DNA from: Takakia lepidozioides
Taxonomy: Eukaryota; Plantae; Bryophyta
Length of the DNA stretch: 64,000 nucleotides
Reading direction: 5' to 3'
Assembly: GCA_030704615.1 (NCBI GenBank)
Contig: CM060731.1
Span: 72,974,001-73,038,000 of the forward strand
Position numbers and translations under genes: made by a program. The notes beneath the pieces were generated by a model that saw nothing but the letters and a program-made list of their open reading frames with translations, was not told the origin of the DNA and made no database searches. Shown one piece after another: positions 1 through 64,000 of the stretch (its first letter is position 1; each line of letters opens with the position of its first letter).

Positions 1-911
1 GTGAGGCTGTATGCTTGTCCTGAGGCTGTTTTGCAATAATGAACTGTAATTGTGAACGTGGAGGTCACAATTGCAAGGTTCTGCTTGTAACACGAGAAGT
101 ATCTGCCTTCACCACAAATTATCTATGCAGACCCTTTCACTGTGTGAAAGTGATCGGCTGAATTTGACTACTTGGTCAGGCTGCTTGTAATGTTTGCTTG
201 GTGTAACTAATTCCAACTCGTTTTAGGCCCCAGCAGCACCAATAGTTAGGTGGCATTCCAGATTCGCAACGCTAAATAGGCCAGCTAAATGGCATTTTAG
301 CTAATTAGTTAGCAGGTGGTCCACTCACAGTTGGTGTAGCTACTAGATGATTTGTTTTGGCCACTGGCCCAGTCTCTTCAAAAGTATACAAATGGTCTTC
401 CTGGCGGGCAGCTACCTGAAACTGTGGAGCATTAGGTTAAGGTGCAGGTGAGTGGGACTGTTGAAGTGGGGCGGGTCACCTAGAGCTAGGGCACAACCGT
501 GGATTAAGCATAACTACTCTTAACTATAACATAACAGGCCCTTAGGCCAATCAAGCATCTCCTTAACATACAGAAGCTTCCCAAGAGTAGAAATTCTCAT
601 TGTTATAGACAGAAGCTGCAAAATGCCCGCTGTGTGACACATGATATCATGCTTGCAACTCATCTACAATACAGCCACACCTAGTGCTTTCTATTTTGTT
701 CTAGAGCCTCAGATCTTCTAACTAATTTGTCCAATGAACATACGTAAAGCTGACAGGACATATCTCAGGTCGCAACAGGCACCCCTCAGCAGGCACTCAT
801 CACCATGTTAATCTCTCTTGAGGGTGCGGTGAGGCACACTATTAATTTACATTTGAGGTAACAAATAGGAGGAAAAATAGGATTTGCGCATTAAAGGTCA
901 TTAGCTGGCCC

Positions 912-3900
912 TCAAAAAAGGACACCTTGCTTTGCAGTACTGGTTACCAACTCGATTATCCGGTACATCCACCGATCCAACATCCCTGTCATATGTGAAC
1001 ACCCCACTATCAGTCAAGATAATAATCGTGATGTAATTCTCAAATTACCATCAACAGGCCAGCTGTTGCCAACTCCATCTCAGGCACCTGGGGTTTTCTA
1101 AGTATATGGCATACCAAATGGTCTAAATGAAACAATCAAGCACCCTCCATGATCAGAGAAGCCCTGGTCAAATTACAATCGCCAGCCAATGCACCAAGAT
1201 TTGACAATCTCACAGTGGAATTGAGTGGTTCAACACACATAGGTATTCATGGAAGCTATCTGAAAATCGTACCAGTTCACTTCTGTGCATCTGAGAAAAC
1301 TCAGATACAGTGAATGAGGTGACTGAGGATTTGAAGACGTGACAGTTTGCCTATTTGTTGATAGGCAAGACTAAAAGGACAAGAAAGAGGGGGAGGATAG
1401 AAACACCATCCATTTCATTTGCAGACTCTACCTGTGACAGCAAATGTCCCTCCGAGGACAGCACAAAGACGTGTGAGGAAATGGCCAAAGTTGCGCCGTT
1501 GCTCCTTGATGGTCACTATGATGGGAGATAAGTCATACACAAAGTACACAGCTGCAAAAAGCCCATACACTACCAGATGACAATCCATTTTTTTGTAATA
1601 AGGAACAACGGTAGTCAAAAGCATTGGCTCGAAGTACTTGGTAGTATATCTGAGAAACTGGACCTTTATTCCCTAGACCTCTGACACACAACCACTGTAA
1701 ATGGACACAAACCTATGTTCGTCCATTTAATCATCAGTTGAGTTATAGGTTGCTGCCCAACAACTCTGTTGCTATGTGTATATATCAACCAAGACGTGTA
1801 TATACACCATCTGTCTTTGGATCTGCAATCTATCGTTTGACTGATGTGCCGTCCACATACCCAATGCCCAGCACAAACCTGGCCAATGTTGGTCGTGTTT
1901 TTGGAGTGGTTGGTAATATTCCGTCACCGAGAACTGGTTCGTAGGCAACGTTCGCCCTGTCAAGTACTGGTATTCTGTGGGCACAATCTGGTGCACACTC
2001 TCCCCCGGCCCCGGATCCACAAATTAGATATAGGGGACTAAGCATTAGTTGAATGAGTGGCTTTATGGTTCCAAAAACAACACAGGCACAAGTAAACTGC
2101 CCACATGGGTTCACTTCTGTCATGACAAAAACCAACATATAATAATGCTGTAAGCTACAGTTCATACCCTTGTCATCAGATCATGTATTTAGGCTTAAAT
2201 TTTCACAAAGCATTCCAACAGATCTTGACAGCATGTTAATTGCAGATTAAACCAGAAATGGGGTGTAGTACCTAGCCATGTTATCTTGCTACCAAATTAC
2301 TTACACACAACACCCCTGGACTAATAACAGGACTACTAACAGAGCAAACATTCTTCAGACAACATGTTGAATCTTACGTGATCCACAAAAAGGAGGCAGG
2401 AAATTGAGACATTAACTCCCCAGGGAAGGGAAAAGGCATCTAACCTGCCCTGTTTGGACTAAGCAGGAAAGGGGGTGATAGAAAGAAGAAACGAGCGGAG
2501 CTGGTGAATGGGAAATCAGAATGGACACTACAACTTGTCTGATTCTGGAGTAGACAAGTTGATCTGTTCTTCCAATTGCAAGAAACCACTTCACTGTGGC
2601 AACGATTTGATAGATAAAATTATCCCAGAATCCAGACCCAGTGACGGGACAGCTTATACACAAGTTTGATGCATTGATTCATCCCGGAATTCTGACCAAA
2701 TACGCAGCAGAGGGAAAGAAATACAGCACATTCAAGGCAGAGAGAGAGGACACAGATAGAGACAGAAACAAACAGAGACAAAGGCAAATTTGATAAGATC
2801 CAGAGCAAGAGAGCGGAAGATACAGTTGATCCAACTGAAAAGGAAAAGAAAACAACCTTAAGGAAGTATTTGAAAGTGCCACTGGTGTCCTGGAGAATAC
2901 GGTCCGTGTTATCCAAAGGGTTGTGGATTCCTGGATATTCAGGCCCAAACGAGAGACTGTGGATGATATGGCTCACGTTGACCTCTTGCACTGTCTCAAA
3001 AATCTGCTTTACTCCTTCCACCCATCCCACCCATCAGGACAACTGTGTTGCTCACAAGATTCGATAGTGACATATGTTCCTGAATGTCTACCAGAATGAC
3101 TGCCTAGGGAAAGTGGATAGAAAACCAACATCAATCCTTCATCAAGTGATCACAGTTGTCATGGTTGCAGATGCAGTGGTTTATATTCTACTGATGTACA
3201 ATTGTGGGTTTGATAGACAGGGCTCTGCTAAGATATGTGGGACTCAGTGAAGCAAAGAGATATCAGTGGGCACTTGTGATAGGCTACTATAATTTTGCAG
3301 CAAAACTCCTTGTGCAGCTGCCATAAGGACGCACACCAAACCTGCCCTTAGCAAAGATTAATAGGGCTGGCAACATACATATTGTTTGCACAAACTGTGA
3401 GAAGAATAACCATTATAAATCTTTCTATTTTGGCAGCAGGAGAGAGTGTACTCATAAGACGCCTGGCATCAGGAGAAAACAGACAAACAGCTAGTTTTGA
3501 GAGGAGGACCTGCTGGGCAACATAGATGCTTAAACCATGCATTGAAATATGAAAGTTTCCAGCCACCCTGGCCACATCCAACACACCATACACCTGCACC
3601 CGATAGCATTTCTGTCAGTCCTTTGGTTTCAAAGGGAAATTCAGGGAGCAGAAAGAGGACAGAGGAAGCTACACCTGGGAGACATGGAGAATCCTAACAG
3701 CTTTTCATTTGTATTGGTTGTGTTTGTACTGTGTGAATCCAAGAGATGGTAAGCCATTGAAAGAATTTAGAAATGGACATAAAGCTGGAAACAACCGCTA
3801 GTCCCACATAACCTCCTAGGTAGACCACAAGTTTCATCCCAAATATCAGGCGTCCCTTATGGTTCTTATTTGCAGAAAACATACATGATCTACAGTGTGT

Positions 3901-6308
3901 TCTTTGCTTGAAAATTACCTTACAATTGCATAAATAATACAAACCAAAAGCAAAAGTGAGAAAGGTGCAGTGTGCTACCCGGCATCCTTCCTGATCTTGA
4001 AGTGCACGTTTCACATCCTTGATCACCTTCGTAGGATCCTTAAGCATTGCAATTTTGTGACCATGCCCATGATCAAAATCATGTGCGTGCCCTGGTATTT
4101 TCCACCCCCAATGAACCAGAAGATTGAAAACAGAGCTCTCTCCCTCTGTCTAGCTGGCTCAACACCAGTTGCACTATTCTAAGCACAAATATGCTCAAGA
4201 CAACTTCCAATGTATTCACAGGGGACGGGGTTGAGGGGAACGAGTGATGTCATGACAGGGAAGATATATGAAACAACAGCCAGCCTTGCTACCGACACAA
4301 ATGAAATGTATATCAGGTTACCATGCTCCTGGTCTGATTCATGATCCGCCTGTGATTTGTGCTCCCCCTCAACAAGATCAGACACGTACTCTGAGCCCAA
4401 TATGTAGCCATCCTTATGCAACCGAATCTGCACAAATTCAAGGTCCTCAACACACAGTTGTTCAAGAGACACTAGAAACATATATAACATTGAGGAACAT
4501 CTTGAGATTGTGGAACCCCCTCCCATCCACTTAATTCTGCAGAACAGGTGTCCAAGGCCTTCTTGGCCAGATGGTCAAAATAGTGGAGACCATTAATACA
4601 CTGTGCTCAGACTGGTGATGAACAGTGCTAATGCAAGAGCAAAGCAAGAGTAGATTAGCAAAGAACTGGTTAAGAAGAACCTACTTTCCAAATATTGGTA
4701 TCAAGGTCAACTTCATGCTTTCCAGACATGTCAATTGCGTCCATACTTAGCACTGCCCCACATCCACATTCATCTCTTTTAACGTCAGACCAAAAAAATG
4801 AGCAAGAGAGAATTAAGAAACCAAGAAAAGAAATTTTATAGCATCAACAGGGGGCTTTGAGGGCTCATAGGACAAAGTAGAACAACAAGAAAGAAAGAGA
4901 CCCCAATGATATAAGAGAAAAGACAGTGAAAGGAAGGTTTCAAATACATCTAAGAACACACCTTCACAAGGGAGGCCAGGGAATGTCATATTGATATGAA
5001 TGGGTAGTTTCTCGCCACGCTTCACATCCACCGACATCTGTACCACCAGGGTCATTGCTGACTTATCCCAACATACATACATGATGTGCCAAGCTAAAAA
5101 GCCCTTTAGAGCCTGCACGTGATTTAAGATTGACACGTGACCTTCTCATCAACAACACCATTGACATTTGACCCTTAAGTACCAAGGGCACATTGATCTG
5201 CTGCAGCAGAAATGACTGCTACTCTTCATTGTGGAAATACCCTACCAATGGTGTGTAGTCACCAGAAGCATAACAGTGATTTAGGGTTTCTAGCAAAACC
5301 AACTCATCTCGTGAAGCTAAGCTATCTAACATATGGCACAACTTCCAACAGTGAAATGAGATCTCAAGAAGGCAAATGCACTCAAACTTCCCCAGCCTCA
5401 TCGAATCCGCTGTGCACTGATCCAATGGTGTTGTTATGACAAGGAAACAAAGGCCGTAGATAAGTCTTCCTAGTGAGAGAGAGGAACCAGAAGGGGGGGT
5501 CAACTTAGATACCTCATGCACGGTGAAGGGTGTGAGGTAGAAGCGGAGCTCATGGGTAAAGAGCACCACCATAATCAATAGGCCGATTATTGACACTGCC
5601 CCATCCACATTAAACCAAATCTTCAGAATGAATTCTCCTTGGTTTATGTTTACATCTGCACTGCTCCAATCAAACTGTATCCTTGGGGAGGACCTCCTGA
5701 TAGCATACTAAAGGAATCACCACACCCACCATCGTACAGCTGGCCATAGAAATCTAGGAGGTGCTACATGACTCCTCACACACTCACTGTATGTCGTCCT
5801 ATGACTTCAGACATCCAAGTTATTTTTGACAATGCCATATACACAGTCTTCACGATGAGGTTTTAGCATCTGGCTAACAATGTCCAAGAAAAACCACAGT
5901 GAATGCCTTGGTTCCAAATCAGATGTTAGCAAAATTGAGCGATGTGATTTCTGCAGAAGGGTACTGGGCAATGCACTGACTTTGTGGGTGACGACAACGG
6001 AAGTGAAAGCTGCACAACTTCATGAGCATTATCCAAATCAGGCAAATACCAAGAGCAAGCACAAGGCGTCCACCCTCCAGCACAGCTGAGGGACCTTGAG
6101 ACTTCACATGTCTACATTTCTAAACCAACCAACAGTCTCCCAAAATGGGCAATGTACTATAACAGCAGAGAGTGCCTGTCCCCTAGTAGAAGTTTGCTAG
6201 AAAGTAGCCAGGTTTACCAGCTGCGCCTGATGAAGTTTTCTGGGTCAAATGCTCCTCAGCCCGGGGGAAGGCATCCAGGTGCTTGATATACTGCCACTTG
6301 AACCCCAT
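912..6308 (-). CDS. ER-Golgi intermediate compartment protein, Erv41/ERGIC2-like (multi-exon)
   Basis: GT-AG exons join to MGFKWQYIKHLDAFPRAEEHLTQKTSSGAA/VSIIGLL...ELRFYL/...VLSMDAIDMSGKHEVDL/...GCR/VYGVLDVARVAGNFHIS/...NVSHIIHSLSFGPEYPGIHNPLD/...VYFVYDLSPI...LCAVLGGTFAVTG/MLDRWMYR...GVLF*. ATG at 6308, TGA at 912-914. Lacks the Cys-rich insert of Erv46/ERGIC3. Confidence 0.92.
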
Positions 6309-7164
6309 CTTTGCACTCCTTTTGCCCACCCAACTTAAGCGTGAATGGAAACCCTTGAATTGTCTGTGGATTGAAAAGACTGAGTGTAAGTTAAAAAGGA
6401 CACCTCCATCACAGAGGCTCCAAGCACACAGAAATACCAGAACCGGAGAATGGGAGGCTGACGACACATCCTAAAATGCGGAGAAAAAAATGGTTCCCAA
6501 CCCTTCCAACAACTACTAAAGAAGATTCGACTTCCTCGAGAAGGATTAGTATGCCCACGAGGTAAGGTCACCAAAGAGTCCACAAGATAAAAATGGGTCC
6601 CCGATAAGCAGACGCAATCGTGAGTCAGCTCTGAACTAATGAATTCAGTGAAAACCCTAATCAGCGTGCTCGCGAAAGTAGCTGAATTACTTGGAATACT
6701 CGCATAGATCCCCGACCCACCAACACCATGTTGCTGGAATTGGTGGTTGGCTTGTTCCAATCTCTCTCTACAGACATAAATAGACACGAAAATGAAACCT
6801 CTACCCCTTGCCCTTCATATTTCCAAACAAGCCCATCAAACCATGAGCTCGTACAGACTCCAAGCAATTCCCAGCAACAAAAGCGACTTCTAACCTTACC
6901 AAAACCAACAGATCAATCCCAAAAGCTCTGCTCTACTTGAATCCGAGCTGCACCCTCCTCGCCAGGCCGATCCGCACCGAGTAATCCATACGCGTTTCAC
7001 TCATCTCCAACAGCAGCTCATCACATCAGCTTTCAACCAACCTCTCTTCTACAGATCTCACAGAGCTCCCCACACACACACACCAGAGCACGCTTCTGCT
7101 ACAAGCAGATTTTTAGGTCAAATAAAACCCCTCTAGTCTGAAAAATACGAGCCAATGATATTAT

Positions 7165-7989
7165 CCCTTAAGTTCCCAAGCCCTTTTTTGACTTTTTACC
7201 AATTTTGGGTACCCAGCTGCAGTAAATTGCCCCTAGAAACCTACCAAAAATCATCCACAGATTCCAGCCTTATAGGAGTGGGCCCACCTCATTTATGCAT
7301 GACATACCAAAACATGAGCCAAGTCCACCGTGGAAATTGTGAGATTATAGCGTTGGCCCGAACCTCAAATATCAGGTCCCAAAGAAAAAGTGAGAAAGAA
7401 ATTGGTTTGACCAAATCAAAACCTAGCTTTCTCCAGTTTTGCTTGCCCCAAGACCCACCATTTCCAAATCAATAGTGGAGTGGCCATGACCCCACTAAAT
7501 TGCAGGTCCAGCTGATTTTTTCACCTATGCTTGCTATTCATGCAATTACATGGGGGTTGAAATCTCAAAATTGACAAGAGAAAATGTGCCTCCAAATGAA
7601 GTACTTTTTTTTCTACAAATTTTTTAAAAGCCAACAGTGGATGTGTGTATGTAATGCTCACACACCACAAGGTGCAGTGCTTTTTCCAAAATTACTAATT
7701 TTCTGCCAAAAATGGCCTTTGGAGTGCAATCTGTTTTGGGCTTGTTTACCTGCCACGTCAGCGGTCAACAAACCCTTTTCAGGCCCCAAAACTTAAATGA
7801 GAGATCTAAGATATTTTTTGTAGGTTTGTAGCTTTTTTTTTTTTTTAATTTTGTTTTTTGCATCATACTCGAGACAAATCCCTTGTCATTAAAGCTTCGG
7901 GAGTGGGCCCCATCAGATTAGATCTGCAAAAATTAGGTCGAACTGCAAATTCAAAGTGACCGGATTCAGGTCGCTTGGGAACTTAAGGG
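7165..7989. mobile_element. Non-autonomous TIR element (MITE) with piggyBac-like ends
   Basis: Perfect 17-bp TIRs CCCTTAAGTTCCCAAGC (7165-7181) and GCTTGGGAACTTAAGGG (7973-7989). Flanked by TTAT (left) and TTAA (right). No credible ORF. Confidence 0.72.
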
Positions 7990-8813
7990 TTAATATCCCA
8001 TATCATTTGCCCATCTTCAACCGTTCTCAGACTATATAATCCCCCACATTCATACCTACATGATGAATGAAGCTCCGAATGGATGTCACATGTCATCCAC
8101 CGGGCTCCTGTAGGTTCCGGGCGACATATTCCAGGCGAAATCGCCCCCTCTGACCAGCACACTCTATTGAGTACAGCAAAGGTAACTTAACCCTAGATTC
8201 GAATTTGTCTTAATTCCCTGAATTAGGTTTATGGGGACCCATTCACACTGCGGGGCTGCGCCCAATGAGAAGGGCTGAATTACAAAACGTGACATATTCC
8301 GGGACTGCTATTGGCTGTGTGACGTGGAGGGCTGGTATTGTTAAGCCAGTCACCGCCGTCCACGTTGGCATTAGTCAGATTGCAGAGTGGGCACCTGCCC
8401 ATTCCGAGTAGAAAATCTGTGGGGCTGAGCTGCATCATCGCTGCAAATGGGAATGAGAATCTCGGGTTTGACTGTTTGATTCATCGGATGTTAGTGGGCA
8501 GAAATCGGGACTTAGATTGTGGCACTGGGTCCCGAGGGCGGTGTCGGAGGAATGTGTAGAGGAGTAGTAGCTTGGGAGATTCGATCTGAGATGTTTGGGG
8601 GAGGGATGGGGAGACAAGAGCGGGATGGGAGGGATTAGTGGGGCCTCGAGAGAGTTGAATCCGAGGAATTGGTAGGGGGTACGATGTGGGGAGGATTTGA
8701 AGGCGTTGTGTGTAGTTAGAAGTGTGGAATCTTCTACTTTGGGGACTACTAGGGGCTGGGAGGCCACAGTAGAGGGTAATAATTAGGTTAGGAGGGCAGT
8801 GGGAGGTTTCACG

Positions 8814-11800
8814 ATGCAGATGCTTAATGGGTTGAGGCAGCTGGATGCGTACCCGAAAATCAATGAAGATTTTTACAGTCGAACGCTTTCCGGGGGGTTG
8901 ATTACTATTATTTCTTCAGTCGTCATGACCCTTCTTTTCTTCACGGAATTACGTAAGTCTATCTACCCTTGGAACCTGATTCATTAGTTCTAGCATCTCT
9001 GCTCCCTCCTTGATCAGTATATTTGGGTGTAGACTACTCGAGGATCTGTCTACTTAAAACTTCAAACAGCAAATGTGCTGGGAGGGCTAAGGCTTTCAGT
9101 CGTGGAATGACAAGGAAAATTCCAATCAGGGAAACAAGTGGTGATGTGATGTGTGGTTAACCCCACTAGCAAGTAGGGGATTTGCATTCGATTGAGCAGG
9201 GTAGAAATTGCTTCTTTGATTTGAAGAATCTGAGACATTTCTAGATAAATTAGAGGACCTACAAGGTAGTGATAGACTGCTGAGCTTAGGCTTTTCCTCA
9301 ACCTCTTGACAGGCATCCACATCTAAATTATCTACAAATCTATTGTAACAAACCAAGGGATTGATGTACAGTCTAGCAAATTCAATTTCTTGCCAGGTGA
9401 ATACTTAGTCAATGTTGCTTTACCCCTCTTCTTTTGGGGATGCCAACATCTTCAGCTCCTATGCCCTCAGTATTAGTGAAACCATGTTCAGCCAGTGGAT
9501 GCTATGGAATATAATTTCGTGGAGTGATGGCTACTTAGGGGTTTAGTTATACCTCAACCTTGTAGGGTGTCAGGGGAAGAATACATTTCATATGCAAGTC
9601 AGTCTAGCATTTTGAAGAACTGCATCATGGGATGTTGATTGATCGGTTGCTATCTTGGATGTTGCGAGTTTTTGACCGAACTCAATAACCCTAATCCTGG
9701 TGTTTCGAACTCTGTTTTTAAGAATTGATGGTGCATGAAGTTAGAGAGTTTCTGACAGCATTTTTAGTGAAAGGAGAATGCTGATGAGACAGCTGAAGAC
9801 TGGATTAGAATGAAAGATGTCTGGTTGGACGTCAATTTATTTCTGGCATAGTTGATTAAAACAGAATTTACTGTTGCATCATTGACATCTCGAAATGGGT
9901 CCCTTTGTTCTGGATTACATCTTACAGCAATGCAGAGAACAAATGTTGCACACTCTCTAGGCAACGTTTGTTCTCTGCATTGCTTTTGAGCTAAAATCCA
10001 GAAAAGAGGAGGAGCCTGACAAGTACTTCTCTTTGGAACTTCTGTATTATCTTGAGATGTGTAGTTGTGTTCAGCGGAATGTAAAGATGTTAGGTTCTAG
10101 AAAACGTTAACCCTGGAGTGAGGGTTTTTGCAAGTTGGAAGGAGAATTGGCTTTTGTTTTGCTAGGCACCTCATCACTGTGCAATTAATTTTATCTTTTA
10201 GCAGAGCATATGATTCTCCCATACCAACGTTCTCTCCCTCGCCCTCTCTCTTGTGGAAGGCTTCTCTTCTATCCCAACTCCATGCATTTGATTAGTGTGT
10301 CGGTGGAGCAGATTGAGGGTGGCATATCATGGAGCCTAAGTAGTGTTAACATGGACTGGTGGTTGGGACTGCAGAGTTGTTTTTACATACTCAAACAACA
10401 AATGAACTGGTGGTAGACACAGCCAGAGGGGAGACCCTTCAGATCAATGTGCGTATCATTCTCTTACCATCTCAGCATTGTGTTAGCCCTATAGAGCTGG
10501 GATAGGGAAACATTTAATCTTAACCTGTCATGTATTTTGCATGTGTGCAAAGCATGAACTAGTCTAGTTGGGCATGTGTATGTGTAATCTGATATCCAGT
10601 CCTGCCATTGTTTGGCCACCACACGTTTTCCCCTGGAGGCAATGGTCAAATGGAAATATGAGGAGTATGTTGATGGAAGAGGCTCAGTGATTGATGTGGT
10701 ATGATATGCAGCTGGATGTGACATTCCCAGAATTGGCCTGTTCAGTTGTCAGTCTAGATGCGATGGACATTAGTGGTGAGCAACATCTTGATGTGGTATG
10801 TGGAGCTTTATCCCTGATACTTCACCTACTCATGCCCTTAGTCTAGCTGCTGCAAGTTGAATTGTCAGATTGGATGCGTTTGGACTACCTTTTTTTCCCA
10901 CTTGACTCTGAAGTGGCTTAATTCGAGCAGAGAATGCTTACTTTTCTGACCTTATGTCTGAATATTACAGAAGCACAATATTTACAAGAAAAGGCTAAAT
11001 GCGGCTGGGATGGTGATCGAGCCCCCCAAACCAGACGTCATCAATAGCCCCAGAGTTTGTCCTCCTTGCCCTCATTCTGCATCATTGATCTCGTTTCCTT
11101 CATTCCTTCAAATGGACAAGCATACATCTCCTTATTTGCTTTCTTAATGCTCTGCCCTTAAATGTTGGACACGGAGCTAGCTGTATATTGTTGGGCAGCT
11201 GCTCCCAGAAAATTTGCTAGCTTTCAGTCTTAGTAGTGAGTGTCCTCTCTGAAACCCTTGGCTAGTACATCAGCTGATCCAGGCCCTTCTTAATCTGACC
11301 AGTGGTCGTCTTTGGAGGCAGATAGAGAAGCCATTGCAGAAGCATGGAGGCAGGCTTGAGCACAATGAAACGTATTGCGGTTCCTGCTTTGGCGCTGAAT
11401 CTGTCAGTTCCCCCTCTTTTGTGTTTGATGAGAACCATGTTGCGATGTGCAGAAACTTCCGAGTAGCATGCATTGAGAACATTCCAAGACAAGTCATTGT
11501 CTGAAGCATTAGATGGGAGTTTCAATCTTCGCTTAGACGAGGGATGTCACGTCATTCAAAAATGTAGAGAAAGGTTCACTATCGGGTGAAACAGAGTAAA
11601 ATTCTTTAATTGGGAAGGCAATGGATGTGTGCAGCAAGATGATGAGTGTTGCAACAATTGTGAAGAGGTGCGTGAAGCATATCGCAAGAAAGGCTGGGCT
11701 TTGACGAACCCTGACCTCATTGATCAGGTGAGCCTTACTAAGTTGTACATTTCTCCTTTGTCCTCTGTCAGTCTGTGTCCTGGTTTGTGGGCTTTATTTT

Positions 11801-14308
11801 ATATATGTGTAGATTTGTAATATCAAAAGAACACTCTTATTAGTTGTGCAGTGATCCTGACATTCACTGGGGGATGGATCATCTGGCAGTGCAAAAGGGA
11901 GGGGTTTCTGCAAAAGATAAAGGAGGAGGATGGTGAGGGGTGCAACGTGTATGGGTCTTTGGAGGTTAACAAGGTGGCTGGCAACTTCCATTTTGCACCT
12001 GGGAAATCCTTTCAGCAATCAAACATGCATGTCCATGACCTCCTGGCCTTCCAGAAGGACAGCTTCAATGTATTTTTCACCTTCCTCTCTCTCTCTCTCT
12101 CTTCCTCACACACAAACCCCCGTGAGAGCACTGTCAGATTTCAGATGTTTCTTAATGCATTGAAAAACATTGAAATTTCAAATGTGTTTTTGTTGGCCAG
12201 GGGGATGGGCACGTTGTCAAGAAGCATCAGTGTTTCAACCGTTCTATGTATTATTCGTGTTACTATGGTGTGCCCCTTCAACTATGGATGCTCACGGCTT
12301 AGAATACTGATTAAAGCAGTTTTATTTGTGATGTGAAACCTGTGTGACATGATTGTGGCAGGTGAGCCATAAGATTAATGAGCTAAGCTTTGGTGCTCAC
12401 TTTCCTGGAGTTGTGAACCCATTGGATGGGTATGACAAATTCTCTTTCTCCTATCCATTTGGTGTAGTTTGTGACGGGCTCAGACTGTTTGTCCTGTTTT
12501 GTTTGTAGTCTGGAAAGGCCCATAGAAGTGCCTATACGTACAGTGGAGGTACTCAATTGGACATTCCCTGTGAACACTGGCTATGGGGGCACTGCCAGTT
12601 CATTTGTGAGCCCACCCATAATCATGATTACGTTCTGGGTGTTGCATGTGTGTATAAAGGGGAGGAATGGATTGCTGAAAGGTTATTGAATCCTGCAAAA
12701 AGGTTGCTTCGGATAAATGGCAAGAATTGCCATGGAGCCCAAAGTGTTTGAGTTCCACTCTGCAGATTTAGCTTAATGCAATGGTTTGACTGACTTCAGC
12801 TGCCATGACTACGTTGAGCCCCCTTGATTAACTTCACTTGTGACTCCAAACTTTATGCTTTTGTGGTGCAACCCTGCCCTAAGAACATTGGGATGGGATA
12901 CAGGATGGAATTTCCAAGTTGTGCTTTCTTAAAGCTGTAATGGGGGATTGGCAGGGTGGGACGCACTCAAGAGACAGGAAATGGCATGTACCAGTATTTT
13001 ATCAAGGTATGTTCTCTCTTTAGGGATTTAGCATTTCTTGTATCTGAGATTTTTTACGAACTCAGGCCTGATGATGTTATGGTAAATAGCTTTCTGGAAA
13101 CAAGTTGTAACATTGAAACTGATTTGCTGTCCGCTTTCGGAGCCTTCAGAAATGGTAGTGGTCATCTCCTTACCCTCATTTCTGTACTCTCCCCATCCTT
13201 GTTTCTCTATCCATATTAGGCAACAGAATGTGCATGGACCTGTTGAAAACTTTGGGGGCTTGGCGCAGGTGGTACCTACGCTATACACTGACATTAGAGG
13301 CCACAGGATTGCTACCAATCAGGTTTGTCAGTCTGCTCAACGCTCTCCACCTGATCGCTTTGTGTGCTCACTGAGGGAGGCTTTCATGAACCTAGCAATG
13401 GACTGTTCTGCTGTTGGTGGTGTGGTTTTACCAGAATGTGGCGTGTGCATCCAGTAGAAGAAATAATCGGCGGACATATTGAGGTGTTGAAATTTATGAG
13501 CAGAATCTGGTGCAGCTTACCTGCTTATAAGTTGACACACATGATATGCTGAAATACTTCTATCGTTGCAGTTTTCAGTCACAGAGCATTTCAAGGGGGG
13601 CGATCAGCCTGGGCAAGGCCGCACTCTACCAGGCGTCTTCTTCTTCTATGACCTCTCACCCATCAAAGTTAGTGCATGCATATTCTCTTTTTTGGTTCTT
13701 CTTTTGAACATAACAGGCTCATTACGTTAGATTGTAGCAAGTTTTGAATAGAGCCTTGGATTGTGGCTCCCTCCTTGCTAGTGAGAAAGTGCTTCTCCAG
13801 GTCTGCTGGTAGTGGTTGATGACTGTGTGTGCTTGTGGGAATTATTGGAACAGGTAAAGTTTACAGAGCAAAGAACATCATTTTTGCATTTTCTCACGAG
13901 TGTGTGCGCTATTGTGGGAGGTATGAAGCAGGCACCCTTACTGCTTAGATAGTCTTTAGATGAGTGATTGTCTTGCAATCATCATGTAACTTAATCTGGA
14001 CTTCGCTTCACCTCTGTTTTGGAAGATAACTTTCTTTGCTGTCTGTGGTTCAACCTCTTCATACTCCGAAGCTTTATTTTTTGACGCTGAATTTTGCAAC
14101 CTTGCCTGACAAGTATAGTGCAAGCATGAAAGGTTGTGAGTAGATTGATGATGTTCGTCTCAAAAATGGAAGTTAGTGTCCTGACCAAGGCGGCTGCGTT
14201 GGGGTATGGGTGGCAGGAGTGTTCACGGTATCAGGCATAATTGATGCTTTTGTGTACCATGGGCACCGAGCAATCAAAAAAAAAATTGAGATAGGCAAAC
14301 TGAGCTAA
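8814..14308 (+). CDS. ERGIC3: ER-Golgi intermediate compartment protein 3 / Erv46-like (multi-exon)
   Basis: Exons join to MQMLNGLRQLDAYPKINEDFYSRTLSGG.../LDAMDISGEQHLDV/...YCGSCFGAES/QDDECCNNCEEVREAYRKKGW/...GCNVYGSLEVNKVAGNFHFAPGKS/...LPGVFFFYDLSPIK/...HRAIKKKIEIGKLS*. The Cys-rich insert is typical of Erv46/ERGIC3. TAA at 14306-14308. Confidence 0.94.
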
Positions 14309-15282
14309 GTTCTAGGCTCTATCCTCAGGTTCTGGCCAGTCCGCTGTTGTGTCTGTCAAGTGCGTCTAGGTTAGAAGCATATGACTGAGTGGCAGGTGAG
14401 GACCTTACATTATTATTCTTGTGTTTCGATGCACACGGAGGATCCCGACTGGTTTCTTTGAGTAGAGGATGTAAGTTAAGGACCCAAGGTGAAGGGGAGG
14501 GGGGGGCCTTTAGACCTTGGTGCCTCCATACATTAACAGACACCCAGGTCAGAGTGGTAGGGATGTATCGATAGTCATCTCACTTTGGATTTTTAACAAA
14601 CTACCAGGTTTTTGTGGATCTGTCACATTCTTTTCCACTATATTCCCTACTGGTGGAAGTGTCCTCTTGGTTCTGACGTGGACAACCGAGAGCCCCCAAA
14701 CCGTACAACTGGCCACATACTGGGATTGGATTGTCAATGGTTGAGCATAAATATTCAAGGAGTGTATTGTTTGAGATGTACAGGAGGAAGGAATTGGCGA
14801 CCTGTTTGAGCTCTGCTCCTTTCTGACTTACATAGGCTGCCTCATCCTTGTGTTCATCAGTCACATCAGCCCATAGGCTAGGTGGCTATAAGTAAGGGCA
14901 TGCATCACAAGGATGCAGATTCTCACGAGTTTTTGAGGAAGGGTGGAACTTAAAAGTCCTCAACGGCTCATCTGGGGTGGGAGATTCCCAACCTTACATG
15001 CAAGCATCTCTCTGTCAGTGATGCCCACATTTTTCAGCATTCATCCTGTAATCCTGAGGGGGTTTATATATCATGACGACTTGAATCGTTTGTGCACTCA
15101 GGGTTTGATGCCATGTTGCATGCACTAAGACCACATACTTTCGAGTTCTCAGACCATTCCCAAAACCTGGTGAGGATGAGCACATGAGAAAGGGTGCATC
15201 TTCCAAGCTTGTGTGGAGAAAAGGGAACGCAAGGGTAGCTTCTGAGGCCACTTTACCCCTAAAGGACCACCATATATTGGTG

Positions 15283-18112
15283 GTATGATACGTTACTCCA
15301 CGACGTGGGTTTGTGTAAAAACCTCTTACCACGACGCCAAGAGAGTGACATTTTCTTCTCATAATTGTTGTACCATACCACCAAGATAAAGTAAATTTTC
15401 ATATTGTACACATTGGCAAAGTCGGGGAGGAGATGAAATGACGTGGATGGAAGATAAAACAATGGCCCAATGAGCATAAATAAATAAAAATATCTATTTC
15501 TCGTTCTTTGGATGAGAAGATGCGTATCGCAAAGTTCTTGAAAATAGACCTCAAAAACAGGAAAAAATGTGCAACTTCTCATGCCCGGAACTACTTGCAT
15601 TGAAGGTGCCCAGTCATATCTTGGTCAAATTCTTATCTTGGTCAAATTCTTGTTTTCTCTGACTTAGATGACATTGGACACTCGAGGTTGCACTGGGCCT
15701 CTACATGGAAGAAGCACTTGGATACATATGAGATTGCACTTGGGCTTAGATTTCAATTCTTCACAAATGGGCCAAGGGCACAGGCTACCCTAGATCTCCC
15801 AAAGAGTTACATACATGATTGCACTTGGACTTAGACAACACTGGAGGGCCAATGGCACATGCTACCCTAGTACTACTTTATTTATCCATATTCTAAAGAA
15901 ATCAAATAAGATAGTTCGAAGAGCATGTTTAAGTGTTTAGTAAAGGGAAAACAAAATAAAAACTGTCTGATTTGACTGAAGAATTGTTTTTATGTTCCTG
16001 AAGGCATATTCAATGTAGAATCGTTGGAATATTTCTAACAATGATTTTGGTTTTGTGGTGAGCACGTTTCAATTTATATATTATCACATTGTATACGGGT
16101 ATGATTTGATGCTAACATGTGATGATGAATACTCATTTCCAAACTTTTTGCTCTTCTCTATTCTGTGTAGACTCTAAAATACAGATCTATTAATAGATTA
16201 CAAATACATGGCGAACTCTATAATAGATAAATGTTTATAAGAATAGGAAGACTGATCTTGCAAAGCAAGCATACCTTACGATGCCACTCTACCCACAAAG
16301 GACCACCATGTTGAACTTTGAATCCATCACCATTTTTTGGATATTGTTCGCTAAAGTCATCACTAGGAGTCCAGAGCAATGGGAAACCTGGCTAGCACAT
16401 TTTGTAGTACAATCAAATTGTAAGAAGAAAAGGTTATCGCCTCGGTGGTGTTACTCCACGACATGTGGGTTTGTGTACAAACCTCTTACCATATCACCAA
16501 GACAGTGACATTCTTTTATCATAAGTGATCACAGAGGAGGATGGAACATAAACGATGGCTGGATGAGCATAAATAAATGGAAAATGTCTGTTTGTCGTTC
16601 TCTTTTGGATGAAAGGACACGTATCGCAGAGTTCTTGAAAAATAGACCTCAACAACAGAAAAAATGTGCAACTTCTCGAACAGTCACTTAGGCTACTCTT
16701 CTTGTGCAGCTCGGAAATCCTCGCATTGAAGGCGCCAAGTCAGATCTTGGTCAAATTCTTGTTTTCTCTTGTTAAACAGGCTCTTGGAGCTCTCGGCTCC
16801 AATCGCAGGGTATTGTACAAGAACACGTCACATATAAGTTGTCTCTGAGGCCTGTTTGGCCACCTCTCATCTTCTTTTATTCTTGAAATTTTTGTAGGTA
16901 GTTTTTTTAAAGGGCGTTAGGACAGTGGATAAAATCAAACACCTCCGCCGTAACCACCGACTGAAAAAAGACCACCGTAGATAGTTCACAATCCAAACAA
17001 ATTTCCATTCATTGCTAAGGGAATTCAGAGCAAAGCAACATAAAGTTTTATTGTGAAAGTCTTCTTAGGGGCCTCTTCTGTAGTGGTGTGTCTGAAACAT
17101 ATGCACATCTTTCTTCTCCTACCTGCTTCATGCATACATGTTGGATGCCTAGCTGACATTAATACCTGAATGTAAGAAAATTGGCATCTACGCTTTGAAA
17201 ATCCGTTAGTCGATTTGTTATGGAGGCTTTTGTAAGGTCCAGATGTAGGGTGCTATCCCATTTTGGTTACCATCAATCCATTTCAATTTTCAAAGAAACT
17301 GAAGTTCTTGATATGTTTTAATTTTGTATTCCATGCCCAACTTCTCTTTTTCCGTCCCCTGAATCATCAATACCGGCCCCATGTGTAATATCTTTTGCAG
17401 ACTGTAGGACTATGTCTGTTTGTCGTTCTCTTTAAATTGGATGAAAGGACGTGTATCGCAGAATTCTTGAAAAATAGACCTCAACAACAGAAAAAATGTG
17501 CAACTTCTCGAACAATCACTTAGGCTACCCTTCTTGTGCAGCTTGGAACTCCTCGGTTGAAGGCGCCAAGTCAGATCTTGGTCAAATTCTTGTTAAATTC
17601 TCTTGTTAAAGAAGCTCTTTGAGCCCTCGGCTCCAACCGAGCATATTATACGTGAACACGTCACATATTGGATTCTTAGATGGTTGTCTCTGAGGCCTAT
17701 TTGGCCAGATCTCATCTTCTTCTATTCTTGAAATTTTTGTAGGTAGTTTTTGACAGGGCGTTATGACAGTGGATAAAATCATACACCTCCACCGTAACCA
17801 CCGAGTCAAAAAAGACCACCGTAGAGAGTCCACAATCCAAACAAATTTCCATTCATCGCTAGAGGAATTCAGAGCAAAACAACATAAAGCTTTATTGTGA
17901 AGGTCTAGTTCTTAGGTGCCTCTTCTTTAGTGGTGTGTCCGAAACATATGCACATCTTTCTTCTCCTACCTGCTTCATGCATACATGTTGGATGCTTAGC
18001 TGACATTAATACATAAAGATGTCTATGAAGATTGTAAGAAAATTGACGGTGCTTTGAAAAACTGTTAGTCGATCTGTTACGGCGGCTTTTGTACGGTCCA
18101 GATGTAGGGTGC
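15283..18112. repeat. Local diverged direct duplications (three overlapping copies)
   Basis: About 15283-15655 matches about 16445-16770 (ttactccacgac...gtcaaattcttgttttctct). About 16585-17255 matches about 17412-18112 (tgtctgtttgtcgttctct...ccagatgtagggtgct). Boundaries approximate. Confidence 0.8.
15660..15872 (-). repeat. Fragment of the CCAAGTGCAAT-motif repeat family (inverted copy of 53525-54410)
   Basis: gcacttggatacatatgagattgcacttgggcttagatttcaattcttcac...ctagatctcccaaagag is the reverse complement of units at 53527-53790. Confidence 0.75.
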
Positions 18113-19026
18113 TCACCAATCACTCACTCACAATCACAAGTGCCTTTGGCACTATTCCTGTGGTTCAGCCCTTGATAGGCCATGTTCAAAGAGCATGCCC
18201 AAAAAAAATCACCACACAAATGCTCAACAACAAGGCCAGTTTAAAGAAAGATTACTGGTTAGATGATCTCGCAAAGTACCTCCTGCCATGAATGCATACA
18301 CCTGGTACCACAATTGCCACAAGTGTACCACAATTTTGGCACAATTACCACAGTTTTGGCAGATCTTAGTACCACATCATGAGTAGTTACACTTGTATAA
18401 AGATATAGAAAAAACCTAATATGTACGATAAGAAAACAAGAAAGAAACATAGAATAAGAGTGTTTATGAAGGGGCCGCCATGGCCCTCTTGATTTCTTCA
18501 GCCTCGGCTGATATTTCTGTCTCTCTTGGGTTCACCCTCGCTGCTGCTCGCAGTGTGTATGCTTCATGGCCCTCTTGGGGTTTTTATTTTTTCCCCATTA
18601 ATAAAATTTTGAGGGCCTCTGCCATCCCCTCTTAAGCAAAAAACAACAGCATGATCATTGTCATCTTTTGGATTGTCATGCTCATCTTCTGGACCATACA
18701 GACGGATATAGACTAAGAAATCATTGTCCACCAATGCATAAAAAGTGGACTGAGATCTATCACCAGCCTCTGCTCTATCAACAGTGGTTGTATCATCATC
18801 TCCAAGACTCTCCTCATCACAAAAAAAAAAGGATCAGTGGGGTCAATGTCGTGATTGACATTTCCTTCATCAATATTAACCTTCACTGGAGCAATTGGAC
18901 CAGCATGTGAAACATCATACTTAGGGATAGGAGAAGATGATGCAGACACTATAGGTAAACAAGAAGACGACGTGTCAGTCTCCATTATACATCAGGATAG
19001 ATCAATGCAACTGATGCGTGAGTATG

Positions 19027-19756
19027 TGTCGCGGCCCTTTGCCTTGAGGGCAGGGGGGGTCGGGACACGTGAGGGGCTGCCCCTGTGGTGGGGGCAGCGG
19101 CAGCGATAGGATGGGGGGGGCTGAAGCACCCTTGAGTGCCCAAGGCACTCAAGGAGGCGGAGGCGCTCACTACGTGGAGCCCCGCACACCGGGTTGCGGT
19201 GGGGGTGGCTCCACAAGGGGTGGTGGTAGCTTAGCGGGACTTAGTGGGGGTGGCATAGGACTCACCATGGGGGCGGAGACCTCGTGGTGGGAGTCGTGGA
19301 AAGTCTTGGAACTCATCACGGTCCATAGGGGCCGTGATGAGTGGGCCAAGACTCACCGCGACTCATCACCGGGAGTCGAGGGTTTTCGTGGCGGTTCGCC
19401 ATAAAATGGCATGGCTGGTTGTGAAACCCCCGCGGACAGCTACAGAAGTATATATAGGGAGTAGTAACCCCGAGAACGGTGCAAGCCCGTTGGTGACCAA
19501 AAACTAGTGAGTGAGCGAGCGAGCTGGAAAGCGACCAAAGAGTGGGGAGCTGTTCCGGACTGCCATCTACCAAAAGGGAATTCCACCAGGCCCAAATAGG
19601 TGGAGGGTTTAGTGGGGGAGCGAAGGGGGTCCGTTACGTCCCGGTGAGCAGCCGAAGCTCCAAGTTGGCCCGGCGGCCAGGTTGGGAGTCAGGCGCGCGC
19701 ATCAAAGCGAGTAACTATGACTTGAAGGGGAGCTTACCGAAGTGAGGTGCGCGACA
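19027..19756 (+). repeat. 5' LTR
   Basis: Direct repeat of 24609-25338; TG...CA ends; TATA-like TATATA near 19449. Confidence 0.96.
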
Positions 19757-19758
19757 CT

Positions 19759-19770
19759 TGGTATCAGAGC
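19759..19770 (+). promoter_or_regulatory. Primer binding site for initiator tRNA-Met
   Basis: TGGTATCAGAGC, 2 nt after the 5' LTR; canonical plant tRNAiMet PBS. Confidence 0.9.
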
Positions 19771-19811
19771 TTAGAGTTCAGTACGCGATCGTCCTTGGGA
19801 TTGGCCTCATC

Positions 19812-21170
19812 ATGGGGTCGGGCAAGCCAAAGCGAAAGCGGAACGGCCCAAAAGATGATGATCTTGGTGAGCCCGATGGGGGCGACGTGTCACCGAGGCG
19901 GCCGTTTGAGGAAGCGATGCATGTTTTCGAAAACGAGGCCGCTCAAGAGCGGGAGGAATCCGAGGAGTCGAAGCCCGAGGAATCCTTGAGAGCTCCGACA
20001 AACCAAGAGATGTCTCCCATGCCGGCAGCCTTTTGGGAAGAGTTGTTGGCGCAGTTTGGCGGGACGTTGAAAGACGTGTTGAAGGCGGCTAATGCCACTT
20101 CCACTAAGGCAAAGTTTAAGGTGAAGCCTAAGGAACCCGGCACCTTCGAGGGCGTCCACAATCGGAAGGCACTCAACACCTGGCTCCTGGAGCTAGAGCA
20201 GTACTTCCGGGCGGCCAAGTTGAGTGACGAGGATCGGGTAGAAGTGGCTCCCACCTATTTGAGGGGCTATGCTCAACAATGGTGGCAGAAACGCCTTCAC
20301 GACCGAGGTCCAAGTCCGGAAACCTTGAACTGGAGTGGGTTCAAGGAATTGATGAAGAGACAGTTTGTGCCCATCAATGCGTCCTGGCTTGCCCGGGACA
20401 AGATGAGGAATTTGAAGCAAACAGATGACATTCGGGGATATGTCCAGGCTTTCAATGTGCTGTTGCTCGAAGTTGCGGATATGGCGGAACCAGAAATGGT
20501 CTTCAACTTTGTGGCGGGGTTGGCCCCATGGGCCAGGCGGAAGTTGGAGGAGAAGCCACCTAAGACTTTGAACGAGGCAATTGAGAGGGCTGAATGTTTC
20601 TCAGATGTCCCTAGGGGTGAAAGACAAGGCCGTACGGAGCTGAACCACAAGAAGACCCGGCGGGAAGGTGACTCCTTCCAACCGGAAAAGAAGTGGGATA
20701 GGCCACGCGGCAACAACAGCATGTGGAAATCGAAGGGAGGGCCATCACAAGTCAAGGCGGCACCCGGTGCTTCGAAAGAAAAAGCGGGTGGAGCGGCCTA
20801 TGGCGGACATAAGGCAACCTTTGATGGAGTGTGTTTCAATTGTGGGGAGCCCGGGCACATGGCCAAGAAGTGCACGAAGCCCCGACAATTGAACATGACT
20901 CGGGCGACCACAAAACTGTCGGAAGATACCATCAGTCGCTTGGTGGAAGCGGTGGTCGCCAGGACTTGCAAGGTAGGCAAATATTCTTGTGAGTTGTATC
21001 AGGAAACTGGCACATTGCGTAAAGGGAGTCACTTATTGTTCGTGGATGGGATAATATCCGGAACTAACGTGTCATTGTTGGTGGACACAGGAGCGTCGCA
21101 CTCCTTCATGACACCGGCAACGGCACAAAAGCTGGGACTCCCGACAACTGACGTAGGGGCCTCTATTTGA
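19812..21170 (+). pseudogene. Retrotransposon Gag plus truncated aspartic protease
   Basis: Capsid-like region, CCHC knuckle CFNCGEPGHMAKKC, protease motif LLVDTGASHSF; the frame ends shortly after it. Confidence 0.9.
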
Positions 21171-21244
21171 GGTGCGTTCTGCCAAAGGAGAACCGCAATT
21201 GGCGACGAGGTTGGCGTTCGATGTTCCTCTTCAACTGGGGAGTG

Positions 21245-23704
21245 TTGGCAGGAGCGAAGTATTTCAGCTGGATCGATCTGCGCTCCGGCTATCATCAAAT
21301 TTGAGTGGCGGAAGGAGATGAGGAGAAGACCGTGTGCAGGACAAGGTATGGTTCATATGAGTTCTTGGTGATGCCTTTTGGGCTCACCAATGCACCAGCG
21401 ACATTTAGCACGCTGATGAACAGCCTTTTCCAGGAGTGGTTGGATGACTTTGTGATCGTGTACATCGACGACATCTTGGTGTATTCGAAAACAAAGGAGC
21501 AGCACCTGGAGCACCTCAAAAGGGTGTTCCAGAAATTGCGGGAAGGGAAGCTGTATGCTAAAGCTTCAAAGTGCGAATTCGGGGTCACAAAAGTGGAGTT
21601 CCTGGGGCATGTGATTACACAGGATGGGATCAAAATGGATGACAGAAAGGTGAAGGCGAACTTGGACTGGGAGCCTCCGACTTTGGTCCCGGGAGTGCGA
21701 TCCTTCCTTGGACTCGCCTCCTATTACCGGAAGTATGTGAGAAATTTCGCCAAGATCGCGGGGCCGTTGTCAGACCTTCTGTGTAAATCTAAAGTCTGGG
21801 CATGGAACACCTTTTGTGGCCAAGCTTTTGCTGAATTGAAGCAGCGGATGGCGGAAGCTCCAGTCTTGAAAATCCCGGAGTTCGATCGTCCGTTCGATAT
21901 ACATACAGATGCGTCGGACTTCGCGATTGGGGGTGTACTGATGCAAGATGGACGTCCAGTGGCTTACGAAAGTAAGAAACTAAATGAAGTGGAGCGACGG
22001 TGGCCGACGCACGAGAAAGAGATGAAGGCAGTGGTGCACTGTCTTGAGCTTTGGCGCCACTATGTTGGTTCCAACCCAGTGAAGGTGTTCACGGATAATG
22101 TCACGGTGAAGTATTTTACCACGCAGCCCAAGTTGTCCCCAAAACAACTTAGATGGCAAGATACTTTGGCGGTGTTCGACGTGGATATCCAGTACAAACC
22201 GGGGTGAGACAACGTGGTGGCCGATGCTTTAAGTAGAAAGCAGCAGCTCTTGTTGGTGTACAAGAGCGAGACAACACTCCAAAGGAAGATCCGGAAGGCT
22301 TGTCGGAAGGATGAGCTGACGAAGTCCGTGATGCAGGACTTGAGGATGGGGGTTAAATCGCAATTCCACTTGCAAAAGCGTCTCTACGTGCCGAAGGGAG
22401 GGATCAGAGATAGCCTCTTGAGAGAATGCCATGATAGCCCGCTTGCGGGCCACGTCGGAGCCAAGCGCACTGCGGCACTCCTGAAGAAAGAGTATTTCTG
22501 GCCCAAACTGAGGGAGGAGGCAGAGGAGTATGTCAAGACATGCACCACATGCCAACAAAACCGGAGCGAGTACAAAAAGTAAGCGGGGCTGTTACAACCT
22601 TTGCTGATTCCAGAGGGGACTTGGGAAAGCGTCTCGATGGATTTCATGACTGTTATGCCGCTGTCAAAAGGATTCGATGCAATCATGGTGGTGGTGGATA
22701 GGTTCAGTAAAATGGGCCATTTCATCCCCACCAAGGAGACGGCAACGGCGGAGGAGACATGACGACTTTACTTCGCCCACGTCTTAAAGCATCATGGAGT
22801 CCCGAAGGATATTGTCTCAGACCGCGATCCAAAGTTTACGAGTAAATTTTGGAAGGCACTTTGGAAGAAGATGGGGACGAGGCTGAAGATGAGCACCGCC
22901 TTCCGACCTACGACCGACGGCCAAACAGAAAGAGTGAATTCCGTAGTGAAGCAAATCTTGCGGAATTACGTGTCGGCAGACCAAACAGACTGGGTGGAAC
23001 ACTTAGACGCGACAGAGTTCTGTTATAATAACACAGAACACTCCGCAACGGGAGTTTCCCCTTTCGTATTGGTCTATGGAAAAGCACCTCTGGTGCTGAC
23101 AAGTTGGGCCACCCAGGACGTTGAGGAACTGGCAGTAGCGGCAGTACTAGAAGAACGCGAGCGTTTGTTGAAGCTCGCAAAGTACAATATTGCCAAAGCT
23201 AGGAAACGGTATGAAAGGCAGGCGAATCGGAAGCGGATGGAAGTGAAGTTTGAGGCAGGCACAGAGGTCTGGTTGAACATCAAGAATTTCCGACTACCTC
23301 CGGAAGTCAGTCCGAAGTTCGTACCTCCGTATGCGGGACCCTTTCGCATTCGGAAGGTCATGAATGAGGATGTGTATGAATTGGAGCTGCCGGCAAACAG
23401 CAAGGTGCACCCAGTATTCCATGTCTCCCTTTTGAAGCCTTACTTCAAAGATAAAGCGCGTCCGAATCGGCATCAAGTGTTGCGTCCGCCACCTATGCTG
23501 TTGGATCATGAAAATGAACCTGAGTACGAGGTGGAGGCAATATTTAAGTCGAGGAGGTTCAAGAACCGAGAAACGGAGTATCTCGTCAAATGGAAGGGCT
23601 ATCATCAGGTGGAGGCATCTTGGGTGCGTGCCTCAGAAATGAGAAACGCATCCGAGGCGGTTGCAGTTTTCGAAGGGCGACCTCAAAAGCGGAAGAAGCG
23701 TTGA
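21245..23704 (+). pseudogene. Retrotransposon Pol (RT, RNase H, integrase, chromodomain) with stops and an N-terminal deletion
   Basis: MPFGLTNAPATF, YIDD, TDASDFAIG, HDSPLAGH...CTTC, integrase core, chromodomain EYEVEAIF...EYLVKWKGY. In-frame stops near 21302, 22205, 22580 and 22760. Confidence 0.93.
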
Positions 23705-24608
23705 TGGGGACATCAACCTTGGAGCGTGGGGGAGGAAATGCATGCTTAGCCCGGCTTAGCTAGCTTAGGAATCCGATTGCAAAAACTTGTATTGTACAAA
23801 ACATGCTATAAATGAAATGACTTCCAAATGTTGTGCGTCCTATTTTGTTTGGAATGGTGATGCATGGTATGGTTGGCTAGTGTGTAGAATGCATGCTAGC
23901 TTATAAAAGTGGGAGAGGTAAATTGGGTTAACCGTGTGTTTGCGTAGTGCCGAAATCGGGTGACCCCCATCCAAGGGGCAATGAAACTTGTGCCTTCTTT
24001 GGGAGTTCACGTGCTAGTGCGCACCTGGCGCGTGCGCGTACTATAACTGCGCTACCGAGAGGGTTGCCTTGTAGTGCGGGCTAACGCGGAAGCTACGTGC
24101 TTCCGTTCACGTACTATAATCGTGTAGCCTCGGGACGAAGTCGTAGTGCGGCTTCGGCGTGTTCCCGTACCTCGGCCAACATTCCAAGGCGGACCCAATT
24201 GTAGTGATTGGGGCGCACGGTTGGTTCAAGGTTATCTTCCTAGTCAAAGAGGGTTCCAGGTGAACCCTTGCTCAAAGTGATGCCAAAAGCGGCATCATGA
24301 GCGGTCGCAAGCAATGTTGTTGCAGTAAGGCGATTCGATCCTCGGGGAGGATCGTTCCTTGGCCTTGAAGTAGGCCAAGAAGAGTGCACTGGGAGGAGCT
24401 TGAGAGGCTCCACCCTTGGCCGGGACTTGGAGGAAGTCGGCCGAACTAACTAGTGGAGAATAGAGTCAAGTGTGGGGTTTGGTTCTTTGCCATGGGACGC
24501 CATGGTACGGAAACAAACTCCTTGATGTGGGACGCCACAACTTGGATGTTCGTTTCTACAAAATGGACAACTCGATGAGGACATCGACTCCCTATTAGTA
24601 GGGGTGTG

Positions 24609-25338
24609 TGTCGCGGCCCTTTGCCTTGAGGGCAGGGGGGGTCGGGACACGTGAGGGGCTGCCCCTGTGGTGGGGGCAGCGGCAGCGATAGGATGGGGGG
24701 GGCTGAAGCACCCTTGAGTGCCCAAGGCACTCAAGGAGGCGGAGGCGCTCACTACGTGGAGCCCCGCACACCGGGTTGCGGTGGGGGTGGCTCCACAAGG
24801 GGTGGTGGTAGCTTAGCGGGACTTAGTGGGGGTGACATAGGACTCACCATGGGGGCGGAGACCTCGTGGTGGGAGTCGTGGGGAGTCTTGGGACTCATCA
24901 CGGTCCATAGGGGCCGTGATGAGTGGGCCAAGATTCACCGCGACTCATCACCGGGAGTCGAGGGTTTTCGTGGTGGTTCGCCATAAAATGGCATGGCTGG
25001 TTGTGAAACCCCCGCGGACAGCTACAGAAGTATATATAGGGAGTAGTAACCCCGAGAACGGTGCAAGCCCGTTGGTGACCAAAAACTAGTGAGTGAGCGA
25101 GCGAGCCGGAAAGCGACCAAAGAGTGGGGAGCTGTTCCGGACTGCCATCTACCAAAAGGGAATTCCACTAGGCCCAAATAGATGGAGGGTTTAGTGGGGG
25201 AGCGAAGGGGGTCCGTTACGTCCCGGTGAGCAGCCGAAGCTCCAAGTTGGCCCGGCGGCCAGGTTGGGAGTCAGGCGCGCGCATCAAAACGAGTAACTAT
25301 GACTTGAAGGGGAGTTTACCGAAGTGAGGTGCGCGACA
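24609..25338 (+). repeat. 3' LTR
   Basis: Direct repeat of 19027-19756, preceded by purine-rich TAGTAGGGG. Confidence 0.96.
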
Positions 25339-25780
25339 GTATGTGACAAGAAATACGGTGATAAGCTTAGAAATCATAATGGTCGATACACAACCTACAA
25401 TAAGCAAAATACATTAACGAAATTGCTGTAGCGGAGAAGCATACGCTACATTATGAGGCTCCAATTATGCAGGGGAGCAGCATGTGCTCATAGCTATGGA
25501 GCTTGAGTGATCTCAATTAAACTCAAAACAAATGAGATAACAATGATCCTAAAAATGCCATTATAAGGCGTCCCTCAAATAATTCCCAGCCGTAGATCTA
25601 AATGATTTGTGACCATCCATCTAGAATGATCATCCAATCTTGACCATAGAGCTTCATTAATTACATCTAAACCTCATCTAAAACCTAAAGAGGATACTCT
25701 GCACCGTTGATGATCGAGATCATCAGTGGTAGTAGAGATATTAGCTCGTATCTGAATCGTCCGATTAAGATGATCCCAAC

Positions 25781-26473
25781 CAGTGTTGGGCAGTTATTTG
25801 ATTTTTTTGATATACGAATGTTTCACTTTAACTTTGTATTCACATCCTCCGGTTCCGGAGTTTTGGAGCTTCCTCATTTTTGATATCCTGCCGGTTAACA
25901 ATAAATATAGAATTTAAGCCTATGCGGTTGTGGACAAATGGACTTTCTCTCTGGGTGGCATCCGGCGGTTCAGTATCCGGTTATCAAACAAGTCATGGTT
26001 TACTTTAATGATGTATAATAAACCAAAAATTAAAATCTAATGTAAAAATATTAATGAAAAATAATAAATTTATTTGTATCACAGAGTTTCATTAGGAGCT
26101 GAACCATAATCTGACCTAAACTATATTACAGTTGAACATATTTGAGGTGTTCATCAACGTTATTCAATCCCGTTATTCAATGGCCACATCGTTTATGTAA
26201 CCATATAACCTGTTAGTAACTTCCGGTTAAAGGGCGGATATAAAGGTTCATAACCTGCCTCTTGTGGGCCACTAGTTCCAGATCAAAACAAATATAAAAG
26301 AAAAACAAAACCACAGGTTCTCAACCGGATCCGGTTATCTGAGCATTTCATATCCGGCGGTTCCTAATGGAGGCGGATATTTAAATTTTTGACCTCCGGC
26401 AGATCCACTTATATATATCTAGGTTGGGATCAGCCGGGGGTTTGAGGCAGAATCAAATATCCGCCCAACACTG
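25781..26473. mobile_element. Non-autonomous hAT-type MITE
   Basis: About 23-bp TIRs CAGTGTTGGGC.G.TATTTGATT with 2 mismatches; exact 8-bp TSD ATCCCAAC (25773-25780, 26474-26481); AT-rich interior with repeated CCGG motifs. Confidence 0.88.
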
Positions 26474-27479
26474 ATCCCAACCATCGGCATGTAAAGAAAT
26501 CCCTGTTGTTTCTCCCGGACGGGGGCTTATCCTGAAATTGGGGCCTAGGCACTCGACTACCGACTCATGCTGGGCCCCTCATTATAGGAAGGCCCCATCC
26601 TCGGGCCTCACCCTACATTTTTTGTGTAGAGGGATGATTTAAACAACTTATATATTGGAGGTATGATGGATGTGAATTTGAAAACAGATCAAGAATTGTT
26701 TTGAAGTAACAATTGGAAAGACATAATATTGATAGCTTTGCGAGACAAAGCCCTCCCACTCTTCTCTTGTGGTTATGCTTCTACTGCGATTTGATGCCAT
26801 CAGTCCCCCTGCCCGTTGCCTGCGCAATGCAACCGGTATGGGGTCTGCTAAATTAACTTTCTTAAATTTTCTATTGGATCTACTTACCATGGATACAAGA
26901 AGTCTGATTGTAATTGTGAGACAAATATGTCTAAAACTGTAAGTAGTTTAAGAGAGATTGAATATTGTTGGTGTGAATGTCACCCGGAGTCGAACTGAAA
27001 TCCAGCTTGGCTGGGGACAGTAATTGGACAATCCTCTTTTGCCTTATATGCAAACATGTAGATCAGATCGCACATTCTCGGGGTGAAAATTTCAGACAGA
27101 CTCTCTAGGTAACCTTTATAGCGGGTGTCTCTGGAAAAAACTCCCATATATGTCATACGAGTCGTTTGCGTGCTCGCGGGGAAACCTGATCATATTCCCT
27201 CTGATGACATCAATCGATACTATGGTGGCTTTCACTAGTTTCTTAAGGCCCCCTTGAAGCTTTTGTAGTTCGATCCAACTGAGTGGAGCTGAATGACTAG
27301 TGATCATGCCCCCTTCTTTGCTTACTATGTTAAATTGGGCTACTCACTGCTAAACCTGCCATACCTCATGGAAGCTAAATGGAACTCAAAACTCCATATT
27401 TCACAACTTCCATGGAAAGAAATATGGACAAAAAGAAAGAGCAGCAAAAATCTCTAGGTTCCTCTAGAAAATTGCTAAC

Positions 27480-28310
27480 CGCATTCTATTCTTTTATTGC
27501 TCGTGATCCAGGCTTCTGCCCAAATTGTCCCCAGAACGCTTCGAAATCGCTCGAACATTGTTTGTTGCAATGCCTAGTGTCAATCTCTATCTGGAATCTG
27601 GTGCTTCTGTTTTATGTTCCCTGGGATTCGAGTTGCCCTAGAACATCCTCTGTCCTATTGTCAAATTTTAAAATTTCCCTAGCGGTTTGGAGCCATTGGC
27701 TAGTCTGGACTGCCTTTGAAGCCTACACTCTCTTGACATTTGGAAGTCAAGATGCTCTATGGTATATGGAGGACAATTTCGCTATGTCAGAGCTAAGAAT
27801 TCGCTCAGACCTCATGTCTGAAGCCAGGAAAGCTTGTAATGTGTCATGTGGAGTTTTTCCCAGAAGTTCAGAAAGGAGGAGAAGGGAACTATTCGCTCGC
27901 TTTGACAACTCTTGGGCGAAGAATGGCTACCTCTGCTACAGAACCTCTGATGCCACTATTGACTAGACCGACTCCTTCCTGACGTGCTGACATTTCCATT
28001 AGCACTCGTCTCTCACCTGCAAATGGTCATGATGAATTAGACGTAAACTAGAGACATAGACGCAGATTCAAGAAAAGCAAATCCAAGGCCCAACTCTCCT
28101 TCAAGCCTTCCAAACTTACAAGGGCAACCCTTAATTCCTCATCTGTTTCCTCCTCTTTATTTGCTCTTTAGTTCTAGTAGGTTCTTCCTATTGTTATTTT
28201 TGGTTAGGGGCGGTGTCCTTTTTCTCAGCCTCCATGGCATGTCATGAGAGGTTATTTTTTCCTCCTTATCAATATAGTTTGACCTCCCTCGGCCTTTAAG
28301 AAAAAAAACA
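27480..28310 (+). mobile_element. Degraded LINE 3' fragment
   Basis: ORF contains CPNC...EHCLLQC, resembling the C-terminal zinc knuckle of LINE ORF2, followed by a UTR-like stretch and an A-tract near 28300. Confidence 0.45.
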
Positions 28311-28846
28311 TCCTAAAACCAATTTTGAGTACATTAAGGGTCCCAAATTATGGGAGGGCTATTCTCGAATTCTAGAAAAGGAGAGGATTGGAGCTGCCAA
28401 TGGGGAGGAAGGACATGGCTGTTAGAATGGAGGCCACGTGTAGAGGCTATCATAGAAGTAGGATATGTGAGACGGTGGGCCTCCTTCTACTTCTAGAGCT
28501 TTCCAAAGAATTCCACATAAATAGGATGAGGCGGTGGGCCCTTCTAGAAGGCTCCACCACCGCCTTAAGACAGATAAAGAAGGTGAGGGCTACGTCGTAG
28601 AGGGTTTCTTCCGCCTCCACCTCACTTTGGTGGGCTCTACAAGCAAGGCCCCCTTAAAAAAAAAAGTAAAGTCGGAACCTCAACCATATTCAAATGAATA
28701 GAAATGTCAACGGGGATGTATGATCAATCCCCAACAACATAAATAGATTACAAAGAATTTTCCTCCACAACTTACATTGCTATAGTACAACTGTGAATTT
28801 TTAGGCTCCATACACATACATCAATCATGATATGATACGACAATAT

Positions 28847-29620
28847 TCCTTAAGCGCCCAGTGGTCCCCGTTGACTTTTTCCAAAAATATTACCCGCCCT
28901 GTGAAAAATGACAATAATTCTCAGGAAAAAAACAATTTCAAAAAACTGACCGCACATTACCTAGCCACCTACCTCCTGCATACACCTGCCAATTTTCAGG
29001 GCAACCAGATGAGATCCAACAAAACCCCACCGTTGGAAGTGGGGCCCATTTTTGGGCCCTTGTGCAATAAAAATAGTTTCCAGGGAGCTTTTTGGAGTTG
29101 TGGGTGAGGGGATGAAGGCAGAATCTGCTCATCCTCCCTCTTACATTCGTCATCCAACAAAGCTATTTTTTTTTATCGGATTTGGCCAAGAATTGTCATG
29201 TTGATACTGGGTCAAACATGGGGTCATTTCTTATTTGGTGACGCGAAGGAATCCAATGTGGTCAGGAAACAAGGGAGGTAAGAATGCGAGAGAAAGGGGA
29301 GCCGGCCGCCAGACCCCCCGCATGCGTAACGGAAAAAAATAATTGGACACCTTCATGACACACCAGACGGTGGCCATTTGAACCCACAACCACATCCAAC
29401 GTGGTATGTGCCCATTACCACTGGGCTACATGGTGGTTGTCCGCGTAACGGCGTATCTTTGCCTTAACCTAGTGGATTCTCATCTGTCAACGGTTTTGGG
29501 CAACCCACTTGGCTCCCGAATCCACCGCACAAAAATCATGCAATTTGACCAAAATCTGAAAAAGTTATTAACTCTTGAGTAACCCACAAGGCCTGTGCGG
29601 GTCTGGTGGGCGCTTAAGGG
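28847..29620. mobile_element. Second CCCTTAAG-terminated non-autonomous TIR element
   Basis: TCCTTAAGCGCCCA (28847) and TGGGCGCTTAAGGG (to 29620), followed by TTAA. The left flank ATAT is degenerate. Confidence 0.55.
29333..29442 (-). mobile_element. Short tRNA-derived SINE-like insert
   Basis: Minus strand shows A-box-like TAGCCCAGTGG, B-box-like GGTTCAAATGG and a T-tail. Exact 9-bp flanking direct repeat GCGTAACGG (29324-29332, 29443-29451). Confidence 0.65.
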
Positions 29621-29894
29621 TTAAGTGAAGCTCATTACTGTCAACAACTTTGAAGGTGTCCACCTTTCAGCTGGAAGGCAGCAGCCCTTGTGGTGAAGAG
29701 ACACCATAAATTATGCTCCATTCGGAAGGCGTCTAAATTTTTTTTCAAAAACTTCGTCTAGACGCATATGGCTCCTCTACGCGAATAGTAAAATCTACTT
29801 TCAAGATTCATCCATAATAAACCTGAAAATTCATCCATTTATTTTTCATAAATTATTCAATAAAAAAGAGGTTATCTGAGGGAGGTATTACCTT

Positions 29895-30585
29895 GAGAAG
29901 CATATTGGGAAGTAGTTTTCAGCAAATGAGAGGAGATGAGAAGCATATTGGGACGTAGTTTTCAGCAAATGAGAGGAGACGAGCAGCATATCATGAAGTA
30001 GTTTTCAGCAAATCAGAGGAGATGCAGAAGCATATCGGGAAGTAGTTGTCAGCAAATGAGAGGAGATGGGAAGCATATGGGGAAGTAGTTCGTCAGCAAA
30101 TGAGAGGAGATGAGAAGCATATCGGGAAGTAGTTGTCAGCAAATGAGAGGAGGTGAGAAGCATATCAGGAAGTAGTTGTCAGCAAATGAGAGGAGATGAG
30201 CAGCATATCATGAAGTAGTTTTCAGCAAATCAGAGGAGATGCGAAGCATATCAGGAAGTAGTTGTCAGCAAATGAGAGGAGGTGAGAAGCATATCAGGAA
30301 GCAGTTTTCAGCAAATGAGAGGAGATGAGCAGCATATCATGAAGTAGTTTTCAGCAAATCAGAGTAGATTTGAAGCATATCAGGAAGTAGTTTTCAGCAA
30401 ATGAGAGGAGGTGAGAAGCATATCAAGAAGAAGTTTTCAGCAAATCAGAGGAGATTCGAAGCATATCAGGAAGTAGTTTTCAGCAAATGAGAGGAGGTGA
30501 GAAGCATATCAAGAAGAAGTTTTCAGCAAATGAGAGGAGATGAGAAGCATATCATGGAAGTAGTTTTCAGCAAATGAGAGGAGGT
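29895..30585 (+). repeat. Minisatellite, 16 copies of an about 43-bp unit
   Basis: Consensus GAGAAGCATATCAGGAAGTAGTTTTCAGCAAATGAGAGGAGAT, head to tail with no spacers. Confidence 0.95.
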
Positions 30586-31128
30586 AAGGCATGGGGAAGG
30601 AGGAGCAGGGGCTTAGTGATTTTTGAGTGATTTTTGACTGATGCGTAGTCTCCTCTAAGTTAGCCAACAATAAACTAGTGGAAGTACTTGAAAAAAGTTT
30701 GGGTATTATATGGTGGAGGTATTTCAGGAGGTTCCAAACTATTGAGGACTCACAGCTAAAATGTGGCTCTCCTCCACCTCCTCAGACACAATAATAGTAT
30801 ATGACGCCTCCGCAAGGAAGCGTAAAAGCTATGGTGTGTCTTGACCCGAAGAGGTGAAGAGAGCTGAGAGGCCTCGTTGGCTCACACATCCAGCAGGGGA
30901 TTCAATCAGTAAGAGGTTCAATCAGTAAGAGGCGCGGGTGGCTTCAATGCGGTGGGCCCGTTGTTTATCCACAAAAGCCCCGAACCATAACTCTACAGTA
31001 GTCCCACGATGTGCATGTCTTCGTCCTTCTGCATATCAGACGAGAATGTGGAAGAAGATAAGAAATAAGGAGATCACGTGGTGTTAACTACTCGACAATC
31101 TGGGGCGCTGCCACTGTTTTTCGTCACA

Positions 31129-34100
31129 ATGTAAGAGCAGAATGGAAGAAAATTTGGTGGTAAAGACGAAATGTATTACCTTGATTCTATTTGAGTCAGC
31201 ATAACGCAAAGGAGAGGACGAACGCTTACTGACAGTTTGAACTGTGACAGGGGAAGCGAAGGAGGAACAGGGTCAAGGCTCACCAAACCGTTCGATGTGG
31301 AAGAGTTTAGAAAGCATGCACACGCAATGGTTGATTTCATTGCTGATTATCACCGTGACATCGAGAATTTCCCAGTGCGCAGCCAAGTGAAGGTACACCA
31401 ACACTAAGGCGCTCTCATAGTCTTATATGCACATGGCTCCGGCTTCAGATACCACGTCTGGCTACTGGTTCAGGAAAGGCTGATTACATTGCAGATGCCC
31501 ACAGGAATTGGCTGGTGAAGAGGAAAACTTTTTGCATTACTTACCCGCCCTACTCTCTACTGGAAGCATGGCTATCAATTTCCCTCCAACAGTTGAGGAT
31601 AGTCTCAGCACTGTCGATATCAATGTCTACCCGTGATGCTCTGTGTATACCTAGAAGAATTATGTGGGCGTCCAGTCTAAGTTTCAATCAAAGAGCATAC
31701 TTTGTGCCCTCTTTTAACTTTCTACAACAGTTCCGACTCCGCAGAGTTGTCCTCTAGAGCTGCTACCAGATTCACTGATTTAATGGTTGTCTCTTTATCT
31801 GATTTGTGTATCTCCAGCCTGGTTATCTGCGGTCACTTTTACCTGATTGTGCTCCAGCAGAGCCAGAATCTGTGGAAGATGTCTTCTCTGGTAATTTCCT
31901 GCTATCACTAATCCCTCTTCCCACTCCTGGCTTGCTGTCATAACTCTTGCTTATCCCAGGTCCAAAAGGAGGGTATTACTGATCTGTAATATGAGCTGGC
32001 CTCAATTTGTCGACTGGGTAGTGGCTGGGAGGAATGCTGGTGTTGACTCGATACCCGCCTTCCAGTAGCCACACGTTTCTTTAGGTGTCAAGCAGGTTTG
32101 AAGTGTATTTTCCAGCATTGCCATTAAATACCAAGTTTTAGCTTCTCAGCCTGCCCATACAACTTCATGATTGTGGCATCATTTTGAAGTTTGTTACCCT
32201 GAGAATATCTCAATGCTTGATGTGTGCAGATTTGCAGAACAAGATCATGCCTGGGGTCACGCATTGGCAAAGCCCCAATTTTTTTGGCTTTTTCCCTTCC
32301 AACAGTAGCACAGCAGGTTTGCTGGGAGAGTTTCTCAGTGGTGGCTTCAGTGTGATTGGCTTCAGTTGGATTACATCCCCAGCTGCAACAGAACTGGAAA
32401 TCATTGTGCTAGACTGGCTCGGCAAGCTTTTACAGCTTCCAGATGCATTTCTGTCCTCTGGTATCTATGCCACCAACTCTCTACCTATGACATACTCGTA
32501 TGACTAATACTGGATACCCTAAGATAATTGACTCTATTTCTTGGAAGCAAGACTGTCCTATTAAACAGGCTTAAGTCCTGATAAAAAGGGTAGAAGAGGT
32601 TTTCAAGTATCTGAATATTAGCCCAGAAGAATGGACCTTGCTGGATGAAGCTGACCTGGAGTTTGCAGTGTCTAAGGCCATGTCAGATGTCCCAGGACTG
32701 TTCGATGAAAATGAAGTTGGGCCCTAAAACTTCCCAGACTGGGTGTGGACCTTCAGGATGATCTGAAAAGCCTAACCTACCCTCAGCATTAGACTAAAAT
32801 TTAAACTCAGGGCGGAAAGCATGCCTTTGAACTATACACAGATGCAGAGAGGACAAGAAGATAGTAATTGCCCAATGTGCGGGCAGCCTGAACATGGTAT
32901 CCATTTTCTGGTACATTGTCCAGGATATTCTGACCAGAGAGCGACTCTCTTCAGGAACATCAAGAACATTGTCCCTGCACCTCTGTTCACCAACTTTGAA
33001 AATCTTGAGGCGGAGCTTAAAGCCATGGCCCTGTTGCGGTCTCATTGCCCGGGCAGATCACACACATCCGGTTGATGCATGTGTGAAGGGCTTTCTAGAG
33101 GATATCTGGAAAGCCCGAACTAATTGTCTATGCCATAGTAAGTCCCACTACCAGAGTGAGTCCCTCATAAAGGAAGTGTCTGTTCCCTTTAGTTCCGCCC
33201 AAACTGGGTGCGGGGTCTATGGCCACAAGGCTACGCCAAACATCTTGTGAGTACATTCTCTACCTATCTTTATGAGGTCAGTACACTAGCTTGTTGATGA
33301 TGTGGCTGGCCATTCACAAAAAAGATGGGAATGTGAAATGGCAGGCAAGGGTGCCTTTCACAAAGGAAGTGTCTGTTCCCTTTAGTTTCGCCCAAACCGG
33401 GAGTGGGCTCTAAGTCCACACGGCTACGGCAAACAACATCTTATGAGTACATTCTCCACCTATGGTTATGAGGGCAGTGCACTAGCTTGCCTACCAGGTA
33501 GGTGTTTTGGGTGTCCACAACTCTGAACCAGCGTGACTGAAATACTCCTATTCATTTGCTATGATAGTGGGCAGTGTTGGTGATGTGGTTGGCTGTTCAC
33601 CAAAAGATGGGAGTGTGAAATGGCAGGCAAGGGTGGGGGAGTCATTCAAGGGACTGCCAGTGAGGCAGTGTTGGTAGTGATGCTGGCAGCCCGCAAGCGT
33701 GCTTTGAAAGAAGTGACCAGCACCTATGGCATATCTGAGGCTGAAGCGCTGGGTAAGCTTGTCATCTACACTTCGGATCAAGGCCATTCATGTGTGCTAA
33801 AGGCCTGCCAGGTTAGACATCTCGCACAAGAATCAATGAATCCTCCCCAGGCTCTTACTACCCCTCCCTGCTTCCTTTCCTGTACATAATCCTTCTTTCT
33901 GGTTGGACCTTAGTTGCCCCTTGTCTAACTTTTAGGTGTGATCGTATACAGGTAGCTGGCATCAACATGAACAATTTTCGACTGCTACGAACAGATGCCT
34001 CTACAAACTATGCCTTGTCACCAGAAGTGCTTGCTAAAGCTATAGTGGCTGATGTTGCAGCTGGCCTTGTGCCATTCTTTCTCACTGCATCGGTACAAAA

Positions 34101-37100
34101 CATCTAAACATCTTCTGAATTTAACTTGGTATCTGGGCCTGGATTGTCCTTCTTTTCAATAGAGGACAGGGATTCTGGCTGCTTATTGTTTAGGAGCATC
34201 CTCTTCATGACAGGATTGATGTGTTTTTCTTTCTGGTCCCTTTGCGGGTATTGACCTGCTAGTGATCGTAGCCCCAAAAGGTGCATTTCGCTGTGGATGG
34301 CCCCTATGTGATCATAAAGTCCAGTCAGTATTGCTGCACAACAACAAACTGCTAATAGCAGAAGATGTGTGAGGCAAGTGTATCTATTGGAGAGGTTAGA
34401 GTTACAAATTTCTAGATAATTTGTGCTTGGATCATGTGTTTGACTAGCTTGTATGCATGATGGGGTGTGTATTTGCAGGTTGGGACCACGTCATCAACAG
34501 CTGTGGACCCATTATCAGAACTGGGCGACATTGCTAAGGTATGTCATGTTTTCTTTTCAATGGAATATTTAATCACTAAGTTGCTGCAGGTCAAACTGCC
34601 AGGGAATCACCATCCATTAACCCATGCGATAAGCTGAGATACTCCAAAACACTTCACTTGTTTCCATGTTATATACGATCCCACTGTGTTGCAGTGAAAT
34701 GCTGTGTCAAGCCTTGACGGAGCTCCTGAAATGAGATAAAATGCACAGCAGGTTTAACTTGGATAGAATGTGCATACTTGTTCAATCCAACAATGAAGCC
34801 ATGATATGCAACAGAATCTCTTGGGGTTCTCATATTGAGCCTCTCCTCCTCTATCCATTGCAAGTTGATATGATCAGCTTACCAGCATCCCTTTGGTCAT
34901 TTTATAGCTTTCCCATCAATCCTGAGACTTCGATACTGATTTGTGGGATGGTATTGGCAGGACTATGGGATGTGGTTCCATATCGATGCAGCATTCGCAG
35001 GAAATGCATGCATCTGCCCAGAGTTTCGGCACCATCTGAACGGCATAGAGAAGGCCGACTCATACGACATGAATCCACACAAGTGGTTGCTCACCAACTT
35101 TGATTGCTCCACACTGTGGGTCAAGGTGTATCTCAATCACCTTGCCTGAACACATTACCTGGACTCCTTGCTCCTCTCTTTTGGCCCTTCCCATTCATTT
35201 CTAAACCATCACCTCAATTTTCTAAATCATCAATGGCCACAAGGCTACGGCAAACAACGTCTTATGAGTACAATCTAAACCATCACCTCAATTTTAAGTC
35301 GAGTGACCATAATTCTGCTGCACTGTTATCACGCAGTTCCCTCAATCCTCTGCTTGTCCACAGCATCTGCCTGCCTTCTGCCTGTCAATTTGGAGGAATC
35401 CAGTGACAACGTTTCAAGAACGATAGTCAGTAACTTTTCCCTAGGTTACACTTTTGTTTATCCATCCAGCAAAAGACGTTCTGATGTCCATCCATTGCAG
35501 GACTCAAGTCTGCTCGTAGCAGCTCTCTCTACCAACCCAGAGTTTTTGCGGAATAAGGTATGCATGGTGGGATGTCTTTCTGCTCCATTTCTGCTGCGTC
35601 ACCTCCTTTAAACGTTAACAGTACACTTCCTTTTGCACAGCTTTTGTGGATGAGGTGCTAGCCACTATCATGGTTGAGTTTTCTGGTTACTACCAGGAAG
35701 TGGCATAAACTCAACACGAAGATTTCTATAATGGTATATGCTGATGAATTTGAGCATAGTAATATACGTGATCTACACCCGCTGTCAGGAGCTGATGAGT
35801 CGGTGGGGTGTGATGGCAGCTTGTCACTGAATGTTAAGACTGCACTCTCTATGTTGCACTAGTTTAAGTTTGAACTTGGATCAGCAATAACGTCTTAGGT
35901 CACCTTTTTATGTGTATATGGAGTTTCTACTCAATACTGACATAAATGGACTTGGATGTGCCATGGTTTTTGCTACATGGCATTTTGATGCAGGCATCAG
36001 ATGAAAACCTGGTGGTGGATTACAAAGACTGGCAAATTCCACTAGGTCGTCGTTTCAGGTTTACATCATTATGGCCATGACTCGTAACTTCTTATTTCTC
36101 ATGCTTAAGTTGCGTCCAAGTTTTGATCCATACTCCATACTGCTTGCTGACACGGAAAGGCACAGGTTCCGCTCATTGCTTATGGATGTTCTTAAAATCC
36201 AGAAAGCCCATTTGAACGTGTACGCTCCCCCCAGTAGCTGAAATAATTTCAGGAAAGACTCTGACCCCCATCCTGACAATTGGCTAAGAATTTTTCTACA
36301 GGGCTCTAAAGCTGTGGATGGTATTGCGTCTTTATGGCGCATCAGGCTTGCGGTCTTACATCAGAGATCACATAAATATGGCCAAGTATTTTGAAGGCCT
36401 TGTGCGGGAAGATTCCAGATATGAGGTTCTTTCCTCAACATTGGCTGCCCTTTCTGCACTAACACTGACAAATCAAAAACCATAAATGCACTACGATTGT
36501 AGGTCTGGGTGGATCTACGGAGCAAATGCCATGGGTCCATGACTGGGTACTTTGTTTTTAGATTTTGTTTGCATCATGCCCCCAATCCCATGGAGCTTTC
36601 CACAAGAACAACAGACTGGAAGCTTCTTTGGACTGCTATACTGGCCCGAGTATTCTCGACTGAAAGAGGAAATAATAGGGAGTAATGTCTGCACTTGAAA
36701 TAGGAGGATATTGTTTTCTCGTGTCCCACTAATCAATCAGAACTATTTCATTTGTGTAGATATGATTAGGAAAGGGAAATAATACATCTTCGTGGGTCCG
36801 GGAGGATAGATCATGGTACCTCGAACATTTTCATTGGTGTGCTTCCGTCTCAAACCTCTTGCAAGTGATCCGGACAATGGCTACACTCTCAATTCGACTT
36901 TGGTGGAAGCTTTGAATAGCAAAGGCAGCATCTTTATTACCCACACGGTAGACTCCTCACCTTTGCAACATTGGAAATTCGAAGGCTACTAGCAAGATTT
37001 GTTCTTGGAACTGTCAAGGAGTATTTTTTACTGAATGTGACATGGCTCAGATTTGCATCGAAACCTCAGACCTTCTGGGAGCCGGTGGAGGGAGGGATAC

Positions 37101-37443
37101 AGAAAGAATGGGATAGATACGAGTCTTTGGGACCCCCAAAGTGCCCAAGGGACACGAGATTGGGAGAGAGATATAGCTACTTAAAACTCCTGGGCAGTGA
37201 GGGGGATTGGGCTTTTTCTTTCCTGTCAAAGGCAGCAGCATTTGCAAATGTACTTGTATGTTTGTGTGGTCATAGGCAATAGGCCTTGTGAAGGGACTGA
37301 GGGATGGTGGTAATATGCAGGTGTTAGGGGGTGTGTACACTGTGCGCTTTGCTGTCGGGTCTTCTCGAACAGAGTTGCAACATGTGCAAGCTGCATGGGC
37401 AACCATCCAATTGGAGGCATCTCGTCTTTTGGATGACAACTAA
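31129..37443 (+). CDS. PLP-dependent aromatic amino-acid decarboxylase family (TyDC/AAS), probably an aromatic acetaldehyde synthase
   Basis: Exons give ...[64 protein letters not shown]...MNPHKW (PLP lysine)/[24 protein letters not shown]/...VRFAVG...LLDDN*. Start inferred as AT(31129-31130)|intron|G(31251). Confidence 0.92.
32500..33130 (+). mobile_element. Degraded LINE-like fragment inside an intron of the decarboxylase gene
   Basis: [24 protein letters not shown] resembles the Cx2C...Hx4C knuckle at the end of non-LTR ORF2. Boundaries approximate. Confidence 0.5.
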
Positions 37444-38396
37444 CAGACGCTCCAAACAGAAATGTAGGCCTGTAGAACAGACATGGAGACTGTAACCTGG
37501 CAACCAGAGAGTTTTCATTAGTGTTGCACATAGCTGTTGGATCTGTTTCTAATGAAAGAGTCTCAAGGGGTCTAGTATCAGGTCCACTTCAGGTGTCTCA
37601 AACCGTCTTTCAAACTGTTCCTGCATTGAGTCCACAAATTGGGCCTTGAGACAAGAAGATCTCTTTAAAAGGAACAGACATGACAGCCGAGTTTAAGTGC
37701 AGTACGCATCTAAGGCATACTAATATGAGGGACTATGGTTGACATGTCTTAGGAGATGGCAGGTATAGACTAACATGAGGGAATATTGTACGGGTACATT
37801 TATCCCATATGCATGGGAGATGAGAAATTTATGATTACATAGAACCAGCGCCGCTACTAATTAGGGCCAAACTGCTATATACCGCGTTTATTTATTTTTG
37901 GTATGTGTCATTTATCCCAGGGTATTGTATATGGTATATAGTTTTATACGGACATAATTTATACGGACATACTCGTATAAATTAAAAAAGGAGTCTCAAA
38001 AAACTTTTCTCAACAGAAACACAAAACAGAGCGGTAACGGAAGCACGCGCACCTTAGCTAAAGGAATCAAGCGAGTTATCTCTGTAGCTAAAGGAGATCT
38101 AGCATCACAGTAGCAGCGTGGGAAAGCTTCTCGTCTCTCGCTCTCAGGGTCAATGGCTCGTCTGGTGCAGTCTAGAGTTCGGATTGCTGTTCCGCAAGTG
38201 CTGAGAATCGATCACAATTTTGAGTGTTTTCCAAAAGTCTTGTTTTTCTGAACGACAATTGAGAGAGAAGTAGAGTCCAAAATTGTGTTGATATACATAT
38301 GTGTGGATTGTGATTGTGGTTGAGGTACGTGGATTTTGAAGTTGTGCGAGGTTGTTGTTTGTGGAAGGACTACGACGTAGTTGAAAGAAGAGAGAG

Positions 38397-41300
38397 ATGG
38401 AGAGCTTGATAGGTCTGGTGAATAGGATTCAGAGAGCGTGCACAGTGCTCGGGGATTATGGAGGGGACAGTGCGCTCCCTACTTTGTGGGAGTCCTTGCC
38501 TTCTGTTGTCGTGGTTGGAGGTCAGGTATGTTGAGTTTGTCAATTGGAGGATGCCGTTGATTCCTGATAAGATGCCAATTCTATGATTGTTCCTGTTGAA
38601 TGGTCGAGTTTAATCTGTCTTTCATCTGGAACATCACATCATGAGCTTGTGTTGCAGCATTGGATCGTTTTAGACTTGGATTCTGATGTCTGCTGCTTCA
38701 GAACTTCCACGTAATTACTGAATTTCGTCGCCCTGTCGCAGAGCTCAGGTAAGTCATCAGTATTGGAGAGCATTGTGGGAAGAGATTTTCTACCTCGCGG
38801 CTCAGGTGAAGCATCATTCTTTCAGACGGTTTGTGTACTAAATTATATATAGTGTATACCAGTTTGTGATTCTACCCGGAGCTGGACCTTTGATTCTAAA
38901 TAACCGCAACTCACCCCTGCTTGCCTCGTGCAACCTGGTGTTGCAGGAATTGTGACAAGGCGCCCACTTGTACTTCAATTGCACAAGACGGAGGAAGGAG
39001 AGGAGTATGTCGAATTTCTCCATCTTCCTCAGAAGAAATTCATGGATTTTGGTAAGCTAGTATGCAATTACGATTGGTCCGTATGGGATTCCGTATTTCC
39101 CCCCCTCCTTTTTGCTGATAAGGGAAGCTTTTGTCGTAAACACCGGGCAAGCATATTAGCCTCACACGTCAAAGAAGGGCTCGGAAACCACAATCACACA
39201 AGGTGGCAAAGAATGAACACCCGCTAAATCTGCACAAAGCAACATATTTGGCTTGGGCTAGTAATTGACTAAGAAATGTGTTTAGATTCTTACTAAGAAA
39301 TTATTGACCAAGGTGACCATATATGTATCTACTATTATGGCAGTGTACAATCCAAGCAGTGGGAGGATATTTCCATATTGTCCTGGTGATTCTCAAGGGT
39401 ATGGTGCTATCTTGCAGCTTATGTCCGAACAGAGATCCAGGATGAGACAGATAGATTGACTGGTCGTAACAAGCAGATTTCGCCTGTCCCAATTTATCTC
39501 AGCATCTACTCTCCCCATGGTATGTTTCCAAGGGAACAACTCGCAAGTATGTTTTCGATTGAGAGTAATTTTCCGATATTTTTTCACAGGTCTGATGGGG
39601 AGTGCCTAATTGGCGCCTGCAGACTTGCATATCATTACATATCATGTTACTGATCTCTTTCTTGAATTATGTGACGACAGTTGTGAATTTGACTCTCATT
39701 GACTTACCAGGATTGACAAAGGTTGCTGTTGGTAAGTCCTTTTCCTCATCCTTTATGATACTACCCACAAATTCGTGTTTATGAGGTGTATAGTGTAAGA
39801 GTGATACATTCAAAGATGTCGGAAGGGAACCATTTGGATTAAGTATGGCAATTGGCTTTTCTACATCAGAGTCTGTTGGTTCATTTGTTGGAGTGGATTC
39901 TGGGAACTATTTGAATGACTGAAGCCTTGAGAAAAATAACTCTGGGGAGGCCCCAAATCTTTGGACTGCCACCTGGAAGAATCGTTGGAAGGTTTCAGTG
40001 CTTTTCTAGGGGAAGTGTAACTACGTATTTTTAAAACTGTAAAACTGGCGCAAAGATGGCATATTTGTTGATTGATTTGTGATTTTGGGCTTTCAACAGA
40101 GGGGCAACCGGATAGCATTGTTGAAGATATTGAGAACATGGTTCGGTCATATGTTGAGAAGGTGTTTCCTCCCTCACTTCACTGATTAGATTTTTTTTCA
40201 GTGTCAGGGTAAAAGCCAAGGATTATCTTCTGTTTCCATGCAATTCTAGTTTGATTTGAACATGCATGGAGATGGAGTTAAAATATTGGTCCTATTTTGT
40301 GCTAGATTCTTCTCTCTGTCCATGCCAAATTATGTGATTGTCTGGTGGGCACAGCCAAACTCCCTCATACTGGCCATCTCTCCTGCCAATCAAGATATTG
40401 CCACATCAGATGCTATTAAGCTTGCCTGCGAAGTAGACCCTGGAGGTATGTTTTCTTCAGCTTTATGTACAGCAATTTATCTATGGGCTGTGGAGGGTTC
40501 TACTTCTTACTGGTAAGTAAGACTATTTCCAGATGTTATGAAGCATTGGCATGCTGTGCAGTTTGAGCCCTGGGAGGTTTTCTGTCACCTCCCAATTTTT
40601 GATAATTGTGGCTTATTTCGGTTGATCAATATGGTAGGTGAGCGGACATTTGGAGTCCTGACAAAGCTTGATCTAATGGACAAGGGCACCAATGCTCTTG
40701 ATGTAAGTAGCAGCTATGGCCTATATATGCAGGGATCTATGGTTATGAGCACCTGTCTTTTGGGATACCTGGATTTAGGTGAGATAGATTCATGAGTGTT
40801 CGCATGACCGACTGTAGCTGGTTGTCATACAAGTGAATCAATCTTTGTCAATCTTGGGCATAAACCCTGTGACATGAGAGGAAAGAGAGAGAGGGGTTTA
40901 GCTTTTAACATGACTCTATGTGTGACTGTATGTGCAGGTATTGGAAGGGCGGGCATATCGATTAGTAAATCCCTGGGTTGGAGTAGTGAATCGATCACAA
41001 GCAGATATCAACAGAAATGTTGATATGATAGCAGCTAGGCACAGGGAGCGGGAGTACTTCCAAGGCAGTATGGACTACAGGCATCTGAGCAGCCGGATGG
41101 GTTCCGAGTACCTTGGAAGGCTTCTTTCGAAGGTGATGAAATTTCTTCTGCAATATACCTTTTGGCATCAAATTTGGCAAATCTCAATTCCGATGGGTAT
41201 GGTCTAGCTATCTGTTTGATCTCTGCTTTGTCAATGATTACAGGTGCAGTTTGGTGAGCTCACTGTGACATTGTATGGTGCCTATGTTTTGTGAACAGCA

Positions 41301-43592
41301 TTTGGAAGCTGTCATCAGGGCCCGCATACCAAGCATTCAGGCTCTCATTAATAACACTATAGATGTGCTGGAGACAGAAATGAACCAGCTTGGGAGGCCA
41401 ATTGCTGTTGACCCTGGGGTAAGCCTCTGAGTAAGGTAGGGAGAGATGACCCTAACTGCAAATTGTGGGCAGATGTTGTTTGTTTGTTTGAGTTCTCTAT
41501 TCTCCTTCGAATTGTACTGGAGATCTGTGTGCTTTGATTATTCGTAAGTGGATCTATGGTTGTGCAGGCTCAACTGTATACCATTTTGGAAATCTGCAGA
41601 GCATTTGACCATGTCTTCAAAGATCATTTGGATGGAGGGTAAGTCTGTTCGCGATATGGGCCTCTGGTCTGGTCCACTCCTTACTGTTATAGCCCTGACT
41701 TGCTGTTTTAATTGTAGTGCGGAATGGTTTCATAGGATCACAATCTCCTGTGTTGGAGTATGCAGGCAAGAGCACCGACCTGGAATTTTTATTCATCGAA
41801 CCTTGCAGGTGTCCTGGTGGTGAACGCATATTTGGGGTTTTTGACAACCAACTGCCCGCAGCACTAAAGAAGCTGCCATTTGATAGGCTACTCTCCATGC
41901 AAAATGTGCGCAAGGTGGTTTCTGAGGCTGATGGGTATCAACCGCACTTGATTGCACCTGAGCATGGTTATAGGCGCCTTATTGAGAGTTCTTTGCATCT
42001 CCTTCGAGGGCCAACTGAAGCTGTCGTTGATGCGGTGGGTCATGTCTACAGTCACTTTCGCTCTTGTGACAGATGCCTAAAATGAGGTGGGACTGTAGAT
42101 GTAGCATGATGTTGTATGAGGTAATTTAGTGGATAAAATAGTTTAAAATAACCACGTTTTCTCTGGTGCTGTAAGAATTTAGCTGAAGAGTTTCTGGGCG
42201 ATTTGCATTCACATATTTATCCATGTTTGTGCCCTTGATCCAGAAGGGCTTGTATGTAGGGTGAGTGAGACTCGAAGCAAAGTCTCCAGAAATAATCTCT
42301 TATTTCTCACAAGAGGTCGATGGTGTAATTGTTTAGGTGCACTTCATCTTGAGAGACTTGGTTCGCAAGTCAGTTGGTGAGACTCATGTAAGATTTCCCC
42401 CACCCGCTGAGCTACCTTAGAAGATTTTGTTATCCTGAGGGGTTACAGAAATAGGTTAATAACAAGTGAACTCTGATGGCCCCATTTCCTGGCAACCACG
42501 CCAGTCTCCCTACAGATCCTTGATGTATGGAAGGGTCTCTCTGCCTATTCCATTAGAGTTACGTTAACAAATCGGTAGATTTCTATTGCGCATGCACTAA
42601 GAGTGGTTCTCAGTTTTCCAGTTTGCTAAGGTGCTTTTTAGGACATTTGTGGCACAAATATGGACTGAACTGCCCTTGGGTTGGGATTGTGTGTTCATGG
42701 TACAATGATCAACATATGATGTTTGAAGCATGACACTGTTGCTGGAATCCGTAGGAGCTGAAGCGGTTTCCCTCATTGCAAGGAGAATTGGCAGCTGCAG
42801 CAACAGAGGCATTGGAGAAGTTCTGTGATGATAGCAAGAAGACAGCATTGAGATTAGTGGAGATGGAGCAGAGCTATTTGACTGTCGATTTTTTTTAAAA
42901 ACTTCCTCAAGAAGTGGAGAAAGTCGGAAACCCTGCATCCTCTGCACTGGATCGCTACTCTGATGCTCACTTGCGACGAATTGGTGTGAATGGATATTCT
43001 AAACGTGGTTGCACCTTTATAGTACCTGGTTGTGTCAATAGTTATGAGTGGTTTTGAGTTTGGCTGTCCGTAATTCAGATGTATACGACAAGCTGTATGT
43101 GAATCAAATTTTGTCAACACTATGCAAATGATTATCTAACAGAATCTGCAATCGTAATATGAGAGATTGTTCATGAACTGACGCAGGATCAAATGTGTCT
43201 TCCTACGTTGGAATGGTTTGTGACCTATTGAAAAACTCCATTCCGAAAGCAGTGGTTCACTGCCAAGTGCGAGAGACGAAATGTTCTCTGCTCAACACTT
43301 TTTACACACAAGTTGGCAAGAGAGAGGTGTGAAGTCATTTTTGCATTCTTTCTATAAGCTGCATGGTCTCCACCTATTTTGTATGTGAGGTTTTACTGAC
43401 CCAGTTGATTGGTATGTTCCTGTAGCTTCATCCCTCGAACATTGGATTCTCTTCTTCACATTATCCTCATGTTTGGAAAAACAGGGCAAGCAGCTAGCTG
43501 CATTGATGGGGCAGAGAGAGGCATGCGCAAAGAGGTTGGAACTGTACAAAAGTTCACGTGATGAGATTGATGCAGTCGCCTGGGCAAAGTGA
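38397..43592 (+). pseudogene. DRP1: Dynamin-related protein 1 (phragmoplastin family), full exon set but with a premature stop
   Basis: [20 protein letters not shown]...VVGGQ/SSGKSS, DLPG, TKLD ...EIDAVAWAK*. In-frame TAA at 42896-42898 (TVDFF*KLPQE), short deletion in the last exon, several substitutions at conserved sites. Confidence 0.88.
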
Positions 43593-43856
43593 AATTGTCG
43601 ACAAAATGTTAAGATTTTCTGGATTGGCTAGACTTCTGTACAGCATTTGAGTGAAAGGATTTGGATGGAAGGGTTCTTTCTTCTAAGCAGCATGGATGTG
43701 TGTCACCCCTCCTTTATAGGGGCATCATAGGGGTGTTCATTGTAGATAAACAAGGTGGAACGTTTCCTTGGGTTGTCATTGCTCAACTCGAACAGGGATA
43801 AAATGCCATGTTGAAAGCCATCCATCCATTTAACTACTCTTGAAAAGCAGGGGCAG

Positions 43857-45270
43857 ATGACTATGATGTGGGGCCACAGAGTTTGTCCTTCTCTCTGCCA
43901 TATTTCTATAATCTCTTTGTCCGCACACGGTTATCTGGCTGGGATTCTGCACCTCGTTCTGATTTGCTACAGCAGAAAATTACACCACAGGTCTCCCCAA
44001 AATTGGCAGTCACAGACCTCTTGCTTGGATGCATTAGAGAACAGAAAAACTAGAGTTGGATGGCGGCGCAGGTAGGCATCTCCTAGGCGCAGAGCTAGGG
44101 ATCTCATCCTGACAAATTGGTAACAGATGTTGGGGAGCGTACTGTGATATCAGTTCAGGCAGGGGCGGGGGGAAGAAGGATTTGGGATATACAAAAGGAT
44201 CCAAAAAATACATGACAATCTTTCCTACAAAAACCAGTGAAATTTCTGTTGCATGTGAAAATGTCAGACCATATTTGGGCTTTCCAGATTCTCATGCTCG
44301 TATGTGCGAGCAAATAAACAGTACCAATCGACTGCATTCATCAAGTACACAGAATTCTTCTATTGTACGTGTGCATCATCACCAGGTTTTGCCTATGTGG
44401 CGCTCAGTCTATGGCTTGTTGCCCTTTTTTATATGCTGGGAAACACGGCAGCGGATTACTTTTGTTGCTCTTTGGAGAAGCTCTCAAATCTGATGCATCT
44501 GTCACCCACAGTTGCTGGGGTGTCGCTCCTTCCCTTTGGAAATGGGGCTCCTGATGTGTTTTCAAGTATTGTGGCATAGCCAGGTAAATCGCCAGATTGA
44601 TGTGTGTGATTTCTTAAAAGTCTTTAAATAGTTCCAGGATAGTATGTTTGTGCTTTTTATGCAAGTTGGTCACTTGTTGCACTCATCTTCCTGGCTGTAG
44701 TCAGGCAGCAGTGCGTGAATGTGACACAGAGAGTTAAAATATAATTCTGATATGTACAGCAAGGCTCATGGGCCCTAAAATTGAGATTACAGAAAAATTA
44801 TGTAGGAGTATTCTTTTGTATTCTGAAGATGCAACATTCAGAAAAGAAATCCTAAAGAGAAAGTTGGATGGGTGTCAAAACATTCAGGCGTCTTCACACA
44901 GAGTTTGGAATTGATTTGACCTAACATCTGCTACATAATGCATTATGGAATTTGATTCTTCAGGTAGGGCTAATAGTGTGCTGGGGGGTGCGGTCTTTGT
45001 CACATCAGTCGTGGCCGGCGCAGTGAATCTGGCAGTGTCAAGCTCCCAGGCAGAGGGCCAAATACTGCTGGATTGCTGCTGCTTTTTGAGAGATGTTGGA
45101 TTTTTCTTGGTCTCTTTTAGTGGCTCTCTGCTGCATTCTTTTTGCTGGAAAAATATATTTTTGGGGAGTTGTTCACAGTTGTGGTGGTGGTCATTGAGTG
45201 TGCGAAGACGCTTGCCTACAAAAGCTGCCAAGGGCAGGCTTTACAGCCGTTTCTTGCAAGTATGAAAATT

Positions 45271-45306
<36 letters not shown>

Positions 45307-46560
45307 TTTCTGTGGACGTTTTCTGCCAATGGTGGGGAGGGGGGAACGACCGGAAATCACTAGGAAATTTAGCTCTCTTATACTGCTGTGCGGCTGTTGC
45401 CAAATGTAAATCCATGTGTCAGTTTCAACTTGTCAATATCCTAGCATCTCAAATGAATAATGTCTGCATCTGGTTGGCAGGTTCCCCCCCTTCTTATTCT
45501 GAAAGAGATAAGGAGGCGATGGTAGTGCCATCCACTGCTGCAGCCATCCATCCAAGCCAGGCTCCATTAGACTATGCTGCCGCAGTGGAAGTGGGCACCA
45601 GAGGTTGCCATTTATTCACGCAAGCTTGGCTGCCACATTGGAGAAATGGGTGAACATTTTTGAGACAGCCCCCCGTGCTCTGTGGGGGGTGGCGTGAGCA
45701 GGATGAAGCTGAATTGCGGGTGAGATTCCTTGCCACATGGTAATAGACATTTCCTTCCTTAAGTTTGGTAGTGGGTTCTTATCCCTGTTAGAGGGGTTCT
45801 TGTTAATCAACAAATCTGTCAGTTACTGATCAACATAATGAGCAGAATGAGATTGCCAGACCTCCAGGGCAGGATAAGAAAAGAGGCATATGGAACCTTA
45901 AAGTTGAAACGATGGACTAAGACACATTCCAATGTGTAGTGACTGGAAAGTTCTGAAAGACCTGGTGGATTATATGTCCTCCCCCTGAGCATAGCAGTTT
46001 TGGTGTGGATGACTAAAGTGGGATTGCTTCTTTGAAATAGAAGAATTATTGAGCAAGTTAGTAAGTCAGGGTATTGAATTATGATAGAGATGACAGATTC
46101 AAACTTATAATTGGGAAACCAGATCTTTGCAAAAGAGTGTATGTCTCATTTATCCATTGACTTGCAGGAAGGAAAATGGCTTCAGCGGTTTTGCTTGCAG
46201 ATTGCAGATCTGCCCCTTACCTGCCCTGCGTTGCCTCCAATACCCATTATCAAAGAGTCCCCACAATGGTCTTGCAGTGCCCTTTTGCAATTGCCACTGC
46301 AACATTGTCCCCCAACTCTTTAAGGTTGCAGTGTGGGATAGCAAGGATGGATATCCTATTGGAAGGAGTGTCAAGCTTTGGCATAGTTTTGGGAGCCACA
46401 TTGGGCATTCTTGCATTCTCTTCTACAGTAGATTCTCCTTGCTGTGGGTGACCGGGGGATTCATCATGAGCATTGTGTGACCAGTTTCATGTCATCGCTC
46501 CGGTAGGAGTTATTCTGGAAATTGATGCTGCAATCTTGGGGCTCACTGTTCTGGCATGGG
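43857..46560 (+). pseudogene. Cation/calcium exchanger (CCX) pseudogene
   Basis: [20 protein letters not shown]...[19 protein letters not shown] (alpha-1 repeat), NSVLGGAVFVT, GGFIMSIV*, ILGLTVLAW. Contains stops and frameshifts and is truncated at alpha-2. 5' boundary uncertain. Confidence 0.8.
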
Positions 46561-46623
46561 TTGTTTGCACACAGCCTGTCACAATTAACAGTGGCTTCAG
46601 TCAAAAGTGGTAGTGCCTGAGCA

Positions 46624-48925
46624 ATTAAAATGGTAGTTCTAAACTGTGGAGAAACAGTAGGCCTAGTTTGTTTTCAAGTGAGATGTGCTTGGCTGGTCAT
46701 TGTGTCCTCTGGTTCATCGGCATATATATCCATGTGTCTGTGCACACTGCGTACCTTTCCTTCTTTCCCTGCTGTGCTTGCAGTGCCTTGTCTCTCCGCC
46801 ATGTCAATTGATGTCTCATGTAATGCCTTTCCCCTAATTCAAACAGTTATCTCAGTTGGGATGGCGCAGATCAACACGTTGCCTCAATGGGCTTTTCTAG
46901 GATCTATCACTGAATTCAGAGTGTGTAGGACATCAATAAAGCCAAGAGTGTATCCATCTTCTTGTGGTTGGAGGAATGGCTACTGCCAAATGGTGCTCCA
47001 AAATGGGCCACTCACCAATCTGCAAAGTGTGTAACACGGGCTGAAGAGTTTCTCCAGGCTCATTGCCTTTGGAGTTGCAATGAAACTGCTTGCTCATAAT
47101 CTCATTGCCCCTTTGTGGTATGAATCTTGGGATGAAGCCCTTCTTGGTGTGACAAGGAATTTTGTTGGTTTTGTCAGAGCAAAAGGAAAGGGAAGCAAGT
47201 GAATCACCATTGAGCACCTCTGAGTGAGAGAGAGTGCCATGGATGCGGAGATCAATGAGGAAAGGAACAATGTACATAAGAATTAAACTTCTAACGTCCC
47301 AAGTGGTCTAATTGTTCGAGACTACCTAATTTGCTTGCTAATTATTCACTGTCTGACAGGAAACAGATTAGGCCTCAGTCATCCATGGAAGGTACACTCG
47401 CATAGGAACAAATATCTACTACACGACGGACCCTTGAAACTGGACTTGCAAATCCCTCCTCCATCGCGCACAACTTCATGAACACTCCATGAACAAACTT
47501 TGATTCCCCCACATGTCTTCCACATGTCTGTATAGGTAACCAAGAGTGATAAAACTCGATGTGATCCATGGAAATTACACACGAATCTCATCATTCAAAA
47601 TTACACAGTTAATCTTTTGCAAGACTTTGCAGCCACCGTACTCTTCGATATTCCAAAATAACCTGGTGAGTCTGGACTGTGAACAAGCATCCATGATTCC
47701 TGTAGAATGTCAAATACCAGCGCTTGTGATTTATCGTAGCGCATCAAAACTACGTGATCACCACACACTTTCGCAAGCCAGTAGGGCGACCACCGCAGCG
47801 TGCCAATTTCACGACCAATTGCAAGGAAATCCTGCAGTAGTTGATCATGAATTTTCGGCAACTGCCTCCATTGTTGAGAGGAGATATCGAACTCCCATAA
47901 ACGTGGGGTACCGCTGGTGTCAATCCCAGCTACCAACAAGCGGCCCCGACTTTCCAACAAACATACAACTCTACGTAAGCCATTGGGGATCTGTGTAACC
48001 TCCTCCCACACTTCAGTCCCTAGTGTGTCATAACGAAAGAATCTGTGGTATCCATCTTGAAGTTCACCTTGAACACCGTGGCGAGCAGCATAGGTCATCC
48101 TGTACATCACGTTGCCGCATTTGACGAGAAATGGAGATCCGGAAACCATCAAAGGTCCAGGAATGTTTCGTGTCTCATTCCACGAGTTGGAGATAGAGTC
48201 GTAGGACAAAGTCCTGATCACTCCATCTCCTTCGACGGTAAGCCCAGAATATGCAATTATAAGCTCGTACCCACCGGTACTGCTATCCACCACCAATTTG
48301 CTTAAAACAGTACAACAGCGGATGCTGCCTCGGTAAATTATAGGCACTTTAGGCAGTCGTCTGCAACACTTCAAGATTGGGAATCCCCGTGACAGGTACA
48401 CCTTGATTCCATGGAAAAGAGACCTCCATCTGCAGAATGTAAAGATAATCGACCATATGATGGCACAGCGCCTTGACAATGAAACAAATGAGGTTTAAGG
48501 AATGAGAGGTCCATCTTGTGCAACACGCCCCTTGACGGATCCCAAAACTCCATCACAATAGTATCTGACCGTATGCTATCAGATGCAGCCAAGCAAAAGA
48601 GGAAGAATGGCTCCAATATTTGATCGAGACCGACTTGGTTGCAAAGATGCATAAACGCCGGAGATGCAGGCAGGGATCGCCATCGCTTGCACACCACCCG
48701 TAAGCGGAAGAGATGTGTACAAGGTAAGCGTGCCAACACCCTGTCCAGTATGTCGAACGGTAGCCTACTCCACACCTCCTTGTCCATCACCATGACCCAC
48801 CGCTGGATCAGCACTATAGAGACAAAGACAAAATGCGCTGGGACATGTGATAAGCCTTGTACGTAGAATGAGACTCTCCCGCCAACCCTCGAAGCAGCGC
48901 ACGGAAGAGTGAGATGACAGAATTT
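46624..48925. repeat. Segmental duplication, copy A (partner about 50612-52985)
   Basis: Both copies begin attaaaatggtagttctaaactgtggagaaacagtag and stay colinear to gaagcagcgcacg...gagtgagatgaca. Confidence 0.92.
47601..48795 (-). pseudogene. F-box protein (F-box plus kelch/FBA-like C-terminus), copy A, frameshifted
   Basis: MDKEVWSRLPFDILDRVLARLP...LRVVCKRWRSL. A deletion near 48385 relative to copy B shifts the frame. Confidence 0.85.
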
Positions 48926-49095
48926 TGTGTGCCCACCACGTCATCGTTTTCCACGTCATCATTTTCATGACACATCGTTGTCGTCATGCCACATCATCGT
49001 CGTCAATGTTTTTGGAACCTGCCCGAAAAGAATAACTTCTTGAGCTGTCTGAAGATTTTGGAACTGGCTAAACGGATTTTTATGCTTAATTTAGC

Positions 49096-49990
49096 TCAAG
49101 ACCGGGCCATCAAAATCCATTGGTCGTGAGCAACAGATTGAGTGCAATGACCACAGGTAGACGATATGTCTACAGCCAGACGTTGAATCTTTTCTAGAAG
49201 TAATGCATCTACCTTCATGCACAGCTCCCTTATGATAACTGCAATGCGCGCAGGAGCTTTAAATTGTAACCAATCATCAACTGTAACTATATGTCTTTCA
49301 TGCTTCACCTTCATTTCATCACCAAAGAAAAGCAAAGCATAAGCCGGCACCATGGTACTCTCTCTCAGAAACACCTTTGAAGTTCTCACTTTCTCTTTAT
49401 GAACAAGCCGGGGACTTTCATAATATCCAACAGAGAAATTCACGCTTGCTGGATGTAAAAATACCCGCCCATCTTCCTTCATGAACAATCGAAGCTCATG
49501 GGCAGCGACTGTTTTTCAATCAAGGCTTTCACCACACGGAAGGTGTTTGCATTTGCATGAAACGGGCTTGCTGCAAGGTTGTAGTTTCTTCCATGATCTT
49601 TCACCAATGACTTCCCACTGGCAGTGACTCCTGGAAGAAATCCAAGATCTACCAGAATGCTTAGGTACTTAGACCGGCTAGCTTCAATAGCAGACAACGT
49701 TCTCCCTTGACAAGAAATTTTGGGCACAATACTCACTCTCGACATTCCATCTTGGCTTCCACTCACCCATCCATTATACGCAACTACTACAGCCATATGG
49801 TCATTCTTGCTATTTCCTGCAAGAGCAGTAGCATCTTCCTCACGTCATTCTATTGGAGAGAAAAAAGGGGAACGCCCACTGAGAGAGGCTGCAATAGTGA
49901 GCATAGGATCAAAGCACCTCAGCAGCAAGCGAGGATCAACAGCTTGCCTATCCGTGCATCCGTGCCAAGTGTTGACCTAAGGGGGTAAGT
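49096..49990 (-). pseudogene. DEAH-box RNA helicase C-terminal fragment (HA2/OB-fold, DHX36/DHX57-like)
   Basis: PLGQHLARM..., DPMLTIAASLSGRSPFFSP, DHMAVVVAYNGW, VFLHPASVNF, EKVRTSKVFLRESTMVPAYALLFFG. Frameshifted, no helicase core. Confidence 0.8.
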
Positions 49991-50611
49991 GCGTTTAGGT
50001 CTTGCAAGCTCTTGAGGGATGACCTAATAGCCTCAGAGGAAGATGGTATTAACATCCAGGCTAGAGTCGACACTAGATGTGTGGCACGCCTATAATCAGC
50101 AATCTTTGCCTTCATGATCAGCAATCTGGCTTCACAAGTTTGCTTGAAGCTGCACTAACAGCTGAGGTTAAATGATTACTAAGATGCATACAGTTGGGTT
50201 CCAACTTCTCCAAGAACTTCCAGCTTCTTCGTAAACAGAATCAGTACTGGAGATTTGGCATGAGGCTGAGGGGAAAACTTATGTTGAATCAAATGGCCCC
50301 AAAATTTGTATCTTTCAGTTTGACTTGCTCATTATCTCCCAATCCAAATGGTGGTGCCACCAGGATATTAGGATTAAGGTGATGTTGCTTCCATAGGAAA
50401 AACTACACTTGCTAAGTTGGCTGCAGCTTTTTGCAGGGGCAGGTGTCTAGACTGACAGGGCTCTCTGGACGTTAGCTCTGACACATAGTTGTGAGTATGG
50501 CTCAAGCAAAACATGAACAAAAAACTGCACAAGCTGCTGGGCTCGCAACGCTCAAGCCTTCCTGCCAAGCTTTCCCTTTCCTCCTTTATGAAGTCCAGAG
50601 GCCATGCTACC

Positions 50612-52985
50612 ATTAAAATGGTAGTTCTAAACTGTGGAGAAACAGTAGTTTTTTAGTTCAATGTTTTCAAGTGAGATGTGCTTGGGTGGTCATTGTGTCC
50701 TCTGGTTCATCGGCATATAGATCCATGTGTTATACATCCAGGTATGTGCACCCTGCGTACCTTTTCTTGAACGGTGTTTCTTTCCCTGCTGTGCTTGCCT
50801 TGCAGCCTTGTTGTCAATGTCTCATGTAATGCCTTTCCCCTAATTCAAACAGTTACCTCAGTTGGGATGGCTCAGATCAACACGTTGCCTCAATGGGCTT
50901 TTCTAGGATCTATCACTGAAATCAGAGTGGGAAGGACATCAATAAAGCCAAAAATGTATCCATCTTCAAGATTGTGGTTGGAGGAATGGCTACTGCCAAA
51001 TGGTGCTCCAAAATGGGCCACTCACCAATCTGCAAAGTGTGTAACACGGGCTGAAGAGTTTCTCCAGGCTCATTGCCTTGGGAGTTGCAATGAAACTGCT
51101 TGCTCATAATCTCATTGCCCCGTTTGTGGTATGAATCTTGGGATGAAGTCCTTCTTGGTGTGGAAATCCCCCTGACAAGGAAAACTTTGGTTTTGTCTGA
51201 GCGAAAGGAAAGAAAAGTACGTGAATCACCATCGAGCACCTCTGAGTGAGAGAGAGTGCCCTGGATGCGAAGATCAATCAAGGAAAAAAATAGATACATA
51301 CATAAGGATTAGTGCTGTAATCTTCTAACGTCCCAAGTGGTCTAATTGTTCAAGAATACCTAATTTGCTTACTAGTTACACACTGTCTGACAGGAAACAG
51401 ATTAGGCCTCAGTCATCCATGGAGGGTACACTCGCATATGAGCAATATTTATAGTGTCTACTACACGACGGACCCTGGAAATTGGACTTGCAAATCCCTC
51501 CTCCATCGCCCACAACTCAGAGTTTATGAACACTCTATGAACATATTTTGATTCCCCCACATGTCTTCCACATGTCTGTAAAGGTAACCAAGAGTGATAA
51601 AACTCGATGTGATCCATGGAAATGTATGTACACATGATCATCATTCAAAATTACACAGTTATTCTCTTGCAAAACTTTGCAGCCACCGTATTCTTCGATA
51701 TCCCAAAATAACCTGGTGAGTCTGGACTGTGAACAACCATCCATGATTCCTGTAAAATGTCAAATACCAGCGCTTGTGATTTATCGTAGCGCATCAAAAC
51801 TACGTGATCACCACACACTTCCGCATGCCAGTACGTCGACCACCGCAGCGTGCCAATTTCACGATCACTTGCAAAGAAATCCTGCCCTAGTTCATCATGA
51901 ATTTTCGGCAACTGCCTCCATTGTTGAGAGGAGATATCGAACTCCCATAAACGTGGGGCACCGCTGGTGTCAATCCCAGCTACCAACAAGCGGCCCCGAA
52001 TTTCCAACAAACATACAACTCTATATAAGTCATTGGGGATCTCTGTCCCAACCTCCGCCCACACTCCAGTCCCTAGTGTGTCATGACCAAAGAATCTGTG
52101 GTATCCATGTTGAAGTTCACCTTGAACACCATAGCGAGCAACATAGGTCATGCTGTACATCACGTTGCCGCATTTGACGATAAATGGAGATCCGGAAAGC
52201 ACAGCAGGTGCAGGAATGTTTCCTGTCTCATTCCACGAGTTGGAGATAGAGTCGTAGACCAAAGTCCTGGTCACTCCAACTCTTTCGGCGGTAAACCCAA
52301 AAACTAGCTCATACCCACCGGTAGTGCTATCCACCACCAATTTGTTTAAAACAGTACAATAGCGGATGCTGTCTCGGTAAACTCTAGGCACTTTAGGCAG
52401 TCGCCTGCAACACTTCCTGATTGGGTTGAACACGATGAAGTTTGAATCCCCGTGACAGATACACCATGATTCGATGGAAAAGAGACCTCCATCTGCAGAA
52501 TGGAAAGATGATCGACCGTATGGCAAAGAGCCTTGACAATCAAGCAAATGAGGTTTAAGGAATGAGAGGTCCATCTTGTGCAACACGCCCCTTGACGGAT
52601 CCCAAAACTCCATCACTATAGTATCTAACCGTATGCTACCAGATGTAGCCAAGCAAAAGAGGAAGGTTGGCTCCAATATTTGATCGAACCGACTTGTTTG
52701 CAAAGATGCATAAACCCCGGAGATGCAGGCAAGGATCGCCATCGCTTGCACACCACCAGTAAGCGGAAGAGATATGTACAAGGTAAGCGTGCCAACACCC
52801 TGTCCAGTATGTCAGACGGTAGCCTACTCCACACCTCCTTGTCCATCACTATGACCCACCAGTGGATCAGCACACTAGAGACAAAGACAAAGACAAAGAC
52901 ACATCCGCTGGGACATGTGATATAAGCCTTGTACATAGAATGAGACTCTCCTGGGAAGCAGCGCACGCGAGAGTGAGATGACAAC
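50612..52985. repeat. Segmental duplication, copy B
   Basis: Colinear with about 46624-48925. Confidence 0.92.
51651..52852 (-). pseudogene. F-box protein, copy B, frameshifted
   Basis: MDKEVWSRLPSDILDRVLARLP... A 1-bp deletion near 52687 (gtcggttcgat versus gtcggtctcgat in copy A) separates the F-box from the downstream ORF. Confidence 0.85.
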
Positions 52986-53524
52986 TGCACGTCTGCTTCA
53001 CCCGAGCCTCTTCTTTTATACTACGCAGCTCGGCTCATCAAAATAGACTGCTTTTATATATACACTACAACTCAATTTAGTGTGTCTAAAAGCATCTCCT
53101 CACATAAACATACAGTGTTTGCTGGGTCCTGTTCAAGCAGGCCAACGTTAACTCAAGCAGCCACTCCATTTTTGGTTAGACAGAAGCCACTGGTGGGAAT
53201 GGGAACTCATGTGCAGGGAAAGGAAGATATTTACTCAAAACAACAGGAACCCCAGTGAGGGGAGGAAGAAAACAAGGGGGCAGCAAGGAAAATGCCACTC
53301 TAACCCACCAAGCCCCAAATCCCATGTGCAAAAGAGATTGTGAGAGACCCAACAAACTGGTGTCGTTCGCCTTTGTTGGTGGCCGTCGTCTTTTCAGTTT
53401 CCCCCACCGATGGGTGGGCCAAGCTGAACTATTGTGCCCAGGGAGGTTGAGCCTCCAAACTAACTGCTGGCAGCATGGCTCACCAAATGAGAGTATCATT
53501 GTGCCAGCACTTGATTAGAGACCC

Positions 53525-54410
53525 TCCTCTTTGGGAGATCTAGACCTAGGGTAGCCTACGCCATTGGCCCATGTGTTAAGAATTGAATAAGTCCAAGTGC
53601 AATCCCCTATGTATTCAAGTAGCGTCTCCTATGTCAATGTGTGAAGAATTGAAATCGAAGCCCAAGTGCAATTTCTTATGTATCCAAGTGGGTCTCCTAT
53701 GTCGAGGCCCATGTGCGACCTCTAGTGTAGCTTATGCCGTTGGCCCATGTGTGAAGAATTGAAAATCTAAGCCCAAGTGCAATCTTCTATTCATGTATTC
53801 AAGTGCATCTCCCATGTAGAGGCCCAAGTGTCCAGTGTCATGTAACTTGCCAAGTGCAATCTCCTATGTATCCAAGTGCGTCTCCCATGTTTTCCATTAA
53901 TTTATTAAGTAGTAATATATCCATTCATTATTGATATATCTCCCCAGGCTCCAAGGAAAGTCCACTTTGCTATTTTTCGGGAATTTTCGTTGGCCCAAGT
54001 GTCTAGTGTCATCTAAGTCCAAGTGTAAGATCTTCTATGTATCCGAGTGAGTCGCCTATGTTGAGGCCCAAGTGCGACCTCTAGGGTAACATGTGCCTTT
54101 GGCCCATGTATGAAGAGTTGAAATCTAAGACCAAGTGCAATTTCCTATGTATCCCAATGCGTCTCCTATGTCGAGGCCCAAGTGCGACCTCTAGTGTAGC
54201 CTATGCCGTTGGCCCATGTGTAAAGAATTGAAATCTAAGTCCACGTGCAATTTCCTGCGTATCCAAGTGCATCTCCTATGTCGAGGCATCGAGGCCCAAG
54301 TGCAATATTCTATTTATGTATCCAAGGGCATCTCCCATGTAGAGGCCCAAGTGTCCAATGTAATGTAACTTGCCCAAGTGCAATCTCCTATGTATCCAAG
54401 TACGTCTAAT
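53525..54410 (+). repeat. Degenerate array of CCAAGTGCAAT / GGCCCAAGTG modules
   Basis: Many imperfect repeats such as gaagaattgaaatctaagcccaagtgcaatttcctatgtatccaagtg; an inverted partial copy lies at 15660-15872. Confidence 0.8.
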
Positions 54411-54411
54411 C

Positions 54412-54512
54412 ATTTTTTTTTTTCCACAGAGCCTATGACCAGATTTGAACCGGAGACCTTTCCCTTGATATCTCTCCACTCGAGGCTCCAACCATTGTCC
54501 CAGGAATGCCCA
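54412..54512 (-). mobile_element. tRNA-derived SINE-like sequence
   Basis: Minus strand shows A-box-like TGGGACAATGG, B-box-like GGTTCAAATC and a terminal A-run. No clear TSD. Confidence 0.45.
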
Positions 54513-55236
54513 CTTTGCCATTTATGCTATTTTTTGTGAATTTCCAGCGACCAAAAGTATTTGGAATTCCACATCTCCCACACTGCAGGTCCAAAAATCC
54601 TGAGACCAAGCCCGTGCACCCCTCCTCGTCGAGGGCTTTCCAACGGTACCAAGCACCAGCGTTGGGGCCCCGCGGTTTGGGACATTTCAACGCTACAAAA
54701 CAAAACAAACTAACAAATGTCTCGGTTCATATATTTGATATTTTCACCAATAATTAGCAATTTCAGTATACTCTATATTCTCATCTGCCTATTATTACCC
54801 ATTCATTCCTAATTTGGTGAGTGCTATAATTTTATATTCAGTTCCCTTCAGATTTATCCCTTTAGTTCTATTATAGTCAGTTCCCTTCAGATCTATCCCT
54901 TCAGCTCTATTAGTTTCACTTTCTCTAGCAGTTTTATCAGCATTGTCTTTAGTTCCCTTCAGCTCCATTATATTCAATTCTCTTCAAATTTATGCTTCCC
55001 AATTCCATCACAATCAATTTTATCTTTTCGTAGCATATAGTTTATTATTATTATTTTTTATCGAGGTGAAACACAAAATATTTTGATTCTAAATTTCACA
55101 TTTTTTTAAATTGTTATCCTCATGGATTAATACTGTGACGGTTCCGATTTTGCGTTTAAAATATTTATAAATTTTATTCTATGAGATACACAGAGGCCCT
55201 GCCATTGTTTTATTGATACGAAGTTTTATCGAATTA

Positions 55237-55339
55237 TGTTATGGCTAATAATAATATATCTTCCGGTCCTGGGCGGGCTCTCTTGCTCTGGCAAAACATA
55301 AGAAAAAGGTGAGAGTGAGGGGCATGACTCAACATAACA
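55237..55339 (-). repeat. Candidate short 3' LTR (103 bp)
   Basis: Inverted termini TGTTATG...CATAACA at the boundary with the AT-rich flank. No partner copy in the window. Confidence 0.4.
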
Positions 55340-55719
55340 CACCAATCCGAGCCTTGGCACGGTCTAAGGTCCTTTGTCGTGCGCATATATATCGCTACAC
55401 AACTACATCGCTGTCCAAACCACACCACACATATATGCACAATAAAGTAGTCTGCCACAATCGCCCCCCTAGCTGGTGGGTAGGTCCCTCTACCTCCAAA
55501 TAGCTACAAGATGTAATAGCCACAGCCGTACTAAGTCCTCTATCACTGTCCCTGTTGTACTCAAACTCTGTAAACCAAGAGGCCGGGTACAAGAGTAGCC
55601 CCATCGTTAGTCGCCGTCTTGCAATCTGTGAACTTGAGCCAGGATCTCGTGTGTTCAAGGTCTCCTAGTAGCTTGGCGTTGCATTTCTTGTCAGCCTCCC
55701 ATGGTTGTATCCACTCCCA

Positions 55720-56905
55720 CTATCCAATGCAATGCGGACATAACCAATCCCCAGCAGGAACCATCTCAAGAGGTGGAGTCAAGCATCCCATATGCCAACC
55801 TCTAGAGCATCGATCACACACCAGCATGGTGGCTGCCCCTCTAGCAGACCCACACAACATGCATTTCAAACTTGCAGATACCACTACCAGGTTTGGATCA
55901 ATCCTGCCATCGACATTCGGAAGGTGACATGGCGCACAATTACGCACATGGTCCTTCCAAGTTATGCCATCCTGACCCTCCAAGACCAAGACGCCTGAGG
56001 GCAAAACCTCTCGAACCCTCAAAATAACACGTCATGCAGTCACATCCAATGTCGTAGGAGCAGTCTGCTGCAGATAGACATAGTCACCAGGGTTGAATCT
56101 CCGAACCCCAGGACGATAGCCCCCACCACGTATGGTAGCATACCTCAACGTATCACGGTGTTGTGCAATGGCAAGGTTCTCGAAAGCCATGGGCATGACT
56201 CTCTTGAACAACTCTGCACGCTGCTCACATGCACGTGCCCACACGTCCGGATCGTCAAGGTTAAGAACTGTAGCAGCTTCTCTGCGAATGGATGTAGGCA
56301 AATCCGGCTCTCGGCCAAAGAGAAGAAAGTATGGTGAGAAGGAGGCAAGTGATGCTTGCTTGCTGAACCTGTAGCCCATGGCTAACCAGGATAACTGAAG
56401 GTCCCAATCTCCTAGGTGTCCCTTCTGCAAGCCATACTTGCGCAAACCCATCTTTACTGTCTGAACAACTCTCTCTGCCAAGCCATCGGCCTCAAGATGA
56501 TCCCGAGAAGTGGTGCGGTGGTCTATCAAGGCTTTGTCACACAAAGCCTGAAACTCCCCCAAGAACTCTCTCCCTTGGTCCGTGAGTACCTCAGCTGGAG
56601 CACCGAATCGGCTAAGCACACAATCCAAGAATGCATACGCAGCTCCCTCACTAGCCTTATCAGGCAATGGAACCAATTCAATCCACTTGGAGAAGTGTTC
56701 CACCATCACCAACACGTACTTGTTGTGGCGCATGGTCAGTGGCAACGGCCCTTCGAAGTCAAGACTCCACCTGTAGCCCAATCCCATGATCCGAAGAGGG
56801 TGCAATTGTGGAGTAGGGGCGTTGAATGAAGCACGCACCCTGTCACACACCATGCACCTAGCCACAAATTGTTGCACCTTTGTGTGCATACCACGCCACC
56901 AATAC
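55720..56905 (-). pseudogene. Integrase with C-terminal PHD finger
   Basis: YWWRGM...CMVC; DDE residues in SLDFEGP, TDQGREF, AERVVQT; FNPGDYVYL; then CMLC...LVCDRC...WHMGCL...WLCPHC (Cys4-His-Cys3). One stop at about 56032. Confidence 0.92.
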
Positions 56906-57330
56906 ATCCAGATCATAAATCCAACGTGCTAAAGACCTTGGCATGCCCAATGGCATCAAAGATCTCCTCTGGTGTTGGCATGGCATACCTATCGGACTTG
57001 GTCTAACAATTTACAGGCCGGTAATCACCGCACATACGTCTCTCCGTCCATTTGCCAAAGACATCCTTCTTGGCTGGCATCACTGTGGCTGAAGCATACT
57101 CTCCCCCAGATAGCTCCACCAAACCAGCCTCCCAAAGGTCCTGAGTTCTCATCTGAATCAAGGACCTCTCCATGTCACTGTATCTATAGGGTCTCCGAAA
57201 GATTGGCGTGTCAGTAGCCAATTCAATGCGAATCTCTTGACCCTTCAGTGCTCCTAAGTCCTTTCAAACTAAGCTGAAGGCAAAGCAGTTCCTGTAAGCC
57301 CTCAAGAACCGCCGTATACGTCGTCTCTCT
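56906..57330 (-). pseudogene. Reverse transcriptase N-terminal fragment
   Basis: PIFRRPYRYS...YASATVMPAKKD...RRMCGDYRPVN...DRYAMPTPEEIFDAIGHAKVFSTLDL. YxDD core and RNase H are deleted. Confidence 0.88.
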
Positions 57331-57719
57331 CCTCCGGTGACTATAGGTCCAACATCAGGCTCCCAGTTGTCCTCCGTGACTGCAACCTTGAGTCCAGCAG
57401 ACTTAGAGGTAGAAGACGCGTCCCGTGGATGCTATGCTGCAACCTCTTGAGCAGTGACCAATGCCTGCTCTGTCAGTGACAATGTCTCATCCTGCCCCAT
57501 CATCCCATCCTTGAGGACCTCCTCAATCCGAGAAAAATCCCCAACCTGATCCATCACCGCCGCCTTGGCTGCCAACTCCTTCTGAACCTCGAGCACCTCC
57601 CACGTGTGCCATGGATGCGGCCTGCACCTCGTGCTCCTCACATGCTCGCCCCCACTCGCTGCCTATACCATCTCGGTAGGCAGGGAGACCATGAAGGGAA
57701 GTGTACTCCGTACTCTGCT

Positions 57720-58690
57720 CAGCCATAGCCAAGCTGATAATCCAGGTCAAGCAATTGAGATCCATTGCTTGCCCCAACACCTGACGACGTGATGCCTCAG
57801 AAAGAGATGGCACCGCCGTGGTACCTGTGGTAAAACCCATCGCCCGCTCGCGCTCATCAGCATTGGGCTCCACTAATTGTTGCAACTGGCTATCCCACAA
57901 GAGGCCAGGTCCACCATCCTGAAAAGCATGGGATCCTGGGAAGCTGAGCAGTGTAGGTAATGCTGCTCGTGGTTGACCCACCCTGTTGACCACTGCCAAA
58001 GGCAAACGGTCATCACGTCTCACACGTTGAGACTGCCTCCCTGTGTCCAAAATGCTATCCACTGTGAGGTGTGCTGGCCGTTGCACCCTATCAAATGCAC
58101 GCTTGAGCAGTGCGGGTGGCATCAAGTTAGTCCACCATAGCCATGGACGATGAGCCCATGATCCCACTGCAGCTGCATCCAGCAACACTGCTGACCCAAG
58201 CCACGACCGGACTTGATGCACATTGGCCATCACCCTGGCCCGAGAATCACCCATCAGTGGCACATTCTCCAAGATGTATGCTTGAGATACAGTTTGATGA
58301 AGCTGCAAGTGGCGCAAAATCCGCACCATCTCCCAAAACAGACCCGTCCTCGAGTCTCGCAATCCATTGCCATGCCCGGCTGATGAATGCCCTTGGCAGG
58401 GCCAACTTGCACTACCAGATCAATGGAGCCAACCTGCTCCAAATCCTGCGCCCCCAGCAAAGAAATGTCTGCTGGCAAGGCTTGTTGGTATCCACGAACT
58501 GCAGACACTGACAACAAATCAGGGTACTGCTGTACCAACTGAGCAATATGGCGCAGTGAGACGTGTCGTGCAGTCTCATCCCTCTCCACATATAGGTAAC
58601 GTTGAACTCGTATACCTGCCTGCAATACTACAGCCAATCCAGTGCTGATCCCGCCAAACAAGTCCAGAAGGCATATGCCTTCATCCGGGC
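57720..58690 (-). pseudogene. DNA (cytosine-5) methyltransferase domain, Dnmt3-like, within the retrotransposon polyprotein
   Basis: Motif I ICLLDLFGGISTGL; motif II RYLYVERD; motif IV DLV(V)ASWPCQG (1-bp frameshift near 58410); VI YILENVP; VIII AHRPWLWWTNL; IX ERERAMGF; X RRQVLGQAM. Confidence 0.9.
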
Positions 58691-61631
58691 ACTGCCACAC
58701 AAGAGGTGTGGTGTCCAATGACGACAACTGAGGTGGTCCTGGTGCAATCACCGCACTCTCCTCTTCTCTTGACGGTACGAAGGCCTCTACCCAGGCTTGT
58801 TGTACCTGTCCATCAACAGCCTGCTGCAAATCCTTGCTCGTACCCCATAATGGAGTGTGAGCAACCATGGTAGGCAACTCCGCCGTACCATGCATGTCAT
58901 TCTGCTCTACTGGAGGTGGCACATCCTCTGCATGGGCATTGCCTTCCAGCAACTCTCCAGGCCAACTAACTGCAGCTGTAAAGACGGCTAGTATTGGCAT
59001 CTTGCCCCACTGGGCAGCCGCAATACCCCCAATGAATGTCACAGGGAGCTGTGCACGACGACCATCTCCTGACTGCCATCCAGGGCTGTAGGATGCTGAC
59101 ACCTTCCAAAAGTCCAGGGTGAAGCCCATGGGATATAACACTGCCCCACCAACAAGGACATCGTAAGAGATCGCGTCTGTCACAATGGCCTTGGCTCGCA
59201 TCACTGAGCCATCTACAGGATGATCTGGTTGTAGTCCAATGGCCAACTCACGCCGTGTCATGCCCCGAGCCTGCTCTGATCCTCCCAGAGATGTTTGTAT
59301 CTAGAAAAGACGAGGCTCCATATCCGCCTCCATGAGGCCCAAACCTGCAATAGCAGCTCTGCCCAACATCAGTGGCTGAGCTCCTGAGTCCAACAAGACC
59401 CGCAGTGGCCGGTACTTCTTGCCTGCCGGTCCACTCAAAGTTAAAATGCCTCCCTGGTTGTCTAACAAGACAACTCGAGGTGTCACCATGGCGCGCTCAA
59501 AGGCTGGCCTAGCTGGCAGCTCCGTCAACCTAGCAGCTGCAGCTTGCCATGGTGTAGCCGTGGCAGTCTTGACCCTCAAATCTGAGGATCCCTCTGCCAC
59601 TACACCTTCAAGTAACTCCGCAAAAGATGAAGTGACCTCCCCACTCTCGCAGAGTGTTGCTGCTAGTTTGAACACTGCAGCTGGTCTTACCCCCGGCGTC
59701 GCAATAATGGTTGTCGAGAACAGTGGGGCTTGACACACAGAGGTGGCTGCCCCCAATAACACACCGGCTGCACTAGCCTTGGTAGCAGGTGTCAGTGCTG
59801 CACGTGTAGCTCTCCCCAATGGCATAGTAACCTCCGCCTCGGTAACAGTCGGGCGAGAACTAGGTGCCATGGATGGCGTCGACACTGTCTCCGCCAATGT
59901 GAATGACTGAGGAAGCCTCGCCTGACGGCTTGCCTCCCCACATTGTGGATCCAACTCCACCTCTGCACCTCGTGGCTCACAAACTCGTGCTGCTCCTCGA
60001 GTCACGGCTGCAGCAGCCTCCACCTGCTCTAGTGGTAGTGCTGCTCCGCATATAAATCCCATGTCTCCCATATCTCCTCCCTTAGGAGCAGGAGGTGGAC
60101 CATCCCGCCTGGAAGCCGGTACCGCCTGAGCTGTAGTCATGGCAGCGAGCCTCTGCTCTAGCTGCTGAAGCCGGTTGGCCATGCCTTGGTCAACACCCTG
60201 ACCTCCGCGTCCTTGGCCATGTTGAGCTTGCCCTTGGCCTACACCTCGTGCCCGACCACCTCGTCCTCTCTGGGCTGGTCCACCTCACCCCCGGCCACCA
60301 TTGTTCCCTTGGAACTGGCCTGGGCGCAACTCAGGATGCAAGTCATAACACTGGGCATCTCCATGCCCATACTTGCATCAATGCCCACACTGCAACTGTG
60401 CAGGCTGTGTTTGTGCCGGCCTTTTGCCACTCTCTGGGCAATCTCTCTTGACATGGGGTCCTCCTCATGTCCAACATATCATCTCTGGTTGCTGTTGGCT
60501 TGCAAAAGATGCCACGGGCCTCTGCACCTGAGGTCTCCTGTAAGCTCCATGGAACTTGGGTTGGGAAACCTTGCCCCCCTGACCACGCTGTTGGGCAGTC
60601 CTTTGTGCATGTGGGCTGGCAGCTACGCCTCGTGCAGGCATGTCCTTGCCAAACCCAATGGTAACAACTCGCTCCTCCACCATGTTGAGCTCAATCCACT
60701 CAGCCAGAAGAAACACATCTGCTAATGTGGGTTGGGCTGCTTGTAACAGGGTTGCATCCCGCACCCTTCTCCTGAGCTCCTTGTCCAAAATTCCATACCA
60801 GAACTGGATTGTCTGAGCTTCAGTAACCCCTTGGGTCACACTTATCAAGCACCTCATACGAGTGTAGGCCTCTCGCAAGCTCTCACTAGGTTTGCGCTGG
60901 AAGTCTTGCAAACTTCACAGCTTCTCTGTCCGTACACCTTGGTAGTTCCTCCGCAACTCCTGGAAGAACTCCACCACCGGGTTGAATCTAGGCACATGTG
61001 TTGTAGTCGTGGCAGGAGGAGTAGTAGCACTTTTTGAACTGGTACCACCTGCAGAAGTACCGGCACTACTTGTTCCACTACTAGTGCTGGTAGTGGGAGA
61101 TATTGGTACTGATGCAGCTACTGGTCGCGTCGTGCCTCGAGTAATGGAGACGTAGTCAGGTAACCAATACATCCTCCACTCCTCAATCTCTGCTTCATGT
61201 CCTCACCTGAACTCGTGGTAATCGTCCATAAGCGGGCCATCCAAATGCTGGAACAGTCCCTTCCACGCCATGAATGGGGTGAATAGCTGTGGATTGCGCA
61301 TCTGCTGCAAATCACACCAAGTGTCGAACTCCTGGATAAAGTCATCCAACTCGATTGTGCCCACAGCTCCAGAGTACCTACGAGGCCCCTTGGTAGCTCC
61401 ATACATCTCCTCCATGTCGTCCCACAACAATGGCGAATGAAACTGCACACCTGTTGATGAAGCCTCTGAGTCTGTGTCTGACTCTACAGTAGTTGAGGGT
61501 GGCGGTGAAGGTGGTCTGAACCGAATACCTCGTCTTGTGAACCCACTCTCACTGTTACTGCCTGTAGCCGTACTCCCCTCAAAACCCTTGGGTAACTCCG
61601 TAATGACACTCACAATGTGCACCTCCTCCAC
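58691..61631 (-). pseudogene. Retrotransposon Gag and aspartic protease (one frame, interrupted by stops)
   Basis: Five consecutive ORF-track segments share one frame; FQRKPSESLREAYTR gag-like motif, CWT*GGPHVKRDC knuckle, VLLDSGAQ and YDVLVG protease motifs. Confidence 0.82.
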
Positions 61632-62149
61632 GTGACACTATAAGGCTCTAGTACTAATCTAATAGTGACACGGGTAGGCACCTGTTGCAGTCTAAGGGTC
61701 ATATCCCAATGGCTCAGGGCACCTGCACCTGCATCCACCGCAAGAACTCCTATGGTTGGCTGGTCATCAACCTAGCCTCACCATAGAAGAAACACCGGTG
61801 GTCTTGCTGGTCATCACTCCAGCCTCACCACCGACAGCATACTCTAGGATTGACCGGTGATCAAATCCGGCCTAATCCCTATAAAAGCAAGCGCCCACAC
61901 AAAACCAACATGGCGCACAGCCAAGCATGCAGGTGTTGGGGGGGATCCAAACGCAAGAAATCAAAACATCAACACCCCCACACCAAAATCCATCTGCAGT
62001 GCTGACCTGCAGAATATCCCAGCCCAAAACCCCGGACTGATTGGCCTCCACCAAGAGAGGCTTTGGCAACTACAAGTACAAGGTAATGAAACTAGTACAG
62101 AGATGGAAGGGAAGAATAGAAGCCCGACCAAGCAAGATCTAATCCTGAT

Positions 62150-62797
62150 CTATGCTATCAACTGCCAGACTTCTCTCAAAGTGCCTCGCTCTGCATGATG
62201 GTAAGGTGTAGGAGGTATATCTATGTCCAGAAACCTGCCACTAACCTTGTCCCAAACTACAGTAGCTCGCTCTAACCAACCCTCCTCCTCTTTCTGCCAG
62301 GTATAGACAAAGCAATACTCCCCTATCTCCCGCTCACTGAACACTAAAGAAAACAAAGGTAGGGTCTGATAGTCTCTCAACTCAAAAGCTTTGAGACGGT
62401 TGCGGGTGTCCTCATTGCGAATGACTGCATCTCCTTCACGCACAACAAACATGTCATTGCTAATGAACCCCCGTTCGTGGTTGCCCTATGCAGAGCATAT
62501 CCGGCTGCAACCATGTCTGATTGCACAAACTTGTGTAGCTCCTGCTCCTCTGCTCCAGTACACCACGGCCTTGTGGCTGAACACCTTGGTCCCCGGGGCT
62601 GTCTTTGGCTGTGTTCCAAGCCTAGCTTTCACCCACTTTGGTATTTCACCTACAACTGCAGAACTGCTGGCTCCAACAGAGTTCTGACTGTCCAAGGCGA
62701 TATTGAGGCCCTCAATGCCAACTACAGCAGTCTGTTGTCTACTGCTAATGCCTGACTCCCAGTATGCAATCAACTCGTCCAATTGTTCTCCACTCAA
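62150..62797 (-). other. Unknown ORF of about 215 codons upstream of gag, with one in-frame stop
   Basis: ORFs 62486-62797 and 62150-62452 are in the same frame, separated by one TAG. Protein-like composition but no recognised motif. The start codon is non-ATG. Confidence 0.4.
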
Positions 62798-63128
62798 ATT
62801 AGATCTAGATAGATAGATTTCCCCTTTTTGCAGCTATCCCTCCAAAAACTGAGTCAAACAGAGTCCATCTGACAAAGTTATGACCAATTAGGCTCTAAAT
62901 CATTTAAATTAGATCGAAAGGTTATTTATTTATTTATTTATTTTTATTTTTAACACCGAAACGTTCTCGCCATTACAAACCGTTCCCAGGTTTCATTTGT
63001 AGTTACAGGTGCACCACCACAGGCTTGTCGCTCTAGCTCGCAGGTCTTGCACAGATCTTTGCACACAGCGCCCGTCTCTGAAGCTTCGCCTATAGTTTGT
63101 GCAGATTTTGATACGGTTTGCTTCAATA

Positions 63129-63619
63129 ATGGCTGCCTGTGCTGCATCTTCCTGGTGGCCACTGGCATTCCCACTCTGTCCAGAAGCAAGAAGGTTGCAA
63201 GAGTGGCCTCCGTCCAGGCCAGCTTCCCCAGCCTGCGATCTGGCAACCGACTGCATTCCCTGGCAATGAGCAACCGGTCGTTTTCGAGCCAAACTAGAAT
63301 CGCCAAGTCCTCGGCGAAGACCACATGCAATGCAAAGGTTGTGATCTCCTTGAGCACCGGAGCTCTTCTGTTTCTGGGACGATTTGTGTTCCTCCCCTTC
63401 CAGAGAGACAATGTTGCAAGGCAAGGACTCCCTGTACAAAATGGCGTTACTCACTTTGAGGCCGGTGATAGCCGGGCACAGGAGGTCGTTGGCTTTTTGA
63501 AGACGAATGACCCCGCTGGTTTCACCCTCGTCGATGTGCTTGCTTGGGGAGCTCTGGGTCATGCCATTGGTTTCACCATCCTGGCCATTGCAACCAATGA
63601 TTATGAGCCTACCTTTTAG
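63129..63619 (+). pseudogene. psaG: Photosystem I subunit G copy, frameshifted in the transit peptide
   Basis: [46 protein letters not shown]...[19 protein letters not shown]. The ATG at 63129 (MAACAASS) is out of frame with the main ORF. Confidence 0.85.
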
Positions 63620-63696
63620 ACTCGGCAGCGCCTGCATTGGCCGTCTCGCGCTCCTTCTAGCTTCTGCTGATCCGAGAGAGAGAGCAGGCAGGAGCC

Positions 63697-63884
63697 ATGA
63701 GTTTTTGGTTTCACCAGGTGGTGGAGCGAGCACTACCTACCCCAACCGATGAGCAGCCAAAGGCGTACCGCATGACGTTGTGGGCGACCAACGAAGTGCG
63801 GGCAAAGTCCAAGTTTTGGTACTTCCTCAGGAAGTTGAAGAAGGTGAAGAGGTCACACGGGCAGATTCTTGCCATCAATGAGAT
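63697..63884 (+). pseudogene. RPL18A: 60S ribosomal protein L18a (eL20) 5' fragment
   Basis: [11 protein letters not shown]...[40 protein letters not shown]. Lacks the conserved YQ of HQYQVV; similarity stops after AINEI. Confidence 0.82.
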
Positions 63885-64000
63885 CTCCGTCTCTCCGTGT
63901 CTCTCTCCATCCGTCAGCGACAGCAGAGATTTGTTGCCGATGCAGGAAAGAACTTGGGTGTGAGGAAAGCAGAGCGAAATGCCGCACTCGAGGCTATCAG

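Follow-up and report, generated by a model that had tools for sequence, protein, structure and literature searches.

Retrotransposons that carry a Dnmt3-like DNA methyltransferase (MTase) are a kind already known from algae, where they were described in 2018 (PMC5890265, here and below as far as its text and supplements were covered). The closest described system is KnitGypsy-Dnmt3 of Klebsormidium nitens (de Mendoza et al. 2018, PMC5890265), which has a gypsy-type polyprotein, an intronless and non-rearranged Dnmt3-like domain, purifying selection and DIRS-like split repeats, all of them traits shared by the element reported here. Its authors place the DNMT in one ORF with the reverse transcriptase (RT) and group the K. 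nitens enzymes with Dnmt3; they obtained no methylation in yeast, a result they call inconclusive, and the methylome of K. nitens shows nothing out of the ordinary. The covered text does not mention a PHD finger, a palindromic joint or a 4-bp duplication. SymbioDIRS-Dnmt3 of Symbiodinium also has a Dnmt3-like domain in its polyprotein and split repeats, and its enzyme gave CG methylation in yeast, its authors proposing methylation of the cDNA (PMC5890265); it has a tyrosine recombinase, whereas the family described below has a DDE integrase. EpiLTRs of Cymbomonas and Euglena likewise combine a cytosine MTase with a chromatin reader in an LTR retroelement, but their DNMT is sister to DNMT4, is accompanied by DAM and a chromodomain, and is called distinct from streptophyte Gypsy-DNMT3 by the authors (covered text of bioRxiv 10.64898/2026.05.21.726589). 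Chlamydomonas Gypsy-7a_cRei and other PHD-bearing elements share a gypsy polyprotein with a PHD finger, but no MTase is among the Gypsy-7a_cRei domains in the legend (bioRxiv 10.1101/2022.06.16.496473, in part). Among host enzymes, PpDNMT3b, a DNMT3 of non-flowering plants, is alike by description in its non-permuted DNMT3-type catalytic domain, but it is a cellular gene product with de novo CG and CHH activity (Yaari et al. 2019, PMC6453930, in part).

The element described here lies in a 64,000-nt stretch of the Takakia lepidozioides genome (contig CM060731.1; hereafter the window). Its parts, in window coordinates, are as follows.

55375..62910, minus strand: decayed retrotransposon copy with an internal deletion and no recognisable 5′ end; the left edge is exact, the right one approximate
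55375..55459, minus strand: terminal repeat B (TG..CA), a single B that ends the copy (blastn against the B repeats of L061; sequence)
55461..55474, minus strand: polypurine tract adjoining B (read from the sequence)
55729..55869, minus strand: PHD finger at the integrase C-terminus (PF00628, 2.8e-11)
56035..56910, minus strand: DDE integrase, core and part of the H2C2 finger (PF00665, 1.4e-13; PF17921, 9.8e-5)
56905..56906, no strand: deletion joint, where the remaining RT, the RNase H and the integrase start are gone (from a related contig)
56916..57140, minus strand: RT, N-terminal part (local RT profile, 3e-26; 63% identity to ORF2 of L048)
57426..57434, minus strand: in-frame TAG (57432-57434) and its 3′ hexamer, here CAT CCA; conserved, predicted readthrough site
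57721..58410, minus strand: MTase C-terminal piece, motifs IV, VI, VIII, IX and X (PF00145, 1.6e-9; 73% identity to P0087)
57766-57777, minus strand: LGQA (sequence)
57832-57849, minus strand: ERAMGF (sequence)
58141-58155, minus strand: AHRPW, motif VIII (sequence)
58261-58275, minus strand: ILENV, motif VI (sequence)
58393-58404, minus strand: WPCQ, motif IV with the catalytic Cys (sequence)
58411..58709, minus strand: MTase N-terminal piece, motifs I-III, in the gag/protease frame (local profile, tblastn, sequence)
58584-58592, minus strand: YVE (sequence)
58650-58661, minus strand: LFGG (sequence)
59031..59423, minus strand: aspartic protease, LDSG at 59382-59393 (local profile, 1e-39)
60290..61616, minus strand: Gag and zinc-knuckle region, interrupted by stops (tblastn to P0087)
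61617..62910, minus strand: 5′ leader, multi-copy, without repeat A (run depth)

Contigs from public runs stack over 55375 to ~62910 and fall to background outside. In run X3 their depth, which is no copy number, is 2,600-17,600 over 55250-62905 against 12 over 62906-63150, and this contrast between element and flank shows that the element belongs to a multi-copy family. Moreover, X3 contig depth is alike in the MTase and gag bins, and the MTase is therefore a normal part of the family. The left edge is marked by 11 X3 contigs with loose ends at 55375 (agreement 0.93), while other copies in runs X1 and X3 extend past B into a further repeat through a B-GC-A joint. The same polypurine tract precedes B in the relative loci L061, L066, L033, L058, L048, L059 and L081. 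At the other end, no start of repeat A was found in the window and no LTR pair in the copy, nor does the right-hand depth drop coincide with a 5′ end flanked by the fitting target duplication. Some run copies depart from the window sequence at 62799, within the leader. Two stop-free stretches of the leader (62150-62833, minus strand; 111 and 115 codons) resemble a decayed ORF and have no match in Pfam, PHROGs, the 80 loci or the collected relative proteins.

The 5′ edge adjoins a host PsaG (photosystem I subunit V) gene (62954-63619, plus strand; PF01241, 6e-19), whose best PDB matches, 8htu, 9lut and 6l35, rank above 7wfd and 5l8r; 8htu and 6l35 are moss structures, 7wfd and 5l8r flowering-plant ones, a ranking that fits a bryophyte-like host. 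All three runs covering 63153 have one base more than the window there, probably an assembly error. Elsewhere the window contains a tandem duplication of an F-box/Kelch gene (46800-48830 and 50800-53020, minus strand; ~4 kb spacing, pieces 84-99% identical), a ~110-bp repeat family deep in the runs and present in opposite orientations at 53540-54420 and 15580-17900, and a 43-bp tandem array at 29833-30651.

A closer inspection of the coding region bears out most of a sequence-only reading made beforehand. That reading had described a non-permuted set of C5-MTase motifs between protease and RT, and all of them were found as stated, on the minus strand and running from I to X in canonical order. 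It had further claimed that the MTase begins in the gag-protease frame; against P0087, a single-frame tblastn segment indeed takes in gag, protease and the MTase's first third (61616-58374). The local gag profile matches at 60690-60995 (1.6e-29), and the protease of relatives matches PF13650/PF13975. Its claim of a dead copy, with a frameshift near 58410 and stops, was confirmed and extended: six stops fall inside the gag-protease-MTase segment, a second frameshift follows directly after motif X (~57715), and part of the pol region is deleted. A 5,009-nt related contig (runs X9 and X10) has 1,430 extra letters between 56905 and 56906, and because these 1,430 bp are missing the window copy jumps from the first ~75 residues of RT into integrase. 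The second Arg of motif VIII is Trp in this copy, while other copies in the runs are without the 58410 frameshift. The integrase that remains is 71% identical to ORF2 of L048, and the best PDB matches of its PHD finger are CHD4, PHF12, KDM5B/5A, ATXR5 and PHF21A. With stops, two frameshifts and 1,430 bp of RT, RNase H and integrase gone, the window copy is dead.

The absence of a DNA_methylase match, which the same reading had named as grounds against itself, was not observed: the C-terminal piece matches PF00145 at 1.6e-9, over the curated cut-off, while the N-terminal piece by itself has no Pfam match. The intact natural MTase domain of relative L005 gave a predicted fold of pLDDT 94, and the top rows of a Foldseek search with this model consisted of DNMT3 entries alone (1.6e-20). 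A wide structure search placed DNMT3B (Z 29.4) and DNMT3A (28.3) ahead of M.MpeI (25.5), HhaI (22.4) and DNMT2 (21-22), whilst DRM2 matched over residues 1-140 only (Z 9.7). Against solved structures the profile also put DNMT3A first (3.3e-22), every other family scoring 2e-7 or weaker (tobacco-type DRM 4onj 1.9e-7; HhaI 2e-6; DNMT2 5e-5). Thus the domain had rightly been likened to Dnmt3 and not to DRM, DNMT3A/B ranking first in profile and fold searches; a plant DRM is rejected because the motif order is I to X and not circularly permuted. Identity to DNMT3A/B is 20-24%, and on these profile and model comparisons we regard 'DNMT3-like' as a fair label. That the element is a retrotransposon carrying a DNMT3-like MTase is nearly certain.

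Among aligned relative domains the catalytic Cys is kept in 315/318 and the Glu of ENV in 341/352, and the catalytic Cys, ENV and the motif VIII Arg are 93-99% conserved. A dN/dS test of the MTase, proposed with the sequence-only reading, gave about 0.12 between open-frame copies: 0.125 for L048/L049 (dS 0.26), 0.119 for L048/L059 and 0.10-0.13 across open-frame copies, where RT stands at 0.04, a little below the MTase. Ka/Ks below 0.2, a mark of the KnitGypsy-Dnmt3 kind, is thus found here too, and the codon comparisons of open-frame copies show the MTase to be, as judged by these ratios, under purifying selection. In decayed moss-type copies the values are 0.45-0.82 for MTase against 0.25-0.50 for RT; between the window copy and moss-type copies the MTase has dN 0.22-0.26 and a dS near or above 2. 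Pfam scans of the relatives found no reader domain adjoining the MTase. CpG at codon borders is strongly reduced in L005 (0.05-0.12), moderately in L048 (0.32-0.39) and in the window copy, and mildly in L081 and L059 (0.59-0.74). The control, at 0.72-0.92, is younger than the MTase element; it is a second, ordinary Ty3/gypsy element of the window (19022-24903, plus strand; 300-bp LTRs 98% identical, a chromodomain-like C-terminus, no MTase), which also served as outgroup. The CpG loss fits long exposure to CG methylation, self and host methylation being indistinguishable in this signal.

The first protein search found 66 relatives among 3,161 candidates, the top ones from Calypogeia fissa and Marchantia polymorpha at 70-72% identity. 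M. paleacea, Riccia sorocarpa and Sphagnum came in with a profile search (best 120 of 262), with no vascular plant named among the matches listed, and in an HMM search 452 clusters reached E 1e-30. Marchantia and Calypogeia have intact relatives with identities of up to 72%, more distant ones come from Closterium and K. nitens, and at least five annotated Marchantia genes (Mp_4g09160, Mp_Vg00370, Mp_Vg00540, Mp_5g06330 and Mp_5g06860) are open Gag-PR-MTase frames (PR, protease). The domain had been read as belonging to the family rather than as a stray exon, as a land-plant occurrence, and as a relative in kind of the Klebsormidium element. These views stand, since the same domain occurs in named liverwort and moss proteins, in algal proteins and in many loci, and since PR-MTase order and split repeats are shared with Klebsormidium; the second ground named against the reading, that other family members lack the domain and it nearly equals a host DNMT3 gene, did not come true, intact members with the MTase having been found. 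An IMG/VR scan gave 16 pattern matches and 0 relatives. Bacteria were rejected as hosts of P0033 and L081-L083, the contigs being whole retroelements; these eukaryote-type elements (L081, L082, L083, P0033) in bacterial MAGs are probably contamination.

Two layouts were recognised, organism labels being available for 4 of the 10 clusters examined. Layout 1, gag-PR-MTase-RT-RH-IN-PHD (RH, RNase H; IN, integrase), is that of the window element, K. nitens GAQ93235.1 (P0270) and two Closterium proteins. Layout 2, gag-PR-RT-RH-MTase-IN-PHD, for which Scenedesmus is named, is the multi-domain form met most often in a set of 147 new representatives (loci L069 302-4498, L082 4039-8469 and L083 5099-9523; protein P0188). 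It forms one clade in the RT tree (97.9/99), L069 and L083 share the same palindromic joint 3′ of the ORF, and in many layout 2 MTases Glu replaces the Pro before the catalytic Cys (97/317). The MTase trees are unrooted and without host DNMT3, and the IQ-TREE sets hold 13/43 and 14 RH-MTase-type sequences; in them the window copy, Marchantia, the Calypogeia cluster and moss-type copies form one group (0.998; IQ-TREE 90.1/99). A PR-MTase group including K. nitens P0270 has support of 0.64 (IQ-TREE 83.9/29), P0066 being counted in it solely since its MTase precedes RT. In the RT tree, which does not hold K. nitens, the layout 1 group has 87.4/72.

Between MTase and RT lies a conserved stop codon. 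Of 105 relative loci found, 80 were fetched and 62 cover this junction. At 50 of the 62 an in-frame stop followed by CAA or CAG stands at the same place (37 TAG, 13 TAA), the background for CAA/CAG after any TAG/TAA triplet being 3.4%; these 50 junctions are not independent, 45 coming from one moss-type family, whose hexamer is mostly CAA CCC and so without the last A of CAR YYA. The full CAR YYA occurs in 5 of the 50 and also in L081; the nine bases after ORF1 read UAG-CAR-YYA in L005, L048, L049, L059, L064 and L081. The arrangement is absent at 12/62 loci, at 2 of them apparently through decay, and the window copy reads TAG CAT CCA where relatives have CAR YYA or CAA CCC. In L048 and L081 the TAG is the sole break between the Gag-PR-MTase frame and a 1,047-codon RT-RH-IN-PHD frame. 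Among 74 PR-MTase proteins, 62 have no RT after the MTase, some perhaps because of contig ends; five Marchantia proteins terminate 79 residues past the MTase, and in P0270 and two close relatives the protein stops 10-12 residues past it. The other 12 continue into RT without a stop, and hence the stop is not needed by every relative.

UAG-CAR-YYA is the tobamovirus readthrough signal, a Type I leaky stop (PMC3542737, in part); there it splits parts of the replicase, whereas in the window family it would split Gag-PR-MTase from RT. Judging from the conserved sequence context, Pol is probably made by readthrough of the TAG, and in that case the MTase would be produced at Gag level. The MTase had been called part of the polyprotein, which holds for the Gag-PR frame but must be qualified for this clade, in which the conserved stop cuts it off from RT. 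Land-plant hosts and this stop are also what separate the window clade from KnitGypsy-Dnmt3, and since the TAG splits MTase from RT we class the window element as a relative, not a member, of that family; on sequence grounds it appears to be a land-plant relative, which may or may not share its descent with the K. nitens elements (83.9/29).

The ends of the element are unusual. The order A-coding-B-A-B is complete in five loci (L033, L058, L061, L062 and L066), while three others (L012, L027 and L070) are A-coding-B, with a single B on the right and a target duplication; such single-B copies may reflect either loss by B-B recombination or a second replication product. Repeat A starts with TGTCA, B ends with the inverse, and the first B follows a purine tract. 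Insertions are flanked by target duplications of 4 bp; among 8 distinct two-ended insertions, 6 have exact duplications and 2 have one mismatch. The B-A joint is the palindrome ACA-GC-TGT or a decayed form of it, with a GC centre in 5/7 pattern matches and also in L059, L081, L069 and L083, and GT in L048; it is present as well in run contigs of the window's own family. By analogy it looks like two retroviral ends joined, as in a circle junction. L081 has a 127-nt overlap between its ends, which we do not count as a sign of a free circle, as assemblers close such a loop on any A..B-A repeat. A TGG-starting primer site directly after A was seen in 0/6 loci, judged by eye and with no tRNA set compared, and the window contains no tRNA genes. 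In P0067, P0068 and ORF2 of L048/L059 Pfam gives rve and no tyrosine recombinase, and L048 and L081 have no further ORF above 234 codons. Because no recombinase was found, the DDE integrase must use the split-repeat ends, and with rve present and no recombinase the DIRS (tyrosine-recombinase) class is rejected. The assignment to Ty3/gypsy holds for the domain set: RT-RNase H-integrase order is present in intact relatives, the window copy being without RNase H by deletion, and the best PDB match of the relatives' Pol is Ty3 Pol (4e-98). It fails for the structure of a canonical LTR element, given the split repeats and the lack of an LTR pair. We therefore reject a canonical Ty3/gypsy LTR element, as the window copy has no LTR pair and relatives have A on the left and B-A-B or B on the right, even though a polypurine tract (window copy and relatives), TG..CA ends and target duplications (relatives) are in place.

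Taken together, these sequence features suggest that the Gag-PR-MTase is packaged and that the MTase methylates the element's own new cDNA, a reading to which we give a probability of about 0.55. Most ribosomes would halt at the TAG and yield plentiful Gag-PR-MTase, while a minority would read through to make RT and integrase. Protease may then release the MTase within the particle, where reverse transcription would provide unmethylated DNA, and the MTase would mark the new cDNA, most likely at CG. Integrase would process the ends encoded by the B-A joint, and the PHD finger could steer insertion by holding the complex to histone H3 tails that lack methylation at K4. The new copy would arrive pre-methylated, and might so resemble old host DNA or limit its own expression.

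Other uses of the enzyme are conceivable. It could act on host chromatin, at the target site or at other loci, via the integration complex or by release into the nucleus, and so alter silencing. Expression at Gag level would give more enzyme than one cDNA needs, and the integrase PHD is closest to the fingers of CHD4, KDM5 PHD1 and PHF21A, which are readers of unmethylated H3K4 (H3K4me0); animal DNMT3 reads unmethylated H3K4 through its ADD domain. However, MTase and PHD finger lie on opposite sides of the stop and on different predicted cleavage products, and such an action sits poorly with the ordinary K. nitens methylome (PMC5890265, in part), so that we hold it to be rather unlikely. Less probable again is that the element retains the domain for a purpose other than DNA methylation, whether binding or methylating its RNA or giving structure to the particle. 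Its fusion to Gag, the RNA-packaging protein, its faster evolution than RT and integrase, and the inactivity of KnitGypsy-Dnmt3 on DNA in yeast (PMC5890265, in part) would fit such a role, but the 93-99% conservation of the catalytic Cys, ENV and motif VIII Arg would not, and the best matches are DNA enzymes, with DNMT2 far lower (5e-5; Z 21-22). That a piece of a host DNMT3 was captured just once, or lies nested in this copy, has nothing in its favour beyond the window copy being broken, and can be dismissed for practical purposes: named proteins from liverworts, mosses and algae, and 80 loci as well, carry the domain in the identical position, depth is even across the MTase, there are no introns, and the closest relatives are all retroelements.

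The source of the enzyme and the route to Pol each have an alternative as well. A phage or bacterial MTase that is a distant cousin of DNMT3, rather than a captured plant DNMT3, is an improbable source, although the phage family PHROG 116 matches the domain over its full length (4.7e-26), viral members dominate two of the three best ESM Atlas clusters, and identity to DNMT3A/B is as low as given above. Against it, single phage proteins reach 23-31% identity and an E of 1e-12 at best (best 20 of 471 matches), the three GTDB matches are whole retroelements on short MAG contigs, solved structures place DNMT3 first, and de Mendoza et al. put the K. nitens enzymes with Dnmt3 (PMC5890265, in part). 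Equally doubtful is that the TAG is not read through and that RT and integrase come from a message that is spliced or has its own start, or from reinitiation. A Met stands early in ORF2 in some lineages (codon 3 in the moss-type family, 5 in L049, 14 in L059), and the moss-type hexamer is an incomplete CAR YYA; but the stop and both ORFs share one frame in all intact copies seen, the full hexamer occurs across divergent lineages with differing Y bases (L005; L048/L049; L059/L064/L081), and the first Met of ORF2 in L048 and L064 is at codon 117. A search 3′ of the stop found no conserved RNA structure (z from -4.4 to +1.4), and this, together with the Met near the ORF2 start in some lineages, would also suit other expression routes.

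A wider and tentative reading, for which we see less than even chances, may also be considered. The green-lineage clade (bryophytes, Closterium, Klebsormidium, and chlorophytes such as Scenedesmus with the MTase behind RNase H) would be old and have its own mode of replication, with no tRNA primer, an encoded palindromic circle junction that the DDE integrase cuts, a leaky stop through which the DNMT3-like enzyme is packaged in Gag-like amounts, a PHD finger aiming at silent chromatin, and every new copy born methylated.

The literature searched names no land-plant element of this kind; figures, one large supplement, Repbase-type libraries and subscription papers may hold one. Streptophyte Gypsy-DNMT3 is mentioned, with no land plant named, in the covered text of PMC12344493 and bioRxiv 10.64898/2026.05.21.726589. 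The word 'Marchantia' occurs 0 times in the searched supplements of PMC5890265 and PMC12344493, and the covered text of PMC6317226 has neither 'methyltransferase' nor 'Marchantia'. Nor does such an element appear in the covered parts of PMC9516144, PMC10952607, PMC6453930, PMC12885004 and PMC3441728, or of bioRxiv 363937, 2021.11.30.470311 and 2022.06.16.496473.

To the known kind we thus add land-plant hosts, a conserved TAG between MTase and RT, a palindromic B-A joint with 4-bp duplications, and a sister layout that includes Scenedesmus. Plants silence retrotransposons by DNA methylation, and why elements should carry a silencing enzyme has been an open question since 2018, with examples so far in algae that are hard to manipulate. 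The conserved stop bears on the amount of enzyme and on its destination, and the split repeats suggest a reason why LTR-based surveys may miss the lineage. Unnamed MTase genes of retroelements could confound bryophyte methylome studies. Lastly, because Marchantia carries open Gag-PR-MTase frames, the question can now be tested in a genetic model.
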